Shown here in pieces: positions 1 through 64,000 of a DNA stretch of 64,000 nt (its first letter is position 1; the number at the start of each line of letters is the position of its first letter). The DNA comes from Isurus oxyrinchus (taxonomy: Eukaryota), in contig JANJGN010000075.1 in assembly GCA_026770705.1 (NCBI GenBank), forward strand, positions 2,418,001 to 2,482,000, in the 5' to 3' direction. The notes beneath the pieces were generated by a model that saw nothing but the letters and a program-made list of their open reading frames with translations, did no database searches and had not been told where the DNA came from. A program made the position numbers and the translations under genes.

Positions 1-71
1 CACAGAGTTTTGTAATTCGCAATTGCTTTGAATAAAGTCATTGTTAACAATGTCTTTTCCTTCTCACGCAC

Positions 72-359
72 CTTCTATAGTCACCATCACAGTTTCGCTC
101 AGTGGAGAACGGGACTGGAGAACCGAAACCCCGTACCTGCATTAGTACCGCCCTCCCTGGTTTAAAGCAGGAATCGAGAACATTACAATTTCATTCTGTT
201 TGGAAGTTGGAGAAATGTTGAGGGCTTGATTATCCCTGTAAATGTAGAAGGTTTTATCGAAATAGCTTGCCCCTGCAGTGCATCTAATGGTGATATACTC
301 TGTTTCTAAGTAAACTCCTGTAGGTTGGTTAAGTGATATCTCCGGGTGTGTTAATTCAT
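72..359 (-). pseudogene. C2-type Ig-domain exon (LRC/A1BG/IGSF1-like) with premature stop; paralog A
   Basis: Acceptor ttcttattccgcag| and donor GAAG|gtgcgt; 288 nt, phase 1/1. Translates (D)ELTHPEISLNQPTGVYLETEYITIRCTAGASYFDKTFYIYRDNQ...NQGGRY*CRYGVSVLQSRSPLSETVMVTIE, with TAA at 142-144 inside the YxC motif. Homologous to the exons at 59-63 kb. Confidence 0.88.
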
Positions 360-1399
360 CTGCGGAATAAGAAACGGAAAATTCTGTTAGGAATGGATCT
401 CCAGGGTTTCAGGTGCAGTGGATTTTGATAACTCAATTCATGTTGAGGGAAGTTGCATCCGTTGGAAATCAGTTGGAGCAAGATGATGCTTAGGGATTTG
501 TTAACTGAGAAAGTGAGAGATATTTGACAAAGTATCTCAGTAACTCTGGGCTTTAAAAATCCCTTCATCGTCACTGAAGTATATATGAAGTCCAGCTATT
601 TCGGTAATACAAGGAATTATATGGCCGTGCCAAAGAAAATAACTCAGCTGGAGTTGTCTTTCAAGTTAGACGTCTGATCAGAAATGTGACTGTGGTATAC
701 AAGGGATTGGGGGAGATTGTTTAATGTGCATTCGACATTTCTAGTTAATTTGTCCGAGGTGAAAATGTAACTTTAAAGAGTGTGGATTTGCATTTCAAAC
801 ACTGGATTTATCCTTGTAAACCGGAAGTATTATGCAATCATTCCGGATGTGAGTGACTCTGGCCAGGCTGAATTCCTTGTGCATCCTACTTGCCTTTGAG
901 AATCTGAGGGTGAGTGTCTCTCAGGCAATGCAGGCCACAATTTGTTGGTAAAACCAATATGCTGATTGGAAGCAGGACGTGGGATTGGGCCCCAAGACAA
1001 CCATACCCCATCCCCCATCTCCAGAATTCCTATCCATAGGCAGAAATTCCATCCCACTCCCTGGAAGCTTCCTGTCCCTGAAGGACTCTCTTGATAATGT
1101 TAGTGTGGCCTTTGACTGTGAGTTGGTCTTATGCGCTCCATCTTCAAGACCACCATTATCCGCCTCAGTGACATCACCTGACTCCACCTCTGCCCCTGTT
1201 CATCTACCATTGTTACGTCCAGATATGTTTATTCCACCTGCATCCTGGTGAAACGTGCATTTTCCACCAGGCATAATCTCGAAGTTAACTAAATCTCTGC
1301 TGCCCTCTGTCTTCATTCGCACCAAAATCCATTGATTCATGACTCCTGTTCTCAAAAAAATACATTCTTCCCACGTCGCCAGCCCATGAAGGAATACTT

Positions 1400-1840
1400 A
1401 GATTTCACAATAATCTCATTCTTGATGTCAACCAACCACAACAGCCCTACCTTCACCTCCTCGCCCCACCTGCCCTCCTCCGCCACCTTCTCCATGGCCC
1501 TCGAGGCCTCTCTATCTGTGCAAACTCCCCCAATCCGAAGACTCCTCCAACATCTCTGCGGTCTTCTTAAAGAGGCTTGTTGAGATTTCCATCATTCCAC
1601 AATTGCCGTCTTCAACTGTCTGGGGGTCCGAAACTCTGGAATTCCTTCGTTGTTCTTTGGCATCTTTCTCTGTCTTAATTTAGTACACTCCTTCATTCCT
1701 GCCTGTTCGGCATATATTTTGGCGAGCGCCACTAAAATCTCTTCCAATTAAAGTATGTCTAATTTCGTTTCAAATTGGTTCCCATGAAGCACATTGGGAC
1801 GTGTTACAGCATTAAAAGTGCTATATAAATGCAAATTCTG
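1400..1840 (+). mobile_element. L2-type LINE 3' end remnant
   Basis: Degenerate C-rich L2 3' region ending in gtgctatataaatgcaa; recognised by pattern only. Confidence 0.5.
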
Positions 1841-3012
1841 GTTGCGATGAAGCTGTCAGAGTCGACTGGTTTTTGGTGGGAAACTGCAGATTATACATAG
1901 TTAACAGCGGTTAATGTTGTTGGATTGAGGGTAAGGTGACAGAGGCGCTACTGGAAGTCTACTCTCTGATTTAGTGCTACATTGCTGCCGAAACAGCACT
2001 GGTGGGGCAGGTAGAGGATTACTCCAGCATGTGGGGATGCGACTGTACTGAACATGGCCTTAGTCAAAGCTGCTAGAAAAACACAAAGACAGATACAACT
2101 CCATGAGTAACATGTTTATTTTATTTTAATTAATCATTGTTCGAGATGGAGATCAACAGTTGCTCTATTTGATCAATTGAAGAGTTCTAGGTGGTGCTCC
2201 AGGCTGGGTTCAGTGGACAGGGAAGATTTTTTTATGAAATTGGACCTCTGCAGTGTTAGAGAATCATTGCCGGGCTAAATGGTGTGAATTATTGAAACAA
2301 ACTGCATGTGAAATGCTAAGTGTATAATATAAATTGAGGAAATTGAGGTGTTTCAGGTAAATTAACTGTATCCTGGTCGAGATAGACAGATTTTATGCCA
2401 CTCGTTTCCGAGTCCAGAACGAGGAGAGAAAGACTAGAAAATAAAACTAACCCTTCCAATGACGATGTCGACAAGAAATCACTGAGTCGAGGAGTGGCTT
2501 TGATCTGGTACTGCAGGATATCTCCAGAGCCTTGGTAAGTTGATAGCATGTTTGTTAGTTTAGGCTTTAAAAGATAATGTAACCAGGGAGTATAGAAGGA
2601 GAGAACAGATGGGCCAGTCACGCTGGCATTCAACAACAGAACAGACATAAAGGATACAGTGGCCTCCTTCGCCATGATGACAAATGTGAGGACTTGGAAT
2701 GGAAAATTAATACAAATTTTGAGGTCATTTTAACATTCAATAGAACATTGGTCTGTGACTATTTGGAATGCTGGGATGCTGCCTCGTCATTCTCGGCACA
2801 GAAAGGAAATGGGATAAAGTGTCAAAAAAGGGCATTTCACATAACGTCTTCACAATGACAACTGTCAGAATACATGCATTGCAGCTATCACTGCGACAAC
2901 AGCATGGGTTATAGCAACCAAATTCATTTCAATTAAAGCAAACTGATTGATTTACCAGTGTGGGAATTAATTATTCACTGTCAGAATTTTAGAGAGAAAC
3001 GTCAATACTTAC

Positions 3013-3044
3013 ATTAGACACGCTCCGCTGAACCGCAAAAGCCA
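3013..3044 (-). pseudogene. Leader mini-exon 2 of paralog A
   Basis: Strong acceptor ttttctcccttttcag| and donor AAT|gtaagt; 32 nt reading (x)AFAVQRSVSN in phase 1. It is one nt short of symmetric phase. Confidence 0.6.
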
Positions 3045-3119
3045 CTGAAAAGGGAGAAAATGAAGTGATTAAATGAAGACCAGAACCTTCCCTTATTCCC
3101 AAGAATCGGAGATCGATAC

Positions 3120-3157
3120 ATTACAGTACAGAGAAGGCTATTCCTCTCTTCACACAT
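3120..3157 (-). pseudogene. Decayed leader exon 1 of paralog A
   Basis: ATG-T-GTG AAG AGA GGA ATA GCC TTC TCT GTA CTG TAA T|gtatcg. GTG to donor is 34 nt reading (M)KRGIAFSVL*; joined to the next exon it gives a signal-peptide-like sequence. The donor is weak and the intron is 75 nt. Confidence 0.45.
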
Positions 3158-4129
3158 TTGTCGGCTCCTTTGTGGTGTTTTGCAATTAAGCCCACTCCCT
3201 GCTTTTCCCAATATCCATGGATTCTGTTTTGTATGCAGCTGCTTATCCAATTCATTTTCAAATGTTTATAATGCAATTTCAGGAGGTGCATTCCAGATCA
3301 CAACAATTCGCTGTTTGTAAAGAAATTTGTCCCCATCATGCCCCATTTTGTTCTTTTGCCAAGTATGTTCAATTATGTGTCCTCTGGTTACCACCACTGG
3401 AATTACTTGCTCCTTTTCCAATCCATCAAAATCCATCGTGATTTTGAACACCGCCATCAGTTCTCCACTGACACCTTTCTACTCTAAGCACAAGAATCTC
3501 AGAGTTTCCATTCTCCGGACAGAACTGCAGTGTGGGACTGGGAGGCGCAGGCAATACGATACAGTCCTAGCTTTCAGGAGTGAACTTAGGAAACTAGGGC
3601 GGCGTAAGATTGGAAATAGTTCCTGCCAAAGGCCAGGTCAATGGTTTATGTATTTCATAATTAACAGTATCACTTGATCTCAACCAGAGCCTGGCATCTA
3701 CCATTCCTCTTGAATTCTCTCATGGGACATCACTGCCTCATCTTGTATCTACATCCATTTTTCTTTGCGAATTATTTGGTGACGTGGATACAGGCAAATG
3801 GCATTTTACAATAAACCACACTGGTTTCATACTTATTCCTCCACTCGGGATTCGATCACAGATCCATAAACCATTACTGCAGATCATTAGTCCAGTGATA
3901 CACTACTATGTCACCGCTTCCTACTGGCTGCGTGGCCGTGATCTAATTTAAAGGTATCAAAGACTTGAAGTGTTAAATGACCTGTTGATTTTCCTTTATC
4001 CTGTTCAGTTTCCTGGTCTTTATTTTCTAAGCCAAACCTGCCACATTCTGCGCCAGCTGAAAATGTAGTGACGTAGAAATTATTGTAAAGAGTGTGGAGC
4101 ACAGAAGCAGATTTCAGGTGGACATATGC

Positions 4130-4790
4130 AGCCTGGTGAAATGTGGATTTTTTTTTACGGTAATTGTGAGGTGATGCATTCAGAGAGGACTCAGGAGAAA
4201 AGGCAACTTGAAGAAAATTGAAAAAGTTCTGAAGTGTGCAGGAAGAGAGGTCACGTACACAAAGATTTCAAGATGGTGGAAACACGTTTGAAGAAGTTCA
4301 GAGAAGATTGACCAGACTGATACTTGGAATGGGTGGGTTGTCTTATGAGGAAAGCCTGGACAGACCAGGCTTGTATTAGCTGGAATTTAGAAGAGTAAGG
4401 GGCGACTTCATTCAACCACATAAGAACCTGATGAGCCTTGAGAGGGTGGATGTGAAGAGGATTTTCCTCTTTTGGGAGAATCTAGAACTAGGGGTCACTG
4501 ATTAAAACTAAGGGGTCGCCCATTTAAAAGGAACATGAGGATGTGTTTTTCCACTCAGGGAGTCGTGAGCCTTTGGAACTCTGTTCCTGAAAACGCTGTG
4601 GAAGCAGAGTGTTTGATATGCTCAAGGCAGAGGTGAATAGATTCTTGGAAAGCAAGGGGCTGCTCCTTTGTAAAAGGAGTGCAGCTGCGGTAACAATTAG
4701 ATCAGCCATGATTTTATTAAATGGCAGGGCAGGATGGAGGGGCCGAATGGCCTACTCCTGCTCCTTTATTGTATGTTCGTAAGTAAACGT
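4130..4790 (+). mobile_element. CR1 (HER1-like) LINE 3' fragment
   Basis: Encodes LEEVQRRLTRLILGMGGLSYEESL-like RT C-terminus and ends in the ggccgaatggcctactcctgctcct tail. Confidence 0.85.
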
Positions 4791-5539
4791 TGAAGAATCT
4801 GGGGCAAATAAAACAATCTTGCTGGAATTGTGGTTCTACAAATAAACACAAACAATAAAAAAGAGAGGAAGCCATTCTCAAACATGCATAAATCATCGAC
4901 TAGGCTTCATCTGGAATATGCTGTCCAATTTTGGTGTCCACTTTAGAGAGGATTTCAAAGACTTTGAAAGGCTGGAAAAGATAATGCCACATTGGTACCG
5001 CGATGAGGAGGCTTCAGTGATGTGGAGAGATAGGAAAAGCTGGTATCGTTCTCCTAATTGTGAGATATTCAGTAATGGAACAAACAGATTCAGGCACACG
5101 TACTGAGGCAGACACACAGACTGATGCAGAACAGAGAAGGCTATGAGGACACATGCTGGAGGTTTCCGAATGTTCGAAGGTTTTGACTGATGGAATAAGG
5201 AGAAAGCAGGGGGAAAACTGGGGAAACGTGGTGCTTCCTTGATATGTGATCAAGCGAGATTGGAGTCTGCAGAGGATGGATTGTGAGGTCAAGGCTCCTC
5301 TGGAATTCCGAGCCCACTCAGGTTGGTTTTGCGAGACGGACGCAAGATGAGAGTGATTTATTTCCCCAGATTCAACCCCTTTCTATCCCTTGATTTTAAC
5401 ATGTTGCACCAACCACCTGTCTTCAGCTTTCACAAAAGGCCGCTGAACTTAGAGAGAAGAGGCAGTGCATGAGGATCTGGAGAATATTTCTTTTTTTTTC
5501 CATAGTTAAGGAAACTTGGTATAAATTTCACTGCCCGAG

Positions 5540-5855
5540 TATCTGTCACTGTCTGTGTGGAAATCTCTGTGTGGACATGAGTCTATCTCTGTGTCTGTCG
5601 CTGTTGTGCGCCTGTCTCTGTCTGTGAGAGTGTATCTCACTGTATGTATGTGTGTTTAAATGTTTCCCAATGTTTGTTTGTCTCTGTCTGTGTGACAGCC
5701 TCTACCAGTTGCCTGTCCCCGTTTGTGTCTCTCTCCCTTGAAGTGTTTCTCTGAGTCTGACTCTGTGAGCCTATCTCTGTCTAAGGTCTGACTATGTGCA
5801 TGCGCCTTTCTCTGTCTGAATGTCTGCTTCCGTCTGAGTCTCTGTCTCCGTCGGC
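5540..5855. repeat. Degenerate (TCTG/TG)n simple repeat
   Basis: Low-complexity tctgtg/tgtc runs. Confidence 0.9.
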
Positions 5856-7139
5856 GAGCACAATTATGGAATGAATCCATGTATTAGCATTAACCTTTAA
5901 ATTTGAAAAAAAATCAGGTAGGTACTTGTTAAAATTGAGCAGAAAGTGCAGCTGCTCTAACTTGTTTATTAAAGGAAGTTAGTCTCCGCCAATATACATA
6001 TCGTTATCTCAATGATGTGACCAACTGCAGCCGATTAAAAGAGGGGGTGATGTCTACATAATCAAATCCGAGCAGTGTTTCACTTTTCAATAACAAGAAT
6101 AATTTATTAACTTCCACAAGCATCACACTTCGCATATCAACTAAATGGATAAGGAATGAAAATTAAATATCAATAGGTGAATCATTTGGAAATCTGACTG
6201 TTTTTGTCAGAGGCACTGTTTACAACAGAAATCTGGGGCTTTACAGCAGAAACATATCATCTCAACCTCAAAGCAATTTAATCCTTGGGACTGGAAACAA
6301 TGATTCAGAGGCTGACATGTGTTGAAACACATTGAATGAAAACACAGTTTAATAATTTTTGTACATACTTTGATCAGATTAAATAATTCATCCTGCATTA
6401 AATCACCAGCAGTGGTGCGGATATACTGACTGAATCACCCTGCACTTAATTATTCAAACAATTCAATGCAATTTACTTCAAATACGTAGCAGTTATTGAA
6501 ATGCTGCAAAGATGCTCAGAAGTTGTTAATAAGCAGACACGTTACATTATGGCAACATGTTGAAGATTCGAGCGCCGTATCATCGTCTTTTTACTGACGG
6601 GATTTTTAAAAAATCCTCATCAAGTATGTGAAAATGAAGATAACAGCCAAAGAGAGAATTGGTCCCTGAGAGCGGTTGTCAAAATGTCTGACTGGATTTC
6701 TCGTTCTGAAAGGAAAGAACAAAAAGAACAATCGAAAGAGCTGATTCACAAAAACATAATTGAATCACCGGTTAGGACACAGCTAATTTATTCTGACGAT
6801 GTCTGAGCAAAGCATTTTAGAAACGATTTCGAGGTCTTTGCAACTTTGCAAAATGCAGTTTGTCGAAAATTATACCAGGGATAGGTATCTTCAGTTTTAC
6901 AATCCCAGTCCGGGGGTTTGAAAGGTGGGCCATCCGCAGGGAGTGTGTGACGAATGTTTTGACATGCAGAGCTCTTCCTATCTCTCCATTAATCATAATC
7001 ACCGTTTACCTTCAGGCTTCATCGTTCCCGTGGATACTCCACGGTATAAAGGGCGGCAAATTTGAAGAAAATGACACTGTGAACAAGGGCCTGGTCAGAA
7101 AATGTTCCTCTATGGGTAAGGACCTTTGAAAATGCCACA

Positions 7140-8265
7140 GTGTGTGTGATTGCCTCTGTCTAGTTCTCTGCATCATGTCTGTGTGACAACCTCTACCTTA
7201 GTATCTGCGTCACTCTGTCTGCCTGTCTCGCTCTGTGTCTCTCCATTTATTTTCCTATTTTACTCTTCATCTCAAATTGTGTCTCGTTCTCTTTCTGCGT
7301 GGCTCTGTCTGTGTGACAGTCTCTTTCTGTGTGTCTGTCTCTGTCTGTTTAGTTGTCACAGTCTGTGCATCTCTCTTGTCGTGTAGCTGTTTAAGTCTTT
7401 GTGCCTATTTCTGTTTGTATGACTGTCTCCGTGTACACATCTGTCTGTATCTGTTTCTTACTGTCATTGTGCCATTCTCTGACTTTTTAGCGTCCTTGTC
7501 TGTGTTTCTGCATGTCTGCCTGTGTGCCTGCCTCTGCCTTTGCGTCTAATAAGACTTGTGTGCGTGCCACAGCCTGTGTTTCTGTCAAAGTCTGTGTGAC
7601 TGTCATTGTCTGTGTACCTACCCCTGCAAGTGTGTCTGTCACTTTCTGCGCACGTGACTTTCTTTGAGTCTGTCTCTGTTTGAGTAGCTATTTTTGTCTG
7701 TGTGTCTCTCTCTGTTTTTGTGACTGTCACTGAGCCCGTGTCTGTCCGTACATCTTTGCCACGAATAACTGTGTGTCTCTCATTGACAATGATTCTGTCA
7801 CTGCCTGTGTTTCTGTCTCTGTCTGTGCGTTTGTCACTGGGAGCGTTTGTCAACGCCTGTTTGTCTCTCACTACGTTTGTCACTATGTTTGTCCCTGTCA
7901 CTGACTATGTGCCTGTCTCTGCCTGTGTCTCTGTCACTGTCTGTGTCTCTATCTCTGTGTGCCTGAAACTGCGTTTTTATCTTGAATTTGTGTGTATCAC
8001 TTTATTTCTCTGCCAATGTTTGTGTGTCTGTCTCTGTATTTGTCTTTCTCTTTATTTGTATGTCACTGTCTGTTTGTCTGACACTGCCTGTGTGTCTGTC
8101 TCCGCTTTTTGTTTCTCACTGTCTATGCCTCGGCCCCTGTGTGCTTGCAACTGTCTGTGTTCCTGTCTTGAATGTATGCCTGCCACTGTCTTTGCTTCTG
8201 TCATTGTCTGTGTGTCTCTCCTTGTCTGTCTGTCTGTCTCTTTGTCTGTCTGTCTCTCTGTCGCA
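7140..8265. repeat. Degenerate (TCTG/TG)n simple repeat
   Basis: About 1.1 kb of tgtc/tctg runs; source of the spurious Cys/Val/Ser ORFs. Confidence 0.92.
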
Positions 8266-9044
8266 TGGTGGCATGATATGCGGCTTTAACAGCAAGTTAA
8301 GGTAGCAAGTCAATGTAAAAGGAAAATATCAACCATGAAAGGCAACTGCTGCAATGTGTTAACTGAAGGATATTATTTACGGCCCTTTATAGAGATCTCT
8401 ATCTCAAGGATGTAATCCATGCAAGAAGACCAAAGGAACAACTGCCACCTAGAAAATTAGACCCGATAATTGTTACAATTCACGTTTGCAAGTGTAGTTT
8501 ATTAACTGTCAATAAGGTCACACTTCGTGTAAGAAGTTAATGGGCAGTGGAAGAAAATTAAACATCAATCGATAACAAAAATGATAAAGTATCTAGCTGA
8601 ATTTCAGAGTGACAGCAAGAGTATGGAAGAGAAACTTGGGGTTTCAGATCAGAAACACATCATCTCAGAAAAAGCATTTGAGCGTTTACTGATAAAGCAA
8701 TGCTAAAGAGAGATGAAACACATTGCATAAAAGTATATTGTGAAAACCATAAATTAAATACTTTTAAAGACATATTAATTAATTATTGGATAATTAATTT
8801 TCGCGGTCTTCCATACTGAATCTCCCTGAATAATAATATTCAAGTTATCTCCTATACAATTAAATCACTAATTATACCACATAACATCTTTGAATCTGTT
8901 AACACAAATACACATCAAATGTTGCCAACAAACTGAGCAATTGCACAACATATTACATTATAAAAACGGACAGAAAATAAAAAAATCTCAAAAAGAATAT
9001 TAAAAAGCAAGTTACATACATAGCGAAAATGAGAACTGGTCACA

Positions 9045-10930
9045 TGGAGGGGTAGATTGCAAAATTACTAATGGGGAAAAAGGAAATGACAAATTATTTG
9101 CGCAAGTTTTAAAAAATCTGTNNNNNNNNNNNNNNNNNNNNNNNNNNNNNNNNNNNNNNNNNNNNNNNNNNNNNNNNNNNNNNNNNNNNNNNNNNNNNNN
9201 NNNNNNNNNNNNNNNNNNNNNNNNNNNNNNNNNNNNNNNNNNNNNNNNNNNNNNNNNNNNNNNNNNNNNNNNNNNNNNNNNNNNNNNNNNNNNNNNNNNN
9301 NNNNNNNNNNNNNNNNNNNNNNNNAAAAAGGGAGGGACAAGCTAATACAAACAGGGTCCCTGGAGAAAAAGTACTGGGAAGGCAAATTGAACTAAAGGCT
9401 GAACTGGCTCCTGGAATCCATGGCCTGCATCGTGGGGTCCTAATGGAAGGCGCAGCAGGAGTATTGGGTACACTGGTTGCAATCATCCAATATTCCTTAA
9501 TTCTGGAAAACTTCCATCTGCTTGGAAAATTGCTACTGTAGCGCCTAAATTCTAGAAAAATACACTTCAAGAAAGAACAGTGAACTATATACCTGTTAGA
9601 TAAGCACCTGACGTTGTGATAATGGCACAATTCATTATGAAGAATGTAGTAGCAGGGCACATATAAATTCAAAATATAATCAGGCAGAGTGAACATGTTC
9701 CTGTGGAATTGAAATGGAGTTTGGTAAATGTATGTTTCCTTTGAGAATGTAACAACGACGCTCGACAGTGGGGAGCCTGTAGATCTAGTGTAATTGGATT
9801 TACAAATGCTATTCGATAAGCTACCACGTTAAATGTTAATGCAGCACTAAATGAGAGCTCATGATATTATGGATGAAATAAGGGCAAGGATAAAGGACTG
9901 GGAAACTAACTGCAAATGGAGATGAGGGGGAATTGGAACACATTTAGTTTGGCACACTGTAACAAATGGACTGTCACAGGGATCGGTGCTGGAACTACAA
10001 ACATTTATTAACAACATGAATGTTTGGATGATGGGATTGGGCTGAATTGCAGCCACATTTGCAATGACAGAAAGATGGGCAGGAAAGCAAGTTACGAGGA
10101 GGATACGGTGAGTCAGCAAAGGATAAATCAAATGAGTGATTGGCCAAGAATTTGGTAGTTGGAGTATAATCTTGGAAAATATGAACTTTTCCAAATGGCA
10201 GAACAAAAGAGGATATTGATTACAATGGGGAGAGTCTGCAAAATGTTCTTCTAGAGTGGGCCCTGAGTGCCCTTGGACATGAATCATAGAGAAGTACAAT
10301 GAAGGCACAACAAAAATTGATGGAAGAAATAGAACTATGGGCATTGTGCTGCTAAGGGGTTTGACTTTAAATGTAGGGAAGCGCACCGCATTTTTACAGA
10401 GCATTGGTGAGAATATAGCAAGAGTTGTGTCTACAACCTTGTTCTCCAGGCTCAAGGAAGGATATTCTTGCTTTAGGAGCAATTCACACAAGTTTCACTG
10501 ATACCTCGGTTAAAGCGATAGCCTTCAGGAAAGGCTGAGCAGATTGGGCCTGTGCACAATGGCGATTAGAAATCTGAGAGTTGGATTAGAGAAGCACACG
10601 AGGCTCTAAGCGTGTTTCACAGACTCGATAATAGGCTAATTCTCTCCCCGTGGGCTGACTGAGAATTACAGCTCGCAGTTTACGAATAAGGATTCGCACA
10701 GATAAATGGCATTGAAAAGGCAGCATTTGTTTTCCCTGGAGTTATCTCCAGCAGGGATCAGTGAAGGCTTTGAAATTTAATATATTCAAGGCTATGATAC
10801 ACAAGGACAGCCAGGTGCTTGAGGGATGGCAAGAAACTGGAGTGAAGATCGCCATTTGATCAGTTAAGATTGCGTTGAATGGCGGAGTGGGCACGAGGGG
10901 TTGAATGGCCTACACCAGCTGATTTTTCGA
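9045..10930 (+). mobile_element. Degenerate CR1 ORF2 (RT) fragment to 3' tail, spanning the gap
   Basis: Remnant RT motifs (WKIATV, LDLQMLFDK, GLSQGSVL) with frameshifts, and the gaatggcctacacc tail; paralogous to 22345-24020. Confidence 0.8.
9122..9324. other. Assembly gap (203 N)
   Basis: Run of N. Confidence 1.
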
Positions 10931-13270
10931 TTAAATTAACGAATTGATGATCTCATGTGTAAGGTCTTAAAATGTAGGGAATAGTTAAGTTTGTAAGAGG
11001 GGCATTGAAATTCTGGTGCAGTATGGATCCATATGAACATCACAACAAATACTGTACATGTATCACAAAACGATTAACTCGAATATTTAAGAAAATTTAA
11101 TTGGGCCTTTTTATCATATCCAGCAGCACATAAATTATCCAGCACAGGAAGGACGGGACGAATGAACTCCTGTATTTGTATCGGTAAATCTAATCATATG
11201 TGTTGTATTCGGTCTCCATTTGGAAACACTGTTAATAATCAATGGCTGTCATCAGTGTATGTCCTTTGTCTAAAGGACATAACCCAATAGAAATAAGTTT
11301 AAAAAATCACTAAAGATCCATTTACTGACCGAAGGAAAGCTTCTTTGGAAGTCAAAGGATAGCAGCTGGGTGTCGTGTATGTGCAAACACTGAGCATGGT
11401 TGCAGAACCCCAAATGTGTCCAAACCAAGAAACATCATGTGAATGTGCCAGAGCTCCAATATGGAACAGTTGGAGGCATTGAGAGTGGAATTGAAAGAAT
11501 TGAATATAGTAATTGAGAGGTGAATTCTCAACACAAAGATAGACTGCAACATTTTTCTTCATTAGTCTCCGCGCACCTTGCAGCTCTCTCTCTCTCTCAG
11601 TGATGTGTTCAGCTCTCCCAGGCTGATGAGAAAGTGGAGTTAACTCCAGATTCCAAATCGAAACGCTGCCTGAATTATTCGCCAGAGCTGTTTAGTTTTA
11701 CAGTTGGTAAAGACACCAGCTTAAAGCTAACAGAAGGTATATTCAAAGCTGCTGAAGGCTGGGGACATGACTGAAAAGTAAGCAGACGGAGCGAAAGTGG
11801 ACATTATTAAGGATGATAGGAATGGCACTTAGGCGTTAGAGCGGAAGGGAGTGTTTTCAACTTCATGGCGCTTTAGTGCAAACAAACAGGAACATTGCGT
11901 CTGTCAGTAACGACATTGGGTTATATTTAATAGAATATCCGTAAATAAAATTTACTAGAATATTCCCTAATTGTGTTCAATATTTTACTCCAATTTAACT
12001 TTCCAAATCTCCCAAAGGCGCTCGCTGATGAAGGATCCCGTCAACGCTGGATTCCCCATCACATTATCGGACCCAGATTCAGATAAGATCTTGATGAGAT
12101 CACGAGCCCCCCAGACAATTATGGTGTTAAAGTCCTATAAATCTTTTGAATTGTTTCTAACTTGTTTATGTTCATTCAGGGATGTGGGCATCGTTGGCTC
12201 GGCCGGCGTTTATTGCCCATCCCTAATTCCCCTCATTGCAAGGACAATTTTAAGAGTCAACCACATTTCTGTGATCTGGACTCACATGTAGGACAGACCA
12301 GAGAACGACGGCAGATTTACTCCCTTAAACGTATTTCACCCGCCCATGCCCACTTCGCAGCACAGAACAAATATCACCCAATAATCAGCAGCTGTGTCAC
12401 AACACTTTTCCGATGTTCCCTTCCTGTGGCTTTGGAGCACTGAGATGACTGGTAGTCAGACCGAACAACCAGGACTAAGCAGACAATCGGCCCAGCCGAG
12501 GTTTTGGGCAGACAGACTCCCATTTCCAAAGAATAAATTCACTCTTCTCCTAATCACGTCACAGAGCACGCTTGTAACTAATAATACCGATCGTAGAATT
12601 TACTTCAACATGTGCAATGTGGAATTCGGGAGATACCTCTTGACCCAGGGACAGGGCAGAATATGGGAAACTGCAACTCATGAGCAGATGAGGGCTATAG
12701 AATTGATCCTTTTCAGGGGAAATATGTTCGGAAACAGGTAGGCGATAGATATTATGAGGAAGTGGTGATTACGTTGGATGAACCAGAGTGGAAGGAGGAT
12801 GGTGTGGAGCATCAATTGCAGCATAGGGCTGATAGGCCGAGTGAGGTATTTCTCTGCTTTGAAAACAAATAATTTCAACGAATGTTAGGCATGTAGCGAC
12901 AAAAAAAGCACTAACCGAAAATGACTGTGTTCAGCATCGAAGCCCTTCACTTCTGATGTAGTGAAATTTAACCATCACAGCAAGAACAGAATATCAGCGT
13001 GAAAGTTTTGTTTGAACACACTGAATACAAACATATTATAAAATATTTTCGACATGACCTCAGCCGTAAATAGTATTAAGCCTTAATATGTGCAGCAGTA
13101 CTGTGAGAGGAGCAGTAGCAGCTGACGGCTTTCAGGCATTCATTGATCATCAAAACTGAATTCAAGACTGATAACTACAGAAACTCACTTAATATTTCAC
13201 CAGCATTTCTTAGCATCTCAATGCCTGGAAACATTTGGGCGCATCACACAAATTAAGTGGGTTAAGATGA
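10930..13270. repeat. Local duplication unit Z, copy 1
   Basis: Colinear with 14030-17640 and 24020-26310 (e.g. tgcaaacactgagcat...cccca, cattagtctcc, tttgggcgcatcacaca). Confidence 0.85.
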
Positions 13271-14171
13271 AGGGTACTCTCAGTGTTTGAATATTTTTTT
13301 TTTATGGTAGAGGTGTGTAGATTCTTGGTAAGCATGGGGTTACCGGGGGTATGAGAGATTCAGATGACGTAACCAACAGATCAGCCATGATTTTATTAAA
13401 TGGCGGAGCAGGCTGAAGGGGCCGAATAGCCTTCTCCTGCTCCTGCCTGTGTGTCTGTATCTGCGTGTGTCTCTCCCCCTGTATGTGTGTCTTTGTATCT
13501 GTCGGTCTTTCTGACTCTATGTGCCTATCTCCTTCTATGTAGCTGCTTCTGTGTATGGTATGCCTTTGTCTGCGTGTCTGTTATTCTCTAGTTAGGAGCA
13601 GTTCACACAGGTTTCACTGAAAGCTAGGCTGAAGAGTTCAGGAAAGGCTGGGAAGATTGGATCTATACTCAATCGCACTTGAAACCTGAGTGTTGGACTA
13701 ATAAAAATATATAAGGTAACCAGGGTCTTTTGTAGACTAGACACTAGGAGAATGTTCACCCTGTTGGGTGACTGAGAACTAGGAGGCAGAATTTAGGAAG
13801 AACGATTCAACCAGTGGAATGGAGCCGAAGAGGAATTTGTTTCCACGGGAGCTTTCTTCGTCAGGGAGCAGTGGAGGCTGGGACATTTAGTATATCCACG
13901 GTTGTGATCTACAAAGACATCAAGGTGCTGCGGGCCAGACAAGGAATGCCACAATTACATCAATATCGATCTCATTGAATGGCGGAGCAGGATCGAGGTT
14001 CTGAATCGCCTACACCTGCTCCCATTTCTTATGAACTAATGATCGTATGATCTTAGATAAGGGTTCAAAATTGAATGGAATGTTTAACTTTGTAAGGGGA
14101 GCATTGAAACTGTGGTGCAAATCGATTCCATTTGAACTATCCAAAGACCACTGCACATACAATTCAACAGT

Positions 14172-15113
14172 CTTATGTAGCCAAGTGGTTATGGTACTGG
14201 GTTTGTAAACCCAAGATCAAGAGTTCAAATCTCACAATGGCAAAACTATGAAACAATGTAACTTCATCTGAAACAGATGGAAACGGGTTTGTACTTGAAA
14301 GAGTTACAATTCAACAGGCCTATGTAGCCAAGTGGTTATGGTACTGGGTTTGTAACCCCAAGAGCAAGAGTTCAAATCTCACAATGGCAAACTATGAAAC
14401 AATATAACTTCATCTGAAACTGATGGAAACGGGTTTGTACTCGAAAGAGTTACAATTCAACAGGCCTATGTAGCCAAGTGGTTATGGTACTGGGTTTGTA
14501 AACCCAAGATCAAGAGTTCAAATCTCACAATGGCAAAACTATGAAACAATGTAACTTCATCTGAAACAGATGGAAACGGGTTTGTACTTGAAAGAGTTAC
14601 AATTCAACAGGCCTATGTAGCCAAGTGGTTATGGTACTGGGTTTGTAAACCCAAGATCAAAAGTTCAAATCTCACAATGGCAAAACTATGTTACCAACAG
14701 GAGAAGGTCAGTTCAAACAGCACTGGTTTCTTCTAGGCTTGGCCTAAATAGCCAAGTGGTTATGGTACTGGGTTTGTAACCCCAAGATCGAGAGTTCAAA
14801 TCTCACAATGGCAAACTATGAAACAATGTAACTTCATCTGAAACAGATGGAAAACGGGTTTGTGCTCGAAAGAGTATCAAGAGTTCAAATCTCACAATGG
14901 CAAACTATGAAAACAATGTAACTTCATCTGAAACAGATGGAAATGTGTTTGTACTCAAAAGAGTTACAATTCAACAGGCCTAAGTAGCCAAGTGGTTATG
15001 GTACTGGGTTTGTAACCCCAAGATCAAGAGTTCAAATCTCACAATGGCAAACTATGAAACAATGTAACTTCATCTGAAATGACAGATGGAAACATGTTTG
15101 TACTCAAAAGAGT
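14172..15113 (+). mobile_element. Tandem array (about 7 full or partial units, 146-147 bp period) of a young tRNA-Thr(TGT)-like SINE
   Basis: Unit TAGCCAAGTGGTTATGGTACTGGGTTTGTAA(A/C)CCCAAGATCAAGAGTTCAAATCTC...GAAAGAGTTAC has A- and B-box-like motifs. CCAAG anchors at 14181, 14328, 14474, 14621, 14752 and 14988. Flanked by a 14-bp direct repeat tacaattcaacagt. Confidence 0.88.
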
Positions 15114-16530
15114 TACAATTCAACAGTACTAATTTGTATTTGTGTGAAATTAAAAGTGGGGTATTGTACCACATTTATCAGTACTTTAAAAATCCAGCAC
15201 CGAAAGGACGAGCCTAATGACCTCCTCTGGTATAAGATATCTAAACTTCTAGTTATAGTTGTTGTACTGGGTTTCCATTTGCAAACATTATCAACAATTA
15301 ATGGAATTCGTCAATATATACACTTTTCCTTCAGGACAGAAATCAAATGAAATAAATTAAAACATTCACAAAAGGTCCATTCACTGACCGCTTGGAAGCA
15401 TCAGTGAAAGTCAAAGGAAAGCTGCTGGGTGCAGTGTGTCTGCAAACACAGAGCATCTTTGCAGATCCCCACATGTGTACAGACCAAGGAAGATAATGTG
15501 AATGTTTCAGAGCTCCAACTTGGAACAGGTGGAGGCATTGACAATGGAATTGAAACAATGGATTATAGTAATTGAAAGCAGAATTCTGAACACAAAGTTA
15601 GTCTGCAGCATTGTTGCTCATTAGTCTCCGCCCACCCTGCAGATCTTTATCTCAGTGATATGCTCAGCTCTAGCAGGCTGAACGAGAAAGTGGAGTTAAT
15701 TCAAGTTTCCACTTTTAAACACTGCCTGAATTACTCAATAGAAGGGTTTAGTTGTACAGTTTGTAAATACACCCGCTCAGAGCTAACAGAAGGCATATAG
15801 AAAGTAGCTGAAGTCTGGGAACATGACTGAAACATAAGCAAACATGGTGAAGTTTGTTATTATTAAATATGATTGTGATAGCACTTAGGCTTTAGAGCGG
15901 ATGGTAGTGGTTTCAAATTGATGGGGCCTCAGTTCAACGAAACAGGAACTTAGCTTCTGTCAGTAACGACATTGAATTAGAGTTAACAGAATAGGCGATA
16001 ATAAATTCATCAAAATTATCCCTAATTGTGTTCAAGTTTTTACCTCAATTTAACTTTCCAAATCTCCCGATGACTTTCGCGAATGAATGATCCCGTCGAC
16101 GGAGAATAACCCATCACATTATCTGATCCAGACTGAAAGCATATATTGATTTGATCATGAGCCCCCCAGATAATAGCGGAGTTAAAGGCCTATAGGCCTT
16201 TGAAACGTTTCTAACATTGTTTTTGTTTGTTCAGAGGGTGTGCGCATGTCTAGCTAGGCCGCCATTATTTGCCCATCCATTAGTCCCATCACTAGGGTGA
16301 CATTTTTAAGAGTCAAGTATATTGTGTGCCTGGAGTCACATGTCGGCCAGCCAACATAAGGTGTCCATATTTCCTTCACCCTCCTTCCGCGCATGCCCGC
16401 TTAGCACAGAACAAATTTCAGAATAATCAACTGCTGTGTCACAAAATTTGACCAATGCTCCCTTTCTTTGGCTTTGGAGCACTGATCTAACTGGTAGTCG
16501 CATAAGACAAACAGAACTAAGTAGATTATC

Positions 16531-16824
16531 AATATAAAAACAAAAAACTGCGGATGCTGGAAATCCAAAACAAAAACAGAAATACCTGGAAAACCTCAGC
16601 AGGTCTGGAAGCATCGGCGGAGAAGAGCAAAATTGAAGTTTCGAGTCCTCGTGACCCTTCAACAGCACTAAGTAGAAGTAGGAAAGGGGTGAAATAGAAG
16701 CTGGTTTAAGGGGTGTGTGTGTGTGGGTGTGGGTGGGGGGGGGGGAGGGTGTTGGGGGGAAGCCTTGCTCTTCTCAGCCGATGCTGCCAGACTGCTGAGT
16801 ATTTCCACATATTTCTGTTTTTGT
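16531..16824. mobile_element. Penelope-like element remnant with inverted terminal repeats
   Basis: aaaactgcggatgctggaaatc...ctcagcaggtctggaagcatcggcggagaagagcaa on the left and its reverse complement on the right. Flanked by taag(t/c)agattatc; absent from Z copy 1 (about 12480). Confidence 0.7.
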
Positions 16825-17974
16825 TAAGCAGATTATCGGCTCTGCCGAGATCATGGGCAGACAAACAGGCTCCCATTTCGAAAATTAAATTTACTATCCT
16901 TCAAGACATGTCACAGAGCCAATATCTAGCATTAAAACCGTGAGATCAGAATCTACTTCAATATGTGCAATGTGGTAACGACGAGATATCTCTTGACCCA
17001 GGCAATGGGCAGAATATGGGACATCGCACCTCGTGAATTAGTTGAGGATTATATAATTGATATATAGCAGAGGAAATATGTTTGGAAACTTGTCAGTGAT
17101 AAACATTATGAGGAAGTGGTGATTACATTGCATAAACCAATGTGGCAGGAGGATGGTGTGGAGCATCATTAACAGCATAGAGCTCTTGGACCGAATGATG
17201 TCTTTCTCTGCTTTAAATGCAGTTAATTTCAGTGGACATTAAGCATGAAGCGACAACAAATGCACGAACTGAAAGTGACTGTGTTCAGCATCGAAGCCCT
17301 TCACCCCTGATCAAGTGAAATTTAACCTTCACAGCAAGAGCAGTACATCAGAGTGAAGATTCTGTTTGAACACACTGAATACAAAGATGTTGTGACAAAA
17401 TTTTTCACAGACTTCAGCCGTAAATACTATTCAGCCTTTCTAAGAGCATCAGAACTGTGAGAGTAACAGCAGCAGCTGCTCGTTCTCAGGCATTCATTTA
17501 TCATCAAAACTGAATTGAAGACTGTTAATTACAGAAGCTCATTTAATATTGCGCCAGTATCTTCAAACATCTCAATGTCTGGATGCATTTGGGCGCATCA
17601 CACAAACCGAATGGGTTGAAATGAAGGGTAATGCCAGTGTTTGAATATTTTTAAGGCAGAGGTGGATACATTCTTGGTAAGCAAGGGGGCGATAGGATAT
17701 CGGGTTAGGAGAGATTCACATGACGTAACCATCTGGTCAGCCATGATTTTATTAAATGGCACAACATTCCGTTGCTACTCATGTTTGTTAGTGAGAAGGA
17801 CGCAGAGTGAAGGTGACCTTTGCCACCAGATTCAGCCCCGTCTCTATTTCTCGGTTCTCATCATTTAGCATTTACCCTCAGGATTCAGCTGTCACAAGAG
17901 ACGGCGGAACTCACAGAGAAGAAACAATGAATGAGGACCTGGAGAATCTTAACATTTTCTCTGTGGTTAAGTGA

Positions 17975-18435
17975 TGTTTGTATACATGTCTCTATCTGAT
18001 TATCTGTCGTTTTCTGTATCTGTATCTTCCTCTCTGTGTGCGTATGAGTCTTTCTATGTGTATGTCCCTGTGTGTCTGTCTCTCTGTGTCGGTCTCTGTC
18101 TGTCTATCTGTCGCTGCTTGCATCTGTGTGTATGCCTCTTTGTGTTCGTATGATTCCCTATTTCTCTTTCTGTCTGTGTGTCTGCTCCTGCCCGAGAGTG
18201 CATCTCCCTGTATGCCTGTGCATTTGATTGTCTCTCTATATTTCCTTCTCTCTGTCTGTGTGGCAGTGTCTACCTGTGTGTCTGTATCTGCATGCGCCTC
18301 TCTTGCTGTGTGTGTCTTTGTGTGTTTGTCGGTGTTTTTGACTCGATGCGACGATCTCTGTCAACGTGCCTGATTCTGTGTATTTCTTTGCCTATGTCTC
18401 CGTGTCTGCCTCCTTCTAAGTCTTTCTCTGTCGGC
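17975..18435. repeat. Degenerate (TCTG/TG)n simple repeat
   Basis: Low complexity; positional paralog of 5540-5855. Confidence 0.9.
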
Positions 18436-20294
18436 AAGCCCCATTAAGGAATTAATTCATACATTAGCAGCAGCCTTTGAAGTTGAAGAAAAACACCTCA
18501 GTAGGTGCATGATAAAATTTGACGAGAAGGAGCAGCTGCTGTAAGGCGTATATTTAAGGACATTAGTCTCCACCCCTGTACAGATCTCTCTCTTAATGAT
18601 TTGACCAACTCCAGCCGTGTAAAGGAGAAGGTGCTGACTAAATAATAAGAACGGAGCATTGTTTCAACTCACCACTACAAGAATTGTTTATTAACTGTCA
18701 CATGCATGACACTTCGCATATCAACTTAATGGATAGTGAAATAAAAATGAAATATTAATAGGTGAAATATTTGGAAATGTAACTGTCTGAATTTTACAGA
18801 GACAGTGAATGTTTATAACGGCAAGCTGTGGTTTCACAGCAGAAACACATAATCTCAGGCACAAAACAATTTAACCCTTGACAATAGAAACAATGACCCA
18901 GCGACAGACATGTGATAAATCACAGTGAAAGAAAATACTTGGTGAAAATTCCTTCTAACTACTTTGAATAGCTTAAACAAGTAATTCCGCGTTACAAAAC
19001 CGCCAGGGGTGCAGACAAACAGACTGATTCACCCTACACTTAATTATTCAAACTATTAAATGCAAGCTGCTTCAAATACAAAGCAGCCATTAAACATTCC
19101 ACAAAGCATCTCAGAAGTTATGAATAAGCAGAGACGTTGCATTATGCCAACATGTTGAGGATTCGTGCGCCATGTAATCGTCTATTTACAGACTGAAAAA
19201 AAGTTTCATCAAGTACGTGAAAAGGAAGCCAGAAGCCAAAATGTGCATTGGCCCCTGAGAGGTGGAGACTGGCGAGTTAATGATGGGAATCAAGTACCTG
19301 GCAGTGAATGGAACAAAGACATCCAAAGAATGGCAAAAAAGCAAAAAGGTGGAAACTACAACAAACACAATCAGTGGAAAGAAAAAACATTGCGAAAATT
19401 AATGGAGCAAAGGATAAGCAATCCTTATGCAATCGATGACCTGCATCCTGGTGTCTTAAAATAGGGGACAAGTGTGATATAAATGTTTTATTATTTTACC
19501 AAGTGTGGGCACTGCTGGCTCCTCCAGCTTTTATCGTCCCTAATAGCCCCTTGAGTAGGTGGTGGTGCGCCGCCTTGTTGAACAGCTACAGTCCCTGTCG
19601 TGTAGGCACAACCACAGTGCTGTTTGGAAGGGATTCCCAGCGGCTGTGAAGTTTGCAATGCTTTTATTCTTCCGAACCTTTCTAGGTACCAACTGCTTGG
19701 ATGTTGAACCTAATATCAATTGTCTAGAAAGGAGGAACATTGCAAATTGGGAACTGTAGACTAGATTCCTAACACCTGACACTGAGAAGGCAGTTCAGAT
19801 ACACGTAGCCTAGAAAAGGCAGAGAAAGTGAAATTTTAGTTAAGATGCTGGACAACTAGTTATTCGAAGAAAATAAAAGAAAACAAAATAAAGAGGTGAA
19901 TCTCAGAAACATAACTAAATATTTGGTTCTGCAGCAGTTGAGTTAATGTGACCATATCTGAGCAAAGCTCTTTAGAAAGGATTTCCAGGCCTTTGAAATG
20001 TTTGAAAGAAGGTTGTACAAAATTATACCAGCGATGAGAGTCTTCAGATTTGCAATCTCAATCCGGGGATTTGGGAGGTGGACCGCCAACAGTGAGTGTG
20101 GGACGGATGATTTAACATGGAGAGCTCTCTGTATCTCTCCATGATTCTCAATGGCAGTTTACCATCAGGCCTCATCGTTCCCGTGGGCACCCGACAGTAC
20201 AAGAGAGTCGAAGGTAAGGGAAAATGAAACAGTGGAGGAGGGCTCAGACTAAAATATTTCTCCGTGAATAAGTGACTTGTGTAAATGTCTAAAT

Positions 20295-21545
20295 GTGTGG
20301 GACAGTCTCTGTGTGCCTGTCACGGTCTCTGTTTCCCTCACTGTCTGCTGCCTGTCACCGTCTGTGGGCCTGACATTGTCTGTGTGCTTGCCCATGTCGT
20401 TGTCCATTTCCCTGTCTGTCTTCTTCACTCTGCGCATCCATCTCTGTCTGTGTTTCTGACACTATTTGTGTTCCTGTCACTGTTTATGTCTTTGTCCCTG
20501 TCTGTGTGCCTTTTCACTGTCTGTGCTTCTGCCACTGTCTGTGTTTCTGTTACTGTCTCTGTCTCTGCGTTTATATGTTTGTCTGTTTGTCACTGTCTGT
20601 GCTTCTGTCACTGTCTGTGTGTCCTTCACTGTCCTTGTGTTTTTCATTCTCTGTGTCTCTTACACTCTCTGTTGTCCAGTCTCTGTCTGCCTGTTTGTCC
20701 ATGTTGGTGTTTCTGTTGCTGGCTGTGTGATTTCCTCTACCTGTGCGTCAGTCGCTGACTCTAGATCTCTGGTGTGCCTGACACTGTGTTTGTCTTCAAG
20801 TCGCTTTCTCTTCCTGTGTGCCTGCTTGTCACACTCTATGCATGTATTACTATACTAGCATCTGTCTCTGTCTGTGCATCTGTCACTATCTGTGTGCCTG
20901 TCTGTGTCTCCATGTCTGTCTCTGTCTGTGTGCCTGTCTTAATCTGTGTTTCGTTCTGGCTGTGTGTTTCTGCCAGTGTCTGTATGTCTGTTACTGTCTC
21001 TGTCTGTGTTGTTGTCACTGTGTGTGTTTCAGTCACTTTCGTGTGTCTTTTGCTATCTTTGTGTCTGTCCATTTCAGTGGGTCTGGCACGCTCTGTGTAC
21101 CAGTCTCTGTCTGCGTGTCTGTCCCTGTGGGTGTTTCTGCCACTGGCTGAGTGATTCTCTCTGCCTGGGTGTCTGTCGCTGCCTCTGCCTCTCTTGTGTG
21201 CATGTCACTGTTTTTGTCTTCATGTCGCTTTCTGTGCCTCTCTCTGCCTGACTAACTCTGTGTGGCTCAGTTACTGCACTAATGTTTGCCTCTGACTCTG
21301 CGTCTGTCATATATGTCTCTCTGTCTGTGTCTTCATGTCTGTCTCTGTCTGTGTGTCTAACTCAATCTGTGTTTCTCTCCTGGTTTTTGTGTATATCTGT
21401 CTCCCTGTGTCTTTTTATCTGTCTCTGTCTCTATGCCTGACCATTTCTGTGTGTCTTTCACGATCTGTGTGTCTTTCACTGTCTGTATGTCTGTCACTGT
21501 CTGTGCGTCTGTCTCTCTCGGTGTTTCTGTCTGTGTCTTTGTGCA
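20295..21545. repeat. Degenerate (TCTG/TG)n simple repeat
   Basis: Low complexity; positional paralog of 7140-8265. Confidence 0.92.
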
Positions 21546-22344
21546 GCATTATTGAATGGTTTGCTGTGCGAGCCACAGATTTTCAATTGGAACCAATGAA
21601 GGTAACCGGATAAATGCAGCTGCTGCAATGTGTTAACTGAAAGGAATTAGTCCCCGCTCTCTATTCAGATAACTATTTCAACAAATTACCCAACTCAAGC
21701 AGGCCAAACGAGAAAGTGCCAACTTAAAAAAATGAAAGCTTATTCGGATTTCAAATCACGGTAACAAGGACAATTAACTAAATGTCTCCAACACCACATT
21801 TCGCGTATGAACATAATGCAGCATGGAAGAAAATTAAATAACAATGGATGAATCCATTGCTAAAGTGTTTGTCTGAACTTGAGAGTGGCAGCAAGTGTTT
21901 GCAATGGAAACTAGTTTTTGTTAAATGTCAGAAACACACCATCTCAGAAAAAGAATAATTTAAAACTTGTCTAGAAAAGCGATGTATCGACATGTGTTCA
22001 GACAAATTGGATTAAAATATATTGTGACAACTTTTGTTAAATACTTTGAAAACAATATATCAGTGAATTCTTGGATAAATGACCAGCAATGTTCGTGGAC
22101 TTCCATACTGAAACTCCTTGCACTCGTTTATTCATGCCAATAATTGTAAGCTACTTCCAATGCGAATAAGTTACTACATTTTACACACAACATCCTTGAT
22201 TCTCTTAACACACATACAAAATACATCACAACAAATGATTCAGGAATTGCATGACATGAAACATTATACAAACAGACAGGGAAAAAATAGCTTCAATAAG
22301 TATATGAAACAGGAAAGATAAATAGCCAGTTGAAAATTGAGCCC

Positions 22345-24020
22345 TTAGAGGGGGGACTGGCGAAGTACTAGTGGGGAAAAAGGAAATAGGCAAAGACTTT
22401 GAACAAGTATTTTTAAATCAGTCTTCGCAGTAGATGACACAGAAATCAACCAAGGCATGGCAGAAAATAAAGAGGGACGAGGCTAAAACAAACGCAATCA
22501 CTGGAGAAATAAGTACTGGGAGCACTAATGGCAATAAAGATTGACAAGACTCCTGGAATCATGGACAGCATCCAGGGGTCCTGAAGGAGACGACAACAGT
22601 GTTAATGGATACATTGGTTGTAATCCTCTAAAATTGTGTAGAATCAGGAAAGCTCCCAGCTGCTTGGAAAATTGCAAACGTAACACCTAAATTCTAGAAA
22701 GAAGGAAGGCAAGAAATGGCAGGGAACAATAGGCCGATTACCGAACATCTAACCTTGTGACTAAGTCAGAATCCATTTTTAAGCATGTAGCAACAGGGCA
22801 TTAATAAAATCACGTTACAATCAGGCAGAGTCAACAGGGTTTAGTGTTAGGGAAATGGCATTTGGCAAATGTTGGTGCTCTTTGAGTTTGCAACGAGCAG
22901 ACTGGGCAAAGGGGTATCAGCAGATGTAATGTTTTTCAATTTGCATACGTCATTCGATAAACCACCACATAAAGAAAATGGATCAGAAAATAAGAGCTTT
23001 TGGTTTTATGGGTGATATTTGAGCAAGGATGGAGGATTGGAAAATCAACTGGAGACGTAGAGCCAGGGAAAATGGAACGTGTTCAGGTCGGCAAAGTGTG
23101 ATGATTGGAGTGCCACAGGGATCTTTGCTGGAGCTTCAAATATTTACCAACTCTATGAATATTTGTCTGAAAATGAGGGGCTGTGCTGTAAACCGATTTT
23201 CAAGGATACAAAGATAAGCAGGAAACAACGTTGTGATGAGGAAATGGTGAATCTGCTCAGGATACAATCAGTGATTGGTCATCACTTTGTCAGATGGAGT
23301 AAAATCTTCGAAATTATTAATTTTTCCAATAGTGGAAAGAAATGGATGAGCACAATATTAAATAAAATGTAAGAGTGGGTAAAATGCTCTAGTAGAGAGG
23401 GATCTGGGGGCTCTTGTTCATTAATTACAGAGAAATACAATGAAGGTAGACAAAGGAACGATGAAATAAAATGGAATATGGTCAGTTTTGAGCAAAGGGG
23501 ATTGAGTTTAAATGGAAGGAACCTCATTGCAATTGTACAGAGCATTGGTGAGACCACACCAATGGTGCTGTCTGCTATTTTTGCCTCCTTATGTAAGGAC
23601 TAGTGCACTGTCATTAGAAGCAATTCACAAAATTTTCACTGAAACCTGGCAGAAGAAGTTGTCTTCAGGAAATGCTGAGAAGATTGGACTTACACTCAAT
23701 CCCACTTAAAACGTGAGAGGTGGACTTAAAGAAGTATACAAGGTATTGAGGAGGCTTTAAGTTCTAGAGACTAAGAGAATGTTCAGCCCGTGGGGGAACT
23801 GAGAATTAGTTGGCACGGTTTACAAAGAATGATTTATCCACATGACTGGATTCGAAGCGGAATTTGTTTCCATGGGAACTATCTTAATCAAGGAGCAGTG
23901 GAGGCTGGGATTTAAAGGTGCATGTGGGCCAAAGAAGGAAGGCCACAATTAGAGGAATCTTGACCTCATTGAATCGTGGAGCATGATCAACGATCTGAAT
24001 GGCCTACACCTTCTCCCATT
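22345..24020 (+). mobile_element. Degenerate CR1 ORF2 (RT) fragment
   Basis: WKIANVTP, GVPQGSLL, LQLYRALVRPH motifs with many stops and frameshifts. Confidence 0.85.
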
Positions 24021-26310
24021 TCCAATGAACTAATGATCGTATGATCTTACATAAGGGTTTAAGATAGAATAGAATCTTTCACTTTTTAAGAGTGATATTG
24101 AAAATGTGGTGCAAATGATTCCAGATGAAATTTACAAAGACCACTGTACATGCATTTCAACATGACTAATTTGTATCTTTGCAAAATAAAATTGGGACAT
24201 TGTTCCATATTTGGCAGCACTTTAAAAATACGGCGCAGAAAGGACGGGCCTAATGATCTCCTCTGGTATAAGATTTCTATGCCTCTAGTCATATTCGTTG
24301 TACATGGTTTCCATTTGCAAACACCATAAACAATTAATGGAAGTCGCGAATTTATCCCCTTTTCCTTAAGGGCAGAGCTCAATTGAAATATTTTTACAAA
24401 CTCACAAAAGTTCTATTTACTTGCGGAATGAAAGCTTCAGTGCAATTCAAAGGAGCTTTGTGGAGCGTGTATGCAAACACTGAGCATCTTTGCAGATCCC
24501 CACATGTGTCCAGACCAAGAAACATAATGGGAATGCAAGTGCCAGGGCTCCATTATGGAAAAGATTGAGTATTTGACAGTGAAATTGAAACAATGGAATA
24601 TGGTAATTGAGAAGTGAATTCTCAACACAAAGATAGACTACTTCATTGTTGGTCATTAGTCTCCACCAACACTGCTGATATTTATCTCAGTGATGTGCTC
24701 AGCTTCAGCAGACTGAATGAGGAAGTGGAGTTAATTCAAGTTTTCAAAAGTAAACTCTGCCTGAATTATTCACAACAAGCGAGTGGTTGTTTAGATGATA
24801 AAGGCACCAGCAGTCGACTAACACACAGTACATTGAAAGTAGCTGAAATTCGGGAATATGACTTAAAAATAAGCAAACATTCTGAAAGTGTCCATTATTA
24901 AAGATGATAGTGATAGCACTTAGTCGTTAGAGCGGAAGGGGGCGGTTTCAACTTGATGGGCCTTCAGTTCTAAGAAACAGGAAACGTAGCCACTGTCAGT
25001 GACAACATCGAACTCGAATTATCAGAATGTCTCAACATAAATTCACCAGAATGTTACTAATTGTGTCGAACTTGCCAAATCACCCGATGACGCTCACTGA
25101 TGAATGAACCCCGTCCACGCTGAATACGCCACCCTATTATCTGATCCAAATTGAACGCAGATATTGATTTTACCACGTGAACTCTGGAATCCAGTGGTGA
25201 TACTGGCCGCAGGTCTTTCAAACTTACTTTTTGTTCATTCATGAGATGTGGGCATCGCTGGCTAGGCCAGCATTGATTGCCACCCATATTTCTCTTAATT
25301 AAGAACATATTGTTAAGAGTCAACCACATTGATATGTGTCTGGAGTCACGTATAGGCAAGACCAGGTAAGTGCGGCAGATTTCTTTCCCTAAAGATACTT
25401 CACTCTTCTGCTGCGAATACCGACTTTGGAACACGGGAAAGGATCACAGAATACTCAGCACCTGTGTCACAACACCTTTCAGGTGTTCCCTGTCTGTTTG
25501 TTTGGAGCACTGAGCTGACTGGTAGTCACATCGGAGACCAAACAAAACCAGACTATCGGCCCTACCATGCCATGAGGAGACCAACAGGTTCCGATTCCCC
25601 AAAGGATAAATTCACTATTCTCCAAGCCATGTCAAAGCGTCAGCATCTAGCTATAAAAGTGAAAGATCGTAATCTACTTCAACATGTGCAATGTGGTAGT
25701 CAGGAGATATCTCTTCACCCAGGGAAGATTGCCAAATGTGGAACATGATGCCTCGTGGTGTAGCTGAGACTGATAGAATTGATATATATCATTGGGAAAT
25801 AGTTTGGAAACATGTGGGTGAAATGTATTATGAGGAAGTGGTGAAAATGTTAGATAAACTGAGCATCAAGAACAGCATAGAGCTGTTGTGCGGAATGTTG
25901 TGCTTCTCTGCTGTAAAAACAAATAATTTTAATGGATATTAGACGTGATGCGACAGAAAATGTAATAATTCTGAATCTCTGTGTTCAACGTTGGATCCCT
26001 TCAATTCTGATCAAGTGAACTTTAAACATCAGAGCATGAACAGTGCATCAGAGTGAACACACTGAGTACAAGCATATGGTTCAATTTTTTACATGACTTC
26101 AGGCATAAATATTATTAAGTTGTTCTATGAAGATAGCCACTTTGAGAGCAACAGCAGCAGCTTCTGCTTCTCAGGCATTCATTTATCTCAAAACTGAATT
26201 CAGCCTGCTAAATAGAGAAACAAATTTGATATTATACAAGCATTTTCTAACATCTCAATTACTGATTGCAATTTGGCGCAACAAATAGATTAAGTTGGTT
26301 AAATTGAAGG
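24020..26310. repeat. Local duplication unit Z, copy 3
   Basis: Colinear with Z copies 1 and 2. Confidence 0.85.
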
Positions 26311-27169
26311 GTCCTGTCAGGCACAAAGCAATTCTGTAAGGTATAATCGTAACACAACAGACTGGCAAGTTATTATTTCAGCTGCTTCGACCTCTGAGAG
26401 ACAGTGCAGATTGCCAGTTGTTCACTGAGAATGAGGTCAAGGAAGGAGGTGATGGTTATCACTGGAAAACTACTCCCACGATGGGCATGTGTGTGAGGGA
26501 ATTGGGTTATAGCTTCAAGTCTAAACATCAGATTTCAGAGAGGAGAGAGCCCCAAGGAGGTTTAAAGTAGGGAGCAGGGGAATAGTGAAATGCAGCAAAT
26601 GCAACTGAATGGATGTCATTAATCATCATTTCTTCAGCTCTATGGAGAAACTAGAGCAGTCGGGGGTGTTCTCCAGATAAAACAGAATTTAAGTGGACGT
26701 TTAGGGAATATGACCAGGTATTAGAGACTTCATTCCTGTGTAGGGACTGGAGAAGGTGGGATGATTCCCCTTAGATATGAGGAGTTTAGCACATTTTTCC
26801 CAAGGTGGCAGTGAGGATTGGGAATTATTTTATCAGAAGAGATGTGACAAGTTGGAAGTGTTGGTGAGAAATCAGAATGGGAGGAACAAATGTGTTGAAT
26901 ACAAAAAATACCCGAGCAAAACAAAGAGGCTGAGAATGTGTCAGGCTGAGGCTCACGGTTTCAGAAAAATCTTTAAGCAGAAATCTGTGATATCAGCTCA
27001 GAGACACTTCATCTCGGACATATGTGATTTCAACCCCTGACAGGATGAACAGGGCATCACAGCCAAGTCTGGAGCCAAACATATAAAAATAACATTTATT
27101 GCTGTAACCTTTTGGTACGTTTTAAGCCTTGTTATTCATGAATTTCTCTAACACCACGAGAGTTAGAAT

Positions 27170-28490
27170 AAAAACGTTAAAGACCCATTGTTGAGTGAAG
27201 CCAAGATGGATTTATGAAAGGGAAATGATGTTTGACAAAACCATTAGTGAATATGAGGGATGCAAATAGCGCAATGGATAAAGTTTAACCAATGGATGCA
27301 GTTTATTTGAATGCTTCGATAAGGCCCGAAACAAGAGATTAGAAAACAGAACCAGTCATTGGGGTTAATAAACTAGCATGGATTGAACAATGTTTTCAGA
27401 TGGAAAATAGAAAGTAGCTATAAAAGGGTCATTCCCAGTTTCTCAGGCAGTCATTAAAATGAGGTGCTGCAACGATCAGTGCTTGGTCCAACTGTTCACA
27501 ATCTACAACAATAAACTGGGTGTGGGGGCAAAGGTAACATTTCCAAATTTGCTGTTGACACACAATTTGTTGGGAATACGAGTTCTGAGGACCGTCCAAT
27601 GAGGCTTCAAGGGGATGTAGACAGGCTAAGCAGGTGTGCATGAGTATGGCAGATGGAATGTAATGAGGTCAAAAGTAATGGAATACACTTTGGAAGAAAA
27701 AACAGAAAGGCAGAGTATTCCATAAATGCTGAGGGATTGGGAAGTCTGGGGACTGAGGTGTACCTGTTCATATATCACTAAATGTTAACATGTGGATTCA
27801 GCAATCAATTAGTAAAGGAAATGGAAAGTTGGCCTTTATTGCAAAAAAATAAAATGTGAATACAAATTCCACCCAGCTGCAATTAAAATAAAATGTGATA
27901 CTGCATCTGTTTAGAGCCGTGGCAAGGCCGAAGCTGCAGCGTTATGTACAGTCCTGGCCATCTTATCTGAGTAAGAATATAATTGTCATCGAGCGAGTGC
28001 AGCGAATGTTCACTAAAGTGATCCCTGAAATGGAAGTAGTATCGCCTGAGGAGACATTGAGGAGACTGTGTTTGTGTTCTAGAAAATTCTGAGCCTAAGA
28101 GGTGATCCCTTTCAAAGGTACAACATCCTTAAGGGGCTTGACAGGACAGATGCAGGGAGGAAGTTTCCGCTAATTGGATGGTCTGGAACCAGGGAACAGC
28201 GTCCCAGAATTAGAGGTTTGGGGGGTGGGTGGCTACTTAGGACGGGGTTAAGAAGGACATTCTTCACTCAAAAGATGGTGGATCTTTAAAATTCTCTACC
28301 CTAGATGGTTGTGGAAGCTCTTTCATTGAGCATCTTCAAGGCAGACATCGATAGATTAACTGATTCAGAAGATATCAAGGGTTATGGGGGCAGTGCGGGA
28401 AATGGCGCTGAGGTGGAGGTTCAACCAGTATCTAATTGAAGGGCAGAGCAGGCTCCAGGAGCTGAATGGCCTCCTCCTGCTTCTCTGTCG
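27170..28490 (+). mobile_element. Degenerate CR1 ORF2 3' fragment
   Basis: ORF 27895-28092 (LFRAVARPKLQRYVQSWPSYL...ERVQRMFTKVIPEM) and the ctgaatggcctcctcctgct tail. Confidence 0.85.
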
Positions 28491-30539
28491 CTTTGAAATT
28501 CAGACAATCCATGTCTGGAGTGAGTCTTTGAAATAGCAATCCAATTATTCACTCTGAGATTTTATTTACACAAGCCCTGCAGTTAAAAAGAAAAGTTAAA
28601 AATAAAACATCAGTTTTGTGACTCAGTGAATCGTTGACTGAAAGTCACGTGAAAACAGCTGGGTGGAATTTGTATTCAAATATGAAAATTCATTAGAGAA
28701 TACCAAACAGAATGTCCAGTGGAAGTGCGGAGGTCCATTATGGAACGGATTGAGCTGTTGATGGTGGCAATTTGCACGTGAGATGTGGAGATTGTGAGTT
28801 GGATGCTGAGAACATGGGAAAGCTGAAGCCCTGTTTTTGCTGATGGACATTAGTATCCGCCCACCCTGCAGCTGCATATCTCAGTGACGTGTTCATTCGT
28901 AGCTGGGTGAATGACGAAGCAAAGTTAAACCAACATCCCTGATCTGGAGGCTGACTGAATTATCCGCCAGAGATGGACCAACAACATACACACGCTGAAA
29001 AATATCACAAAGCGCCTGGAATTCGATGACAAATGGGAACAAGATAGAAAACTCAGCGAACATTCTGAAAATAATCAGTGTGGCAGAGGATAGAAATAGC
29101 CCTTACCATCATAGCGGAAGGCAGCGGTTTCAACTCGAAGGAGCTTCAATAGAAAGGAAGAGGATCTGAGCAACTGACAATTAGGACGGTGACTCAGAAA
29201 TAAACGAATCGTTCAAAATAAATTGAATAGAATGTTTTCAAATTGCTTGAAAGTATTCTCCCAACAGTTTGTTCCATTCTCCCGAGGGCACTGATTCCCA
29301 AATGCAAACCCGCGCTTGTTCAAACTATTCTTCTAGTCATCTGTTCATTTACGGTTTCAGAAACAGTGTGGGTTTCTTGACCTGACGTCAGTGGTGACAC
29401 TGGAGGAACTTTTCCCTCCTACAGCGCATGCTCATTCCCCTGCGTGGAGCAGGCTCTATCATCATATTTGTCTTCCTTCAGTGGATTGGGAGCTATGCGC
29501 TGATTGGTCGCGCCAGCATCTCCTCTCCATGGAGATCGGGAAACTAAGAAGAACTTGCATGAGAACGACGGACGCGCACAAATGGATTGATTTAAAATAT
29601 ACTGTAAGAATAACACTGCTTTTCTTTCAATCGAAGCTCACAATAGTTAATTATTTTGGGCCACACCACTTGTGGCAGAAGCCATGGAATTTCTTCACCT
29701 TTTCTCAGAAAAATTATGGATTGTCGAAATGTTCCAAGAGTTGAACTATCTAATATCACCCCCCCACCCCGCCCCATGCCTCCTAACCTCTAAAAAAGAA
29801 GTATGAACAATTCGGATGAATAATGAATAGATAATGGTGTTTATAAACATAGAACCTTCAGTATTTCAAATAGAGTTTGGAATGAGGGGATTCAGAGATT
29901 AACTCTGAGCCCCCAAAGCGGTTGGAACAGAGTTTTCAGGACATTAGTGCTCATTCACAGTAAAGATTTATATCTAAACAATATGCTCAACTCCAGAAAA
30001 CTGGATGGAGAAGCTGAGAGAAGACAATTTATGAGAAATATGCCCAGCCTGAATCATGCTTCTGCTTCGGCTTTTCTTGTGTTAACATCACAGAATAATA
30101 TCCCTATTCCACCAACATTCATAGAGCTAGAACTAGCAAAAACAGGCATGCCCTACCGAAATAGCAGTCCTGGTAATGAAAACATCACAATGAAAATATT
30201 ATAAAGATAGATCTTGAAATTTTAAAGTCACGGGGCTGTTACTCTTTACTTTGATTGTTTATTCCATTGTGGGATTGTCCCTGGGATGAAAAATATCTAA
30301 CACACTGTCTCTGAAAGACATGCCCTTTCCTGTTTAATTTTAAGAAATGTTGTGGTGTCCAGACATTAACCCACAGGCAATCACAAATGTCATAAAGCGC
30401 CTGAAATTCAGCTTCGATGTTGAAGAGGAAAGAGAAATATCGAAAATGGATATCACAAGAGGAACAGGAATATTCAAAGTTGGTACTGCAGAAGTCAGTA
30501 TTTTTAACTTGGAGAAGCGCAGGTTGAAATAAGGTGGGA

Positions 30540-30830
30540 CATAGCGTCCAATTGGGGCGCAGTTGGGGCGGGGAGCGTCGGGCTGTGCTAACAAAGTGCC
30601 AGAAGACATTTACTAAATATTCACTTTTACACGTGCCTTCTCCCATTTGCTTCTCTATATCTCCTGTAGATGCACATTCCCGACAGGGGATGTACCCCAC
30701 GGTCGCCACCAGCAACTCACAGCATTACTTGCTGATGATTTGAGTGCAGACACCGAAAGGGTTGCTTGAACTGAGATGAGCAGAGATGACAGAGGCAGGC
30801 CTTCGCCCTCCTACTGCGCATGCGCGCATC
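30540..30830. promoter_or_regulatory. Promoter-like motif cluster
   Basis: NRF1-type TGCGCATGCGCG (30815-30826), GC box ggggcgggg (about 30565), CCAAT (about 30548), and a minus-strand donor gtgagt at 30715-30720. Confidence 0.4.
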
Positions 30831-32507
30831 TAAGCAGAAAACAAACTGAAAGGATAACAGAGTGAATATCGGCCGAGATTCCCGTCAGTGACTCCGGGGA
30901 ATCGGCCCAAGAGTAGGGTCAGCATGTCCCCTGGATGGAGATCTCAAACACAGCCCAAAGTAAATGTTGAATCTTGAATCTTTAATGTACAGCAGAGGAG
31001 TTTGACACATTACAGGGTAGATGGAGGCCATTCACCATACTAAATATTCTGGATCTGAACCTTTCCCCACATAACCCAACTTCATGTTCGTAAATAATCC
31101 GTTCCATTCAAATAGATTCTCAAAGTTCTGGTCGAATCTGCTTGCACCATTCTTACAGGAGATCATTCCAGATCAATCCAAGCCTCAATGTGAGAATCTC
31201 CATGCTAATTTTCACTCACCTAGACATGTTAGATCATTCATTGATAATTACAGATCAATTTGCGAAATGAAACAGGTTCTCCCTATTCTGTCTATGAAAT
31301 ATAAATAGGATTATGAATACATCTGCAAGGTCCCTCCTGAACCTTTTCTGCTCCGAAAAGAAGGAAAAGCAACAAAACAAAACAAAACAAGTTTCTCTCG
31401 CCTCCCAACTTCTCTGAATTGCTTCAACTCCGGAAAAATAATCATCGTTTCTATAATTACGGATCGGACATTATTCAACTCAACTCAAGGCCTCTGGGGA
31501 TCCTGCAAGTTAATCAGCTGATCTCGAGGTCGGACTCAATCGGACACAAATAGCAGCGTTAGTGTTTGATTTCTCCATCATGTCCTCTCCCTTAACTGAA
31601 AGAGGTGACTTACCCTTGAACACAGTTCTAGGGCAAATCTCTCTCTGCCTTGTCCTTCGGTGGTAAGGGTATGGTTGAAGTCTGAGCTCGGATGCTGTTT
31701 TCCATTGAAACGAGCTGATGACAGAAGGTGTAAAGCAGGGCGCTGACAGTATCCTCAGCGGACATCCATTATCGACGCATTGAAACGGGGCCAGTACATG
31801 CCTCTTAAAAGCAGACTCTGCTCTCTGCTCTGACCTAAATCGCTAGCATCTCCCATAAAGTAAAAGCAGATTCACTCCCACCCCGTTCCTCGCAACATAG
31901 TCAAGTTTCGACACGGGCAATCCAACCTGATATGATGTACAGCAAACCAGTTGTTGTTTTTATTCTGTTAGCTACCAGATATCGGACACCTCATGCCTCA
32001 GTCCCACTCTCAGTCTCACTGTTCGAGTTACCCACTGACACAACACAGACCAGAAACCCAGTGGCTTCTACACAAGATTGTTTCACAACTCACCAAAGAG
32101 CAGTAATGAGACGCCTGTCTCCATGTTCCAGTACGAGCTACTTCGAGACATGAGATCTGGAAGGAACTGCGGCTGATTCCCTTTACCCAGGGCTCAGAAT
32201 TTCAAACCAGAAAGCGTTGAATGAGAGAGGAAACAGAGGCTGGGAGGAAGTGAGGTGGTCACCACAGTTAAAGCAACAGAACTAATTTTTATACAACATG
32301 TAATGAGATATGGATGTGATTGCTGCATGATTGAAAATGTTATCCTTTGTAAGTTAAACAATGATCACGTGTTGAATGGGCCACAATGGGTTATCCAGAA
32401 GGAAGAACGGCCTGAAATATTTGGCTGTTTTTGTGAGTTTGTCTTTCATCATGGTCAGGAGCACTAAATCTGGGAGGAATCGTTCCTCACATCCATCTCC
32501 CGGCCTT

Positions 32508-33258
32508 CGATTTAAAACTCTCTATAGTTAACCTCATGACATCCAAAAATAACAAAATAAACAATCAAAAACGGAACCGAAGGCCTCAACAGGAACATCA
32601 GTTGAGCAGCCCCTGCTGTTTTGTGCAGCGAATGTACACCAGAGTGTCAGTTGTGACGGAGAGATTGAGCTGTATAACAGTTGTTAATCATTAATTTGGG
32701 GTGTCTCCCATCTTGCTCCAACACTCCTTCCTCCATAATCAGAAATGAAGGCTCCAGCAATATTGGTGACGTTAATTAGCGGCGTCCCTGCTTCCCTCAG
32801 TTGAACAGGACTAAACTGAAACCTTCCCGCCTAAAGGACTTTCTTCAATTCATATAGGTTTTTGAATTTTGAACCGAAACTACTCGATCGGCGCAGGCTT
32901 GGAGGGCCGAAGGGCCTGTTCCTGTGCTGTACTTTTCTTTGTTCTTTGAAATAAGGGGTAGAGACCTAAAAAAAATCAGTTAGCAGTTTAAACTCTTTCC
33001 CAACATTTTCCAATTCTCCCATTCGAACTCGTGGGTACACAGGATTGACAAGGTGCTATAATTACACAAATAAATGATTAGCAACTGTAACACAGCTCAA
33101 TCTCGACGTCGCAATCTATATTGTCGTGTACATTCCCTGCACAAAACAGCAGGGGGAGCTCAATTGATGTTCATGTTGAGGCCCTCGGTTCTGTATTTGA
33201 TTGTTCGTTTTGTTCTTTTTGGAAGTCCTGAGGTTGACTCTAGAGTGTTTTAAATCGG
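32508..33258. repeat. Long imperfect inverted repeat (about 190-bp arms), MITE/foldback-like
   Basis: 32508-32700 matches the reverse complement of 33065-33258 (cgatttaaaa...ggcctcaaca...cccctgctgttttgtgcag...gagattgagctgt). Confidence 0.8.
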
Positions 33259-34425
33259 TCAGCTAACGCTGATTGATTGCGTCAATGATTGGTCGGGACA
33301 TGTCTCCCTTTCTCTCTCTCTCTCTCTCTAATTCTCAGACTCTGTATCTCTATGTGTGTGTCTCTCTCTCCCTCGCTCCCTTTACTGCATTTTTTCCGGA
33401 TTTTGAGTGTTTTTCCCCTTAACATACTGAACGATTCTGCAGCATGCACTTTGTGGGAAGCGAAAACACACTGTCCGAAGTCCTTCCATCGAAATCTTTT
33501 GGCAATTTTGCAGATCTGAAACGTGAGTGAATGGCTTGTTGGCTGGACAATATTATTGCTTATCAAGTTTCATGGATCATAACTGACACAGTTATGGTTT
33601 TGAAGATTTTCAATGTTTTGGTTTCAGACTTATAATCAAGCATGGACGCCGTTTGCATGTCACAACTACAAGTGAAATGATGTTTTGGAATGATTTCGAA
33701 ATATTATCCTGAAGCACCCAGTGAACTGCATCGACGCAGTTACAGATAGGAGCTAAACCGATCATGTTTATTTCCGAGCAGTTGAATGAAGATGTGGCGA
33801 AAAATCTGTACTGTTCTGTCCTTCATTCTCGTTCCACTCCCCAGAGCCATGAATAACCGTACCAGCCATTGACAGAGTGCTCGGATCTCCGGCAGAGTTT
33901 TGGAGTTTTGGAGTTTGATTAAATAAATTCGGCCATAAATTTCACTTAGATAGAAAACAAACTGATCTCAGAGCCAAAAGCTCCGTGGTCGATTTGGCAA
34001 TTTCACCGGAGATAAATATAAATTGAAGATAAGTGGAAGAGAACTTTGTGGAAGAAATGCAGGAGTTTGACACGGTTTCCATTTCATTTCCAGTATTGGA
34101 TCTAACAATACTGAACGACTGAACACCTATTGCTTTGTGTAGAAGAATACCTGTCCGAGAGCGACACTTTGCCTTCATCAAACATCCTAATGAAGCAGAT
34201 CATTCCAAAAAGCTTCCCGGGCCACACTTCCTTTGCAATTTAAGATCTGTCGTGCTGACCAAATAGTTTTTCTCTAATGTTCAGGCAATCAGCAACGACT
34301 GAAATGATGATAATTTTGTGGTGCAAAGAGGTTCATGATGTCGAATCCGGAGCTTAGAATCCGAGGTTAACAGGCAGTAAGGCTACCAATGATGCAGCAA
34401 TTAAAATGTGTGTTTCAATTGTGAA

Positions 34426-35440
34426 TGTTAGAGGATTAGAATATTTTAGGATTGTAGTTTTCAATTAGGGTAAGTGATGGGGCTCGTTTGACCTGTTCTG
34501 CAGATTGCCTGACAGTAAGCAGGGCTGGTTAGATGTTTACCGATGAAAATGAGACTTGGATTATTTTCCTGGTAAGAAGTCACAAGGTATTTACGCTCAG
34601 AGACAATGACAGCAGTTAACAATGAGTAGACCTAAACTCCGAGAAAGGTGTTGAAGTTACAGAATTCTGAACAGTAATGCTTTAAACTCTCCATTTACGT
34701 CGAAGATGAAAGATAGTTGAGGTCAAGAAAAGCTCATTATCATTTCTACCTCGATGTGAAATTTAAAATATTTGGCTTCGCAGCTGAGAAGATGGATAAG
34801 CTATTATTTTAACATTAGATTACAGGCTTCTCGATAAAGCAATGAATATCGCAGAGATGCAACAGCTCAGTGAGATTAGCAGGGACAAAAGATCATTTGG
34901 CTTTCAGAGATAGCACAGCCTGAAGCGGAAGGCAGACAGCACCCAGCTGAAGAGATGCGTCCTGCAGCTTTCTATTGATTCCGGGAGAATATCCTGTCAC
35001 GGCCGCGAATAATTAGAATCTTTGGAATGGCCTTTCCTGCTGGTGCTGTATTTAAGGTCATCTCCGAGAATTGCGGAAAATGCCGTCACACTCAGTTACT
35101 GCTCTGTGAAGTGAGAATACGGGAGCCCATTGGAGGCTGGGGGCATTCGTGGATTGTTGTAAGGACCGGAATTCATTGGGTGGTGGGGGTGGGGGGGGGG
35201 GGAGGGGGGGGGGGGGGGAGGTGGGGCGGGTCCGATGTATAATTAGCATAAAAGTGGGTGTAGCCATCTCTGCAAATTAAAGTATAAGAGGCCTCTCTAA
35301 AGAAAATGTTGTTTGCTCTTAGTATTTTGCTATTGTAACAACATGTATAACGTGAAACCCGACCTGTTCATTCTTGCAGCGAGAACCTGGAAATTCAAAT
35401 TTCTTTGTGAAAGTTATCGATAGAAATGGAGATCGTGAAA
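34426..35440 (+). mobile_element. Possible solo LTR remnant
   Basis: Starts TGTTAG and ends in gatcgtgaaa (degenerate ...ACA end); no clear TSD. Confidence 0.3.
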
Positions 35441-36384
35441 AATGAGCGACACTAAGATCAGAGGAGCACCGAGATCTGGGAGTTTTGTGGGGCTGGCGGT
35501 GGTTATAGATACAGATAAAGCAGGAGTCATATCATCTCCGTGTTGTTTATGTACAAGGATGAGAATCCCAAGATGCAGGTTGCTGGGCTGATGAACTAGT
35601 AGTGACCCTATTCCTGTTGAAGTCAACAGCAGCATCTTTAACCCACATGGTTGTGAGATGATGATTTAACTCAGGAATCGCTTTGCCATTGGCGGATGTC
35701 AGCCTTCAACACAGGGCTGCCTCTCGGCATCCCAATTGGGCTGTGGAACATGTGCCCGATTGTGAGAGATGTTTTCCGCTTCTCCATGAATGGAAATTGA
35801 ATTCAAGCTGAGCCGAGTTAATAGATGTAAATTCAAATGGGTCTGAGGTTTATTCGAGGATAATTGATGACTTTGGTAAGAGGGCTGAGGATGTCAGAAT
35901 ATTTTGGAACAGAGCGTTGATTGAGGCTCCTCTGCACCGGGTGTATTTTGCAAACGGCCGCCCCTTTATTTGCGATGCAGTGTTGTTAAAAGCGTTTCGG
36001 ATTGAACAGCAAAGCAAAGCTTTTAATGTTTAGGTGGAATATCTTGCGACCAAGACTAGCAATATTTCTCTCAGTGATTCAAAGTGACATCTTTTCGGTT
36101 CAGTTTCGGCGTTTCCGCTTAGCCTGATTGGATAAAGTAATTGCAATTCAACTTCAAGTTTGTTCCGAGAATAATTGAACAGGAACAACTGTTGCAACTG
36201 ATCAATCGTTTAAACTAAGATTACGTGGAACAGATAACGGAGTGAAATCTATTGCATGAGTTGGTGTTGCTTTTTGTGGGTTCTGATCCACAAAATTTTC
36301 GGGTGGCTCTGTCAAAGTTTCAGACATGTGACATATTTAATGAGGCAAAACCCGAAAGGAAGTGTGCAAGTTTTTAATCTCAGA

Positions 36385-36636
36385 TATGGTGACCCTGATG
36401 CAATTGCCGAATGTTGGAAAAACCCATCTGGTTCGCTAATGCCCTTCAGTGAGGGAAATCTGCCGCCCTTACCCGGTCTGGCCTGCATGTGACTCCAGAC
36501 CCACCGCAATGTGGTTGATTGTGAAAGGCCCTCCGAAAGGCTCTGGGAATCCATTCGGTTCAAAGACAATTAGGGATGGGCAGCAAACTCTGGCCTGGCT
36601 CGCGGCGGCCACATCCCATGAGACAGAAAATAAAAA
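36385..36636 (+). mobile_element. SINE 3' portion sharing its tail with the second LINE family
   Basis: aaacccatctggttc...gtgactccagacc...aattagggatgggca...ccacatcccatga tail. Minus-strand copies sit inside each Z unit (about 12170-12330, 16230-16370, 25235-25395). Confidence 0.7.
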
Positions 36637-37757
36637 CGTGGGATATAGAATTTTTAAATGTGTATATTGTGGATGTTGGAGTTTGGTTTTGAGGCTTCTG
36701 AACCTCCAAATTTTTGGGATCGTACATGGAAATCGTTCAGTCATCCGACACATTTAAGTGGAGCAAGTTAGGAAAAGGTTTACCAGCTGTTCAGGTCACC
36801 TATATCCATAAAGGCCGGCAGTGAGTTACAACCCAGAGTGCGCTGTATCATTACTGTTTTATGTCTGAATGGGGAGCGCACAATGAGATCTCTGGTTGCA
36901 GCTCTTGATCTTCGGGCAGGTCTTCACATTTCGCCTCTCTTTCCCTCTCCTTTATCTCTTGCCTGATTTGTTCTTGTCTCGTAATCTAGATTTCTCCACC
37001 GCACAGAGACAAAGTCCGGGTCTCCTCCATACTGGCTCTAATCCAGTAAACTCCTCCCTCTCCCCAGTCATTGTTTTCACGGTGTTTGACCGTAGTTTCC
37101 TGGACCACCCAGACATCTCACATGTGAACAGCACAGCATTGCATCCTGTTTCCCACATCCATCTTTGTTTGAATGTCTCGTCTCTCAAGGTTCCAAGTTC
37201 TCTTATCCCGAGAGGGGCCGAGAAACTCCAATCCTGTGTTTTAAAGACACAAGCAATCCAACAGGCACCCTCAATGTTTCACTTATTTGCGATTAGATAT
37301 TTTATCTCAAAAACTTGATGTAATTTCTCCCCCTCCACTACCTTGACATTAATTTTCTGCATTCTGCATACAAATTCTAAGGTTTCCCACTTTACTATAA
37401 AACAGAACCGAATTCAAAGACAAGCTAGATGTTAAGTACTAGAGCTAGGCTTTAAGAATTAATTGTTCGTTCGCACTCTGGGAATCTTAAATGAGGAAGA
37501 GTAAATCAAATACTACAAGGCTGGAAATACTCAGCAGATCAGGTAGCATCTGTATGTAGCAACTTGTATTTGCTCAGAACAGGGAGATGTTACAGAGTTA
37601 TACGTTTACAAACAATTATCCCTCCAATTTGTCAGCAAGAACAACAATATTTATTTGATTTTGCACAGAATCCGTTTATTCTCTAACTTCTGCAAGTCAT
37701 CATGAACATTCTACGAACTGAGTTGTTAACTCCTTCCTCAATTAGCACAGGGTTAAC

Positions 37758-38235
37758 CCATGGTGGTGTTAGGGAGGGAGTTCCAGGATTTTGTCCGTGA
37801 GATGTAGGTACACCCACGGCACTGTTAGGGAGGGAGTTCCAGGATTTCATTTGCGTGGTGTAGGTGCACCCATTGCGATGTTAGGAAGAGTGCTCCAGGA
37901 TTTTGTCCGTGTGGTGTAGGTACAGCTATGGCGCTGCTAGAGAGGGAGTTCCAGGATCTTGTCCCTGTCGTTTAGGAACACCCACAGTGCTGTTAGGGAG
38001 GGAGTTCCAGGATTTTGTCCCTGTGGTGTAGGTACACCCACGCCGCTGTTAGGGAGGGCGTTCCAGGATTTTGTCCGTTTGGTGTAGGTATACCCACAGT
38101 GCTGTTAGGGAGAGAGTTCCAGGATTTTGTCCGTTTGGTGTATGTACACCCACAGTGCTGTTAAGGAGGGAGATCCAGAATTTTGTCCCTGTGGTGTAGG
38201 TACACCCACAGTGGTGTTAGGGAGGGAGTTCCAAG
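37758..38235. repeat. 56-bp minisatellite (about 8.5 copies) derived from a LINE 3' segment
   Basis: Unit gtaggtacacccacagtgctgttagggagggagttccaggattttgtccgtgtggt; anchors at 37781, 37837, 37893 ... 38229. The same sequence occurs once at about 45580-45636. Confidence 0.92.
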
Positions 38236-41200
38236 TGTGGAGGGGGGGAATTTGCACTTCGAAATTACCCGCCTGGCTGTATTACTGTAACCCACTGGTT
38301 TCCAGGACAAGAGCTGCAAAACGGGAAATGTCTGTATAAATCGTCTCTCCTGGTCCAGAACAAACACAGGATGAATAAAGGCGATGAAGATATAAACAAT
38401 TAATTCTGCCCCATAAAATTTGGGTGTTTCCAATGTTTGTTCCTGGTTTAATAAGTCGGATGCACCAGACTAGCGCCCGCCGCAAATGGCAATCCCCTTT
38501 TCAGCGCTCACACGCCATCAGCCGGTGCCCAGATCCAGCCACCCAGTGACTGAACCTCCTAGAGACTGGCAAAGAACAGAGCCTGTAATAGCCGTGAGGC
38601 GCCAGCAGATGGCAGCATTGGAACACTTTAATCTCAGGGAAGTTTCTCCAACCTGTGGAGAGTTAAACTTTCACTTTCCACCTCCATAATTTAGGCATAT
38701 AGTGGGCGACGGTGAATGTGTGGAGATCATAATTGGAGTTTAAATTCACCATTTATGGCGGGGCGTGGGGGGGGAGGGGGAATTGGTGAACGTGTGGAGA
38801 TAATATTTGTGGTTTAATAAACCAATTACTGCGGGTTTGCGTGTGTGCAGATTATATGTTGGGCTTAATAAAACAATTACTGGGGCGGGTGAATGTGTGC
38901 AGATTACATTTGCGTCTTCATAAAACATTGACCGGTGGGTGGGGTGAAGGTGTGGAATTATATTTGGGCTTTTAACAGCTCCAAAACTAATGGAGTTATC
39001 ATTTGAGATTCTGTGGGGAGGGGAAGATTCACCTGTTTCACCAGAGTCGACGCCGGGTTTCAGAACGAGGGACTGTCGCTGACAATTCTGTTGGAGTCTT
39101 TGGATGAGATTTAGAACTGATGGGGCAAATAGGTTGAGGCGGGGTGGGGGGTGGCGGTGCAAAAGTGGAGGTGGGGCATTTGTATTTCGACTCTACCCGT
39201 CTGGCTGTATCACTGTAACCCACGGGTTCACAGGACAAGAGCTGCAAATTGGGAAAGATCTGTATAAATCTTCTCTCCTGGTCCGGCACAGTCACAGGCT
39301 GAATAAAGGCGGTTAAGATGTAAAAATTAAATTCCGTCCCATGAAATGTGGGTGTTTCCAATGTTTGTTCCTGTGATAAGGAGTCGGCCTGAGAAATGTT
39401 GAAAATTATCAATTCATTAGAAATATTTAGCAAGATGAAGTCTTTGGGTTTAAATATTGACAATGTCTTGCAGGGATTTACAGAGCACAGCCAAGTTTTC
39501 CAGATACTGGGACCAGTACCTGAAATCGGTAGCTAATGCCCACATTGCCGCCTCGAAAAATCCCCCAAACACCATCTGCAGACAATATCTCCAATGGGGA
39601 AAGGAGCAGATCTCATGGGTAGTGCCCGCTGCTAAAGGGGCGAATGCGCTAGTCGAGCGACGACTGCAAATTTCAATTGCCTTTGCTGCATTCCCGCCCC
39701 ATCAGCCTGTGCCCAAAACGAGCCAGCCAGTGATTGAACCTCTCTGAGACGAGAAAAGAGCAGCGCCTGCAGTAGCTGTGAGCCGCCAGAAGATGGTGGC
39801 ATTTGATCACTTTCTAATCAGGAAAGTTCCTCCAACTCGTGGAGCGTTGAACTCTCACTTCCCATCTCCCCCATTATCAATTTACTCATTTACTGGGCTT
39901 TGTGTAGGGTAGGGGGGGGGCGATGAATTTGTGGAGATTATATTTGGGATTTTAATAAAACATTTACTTGTCTGGGTGGAGGGGGAGGGGTTAAGGTGTG
40001 GCGAAAATATTTGGGGCTTGAACTACTCCAAAAATAACAAGGGGAATCATTGAGAATCTGTTTGTGTATTGTGCAGTTGGGAAGATTCATGTGTTTCACC
40101 AGAGTCAACGCCGTGATTTGGAAACTGAGACTCTCGCTGGCAATTCTGCTGGAGACTTTGGGTGAGGTTGGAACTGGTGGGGTAAAATGTTTGGGGGGTG
40201 TCAACAGTGGAGGTCGGGCATTTGTATTTCGATTCTGCCCGTCTGGCTGTATCACTGTAATCCACAGGTTCACAGGACAGGAGGCGCAAAGTGGGCAAAG
40301 TCTGCATTAATCGGCTCTCCTGGTCCGGCTCAGGCACAGGGTGAATAAAGGCGGTAAAGGTGTAAACATTAATTTCTGCCCCATATAATGTGGGGGTTTC
40401 CGCTGCTTGTTTCTGTGATAAGAAATGGGGTGAAAATTTGAGAAAATTAACCTGGGAACTTATTCATCAGAAAACTTTAGCAAGGTTAAGTGCATGGGGT
40501 TAAACATTGACAGTGTCTTTCTGAGGATTTACAGAGCACTGCAAAGTTATCCTGACACTGGGACCAGTGCCAGGAATCGGTACCAAACGTCCACTTTGCA
40601 GCCTGGAATAATCCCCCAAACACCATCTCCAGACAATATCTCCAATTGGGAAAGAAGAGCAGAGCTCATGGACAGTGTTCGCTGCCAAAGGGTCGAATGC
40701 ACCAATGGATGGTCCGCTGGAAATTTCAATCCCCTTTGCTGTGTTCACACCCCATCAGCCTGTCCCTCGACGCAGCCAACGAATGACTGAACCTCTCTGA
40801 GATTGGCAAAGAGCAACGCCTGCAGTAGCAGTGATACGCCAAAAGATGGTGGCATTGGATCACTTTCATCTCCAGAATGTTCTTCCAGCCTGTGGAGAGT
40901 TAAACTTTCGCTTTCCATCGCCCCCATTATGAATTTATTCATTTTCATGGGGGAGGATGCATGTGTGGAGATTATATTTGATGCCCTAATACAACATTTA
41001 CTTCGCGGGCGGGTGAATGTGTGGAGATTTTATTTGGGATTTAACATCTCCAAATATAATGCAGGCATCATTGAGACTGTGTGTGTTTATTGTGCAGTGG
41101 GAAAGATTCACCTGTTTCACCAGAGTCGACGGCAGTTTTCGAAAGGGAGATTCTCGCTGACAGTTCTGTTAGAGACTTTGGGTGAGGTTTAGAACAGGCG

Positions 41201-43735
41201 GGGTAAATGGGCAGTGGGCAGGGGTACGGGAGTGGAAGTGGGACATTTGTAATTCGACTCTGCCAGCCTGCCTGTATCACTGTAACCCACAGTATGAAAG
41301 GGCAAGGACTGCAAAATGGGAAATATCTGTATAAAACGTCTCTCCTGGTCCAGCACAGACACATGGTGAATTAGGTGATGAAAATGAAAAAAAATTAAAT
41401 TCCACCCCATAAAATGTGGGTGTTTGCAATGTTTGTTCATGGGATAAAGAGTCGGTTGCACCTGTCGAGCGCCCGCTGCAAATTTCAATCCCTTGCAGCG
41501 ATCACACCTCATCAGCCTGTGCCCAGATCTCGCCTGCCAGTGACTGAAACTCTCTGACACTGGCAAAGAGAAGCGCCTGCAGTTGCTGTGACCTGCCAAC
41601 AGACGGTGGCATTGGATAACTTTCATCCCAGGAAAGTTTCTCCAACCTGTGGAGAGTTAAAATTTCACTTTCCATCTCCCCAGTTCAGTAATTTACTGTG
41701 GGAGGATGAATGTAAAGACCTTACAATATTGGCTTAATAAAATATTTACTGGAGGCTTGAATGAGTGGATGTTGTATTTTAGGCTGATTAAAACAATTAC
41801 TGGGAGGGGGAGGTGAATGTGTGGAGATTATATTTGAGTCTTCATAAAACATTTACTGGTGGGTGGGGTGAAGATGTGGGATTATATTTGGGGCTTTAAC
41901 AGCTCCAGAAGTAATTGAAATATCATTTAGACTCTGTGTGTTTATTGTGTGGTGGGGAAAATTCACTTGTTTCACCAGAGTCAAAGCCGGATTTTCGAAA
42001 GGGAGACTCTTGCTGAAAATTCCATTAGAGACTATGGGTGAGGTTTAGATCTGGGAGGGTAAATAGGTTGGGGCGGATGAGCGGGAAGTGGAGGTGGGGC
42101 ATTTGTATTTCGACCGACTGTATCACTGCAATCCACAGGTTAACAGGGCCAGAGCTGCAAAATGGGAAAGGCCTGTTTAAATCATCTCTACTGGGCCGGC
42201 ACCGACACAGAGTGAATAAAGGTGGTAAAATGTAAAAACTACATCTCGTCCCATACAATGTGGGTGTTTCCACTGCTTGTTTCTGTGATAAGGAATGGGG
42301 TGAAAATTTGAGAAAATTATCCTGGGAACGTATCCATCAGAAACCTATAGCAAGATGAATTGTGTGGGATTAAATATTGACAATGTCTTTCTGAGGATTT
42401 GCAGATCACAGCAAAGTTATCCTAACACTGGGAGCAGTGTCTGAAATCGGCACCAAACGTCCACCTTGCAGCCTGGAATAATCTCACAAACACCATCTCC
42501 AGACAATATCCGACGCAATGGGGAAAGAAGAGCACAGCTCATGGGGCGAATGCGCCAGTCGATCGCCTGCTGGAAATTTCAATTCCCTTTGCAGTGTTCA
42601 AACCCCATCAGCCTGTCCCTAGACGCAGCCAGCCAATGACTGAATCTCTCTGAGACTGGCAAAGAGCAGCGCCTGCAGTAGCCGTGCTCCGCCAACAGAT
42701 GGTGGCATTGGATCCCTTTCAGCTCAGGAAAGTTCCTCAACCTGTGGAGAGTTTAACTTTCACTTTCCATCTCCGCCCTTATCAATTTATTCATTTACGG
42801 GTGAATGTGTGGAGATTATATTTGTTTTTTTTAGTAATCCATTTATTGTTTGGGGGTTTTAGGGGTGTGGTGATTATATTTGGGGCTTTAACAGCTCCAA
42901 AAATAATGAGGGGAATCAATGAGACTTTGTGTGTTTATTGTGCGGTTAGGAAGATCCGCCTGATTCACCAGAGTCGACGCCAGTGTTCGAAAGGGAGACT
43001 CGCTGACAATTCTGTTAGTGAATTTGGGAGAGGTTTAGAACTGGCGGGGTAAAATGTTTGGGGGTGGGGCGGTCAAGAGTGGAAGTGGGGTATTTCACTT
43101 CAACTCTGCCCGTCTGGCTGTATCACTGTAACCCACAGGATCACAGGACAAGAGCTGCAAAATGGGAAAGGTCAGTATAAATCTTCTCTCCTTACTCGGC
43201 ACAGAGACAAGGTGAATAAAGGTGGTAAAGATGTAAAAAGTAAATTCCGCCCCATTAACGTGGGTGTTTCCAATGTTTGTTCCTGGGGTAAAGAGCCGGT
43301 GTGAGAAATGGAGAAAATTATCCTGGGATTGTATTCATTAGAAACCTTTACCAAGATGCAGTGTGTGTCAGTGGAGGGGGGGCGGCTGCAGGGGTGGGGT
43401 GGTGAAGGGTGTGGGGCTAAACATTGACAATGATATGCTGAGGATTTACAGAGCATTGTAAAGTTATCCTGACACTGGGACCAGTGCCTGAAATCGGTAT
43501 ATAACGCCCACATTGCCACCTTGAATAATTCCCCAAACATCATCTCCCGACAATGTATCCAACAAGGAAAGAGGAGCAGAGCTCTTGGACAGTATCCCCT
43601 GCTAAAGAGGCGAATGCACCAGCCGAGAACCCGCTGCAAATTTCAATCCATTTTGCAGCGTTCACTCGCCATCATCCTCTGCCCAGACCCAGCCACCCAG
43701 TTACTGAACCTCCCTGAAACTCCCAACGTCAGACC
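38236..43735. repeat. Diverged tandem repeat, about 0.85-1.05 kb unit, 6 copies
   Basis: Anchor ctgtatcactg(t/c)aa(c/t)ccac at about 38277, 39205, 40247, 41272, 42118 and 43118, with colinear shared blocks. Confidence 0.9.
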
Positions 43736-43919
43736 TGTAGTTAGGTCACAGAGTCGCCATTTCATGGTCGCCAAGGTTGGAAAGGCTGAATGGCCTCTTC
43801 TTCACATTGTCATAGAATTCAACAGGTGTTTATTACTAAAGTAAGCGGCTGGATCATCTGGGGTGTGGTTCTGTGGTAGGGAGCATGATTTTCTCACGTG
43901 TGAGAACAGAGTAGAAGAG

Positions 43920-44830
43920 TTTATATGAGCAGGAGAAGGTCATTCAGCAAACAAGCCTGTTGCACAATTAAATAAATCGCACGATCATACGAAATAAATG
44001 CAGAAGCAGGCCATTCGGCTCATCAATAAAATTAAAAAAGGCCCTGACTCATATGTTTGTGCTTCGAATTTCACATTCCCATGTACGCCAGAAAACCACT
44101 GACTCCCTTGCTAATTAGATTCTATGTACCTCCGCCTTAAAAGTATGTAGTGACCCCATCGGAGACAGAGAGTTCCAACATCTCACAGCCTTCTGAGAGA
44201 AAAAGATAATCTCCACATCTCTGTCCTAAAAGGTCGATCCCGAAGTTTAAAACAGGGCCCCCTGGTTCTAGACTCTCTCACCAGCAGAAACATTCTTTCC
44301 ACATTCAACTTTTGCAGACAATTCAGGATCTGATGCAATTAAATGAAGCAACCCCTTGCTCTTCTAAACTCCAGTGGAAACAAGCCCAGTCTATCCATTC
44401 TTCCCTCATATGACAACCCGCTCATTCCAGGTCAAAATCTAATAAACCTCCTCTGAACCGCCTCCAACTCATGGCTGATCTTGTACCTCAACAGGATTTT
44501 GCTGCACTATCCACATGTCCCCTGATGTTTTTAATATCTTGAAATCTGTTTAGAAAACACGCGATAACTGAGCCTCTGCATCCCTCTGGGAGAGAGGTTG
44601 TAAATATTCATCACCCTCTGAGTGAGTGAATCCCTCCACATCTCAGTCCTTAATGGCGTGTCCCTTATTCTGAGACGGTGTCTCCTGGTTCCAGACCCGC
44701 CAACCAGAGGAACCATGCTTCCTGCATCGAACTTGTTGAGCCCGGTAAGAATGTTGTGTGCACCGATGAAATCACTCGAGAGAATACAGGCCCACTCCCC
44801 TCCATATCTCTTCATACGACAAACAGCCGT
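43920..44830 (-). mobile_element. CR1 3' fragments (two, minus strand)
   Basis: Reverse-complement CR1 tails and ORF 44531-44815 (ILTGLNKFDAGSMVPLVGGSGTRRHRLRIR...TQRVMN). Confidence 0.8.
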
Positions 44831-45414
44831 TTTCGTTGCTCTGCCTCTGTGTCACGTAAACCCTCACATCGGTCGTGAGAGCAAAACTTTTCCAAAATCC
44901 CATGTTTCCAAGAATTGATGCAATTCTCATTAGTCTTATCTACTCCGGTAAAAAACTTCTCTGCCACTCAAGCCCAACTTACCATTTGCCTCGCTAAGTA
45001 CTCGCTGTGCTGTTATGACAGCAAAATATAGGCAGCCACAGGCTGCCAATTGGAAAAAACCGTGTACGGGTTATCTTAAATCCCCTCAGCTTCAGACCCA
45101 AAGGCATTGGCCACAGATCCCATTGTCAGATCAAGATCCAGAGATCCTGGACTTTTTTTTTGCACAGTCTCCTTGAGTTCCGGACATCCAGCCAATGTTT
45201 TCAAATGGCCCATATCTCAGTCAGAAATGTCACACCACTGAGACAAAGGTAAACTTACCGTGCCTGTTCGTCCAGCAAAATGATACAATGGCGGTTAAAT
45301 GCATTCAGATTGCAAATCATTCATGGCTTAAGTTGAAGAACAAACAAGACTGGAGCTCTAAAGGGGCCCTCTCTCCCTACCTACATTCGTTGTTTTAATG
45401 TATAGCTGGTTAAT

Positions 45415-45472
45415 GTGGATTTAGCTCAGTGATAGAGCGCATCCTTAACATGTAGGAGGCCCGCCATCTCCA
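45415..45472 (+). pseudogene. tRNA-Ala-derived pseudogene lacking the T-arm
   Basis: gtggatttagctcagtgatagagcgcatccttaacatgtaggaggcccgccatctcca resembles vertebrate tRNA-Ala; B box deleted; followed by tttt. Confidence 0.7.
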
Positions 45473-45479
45473 CGCTTTT

Positions 45480-46400
45480 GTCACTCATGTGGGCGTGGCC
45501 GATTCTGCCCAGCATTTATTGCCCAATCTTATTTCCCTTGAGAAGCTTGTAGTGAGCTGTGCCCTTGGTCCGCTGCAGTCCATGTGGTGTAGGTAAACCC
45601 ACGGCGCTCTTCAGGAGGCAGTTCCTGGAATTTGACACAGCGACAGTGAAGGAACGACAGATCTATGTCCAAGTCAGGACGGTGAGTGGCTGGGAGGGGA
45701 CCTTCCAGGTGGTGGTGTTCCCATGTGTCTGCTGCCCTTGTCCTTCTAGATGTTGGAGGCCGTGGATTTGGAAGATGCTGTCTATGGAGCCTTGGTGTGT
45801 TTTTACGGATCATTTTGTACGTGGTACACATTGTTGCCAGTGTTTCTTGGTGTTGCAGCGAGTGAATGACTCTGGATGTGGTGCCAAACTTGCGGGCTGC
45901 TTTGACATGGATGTTGTCAAGTTGCTTCAGTGTTTTTCGAGCTGCACTCACCCAGGCAGTTGGGAAGTACTCCAACACTCTTCACTTGTGCTTTACAGAT
46001 AGTGGACAGGCTTTGTAGTGTCACGAGGTGAGTTACTCGCCGCTGGATTCTCAACATCTGACCTGAGCTTTTATGGCTACTTCAGCTTAGTTTCTGGTCA
46101 ATTGTAACCCCCAGGGTGTTGATAGTGGGGGATTCATCGATGCTAATGCTATTGCACGTCAAGGGACGATGGTTATCTTCTCTCTTCTTGCAGATGGTCA
46201 CTGCCTGGGACTTCTGTGGTTGAATGTTACTTGCCACTTGTCAACTCAAGCCTTAATATTGTCCGAAACTTGCTTCATTTGGACTGCTTCAGTGCCTGAG
46301 GAGTCATGAATGGTGCTGTACATTGTGCAATCGTCAGCAAACATCCCCATTCCTGACCTTATGATGGAAGGAATGTCCTTTATGAAGCAGCGGAAGGTGT
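45480..46400 (-). mobile_element. Second CR1/L2-clade LINE family, 3' fragment
   Basis: FADDCTMYS RT motif (ORF 46246-46539) and MLEYFPTAW...LDNIHVKAAR C-terminal ORF2 remnant (ORF 45529-45978). Confidence 0.82.
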
Positions 46401-46569
46401 TTTGGCCGACGGCTTTCCAAATGCCATCCAAATTGTTGATAGAACACAGGACGTGTTTCATTCCATTAACCTTAAAATGCAGGAATACACAAAATATAGG
46501 AAAGAAACAGTGGTTACAGCACAGGAAGAGGCCATTCATCGCATCATATCTGTTTTGACTCTCATTTGA

Positions 46570-47470
46570 TTACTCAAAAGAGAGAAAAAAGGAACAGCTG
46601 GGACTAAAGGACCGAAGGGATGGTTGCTAATCTTGCTGTTGGAACAAAAGTAGGTGGGAAAGTAAGTGGTGATAAGGACATAAGGAGGCAACAAAGGGTT
46701 ATGGATAGGACAGGCGAATGGGCCAAGATCTTCGAAATGGTAAGAGATGCAGTGAGATCCGGATGTTCTGGTGCATGAGTCACACAAAAAAATTATGCAG
46801 GATCAGCAAGTGTTTAGGAAAGCGAATAAAATGTTAGAATTTATTGCGATGGGATTTGAGTACAAATATAGGGAGGTCATACTTCAGTTGAATAGCGCAT
46901 TGGTGAGTCTATGTGTGAAGTACTGTGTGCAGTACTGGTCTCCTGATTTATGGAAGTGTGTAAATATGTTGGAAGAAGTTCAGAGGAGGTTTACGAGACT
47001 AATACCAGGAATGAGCGGTTTGTCTTATGAGGAAAGGCTGGAGAGCTTGGCATGCATCCACTGGAGTTTAGAAGTGTAAGAGGGGACTTGATTGAAACAT
47101 AAGAGGTCCTGAGGCATGTAGACAGGGCGGATGTGGAGAGGGTGTTTCCTCTTGAGGGAGAATCTCGAACTAGGGGTCGCCCTTTGAAAATAATGGGTCG
47201 CCCATTTTAGACCAAGGTGGGGAGAATGCTTTTATTTCTATCGGGGGGTCGTGAGACTTTGGAACTTTCTTCCTCAAAAGGTAGTGGAGGACGAGACTGT
47301 GAATATTTTTAAGGCAGACGTGGTTAGCTTCTTGATTAACAAGGGGGTGAAAAGCTTTAATCGGGCATTAGCGGGAATCTGGGATTTAGGTTATCAATCA
47401 GATCATCCGCGATCTGATTGAATTGCAGAACCGGCTCGACATAACGAGTGGTTTACTCCGGCTCCTAATT
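46570..47470 (+). mobile_element. CR1 (HER1-like) 3' fragment
   Basis: ORF 46771-47079: KANKMLEFIAMGFEYKYREVILQL...YCVQYWSP...LEEVQRRFTRLIPGMSGLSYEERL. Confidence 0.9.
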
Positions 47471-47878
47471 GGGTTCCCTAATTGCCCCGGGGGGATTAAG
47501 AGCAAGAGTAGGACGTTCTGTACTCGAACCTGCTCCACCATTCTATAAGAACATGGCTGACCTGATTTGGGTCTCAACTCCACTTCCCTGTCTGAGCCCC
47601 ACCCCACCCACTCGAACCCACCCCACCCCACTCCACCCTTCCCCAACCGCACACATGCCCCTCGAATCCATTGACTATAAGCAACACAGACTCTCTTAAT
47701 CAGCTTTGAACATATTTAACATCCACTGCTCTCAGGGGAAGAGGATTCCACAGATTAGCGGCCTCTCAGAGAAAATGGAGTCGATTCACAAACAGTGACT
47801 CAATGACTGAAGCATCTCCAAGGATGAATAACATTCTCTGCCTCTGTGTAGACTTCGAAATTACAGTGAAGTAAGCAT

Positions 47879-47945
47879 GGAGATATGGGATTGGAGGTCT
47901 ATGGTAAAGCGCATGCTTCGCATGCTTCGATCCTCGGCATCTCTA
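47879..47945 (+). pseudogene. tRNA-Ala(CGC)-derived remnant
   Basis: tggtaaagcgcatgcttcgcatg-cttcgatcctcggcatctcta: anticodon arm and 3' half are recognisable, variable loop region deleted. Confidence 0.65.
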
Positions 47946-48830
47946 TGTTACCAGCTGTCAAAATTTAAACATGCGTTAGATGTAAATTAAAGACAACACC
48001 GGACAACCCGCTTCGGCGGGTTAAATGAGTCGATAGTCCAGGTTCATCTGCGTCTTTTCACTTGGACACATTTCTTCCATAGGCGTTCTCTAAAATGCTT
48101 CCATCCTTTGATCTTTGATGCTCTCGAACCCAATAAACATAGTCTCTCTTTCCTCTCTCTCTATCTCAGCCTGGTCCTTCCCTCTTCTCCGCTTCCTCAA
48201 TTCCTCAGGACACAGCTTAAAGGCTCTGGCGCAAAAGGGCTTGATCAGAACTGGCTGGACCCCTTGATCACACCATCCGGTCCTATCCTGCGTTGCTCAC
48301 AGATCCGGGATCACCCTGAAATGGAATGGTATTCCTTAAAAATGACATTCGTATTTTGTTTTAGAAAGTATAATCTTGTCACAGTCAGACTCTATAGTGG
48401 TGGGGTATTAGACACAGAGACTCCCATGGAGGGCGGGGGGAAGCTGTTGTGGGGTCTATGGGTTGGATAAGCCCCACTCTCCGCGAAGGGTGAGAAGTGT
48501 AGGTCCACCAGGCCTCGGTGAGTGTGGGAGGAGGGGTGTGGTGGGGGTGGGTGGTATCGCTGCCTGAGCCCTCAGTCCTGGGCTGGAGATGAACCCCAGG
48601 GCCCACTCTGCCAGTTCATTGCTCTGCTGTGGAATGTGTTGCTGTGCAAATCAGTGCTGGCCCTGCCTCCCTATTTCATGTCGCGCAGTCAAGAAAAAAC
48701 GTTAATAACAACAATGTCTAAATCGTTAATATAAATGCTGGTCTGAGAGCTGATCCGGATGGAACCGCCTTTCTCTCTTCCAGTGATTCGAGTAAAATCA
48801 GGACAAGGCCAGTCGTCAAATTGTAATGTA

Positions 48831-48836
48831 TTTATT
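48831..48836 (-). terminator. Candidate polyadenylation signal of receptor gene B
   Basis: AATAAA on the minus strand about 530 nt after the stop, in repeat-free 3' UTR-like sequence; a second one at 48906-48911. Confidence 0.5.
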
Positions 48837-49368
48837 GCGAAAATGAAAGCGCGGGATTGCTTTATAACCAGACTGGGATAAAATTAAAATAGCTTCCAAA
48901 GTATCTTTATTAACTATAGCAATAACAAAAATCGCTTCCCCAGCAACCAACATGAGTAAAACCCCGCTCTGAAATGGCAATGGATTTTGGCCTTCAGTTT
49001 GTGGGCGTGGAGAATTGCCTAATCTTAGCACAGAGAATGTAATATGGCGGAGGAAGGGAATAATCAGGCAGTTGGTAAAGGGCAGGTCATCATCGGTACC
49101 AGTGGTTGAAATCAGTCCCATTCCATAAGCGTCGCCTGATCCATCTCTCCGCATCTTCATTCTGGCACTCGTCTCAGACGGGACCGGCGCCCAGGGACAG
49201 CTATTCAGTGAATGGGCTAGAACATCACCTGAGCTTGGAGTTGTCGTTAAAACTAGCTGTAGATCAAGAGTTTCCTTGCATAATCGTGGAACAGGGTGGC
49301 TCGTTCATGGTCATTAAGCAGATCGGCACTGGGCTTCTCGCTGAGGGCCCGGGACCTCTGGGATTGTT

Positions 49369-49434
49369 CTACAGCTTCACCGTTGCGTAGAGGGTGCACT
49401 CCTCACTCTGGGCATGGCTGGTATCTCGCTGACA
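49369..49434 (-). CDS. Receptor gene B terminal coding exon with ITSM
   Basis: ttgctttcatcatcag|TGT CAG CGA...ACC CTC TAC GCA ACG GTG AAG CTG TAG = (CQ)RDTSHAQSEECTLYATVKL*. Phase 0; alternative in-frame acceptor at 49428. Confidence 0.82.
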   Translation of the reverse strand, partial: CQRDTSHAQSEECTLYATVKL

Positions 49435-49889
49435 CTGATGATGAAAGCAATCGTGCAATTGGTCAGAAATTCAGCAATCGTCTTAAAATGTGAGCAGAAA
49501 GAGGCAAAAACTCAGCAGCGGGCTTGGTCTTGTGATCAGATGTTAATATGGAGCAGACCTCAATGTCAAAGGGGATTGACTGTCTGCTTCTTGTTCCTTT
49601 TCCCAGTGAAGCTATTAGCACAGAGGGGAGCTGTTTCTTGTACTAACAAGTAGGGACTCACCAGCAAAGGCAGGGAAACAGGAGATTCCGAAAAATTTAG
49701 GAGTTTACGACCTGAGCGATAAGTACCCCACCCCTACGAAACACCACTACTCCCCACCCCGCCAACCCGCACCCAGCCCCACCCCCATTCCCCGCACAAG
49801 CTTTTTTCACTTAATTGGGAAGGGATACTCTCGGGATGTGCATTGTTAGGCCGATTCCCGATCACCAGAAGAGTATAAAAGCACAAGGT

Positions 49890-50450
49890 ATTAGATTAGG
49901 AGTAGGCTATTCGGTCCCTCGATAATGTTCTGCCCTTCGAAAAGGTCATAGATAATCTGATTGCGTCCTTAACTCCACATTCCGATCCCTCCCCATCACT
50001 CTTCACTCCTTTGGCAGTGTAAATTCTATCTAACTCAGCCATTAGTACATTCACTGACCCAGCCTTTGCTGCTCTCTGGAGGAGATAATTTCACAGACTA
50101 CCGATTCACTGAGATAAAAAATTCCTCCTCGGTTATGCATGGGAGATACCTTATTTTTAACTCCCACCCCCTCCCCCTGGTCTATTTTCTCCTTGGTGTG
50201 GCAGTATCCTCTGAGTATCTACCGTGTCAAGCTCCCTCACCCCACTAGAATCAATTTGATTCCAATATGATGATCACACTTTCGCCTGAACCGAAGTTTG
50301 TATAGGCCCAACCTGATCCACCTTTCCTCATAAGTTTAGGCTCTCAAACCAGTGATCAGCCTAGTGAAATTTCTTTGAACTGCTTCCAATGCAAATACGT
50401 CCGCTCCATAAATATTAAGATCAGGACCGCACATGCGTGGTCTCACCAAA
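49890..50450 (-). mobile_element. CR1 3' fragment (intronic)
   Basis: Reverse-complement CR1 tail (ggagtaggctattcgg) through gtggtctcaccaaagccct. Confidence 0.75.
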
Positions 50451-51234
50451 GCCCTATCAGCTACCATTTTATCTCACAGTAAATGTTTCTACTTTTATCA
50501 ATGCAGCATCAAAAAATCGAGACAAAACAACTTCCATGTTATGATACAATAATGCATGGTGCTGGACATTGGAATTTCACACTTGTTCAGTCTGGGAAAT
50601 AGAAATATGACTTGCTTCGATAATAATCTTTCTTGTATTCCACACACAATCCATATAGGAGCAATAACAGTAACATTTGAACAGTGCCTGTACCCGGTTC
50701 TATGGGGCTATATTTAAGATATACAGCTGCAAAAACGACATCTAAACTTTCAATTTACTTCATGGCCTGCACAAGGATCAACTCTTCACTTCTTTTTCAA
50801 AGATTCGTGCCCAAATGAGGTTCGGCTGTTCAATCCACTGAGACAAATATTGTTCAGTTGGATTCTCTCCCCCGCATGCATTTCAGTGGCAATTTTAAAT
50901 GTATTAAAGCTGTGATCGAAAATATATTTGTTCAATTAAACATTTACCAACGGACAAGTCGATAATGACATTAAAAAAGAGAACAAGGACTCAGAGGGTG
51001 AATGAAGCAAAATATTGCTCACATCCTTCTAGGTGTCTGAAGGAGCAAAATAGACAAAAGATCATCAGAGGATAGACAAAATTGCCCCCTGACCCCCGCA
51101 CACCCCACTCCCTCAAGCTTCCACCCACATGTATGCACCCACATTCGCACAGATACTGAGGCACACACGACTCACACCGCAGAGCCCGCTCACACACACA
51201 CAGACAACCCATCTGCTCATAGCACCGCCCCCTC

Positions 51235-51590
51235 AACCACCCACAGCACCCATCCCCTCAGCCGCCCACAGCAACCCCACCCCACCCTCAGCCGCCCACA
51301 GCCACTCCCCCCCCCACCCTCAGCCGCCCACAGCAACCCCCCCACCCTCAGCCGCCCACAGCAATCCCCCCACCCTCAGCCACCCACAGCAATCCGCTCT
51401 CCCCTCAGCCGCCCACAGCAACCCCACCCCGCCTCAGCCGCCCACAGCAACCCCCCCCCACCCTCAGCCGCCCACAGCAACCCCCAACCCCTCAACCACC
51501 CACAGCACCCCCAACCCCTCAACCGCCCACAGCAACACCCCCCACCCCCCTCCGCCGCCCACAGCACGCCCAACTCCTCAACCAACAACA
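51235..51590. repeat. C-rich minisatellite (about 26-31 bp unit)
   Basis: ccctcagccgcccacagcaacccc repeated about 12 times. Confidence 0.92.
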
Positions 51591-51608
51591 GCACCAATTG
51601 CAACTTAC

Positions 51609-51649
51609 ATCTTCTCCCTTCGGATTTGTTTGTAGGATAAGATCAGCGT
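51609..51649 (-). CDS. Receptor gene B cytoplasmic exon 3 (second part of ITIM)
   Basis: ttttggttttatttag|AC GCT GAT CTT...GAA GAT|gtaagt; 41 nt, phase 1/0; (Y)ADLILQTNPKGED. Confidence 0.82.
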
Positions 51650-51999
51650 CTAAATAAAACCAAAACATGTTAAAAATAACATTGATGTGTAAGTGCTGAC
51701 AACATTTGTCCCTTTTAGGGAAGAGTTTGATGTCTATGGTAGGTCTGTTTTCTCGAGGATGCTTCATTAAGTAACCCTCGCTGCCAACGGATGGGGGCAA
51801 CTAATCTTCAACCAGCACAAAGAGGCCTTAGATAGCTCGTGATGGAGCGAACACACTTCCAAAATTGGTCTTTCAGCCCCATGTTCTTCTCAATCCAGGA
51901 AATAGATCCTGCAGGTTTTTCCCCGGGAATGAGTAGCAGATTGACTCTGAGTGGCTCTCTATGCTTACCAGCATCACAAATTCAATATGATGTGGCAAG

Positions 52000-52290
52000 G
52001 TGTTACAGGCTCAACGCACAGGGGAGACCACTTAAGACTGAGCAAAGGAGAAACTTCTTCACTCAGTGCGTTGAAGCTCTGAAATGCTCTCCCACAGATG
52101 GCTGTGAAGGACAAATTACTAAATATATTTAAGAAGGAAATAGAATTATAGAATCTAAAAGTGTCAAGTGTTATGGAGCGAAAGAGAGAGTATGGAGTTG
52201 AGATAAGTAATCAGCCTTGATCAAATTGAATGGTGGAGTAGGTTTTAAGAGCCGAATGATCTACGTCTGCTCCTATATTCTAGGTTTCTT
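52000..52290 (+). mobile_element. CR1 3' end (intronic)
   Basis: GRPLKTEQRRNFFTQ motif and gccgaatgatctacgtctgctcct tail. Confidence 0.8.
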
Positions 52291-53333
52291 TGCTTCAAGT
52301 CAGTCAGTTTAAACCTCACTTATGCCTCATATTTCACCCAGCCTCCTCTTAAAAACTTCTAAATGTTTCGGGTCGACCACTCCCAGGGCGTGTTCCATAA
52401 TCCCAGCATATCTGGGTAAACATTCCCAGTTGAAGTCCAACGCCCGGGTTTCCGGACGAAAAACAAAGCTGGCATAACAGTGCAGCACTGAGGGGGCGCT
52501 GCACTGCTGCGTCGATCTGCAAAGAAAGGCTCCATCTGCTACCTTGGATGATGAAAATGATCCCGGGGGACCTTAGAATGGGAGTTCTCCGAGTTGTGGA
52601 GATTGATGGAAGCATGTGACTGCTGCTGCAGTCCGTAAATTAAGTTTGGTGTTTCTAATGATTAACCTCTCTGGAAAATCAGATCCATAACAATTGCAAA
52701 GCGCTTTGGAGGCGTCCATTGGTTGTGTAAATTATTTCATGAATGCAAGTCTTTCGTCTTTTTCTTTCAGATTATTACATTCATATCACACTATTGCTTC
52801 ACGAGGGAGCTACCGTGTTCATCGCCTCTGATTTTTCTATCTCCCACAACTAGAAATATGATTGTGTTTCAAAGAACTCGATTAGCCAATCCCTCAGCCT
52901 CCCATTTTCATTAGCAATGAGGCCCAGCGATTCTAAACCCCTGCTGAATGTTAGACATTTTTCGATCATCCTGGTAAATATTTTAGACTCACTCAAGTGT
53001 CTCTGTACATGTGTTTTTATCCTACGCCGATCAGCATTGTTTTCGGTACTAGTTTTGCCGCACATTCCACTTAACCTTTTGACTTTTCAATTCTATCCCT
53101 TCCGAAATCACCTGCTTGGAGCGTGAAAGGAGAGTTAACTTTCGTCGCTTCATTTAGCAATTTGTATAACTGCAATTCCTGATACACTTCCTACTCTGCA
53201 ACTTTTAAGCTTTCATTTTCAATGTTTTCTGCAAACTGCTCAACATTCCCTGCCGGTTATTATTCATGACGCGCTGACAAATTTTTGAGCACAAAAGACA
53301 ATTCTGATTGTGGGAATTTCAATCTGAACTCAC

Positions 53334-53377
53334 ATGTCAGGTGTTCGTTGTTTTGCTCTCCAGAGGGCACCGCGTTC
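53334..53377 (-). CDS. Receptor gene B cytoplasmic exon 2 (first part of ITIM)
   Basis: cttttctattgtttgaag|G AAC GCG...CTG ACA T|gtgagt; 44 nt, phase 2/1; (R)NAVPSGEQNNEHLT. Confidence 0.8.
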
Positions 53378-54216
53378 CTTCAAACAATAGAAAAGATCAG
53401 GTAGTCACTTAATCTGATATGATCCGTGTCATTAAACACATGAGGCAGGCATTGAATAGACAGGAGGCGGGATTCCCATGTTTAGTGTAAAAGCTTTCCT
53501 GTTTGCGTGACCAGGAGCATGTTTCTATTAAACTGTTTCAAACCCAGATTATTACAGAGAACAAAGACAGAATTTATGAAGGGAATGAAACGCGCGCACA
53601 TGTTTGAAAGTAAGGCTGCGCGCAAAGGGTGAAAGAGCACGCGCACGAATCGGCCTCAAATGGCGGTAGAGGCCGAATCTTTGAATGATCTTAAGGTAGG
53701 GAGAGAGAGATACCTGAATAGCAAGCGGATGAAAGGTTGCTCGCCTTGGACGCACATGTGGGTTTCAGTTTCCAATTGGATCATCCATTACCGTACTGAA
53801 TGGCGGAGTCGTTTCGAGGGGCAGCGTGGCCTACTCCTGTTCTTAATTCGGATCCCTAATTACCCTTGGGGGCTTAAGAACAAGGGAAGGAGATTCAGCC
53901 CTCGAACCTGCTCCGCCATTCCATAAGAACATGGCTCACCTGATTGGGGTTTCAACTCCACTTTCCTGTCTGCCCACATGCCCCTCGACACAATTGCCTA
54001 TGAACAAGACAAACTCCATTTGTCAGCCTTGAGCATATTCAGCATCCACTGCTCTCTGGGTGAGAGGGTTCCACAGAAAAAAAAACACCCTCCGAGAGAA
54101 AAAACTGGAGTTGTTTCACAATCAGTGATTCAATGGCAGAAATATTTGAAAGGGTTAATTATATTCCTCCGCTTCTGCATTAATTCAACAACACAGTAGA
54201 GAAAGCAGGCGCAGGT

Positions 54217-54288
54217 AGGGCTGTAGCTTGGTGGTGGAGCTCTCGTTTCGCGTGTAGGAGGCCCCAGTCTCGATGTCCAGCATCTCAA
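54217..54288 (+). pseudogene. tRNA-Ala(CGC)-like pseudogene, full length but heavily mutated
   Basis: agggctgtagcttggtggtggagctctcgtttcgcgtgtaggaggccccagtctcgatgtccagcatctcaa (72 nt) aligns by eye to tRNA-Ala; stems are broken. Confidence 0.6.
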
Positions 54289-54505
54289 GGCTGCAGGATT
54301 TAAAAGGACATTATATATATATTAAACGCGCAGAGCACGCCAACAAAGCCACGGGAATGAAGATTAGAGTGCAGGTGTGAAGTGGAGACCTCGTGTTTAA
54401 ATGAAAAATACACAATGCTTTCCTAGAATAGAAATTGCCTAAATAATGGCTTCTGATCATTATGTTGGTCACATGTCATTGAAATGCAACACCTTATGGT
54501 CTCAC

Positions 54506-54533
54506 CTGGATTCCATATTGCTTTTCTTCTTCC
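54506..54533 (-). CDS. Receptor gene B cytoplasmic exon 1 (basic stop-transfer)
   Basis: atgtttccttctcag|GG AAG AAG AAA AGC AAT ATG GAA TCC AG|gtgaga; 28 nt, phase 1/2; (G)KKKSNMES. Confidence 0.82.
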
Positions 54534-55724
54534 CTGAGAAGGAAACATAAGGATTAGAAGTCCGGAACAGAATAGAAGTTTGAGTGCTCATGGGTGGAGT
54601 TGTCCAGCCAGGTAAGGATTGGTAACAAGCCACTCTAACGTTCAGATCAGATTAGTCTGGTACATTGGTTGAAGGAAAGCTTGTTTGCGAGTCTTTCAAC
54701 ATCAAGGTTAGGGAGCATTTCTTAAGGGAAAATGCCCATTGAGCAGTTTGTGTGTCTCAGAAAGGGGGGATGCCGAGGAGCGGGGGCAGGGTGGGTGGGG
54801 GGATGTGGGGGTGGCAGGGGGCGATATCAAAGCAAATGTACCATTAGTTTGCAGAGGGTTACCCAAGGGTAGAATGGCAGTGGGCTAGGAAGTACAGTGC
54901 AGAATGGAGAAATGGATTGTCACTGACATTCAAAAGTCAGAATCGTCCAGATAAGGAAGGCCGCTGAACGCAGCCTCACTCATCCCCCCATCCCCCCCAC
55001 CCCTCCCCTCCCCATGACTGTGCCCCAATCCCATTGCAAATTCCATACGTTTTGTCAATAATTCCAAGACGTTCCTCTCCAGGACATAACCTGTTGTAAT
55101 TCCTTTTAGCCCCATTAGTGATTGAAAAACTTCCTTATATCTGACCCAGTTTACATTACAGCAGCTGGAGTCTGCTTACATTTGTCTAATCCTGATTTCC
55201 TGCCATGTTCCAGATTCCATTCCATCGTTTCTCTGAACAACCTCTATAAAATCACGACACTGAGCTCTCCCTCCATTCTTCTCAACCTAAGAGTTTTGCT
55301 GTAGATATTTGAATTTGTTGGATTTTTGAATGCGATACTGCTTATTCCATCCCCAGCCTAGGAACAATTCTACCAGGTGATATGTCCTGGACAGCTGCCC
55401 AAACGCAGCAGTGCGGCTGAGGACCGCATCATGAACCAGCCATCTGTTCAGCTCTTGTGAAATCAATGACGCCGGTATTGGATGGAGCTTCTGACAGGTG
55501 GTTGATGTGATATTCCCGGTCTTGCTATTCCACCCAAGGGTAATTTCCACCCATGAGTTTGCAATTGACTATTTCACCCTTCATACAGGGATCACCCTAC
55601 ATTTAATGTTGAAGTTTAGGCCGTTGGTGTTTTAGGGATTTAGTTCATACTGACCACACATTGTCTACATTTATCTTCATCGGTTCATTTGTAATCACTG
55701 GTTGTTACACGTGGTCTGACCTAC

Positions 55725-55817
55725 CTTTTATCCAGAGGCAGACACCCAAGAGAGCAAGGAGAAGAATCAGACCCAAAGCAGAACCAACACCAGCAGCCAG
55801 AGCAACAGGATTATTTT
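55725..55817 (-). CDS. Receptor gene B transmembrane exon
   Basis: ttccccctttacgtcattcag|...ATA AAA G|gtaggt; 93 nt, phase 1/1; (E)NNPVALAAGVGSALGLILLLALLGVCLWIK with no charged residue in the helix. Confidence 0.88.
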
Positions 55818-56175
55818 CTGAATGACGTAAAGGGGGAAGAGTAGTACAGTGTTAATTAACATCTTCTACAACCAAGGCAATAATCTGCAGCTTAATCAGC
55901 ACAACAGTTGGGGCACGAGTGCCATAGAAAACAGAGGGTCAGAGACAGAGAGAGATACAAACACAGAGTAAGAAAATTATCCAGCAGAGAAGACCATTCG
56001 GCCCATCGCGCATGCGCCGAACCCTTGAAAGACATGGTCAATTAATCCACGGTCTTATCCCATTCGTTCTTTCCTCTTAGCCCTGCAAATTTTATTTTAA
56101 CATGTATTCTCAGTTCAGGTTTTAAAACTGTTGAATTGCACTCTGTCGTGTTTCAGATCACAAAAAAAAAATTAC

Positions 56176-57260
56176 TTAAAGTATAACCTCCACGCAGGTT
56201 GTTTTGCCAATTCACTTTAATCTGAGCTCCCTGGTTCGAATCACTCACCGGCAGTGCACGGAGATCCGGCCTGTTTAGCTAAACAAATTACATCAGCATT
56301 TCGAACCGTTCTCTTAAATTACCAGTTAACATTCTTTCCGGGTCAGAAGATGCAGCACTTTCCTCACTTCCGATCCGTTTTGTGAAGTGTTTTTCTTTAG
56401 GCTTTACATTACTTGGATAGCTTGACCTAAATATCCAAGTGGTTATGGTACTGGGTTTGTAACCCCCAAGATCAAGAGTTCAAATCTCACAATGGCAAAA
56501 CTATGAAACAATATAACTTCATCTGAAACAGATGGAAACGGGTTTGTATTCGAAAGAGTTACATTACATGGATAACTGTTGCAGCCTTTGGTATTCACAG
56601 CCTGAATTCAATCCCATGTATCGATGGCGCACATGAAAACACTGCTTTAAACAAAAAAAGCCAAACAGCGATGAAATTGGCAAGGCTCTGGCAGGCGGGT
56701 GGTGTGTTAATACCCCTGCTGGAATGACCCAGTAGAATGCTCAAATGCAATTGGTCGGCTTCTAACTTGCGCTATTGTATCCTCAAATGTTTCCTTGGAT
56801 ACTAGCCGATTATCTACTGCCAGGCAATTATTGTATTAATCCAGGCTAATGGGAAGAAGTGTGATTTCACTGGGTCAATACTGCACACGGGAGAAGAGAA
56901 CGGGCTGCTCTCATTTGGAAGCCAGTTTGAACTGTTAAGTGCGCTCCTTCGTCTAATCAGGTAAAGGGCACAGGTTGAAATTGAAACTGTAACATCTTTT
57001 ACTACTGTCGGATGGATATGTAAACTACGAATCTGCCTAAAGAAAAACACTTCGCAAAATAGATCGGAAGCGTGGAAAGTGTTGCATTTACTGACCTGGT
57101 ATGAATGTTAATTGGTAGTTTAATTGAACATTTCGAATTGCTGATGTAACTTCATTAGCTAAACAGGCCGAAGCTCCATACACGGGAGGGACAGATTCAA
57201 GCCAGGCATCACAGGTTAAAGATAATTGGCAAGATTACCAGAGGGGAGGTTATTCTTTAC
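56176..57260. repeat. Intronic inverted repeat (about 225-bp arms)
   Basis: 56176-56402 matches the reverse complement of 57035-57260 (ggcctgtttagctaa...ttacatcagca...cttccgatc...gaagtgtttttctttaggc). Confidence 0.8.
56420..56558 (+). mobile_element. Solo copy of the tRNA-Thr-like SINE with 16-bp TSD
   Basis: Nearly identical to the array units at 14.2-15.1 kb; flanked by ttacattacttggata (56404-56419) and ttacattacatggata (56559-56574). Confidence 0.9.
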
Positions 57261-57759
57261 GTAAACAGCACACAGTATTACAGTGATGTGCATAGGGTCA
57301 CTCAGAGCCGAGGATAGATTTCCTCCGTTAATCAGTGCATCAAACCGACAGTTATAAATTCCTATCTCAGAGTGATCGACATTCTTGATAATCTTTTAAA
57401 TGAAAACCAAATCAACAAAATTGGGATAAATCAGGCAAGTCGACATTCTTGATGGTGAAGGTGACAGAATTGATCCCTGAAGCAGGAGACTTGAACCCAT
57501 CGTGATTCGCATCACCTTATCTGTGTAGGTAAAACGTGATGGTAGGATTGCCCCGGGATTTGTACAGTGAAATGTAACATTCCTGCCCTGAACAACTGCA
57601 CTAGATCCACGGATATGTATGTTTCAGGAAGACCTGGTATTAGCATCGAATATGTAGGAACGATTGATTCAAAATTCAATTCTGACTTTTGCCAAAAATG
57701 AATATTACCAAAAAATAACTAAGGCTAAAATTTCATGAAACGCTGCTTAGTCCTTATAT

Positions 57760-58525
57760 CAAAACAGAACATGGAGCAAAGACTCAAGAGTTCAGGCAGG
57801 ATGTGTGGCCGGAAAACAGGCCTCACGTTTCCAGTCCAGAGGACTCTTCTTCAGACCTAAAGGTAATTAGAAATGTGATGGATTAAATAGTGAAAGAGGG
57901 TGGAGCAGGTGGAACAAAATTGATGGTCATGTGGAGTTGGGAGCTCAGTTGAAATTTGAGAAGGATGTCATCGACACAAGACAAATGGAATGGTACTGAA
58001 AGTGTGAAAGACGAAAGAAGATGCTAATAATTGCATAAAGATATGGTAAGAATGTGTTAATTGAGCACTTTTAAGCCTTTTGGACTTAACGTCGATTTCA
58101 ACAACCTCAGTCATGAACTGTCTCCTGCATCTTCATATGTTTCCGGTACCTTCTCCCTGCCAGGCCCATCTGTAACCTGTTTTGCTGTCAGTGATAACCT
58201 TAGTCCTGACATTGACACATTCTGCGACCTTAACTTTCAGCCGCTATTACCATCTTCTTTGGCCTTCAACGCTACCACTAACACTCAATTGTCTTTTCTT
58301 CCTGCCACACTTGTCAATCTTCCTTGAGTGTCCACTTATCCCTGTCCTGCTGCTCTACTCCAGCTTCTCCACACCCCTCCCCAACTCTGAAGAAAAGTCA
58401 TAGAGAATCGAAACGTTAACTCTTGATTCTAACTCAGCAGACGCTGCCAGATCTGCTGAGCCCTCCAGCATTTTCTGTTTTTATTTCAGATTTTCAATAT
58501 CCGCTGAATTTTGCTGTTATTTTAC
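57760..58525. mobile_element. Penelope-like remnant with inverted terminal repeats and hammerhead-like cores
   Basis: CTGAAGA...GAAACGT on minus (57823-57855) and on plus (58387-58420), followed by gctgccagatctgctgag...cagcattttctgtttt. Confidence 0.65.
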
Positions 58526-59442
58526 TGGATAGCCCTCACGTCGAATGCTGTGCCCAATTAGGGGCGTCACAATTTGGGAGGGATAGCGAAGCCCTGTCAA
58601 GCAGGCAGGGGCAATTTTCTGGAAAGCTTTGAGAGAGGAGGGAGTTCGGCGTGGAGAGAGACTGCGAAGCTGGGAAATTTCTCGCAGTTCAGCGATTGTT
58701 AAGCGCGATTTTCATCGAGCTTTGCAAAGTTACTAAAGACTTCTGGATTATGGAGCTCAAGTCCGAGACTATAAGCATCTACCCACGACAGTGCAGCACT
58801 CCCACAGTAAAGGCAGCGGGTGGAGTGTCCGGCTGCATTTGAGGAACTCATGAACTGGTGAAATTTGACTCCAGTGCCTTATAATTCAGGCGATAGTGCT
58901 GCAAAAATAGTTTTTTTTCTAATGTTGAGACAGACCAATACATCTAACATTAGAATATATGGAAATAAAGCCAATTCGTGAGAATGAACCAGCACCGACG
59001 TGTAACTCTGCGTTGGTGCTGTGGCCTTGAACACCGAAGCGAATTTCTCACTGATATAACTCACAAAAAAGCCACTGTTTATTTTAACGGAACACAAAAT
59101 TTCCGACTGGGCCTAATTCAATGCCAATTAAGACGGTGACATTTCCAACCACTGGACACTGGCGTCCCCCAGTGACAGAACATTTCAGCTGCCGACTGTC
59201 TCCTCACATCACACACCTGCCTTCCTCTCATACCCACACCAGCCCCTGCAATCACAGCACATGTGCAGCGGGTGAATTCAGCCCCCAACGGAAAAATATG
59301 TGGAATGAGATCGCTGATCATTTGGACTCCATCTCCGCTTTCTTGAAACGATTCATATTGTTCCAGTGAATGAAGCGTTGTTTACTTGAGAATACCAACA
59401 CCATAAATAGGAATGTTTAAATATCTGTACTCTGTCACTCAC

Positions 59443-59736
59443 CTTCTATGGTCACCGTGACAGCCTGGCTCTGTTTAGAATCGAACTGCCTGCTCTGGAC
59501 GGTAACACTATATTGACATCGGTATTGTCCGCTGTGGCTTAGACCGCTATTCGGGAATGTGAACGTTTTGGAAGTTCTGCTGGTTGTATTAAAGGGCAGC
59601 TGTTGATGTCCTTTATAAAAATGAAACATTTTCTCTCGATTATCTCCAGTCACGGTGCAGGTCATGTTGATCGTCTCTCCTGCTGCATACACACCCGTGG
59701 TCTGATCAAGATATATCACTGGGGTTTTTAGCGGAT
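59443..59736 (-). CDS. Receptor gene B membrane-proximal C2-type Ig exon
   Basis: tcactttaccacag| to GAAG|gtgagt; 294 nt, phase 1/1, open. (D)PLKTPVIYLDQTTGVYAAGETINMTCTVTGDNREKMFHFYKG...HSGQYRCQYSVTVQSRQFDSKQSQAVTVTIE. Confidence 0.92.
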
Positions 59737-60314
59737 CTGTGGTAAAGTGAATGAAAGGATCTTTGAGATATGGATCAGAGCCTTTCCGTGGACAGCAGCA
59801 CATTATAAGTACAATAATTGATCTGTGTCGAAGCACCGTGTTTACAAGTGTTTGAGACTTTACAAATGTGGAGGTCAGCATGTGATGATTCAGGAAGGAG
59901 GATAAGTAAACCCATTTCCAAACGCCAATCCGGAAATCGGGCCTTCCCTAACAGCTCCGCAGCTGACAAAGTGCGACTGAAGTGTATTCAACATGGTAAT
60001 TGAGGAATCGCACCAGCTGATTTGGGCACAGCAAGATGCCATTGACGGACATCAATTAATGGCGGCACACTCAGTGATTTCTCCCTCGGTGATGTTGTTT
60101 AAACGATGTTTTTTGGCCAGTGGATACCGAAGAGATGTTGCCACTGATCTGATTCACGAAAATGCAGCTACTTATTTTAAAGCAACACGAAACTGCTGAC
60201 TGGGCGCTCATTTGAATGCCCCATTAGAATTAGGTGAGATCAGTGAGTCCCTTAGCATTGGAACCGGGTGAGATCCAGCCTTCATTATGGATGTCAAATC
60301 GTTGAGTATATAAA

Positions 60315-60620
60315 TCTACCTCCGACAGTGCAGCACTCTCTCAGGACAGACACCGGGCGAGTGTCGGCATGGATTATGGAGCTCAAGTGCTAGATTGTTT
60401 ACATCTACCTCCGGCAAAGCAACTTTCCCTCAGCACTGGTACCGGGGGTGTATCGGTCTGGATTATGAAGCTCAAGCCCTAGAGTGTACCGCCGACAGAG
60501 CTGCATTCCTTCAGTTCTGGCACTGTCTGGATCAGACTTCCGGGATATGGAGCTCCACAAGGAGTTAGGATTGATCACGCAACCTTCTGACTTTGTGTAG
60601 CGTGCTACAGATTTGCTGAG
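60315..60620 (+). repeat. Deu-domain SINE-derived tandem repeats
   Basis: Repeated ccgacagtgcagcact...cagtactggcaccggg...ggattatggagctcaag; related blocks at 58740-58875 and 62350-62720. Confidence 0.6.
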
Positions 60621-60729
60621 GTCGTGAATGACGATAGTACAGCACAAGCTGAGGTAATTTCAGCAGCGGATATTTAAGAAAACTGCCACCTCTAATTTCA
60701 CAACAATTTACTCAACACATTGACTTGCG

Positions 60730-60912
60730 AATATATTGGCGTTCCTTCACTGTCGCTGGGGCAAAATCCTGGAACAGCTCTGTGGGTGTATTCACACCAC
60801 ATGGCCTGCAGCTGTTCAAGAAAGCATCTCACCACAACTTTCTCAAGGACAAAGAGGGATGGGTAATACTTGTTGCCACAGCCAGGGAGGCCCACATCCC
60901 ATGAATGAATTT
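60730..60912 (+). mobile_element. 3' end of the second LINE family
   Basis: gttccttcactgtcgctgggg...gcccacatcccatgaatgaa; reverse complement of the 45480-45670 sequence. Confidence 0.75.
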
Positions 60913-61404
60913 AACTGTAAATGAAACCCTAACAGTGAAAGGTTTGAACGGTGCATCCAGTCCCAGGGAATGTCGGATTTGGGATGTGGTTTCCCTATTG
61001 TTTGACCGCCTCAATGGTCATGTTTGGACAGTAAGGCCCACTATGATTTCAGAAAGAGCACAAGCCAATCGCAAGGTGGACGGTAACGTCACTCAACATG
61101 GACACTCCATCACGCTGTGGCAGGATCCTTCAGCTGCTCACTGTCCACCCACACCCCGCATGACCCTACTTCTGCTGCTCTGCCCTTCCCGTCTCAACAC
61201 TTGCAGTGGTAGTTGATGCCCAGTTGGTGTATTCGGGACACATTCTTACAGGGGAAGTGGCAGGACTTGAGCAATATAGTCAATAGTTTTCGCATACACT
61301 CCTCTCCCCGAACACTGTTTCATTTTGATGCAGGGATCTGAAATTGTGAATATGCCAACCCTGGTGAATAGACATATTAATAATCTCTGTTCTCTGTCAC
61401 TCAC

Positions 61405-61698
61405 CTGTGGCAGTCACAGTCACAGCCTCACTCTTTGAGGATGTTAGTTGCCGACCTCTGATTGACATTCCGAATAGGCATTGGTATCGCCCGTTGATAC
61501 TTCTACCATTAACCCGGAATGTTCCAGTATTGTCATGTGTGTCAATTTGCCATGAGTGCAGCTGTGCATCAAATCTGTAAAAGTAGAAGGTTTTCTCCCG
61601 AACATCCCCAGTCACAGTGCAGGTCATGGTGATCATCTCCCCTACAACATACACCCCTGTCGACTGATCAAGTGTTAACTTTGGTTTTCTTAGCGGCT
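61405..61698 (-). CDS. Receptor gene B C2-type Ig exon (middle)
   Basis: ttttttatatcacag| to ACAG|gtgagt; 294 nt, phase 1/1, open. (E)PLRKPKLTLDQSTGVYVVGEMITMTCTVTGDVREKTFYFYR...INGRYQCLFGMSIRGRQLTSSKSEAVTVTAT. Confidence 0.92.
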
Positions 61699-61964
61699 CT
61701 GTGATATAAAAAAAACAATAAAAAGTCAATTATAAAAGAATCGCACGAATGTAATGTACAGTAACTAGTTGTCCCACAAATTCAATTGACCCACGCCGAG
61801 GGAGACTGTGTTCATCAGTGAATGCGTTTGAGAAAGGTTGAGTTGCGGAATTGATTAAATTTAACAAATAAATAATAAATTTCAAAGCGCATTTCAGAAT
61901 TTTTTTCTCTTTCAATGTTGCAACAGACTTTCAGGCGCTCTTTGATATATCTAAATCTGACTGT

Positions 61965-62155
61965 TGATGTGTGTGTGCGTGTCTGTGCTTGGATGGGTTT
62001 GAGACTATTTGTTTGAGATTCTTTGAGGAAGTGTGTGCGTGTGTGCACATGTTTGTGTCCCTTTCTGTGTGTAGTGTATGTGTGCATGCTTGTGTGGGCT
62101 TGTGCGTGCGTGTTCATGTGCTCGTGCATTTCATGTGCGCGTGTGCCTCCGTGTA
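61965..62155. repeat. Degenerate (TG)n repeat in the duplicated intron unit
   Basis: tgtgtgcgt runs; paralog at about 63810-63915. Confidence 0.85.
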
Positions 62156-63260
62156 CCATATGGGCTTCAAATGGTCAGCAGTAAAGGCAAGTGGGACCGC
62201 GTAAGGACACCTGAGAGGCGGGACTCTAGACTTTTTATCATTGGCTCATCTGAAATCCTTTACGTCAATTATTACAACTCTCCCACTTTACTCAATCTAT
62301 CAGGGAGCTTGGACACTGGTCTTAACGTCCGATAGGGCATCCATCAAGTTCCTACTGTTCAGCACTCACTCAGCAGTGGGTCTGGATTATGGAGTTTAAG
62401 TCCTGGAGTATATACACCTACCACCGACTGTGCAGCGCTCCGTCTGCACCGGCACCGGGGACATGGTCAGCCCTGATTATGGGAGCACAAGTGCAAGGGT
62501 ATGAACATCTACCTATGACAGTGGAGCAAGCCTTCAGTACTGGCACCGGGTGTGGTGTGGGTCTCTATTATAGAGCTCAAGTCGAAGGTAATACGCACCT
62601 ATATCCGACAATGCTGCACCTCCTCAGTACTGGCACCAGGGGGAGCGTGGTCCTGGATGATTGATTGCCAGTCTGAAGTGGAGTTTGATCACACAGGCTT
62701 CTGACTTTGGCTAGCGTGCTATATTCTTGGTGAGGAAGGAATGAAGATTTTCCATGACAAAACAGGTAACGTCGGCATCAGTACGGAGAATTAAAGGCAA
62801 ACGGTGAAAGGATTGGAAGGTACATCATGACACACCGCATATGGTTTTGTGATGTGGTTTTTCTATTGCTTGGACGCCTCAATAGCCGTGTTTGGACCAT
62901 TGAGCCTGGTATAATATCAGGAAGGGCATCAACCAACACTGAGGTAGGCCGTGACGTCACACAGCAATAGACGCTCCCTCCCCCATTGGCAGAATCCTTC
63001 AGCTGCTGACTATGCCCTCACATCCTCCTCCTGCTTTCTTCCCACCTCAACACTTACAGTGTTAGTTGATGCCCAGCGGGTGAATTCAGGACCCGTTCTT
63101 TCAGGGAACTAATCAGGACTTGAGCAATGAAGTCAATGGTTTTCGCATGTGGTCTTCTCCCTGAAAACTGTACATTTTATTTTGATGCAGTGTTCTGAAT
63201 TTGTGAATATGCTAATTCTACTGAATAGAGATGTTAACAGTCTCTATTCCTGTCACTCAC

Positions 63261-63554
63261 CTGTGATAGTCACGGCCACAGCCTCGCTCTTTGGAGATGT
63301 TAGATGCCGATCTCTGACGGAAACTCTGTATTGACATTGGAATAGCCCTTCGCTAATTCTACCTCTAACCGGGAATGTTCCAGTATTGTCATTTGTGTCA
63401 ATTTGCCAGGAATACTGTCGTTCGTCATCTTTCTAAAAAGATAAGATTTTCTCCCGATCATCCCCAGTCGCAGTGCAGGTCATGGTCCCCGTCTCCCCTA
63501 TTACATACACTCCTGTCCATTGATCAAGTGTTATAACTGGTTTTCTTAACGGCT
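63261..63554 (-). pseudogene. Receptor gene B distal Ig exon with in-frame stop (missed by the ORF track)
   Basis: tttttaaaatcacag| to ACAG|gtgagt; 294 nt. (E)PLRKPVITLDQWTGVYVIGETGTMTCTATGDDREKILSF*KDDERQYSWQIDTNDNTGTFPVRGRISEGLFQCQYRVSVRDRHLTSPKSEAVAVTIT, with TAG at 63433-63435. Confidence 0.88.
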
Positions 63555-64000
63555 CTGTGATTTTAAAAAAAATGGACAAGTCAATTGTAACTGAGTCGCC
63601 CGAATGTAATGTTCTGTAATGGTTGGTACCACAAAGACAATTGAGCCGTACCGAAGGAGTCCGTTAACTTCAGCGAATGAGATTCGATGAAGGGTGAGTC
63701 GGGGTGTTGACTGAACTTAAAAAATAAATAATATATTTAAAAGCGCATTTGGAAAACTCTTTTTCAAAATTGCAACAGTGTATCAGGCGAGTTGTGAGAG
63801 AATTAATTCTGTGCGTGTTGCAGTGTTTGTCTGTCTTTGTGCGTTCCTGTGTTTGCGTGCGTGTGCGTGCATGTTTGTGGGCGCGTGGGCTTGCGTTTCG
63901 TGCGCGTGTGTGCCTCCATGAAACAGGTTGACTGCAGCCGGTCAAAAAAAGCGGCTCATCAGGACCTTCCAAAGGGAAATCATGGATGGCAATTTTTTGA

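What the first reader, a model, noticed from the sequence alone, without database searches (positions are those of the whole stretch)
49369..63554. Multi-Ig inhibitory immunoreceptor gene (LRC-like ectodomain, ITIM plus ITSM tail) in probable shark DNA
Seen: eight minus-strand exons with canonical AG/GT ends whose phases chain (1/1, 1/1, 1/1, 1/1, 1/2, 2/1, 1/0, 0/stop). The seven open exons give Ig-Ig-ENNPVALAAGVGSALGLILLLALLGVCLWIK-GKKKSNMES-RNAVPSGEQNNEHLT-YADLILQTNPKGED-CQRDTSHAQSEECTLYATVKL*. Established: an uncharged TM with (I/V/L/S)xYxx(L/V) and TxYxx(V/I) motifs marks SHP-1/SHP-2-recruiting inhibitory receptors (KIR-L, LILRB, CD33-related Siglecs, PD-1). Inference: a member of a cartilaginous-fish receptor family analogous or homologous to LRC/CHIR/LITR genes. 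The TM and tail are invisible in the ORF track. I cannot tell whether it is already annotated.
Basis: partly seen in the sequence, partly recalled or inferred. Interest (0 to 1): 0.88.

Follow-up and report, generated by a model that had tools for sequence, protein, structure and literature searches.

The report
Shark inhibitory multi-Ig immune receptor gene
This is a real, transcribed shark gene for a cell-surface receptor with antibody-like domains and an inhibitory signalling tail, one of a family that genome pipelines have already predicted in other sharks but that reviews still describe as missing from cartilaginous fish.

Summary
All eight minus-strand exons lie at the stated coordinates, have AG/GT ends and chain in phase. 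The first Ig exon carries an in-frame TAG.

Searched exon by exon, the last Ig exon, the TM exon and three of the four tail exons (cy2-cy4) match a great white shark RefSeq model. That model is XP_041035999.1, auto-named 'Fc receptor-like protein 5', and the matches are 86-100% identical. It has the same LTYADL (ITIM) and TxYxxV (ITSM) tail.

Contigs of two public runs of the same organism join Ig1 to Ig2 exactly at the predicted sites. None covers the stop-bearing exon, which therefore looks skipped.

I added three things: a decayed ninth Ig exon at about 57276-57633, the gene's 5' end lying beyond the window, and a downstream pseudogene paralog.

The family occurs in sharks, rays and a chimaera, and includes activating-type members with a TM arginine. 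Its domains sit about equally far from FcR/FCRL and LRC domains, so 'LRC-like' is unresolved.

The TM-to-tail splices of this copy, its tissue and its ligand were not tested.

It is a new member of a known kind, of moderate interest. Papers from 2014 and 2026 say such receptors are absent from cartilaginous fish.

The parts
63261..63554 (-). Ig0: a 294-nt phase-1/1 Ig exon of the same subtype as Ig1 (80% nt identity). It has an in-frame TAG at 63433-63435 and is probably a skipped pseudo-exon.
   Evidence: The TAG is kept in 3 of 3 X1 DNA contigs over it. Depth is 0 in 3 of 3 RNA-like runs.
61405..61698 (-). Ig1: an open 294-nt Ig exon (Pfam Ig_3) with Cys26 and Cys73.
   Evidence: Covered end to end by X9 record 28 and X6 record 13, and joined to Ig2.
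59443..59736 (-). Ig2: an open 294-nt Ig exon (Pfam Ig_2, Ig_3, ig, I-set) with two N-x-S/T sites. It is 87% identical to the last Ig domain of Carcharodon P0155.
   Evidence: The joint 59736|61405 is seen in two runs. X6 record 11 stops fitting exactly at the donor 59443.
57276..57633 (-). Decayed Ig exon of the membrane-proximal subtype found in relatives. It has a TAA stop, at least two frame changes, an insert of about 54 nt between direct repeats, and no GT at the expected donor.
   Evidence: tblastn of the stored family proteins gave 47 hits, the best P0012 at 61% with E 4.6e-16. The sequence was read.
55725..55817 (-). Exon for the stalk and an uncharged transmembrane helix, followed by a basic stop-transfer sequence.
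   Evidence: It is 26 of 29 identical to P0155.
54506..54533 (-). cy1: a 28-nt tail exon, phase 1/2.
   Evidence: It is 6 of 7 identical to P0151. This is weak evidence on its own.
53334..53377 (-). cy2: a 44-nt tail exon, phase 2/1. It ends with the first base of the ITIM tyrosine codon.
   Evidence: It is 13 of 14 identical to P0155.
51609..51649 (-). cy3: a 41-nt tail exon, phase 1/0. It completes the ITIM LTYADL.
   Evidence: It is 13 of 13 identical to P0155.
49369..49434 (-). cy4: the last coding exon, with the ITSM TLYATV six residues from the C-terminus and the stop TAG at 49369-49371.
   Evidence: It is 18 of 21 identical to P0155.
48831..48911 (-). Two AATAAA hexamers, 460 and 535 nt after the stop. 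They are candidate polyadenylation signals only.
   Evidence: No read evidence.

Best explanation
The region is the 3' four-fifths of a transcribed shark gene. The gene encodes a type I membrane receptor of a chondrichthyan multigene family of Ig-domain receptors, related to the FcR/FCRL and LRC receptor families. The mature message uses Ig1 and Ig2, plus at least one more Ig exon and a split leader that lie upstream of the window. It then uses a TM exon and four small tail exons. Two further Ig exons in the gene body are dead: Ig0 has a nonsense codon, and the exon at about 57.3-57.6 kb is decayed. Both are left out, which costs nothing because every Ig exon is phase 1/1. The tail carries LTYADL (ITIM) and TLYATV (ITSM), with 28 residues between the two tyrosines. 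The inferred mechanism is as follows. On ligand binding next to an activating receptor, Src-family kinases phosphorylate both tyrosines. The tandem SH2 domains of SHP-1/SHP-2 (possibly also SHIP or SAP-type adaptors at the ITSM) then dock and dampen the cell. Shown here: the exons, the phases, the motifs, the homology, the Ig1-Ig2 splice and the absence of Ig0 from RNA contigs. Inferred: the TM and tail splices of this copy, phosphatase recruitment, leukocyte expression and the ligand.
For: The exon anatomy and phases are. Pfam finds Ig_2 and Ig_3 on both open Ig exons. phmmer of Ig2 against 1.84 billion representatives gave 893 hits at E<=0.001, led by shark proteins that were named. The Carcharodon model P0155 ends with a TM and tail almost identical to the exon-wise translation here, junction products included. 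All 10 stored proteins that my motif scan flagged with a complete tail carry both an ITIM and an ITSM; they come from about six genes of Carcharodon and Cetorhinus. Ray and chimaera relatives end in similar xYAxVKL or xYATV motifs. In the laid runs, X6 record 13 and X9 record 28 join 59736 to 61405 with 0 other letters. X6 record 11 leaves the genome exactly at the Ig2 donor and runs on for 531 nt. Ig0 has depth 0 in 3 of 3 such runs. The AF2 model of Ig2 has pLDDT 87 and an Ig fold. Its nearest folds are LAIR-1, LILRB4, CHIR-AB1 and FcgRII.
Against: No read or contig was laid on the TM or tail exons, because the single read-laying run went to 58001-64000. Those joints are therefore not shown for this copy. 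The runs are labelled 'RNA?' by guess. They are contigs at depth 6-15 from one sample, and a hole in contigs proves nothing. The gene holds two dead Ig exons and sits next to a pseudogene, so it could itself be decaying. Its 5' end is outside the window, so an intact start and leader are unverified. The tissue of the runs is coded, so immune expression is unknown. The cy1 match is only 6 of 7 residues.
Confidence: 0.75

Rival explanations
1. It is a transcribed pseudogene or a decaying family member. The locus is still spliced and transcribed but no longer makes a working receptor.
For: Two of five Ig exons in the gene body are dead. The neighbouring paralog has a TAA in its D1 exon and a 32-nt S2 exon that is out of phase with D1. 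RNA contig depth is low, at 6-15. The 5' end is unseen.
Against: Seven exons are open with intact splice sites. The tail is 86-100% identical to the Carcharodon counterpart, with both tyrosine motifs kept. The dead exons are phase 1/1, and Ig0 is absent from the RNA contigs. The Carcharodon model P0155 also goes from this Ig subtype straight to the TM.
Confidence: 0.17
2. It is a non-immune adhesion protein of the Ig superfamily, as some automatic names of relatives suggest (perlecan-like, CADM4-like, CD166-like, PECAM-like, CEACAM5-like).
For: Those names are attached to close relatives. LRIG1, contactin, titin and VEGFR2 domains also score against the domain profile.
Against: The names differ between isoforms of the same gene, so they reflect similarity alone. 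The tandem paralogs, pseudogenes, conserved ITIM plus ITSM tail and sister forms with a TM arginine and short tail are the pattern of paired immunoregulatory receptors. The top solved relatives are FCRL5, PIR-B, FCRL4, FcgRI, LILRB, LAIR-1 and CHIR.
Confidence: 0.05
3. The small tail exons are a chance chain, and the true transcript ends soon after the TM exon or after cy2, giving a tail-less isoform.
For: Carcharodon isoforms P0002 and P0003 end right after the cy2-type sequence. P0002 ends in the residues that read-through of the cy2 donor also gives in this window.
Against: Other isoforms of the same Carcharodon genes (P0151, P0155) carry the full tail. cy3 and cy4 here are 13 of 13 and 18 of 21 identical to P0155 and have canonical splice sites. 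A short isoform may exist alongside the long one rather than replace it.
Confidence: 0.03

Closest known systems
Carcharodon carcharias XP_041035999.1 (P0155) and its isoforms, auto-named 'Fc receptor-like protein 5', with neighbouring models on the same 2.7-Mb scaffold
   Same: It has the same last-Ig subtype (87%), TM (26 of 29) and tail exon products, ITIM LTYADL and ITSM TxYxxV. It ends in VKL and goes straight from this Ig domain to the TM.
   Different: The upstream Ig domains are of another subtype. Ig0 and Ig1 here match D2-type domains of other family members at 58-73%.
Human FCRL5, FCRL4 and the classical FcgR receptors (FcR family)
   Same: These are the best sequence matches among solved structures: FCRL5 at 4.6e-22 with the domain profile, FCRL4 at 5.7e-9 and FcgRI at 1e-7. 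They have multi-Ig ectodomains with one exon per domain and ITIM-type tails.
   Different: The FCRL5 score is a sum over nine domains, and no single stretch passed on its own. The leader of the neighbouring paralog is split 31/32 nt, not the 30/21 bp described for FCRL1-6, FcgRI and FCRLB (passage of PMC2413239). Linkage and Ig binding are unknown.
LRC receptors: LILRB/PIR-B, KIR, LAIR-1 and chicken CHIR
   Same: They are the nearest folds to the Ig2 model: LAIR-1, LILRB4 D1 and CHIR-AB1 (TM-score 0.78, rmsd 2.4). PIR-B at 6.4e-10 and LILRB2 at 1.4e-6 match by profile. They share paired inhibitory and activating forms, the activating ones with a TM arginine near the outer face, and show birth-and-death evolution with pseudogenes. 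The closest bony-vertebrate hit is a turtle 'alpha-1B-glycoprotein-like' protein at rank 9.
   Different: Sequence identity is only 16-21% in the fold matches. The tail has ITIM plus ITSM rather than two to four ITIMs. The linkage group was not testable.
ITIM-plus-ITSM tails of PD-1, BTLA, PECAM-1, CEACAM1 and CD33-related Siglecs (recalled, not fetched)
   Same: The order is a membrane-proximal ITIM followed by a C-terminal ITSM, with spacing suited to tandem SH2 binding (28 residues between the tyrosines).
   Different: Their ectodomains are unrelated. The resemblance is in signalling logic only.
Teleost leukocyte immune-type receptors (LITRs) (recalled; none fetched under that name)
   Same: A fish multigene family of multi-Ig paired receptors with affinities to both FcR and LRC. 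Teleost proteins with many VTYxxV motifs appear among the hits.
   Different: Identity is only 25-32%. No curated LITR sequence was compared.

Membership tests
ITIM/ITSM inhibitory immunoreceptors (functional class) | Type I membrane protein with an uncharged transmembrane helix | tested here: met
   The TM exon has no charged residue in the hydrophobic run and is followed by basic residues.
ITIM/ITSM inhibitory immunoreceptors (functional class) | Cytoplasmic (S/I/V/L)xYxx(I/V/L) and TxYxx(V/I) motifs, conserved in relatives | tested here: met
   LTYADL and TLYATV are present. Both motifs occur in all 10 stored lamniform proteins that the scan flagged with a complete tail. Similar motifs occur in rays and a chimaera.
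ITIM/ITSM inhibitory immunoreceptors (functional class) | Phosphotyrosine-dependent recruitment of SHP-1/SHP-2 | not testable with these tools
   Needs peptide pull-down or binding assays.
ITIM/ITSM inhibitory immunoreceptors (functional class) | Expression on leukocytes | not testable with these tools
   Spliced contigs exist in runs X6 and X9, but their tissue is coded. PMC11372145 (one passage read) lists auto-named fcrl3 and fcrl5 in bamboo shark B cells. That was not shown to be this family.
Chondrichthyan family of RefSeq models (Carcharodon, Cetorhinus and others) | Exon-by-exon protein similarity over Ig, TM and tail | tested here: met
   Identity to P0155 is 87%, 90%, 93%, 100% and 86% for Ig2, TM, cy2, cy3 and cy4. 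Ig0 and Ig1 are 72-73% identical to P0001.
FcR/FCRL family | Signal peptide split 30/21 bp (passage of PMC2413239) | tested here: not met
   This gene's own leader is outside the window. In the neighbouring paralog S1 is 31 nt from the second ATG and S2 is 32 nt. The test is therefore on a paralog only.
FcR/FCRL family | Ig domains that group with FCRL D1-D5 subtypes | tested here: inconclusive
   FCRL5 is the best PDB sequence hit, but as a sum over nine domains. CHIR-AB1 (25.7 bits) and FcgRIIa (25.5 bits) tie as single domains. No tree was built with curated references.
FcR/FCRL family | Linkage to the FcR locus and binding of immunoglobulin | not testable with these tools
LRC family (LILR, KIR, PIR, CHIR, LAIR) | LRC-type Ig fold | tested here: inconclusive
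   The Foldseek top hits are LAIR-1, LILRB4 and CHIR-AB1 (TM-score 0.72-0.78), but FcgRII follows closely (0.62-0.66) and E-values are only about 1e-4.
LRC family (LILR, KIR, PIR, CHIR, LAIR) | Second leader exon of about 36 bp (recalled, not verified in a paper here) and phase-1 domain exons | tested here: inconclusive
   S2 of the paralog is 32 nt. All Ig exons are phase 1/1, but that is common to many Ig-superfamily genes.
LRC family (LILR, KIR, PIR, CHIR, LAIR) | Location in a leukocyte receptor complex | not testable with these tools
   No flanking marker genes in the window.

The most novel reading that the evidence does not exclude
This family is the cartilaginous-fish branch of the receptor lineage that gave rise to both FcR/FCRL and LRC (LILR/KIR/CHIR) receptors. 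It already has paired inhibitory (ITIM plus ITSM) and activating (TM arginine) forms. That would place the origin of these paired receptors at the base of jawed vertebrates. It would also supply the candidate Fc or MHC class I receptors that reviews say sharks lack.
Probability: 0.35. Interest if true: 0.72.

Novelty: new member of a known kind. Interest (0 to 1): 0.45.

Why it matters
Two papers state that FcR-like receptors are absent from cartilaginous fish. I read passages only: PMC4016189 (2014) and a June 2026 review, PMC13337447. The 2014 paper also finds no all-C2 LRC-type homolog in sharks or lamprey. The 2026 review asks how sharks manage Fc-dependent phagocytosis without such receptors. 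This locus is a spliced, transcribed, all-C2-type multi-Ig receptor with a canonical inhibitory tail. Its family spans sharks, rays and a chimaera, and its nearest solved relatives are FCRL5, PIR-B, LILR, LAIR-1, CHIR and FcgR. If the homology holds, the stated gap is an artefact of the older assemblies. The family would then give concrete candidates for shark Ig or MHC receptors. Against this, the proteins are already in RefSeq for related species under automatic names. One single-cell paper already lists auto-named fcrl genes in shark B cells. The gain is therefore curation and evolutionary placement, not discovery of a new kind of system.

Tried and rejected
Orthology, leader structure in intact genes and synteny could therefore not be checked.

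Other genes in the window: 10 of the 27 ORFs of 110 aa or more between 3.2 and 49 kb gave 0 Pfam matches. The other 17 were not scanned.

S1 of the paralog near its S2: a strict scan of 3060-9100 found nothing. tblastn later placed an S1-like exon at 32.1 kb.

The search for homologous proteins with the C-terminal 187 residues of P0155 gave only 8 lamniform proteins, and no entry marked as encoded by this window. It sees only proteins of 293-931 aa, so this does not show the gene is unannotated.

The ESM Atlas lookup gave FCRL2, IGSF1-like and FCGR3 clusters at 0.93-0.94, which does not discriminate.

I considered and dropped a domain tree. No curated mammalian FCRL, LILR or KIR sequences could be brought in as stored proteins, and the automatic names of bony-vertebrate hits are unreliable labels.

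Ten literature searches found no paper describing this shark family. The library holds open-access papers and bioRxiv only, and supplements were closed. A description in a subscription journal or in a supplement cannot be excluded.

All searches were exon by exon.

Full report
OBSERVATION

I located each boundary by its sequence.
- Three 294-nt Ig exons: Ig0 63261-63554, Ig1 61405-61698, Ig2 59443-59736.
- A 93-nt TM exon: 55725-55817.
- Four tail exons: 54506-54533 (28 nt), 53334-53377 (44 nt), 51609-51649 (41 nt) and 49369-49434 (66 nt, ending in TAG).

All acceptors are AG after a pyrimidine-rich run. All donors are GTGAGT, GTAGGT, GTGAGA or GTAAGT. The phases chain as 1/1, 1/1, 1/1, 1/1, 1/2, 2/1, 1/0 and 0/stop. 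The ITIM tyrosine codon is split T|AC between the second and third tail exons. Ig0 has one in-frame TAG at 63433-63435. The other seven exons are open.

IS IT MORE THAN CHANCE?

Every search was exon by exon.

Both open Ig exons pass Pfam thresholds for Ig_3, and Ig2 also passes for Ig_2, ig and I-set.

phmmer of Ig2 against 1.84 billion representative proteins gave 893 hits at E<=0.001 and 63 at E<=1e-30. The top hits are shark proteins, named:
- Cetorhinus maximus XP_078390385.1
- Carcharodon carcharias XP_041035990.1, XP_041036000.1 and XP_041036010.1
- proteins of Pristis, Mobula, Heptranchias, Mustelus, Pristiophorus and Scyliorhinus

The full-length Carcharodon isoform P0155 (XP_041035999.1) ends with a TM and tail nearly identical to the exon-wise translations here, including the residues made across the junctions. 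Local BLAST of each exon peptite against the stored proteins gave these identities to P0155: Ig2 87%, TM 26 of 29, cy2 13 of 14, cy3 13 of 13 and cy4 18 of 21. cy1 matched 6 of 7 to P0151. Ig0 and Ig1 are D2-type domains, 72-73% identical to a domain of Cetorhinus P0001.

RNA EVIDENCE

The look-up of sequencing runs listed four small runs of the same organism, labelled 'RNA?' by guess. They held 0.10-0.11 of the words of 55700-61700, and the three exons there make up 11% of that stretch.

- X6 record 13 (573 nt) and X9 record 28 (651 nt) both pass from 59736 directly to 61405 with no other letters. That is the predicted Ig1-Ig2 splice, so these runs hold spliced RNA of this very copy.
- X6 record 11 (578 nt) fits the last 47 nt of Ig2, stops exactly at the donor 59443, and runs on for 531 nt that lie nowhere in the laid stretch.
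- The two bins over Ig0 have depth 0 in all three RNA-like runs.
- In X9 record 28, the 58 nt before Ig1 were laid on Ig1's own 3' end with 10 other letters, not on Ig0. Ig0 and Ig1 also differ at exactly 10 of those 58 places. Even so, a segment identical to Ig0 should have been laid on Ig0, which lay inside the stretch. I therefore read the upstream exon as a further Ig exon outside the stretch, and Ig0 as skipped.

This last point is an inference from low-depth contigs of one sample. The tool itself warns that a hole proves nothing.

The TAG in Ig0 is kept in the three X1 DNA contigs that cover it. A G>A difference at 59459 is silent. It appears in the DNA run and in two RNA-like runs.

tblastn of all stored family proteins against the window found a ninth Ig-like exon at about 57276-57633, between Ig2 and the TM exon. 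It belongs to the membrane-proximal subtype seen in relatives such as P0158 and P0012. It is decayed: it has a TAA, at least two frame changes, an insert of about 54 nt flanked by a direct repeat, and no GT at the expected donor. The Carcharodon model P0155 likewise goes from the Ig2-type domain straight to the TM.

No leader or D1-type exon lies between 63555 and 64000, so the gene's 5' end is outside the window.

Downstream on the same strand lies a paralog.
- A D1-type exon at 73-357 with an in-frame TAA.
- A 32-nt second leader exon at 3013-3044, one base short of the phase D1 needs.
- A first leader exon at 32094-32124 with a GTGAGT donor in phase 1. From an upstream ATG at 32151 it is 89% identical to the N-terminus of Carcharodon P0151.

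Whether that S1 really serves the exons 29 kb away is open.

THE FAMILY

Named relatives include sharks, rays, a sawfish and the chimaera Callorhinchus. Automatic names are inconsistent even between isoforms of one gene: Fc receptor-like protein 5, LILRA6, IGSF1-like, perlecan-like, CADM4-like, CD166-like, PECAM-like, CEACAM5-like and uncharacterized.

All 10 stored proteins that my scan flagged with a complete tail have both an ITIM and an ITSM. They come from about six genes of two lamniform species.

Other members (P0012, P0040, P0144, P0165) have a conserved arginine at the outer end of the TM and a short tail without tyrosine motifs. That is the activating half of a paired-receptor family. 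The pseudogene D1 exon in this window is closest to one of these, P0040, at about 57-61%.

The closest hits outside cartilaginous fish that I named are a turtle 'alpha-1B-glycoprotein-like' protein (rank 9), a sardine 'IGSF1-like' protein (rank 15), a frog 'Fc receptor-like protein 5' (rank 19), a turtle FCRL5 (rank 29) and a turtle IGSF1-like protein (rank 50).

FCR OR LRC?

With a ten-sequence profile of the Ig1 and Ig2 subtypes (A1), the solved chains rank as follows:

| Chain | E-value | Note |
|---|---|---|
| FCRL5 | 4.6e-22 | nine domains; no single stretch passed alone |
| titin | 1.6e-11 | |
| PIR-B | 6.4e-10 | |
| FCRL4 | 5.7e-9 | |
| FcgRI | 1e-7 | |
| LILRB2 | 1.4e-6 | |
| CHIR-AB1 | 1.1e-4 | 25.7 bits, one domain |
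| FcgRIIa | 1.3e-4 | 25.5 bits |

LRIG1, contactin and VEGFR2 also score.

The AlphaFold model of Ig2 (pLDDT 87) is closest by Foldseek to LAIR-1, LILRB4 D1 and CHIR-AB1 (TM-score 0.78, rmsd 2.4). FcgRII comes next, at 0.62-0.66.

The leader split of 31/32 nt in the paralog does not follow the 30/21 bp rule given for FCRL1-6, FcgRI and FCRLB (passage of PMC2413239). The 36-bp second leader exon of LRC genes is recalled, not checked.

I conclude that the family belongs with the FcR/FCRL-LRC group of receptor domains but cannot be placed in either.

MECHANISM

The receptor has an uncharged TM. Its ITIM is LTYADL and its C-terminal ITSM is TLYATV, with 28 residues between the tyrosines.

From established knowledge of KIR, LILRB, PD-1 and PECAM-1 (recalled), such tails are phosphorylated by Src-family kinases and bind the tandem SH2 domains of SHP-1 and SHP-2. 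The ITSM may also bind SAP-type adaptors. None of this was tested here. The ligand is unknown.

Carcharodon isoforms that stop after the cy2-type exon (P0002, P0003) suggest that tail-less isoforms may also be made. In this window, read-through of the cy2 donor gives the same residues that end P0002.

WHAT IS KNOWN

Passages of PMC4016189 (2014) state that no FcRL, PIGR, FcRgamma or all-C2 LRC homolog was found in shark genomes. [quoted passage not shown]

One passage of PMC11372145 (2024) lists auto-named fcgr1a-like, fcrl3 and fcrl5 as expressed in bamboo shark B cells.

My ten searches of the open-access library found no paper that describes this family. Supplements were closed and subscription journals are not covered.

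The scan's own notes hold other ITIM-bearing Ig receptors elsewhere in this genome. I did not compare them.

VERDICT

The finding is real and the reading is essentially right. It is a new member of a family that is already predicted in databases but uncurated.

Its interest lies in the conflict with the published statement that such receptors are absent from cartilaginous fish, and in the paired inhibitory and activating design.

Still to be shown: the TM and tail joints of this copy, its 5' end, its tissue, its ligand and its phylogenetic position.

Noticed in passing
window 32094-32151 (-): A first leader exon with a GTGAGT donor in phase 1. It is 89% identical over 19 residues to the N-terminus of Carcharodon P0151/P0002. 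It lies 29 kb upstream of the only S2 and D1 exons found downstream, so it is either a very long first intron or an orphan exon.
   Followed up: partly
window 73-357 and 3013-3044 (-): Downstream paralog. The D1-type Ig exon has an in-frame TAA, and the 32-nt second leader exon is one base out of phase with it. D1 is closest to the activating-type Carcharodon protein P0040. The rest of the gene runs off the left edge of the window.
   Followed up: partly
stored proteins P0012, P0040, P0144, P0165: Family members with a conserved arginine at the outer end of the TM (PIRL...) and short tails without tyrosine motifs. They look like activating partners of the ITIM/ITSM forms. Which adaptor they would use in sharks is unknown.
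   Followed up: no
window 53323-53333 (intron after cy2) and protein P0002: Read-through of the cy2 donor gives the same residues that end Carcharodon isoform X2 (P0002). This hints at a conserved intron-retaining isoform that lacks both tyrosine motifs.
   Followed up: no
window 58464-58496 and 60740-60775: Short stretches with word depth in the thousands in both RNA-like and DNA runs, with many loose ends. They are probably parts of a high-copy interspersed repeat inside the introns.
   Followed up: no
window 51229-51595: A C-rich minisatellite with a period of 28 nt (also 58, 86 and 144 nt), starting about 14 nt after the cy3 donor in the cy3-cy4 intron. It creates long spurious proline-rich ORFs on the plus strand.
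   Followed up: no
window 14158-14964: A tandem array with a 147-nt unit, 3.6 copies at 96% match, plus an adjoining 89-nt array. The unit has a tRNA-like look, but its origin was not examined.
   Followed up: no
   Followed up: no
window 63425-63541: DNA run X1 holds two contig versions over Ig0, at depths 207 and 66, which differ at four places. Both keep the TAG. They may be two haplotypes or a close paralog.
   Followed up: no
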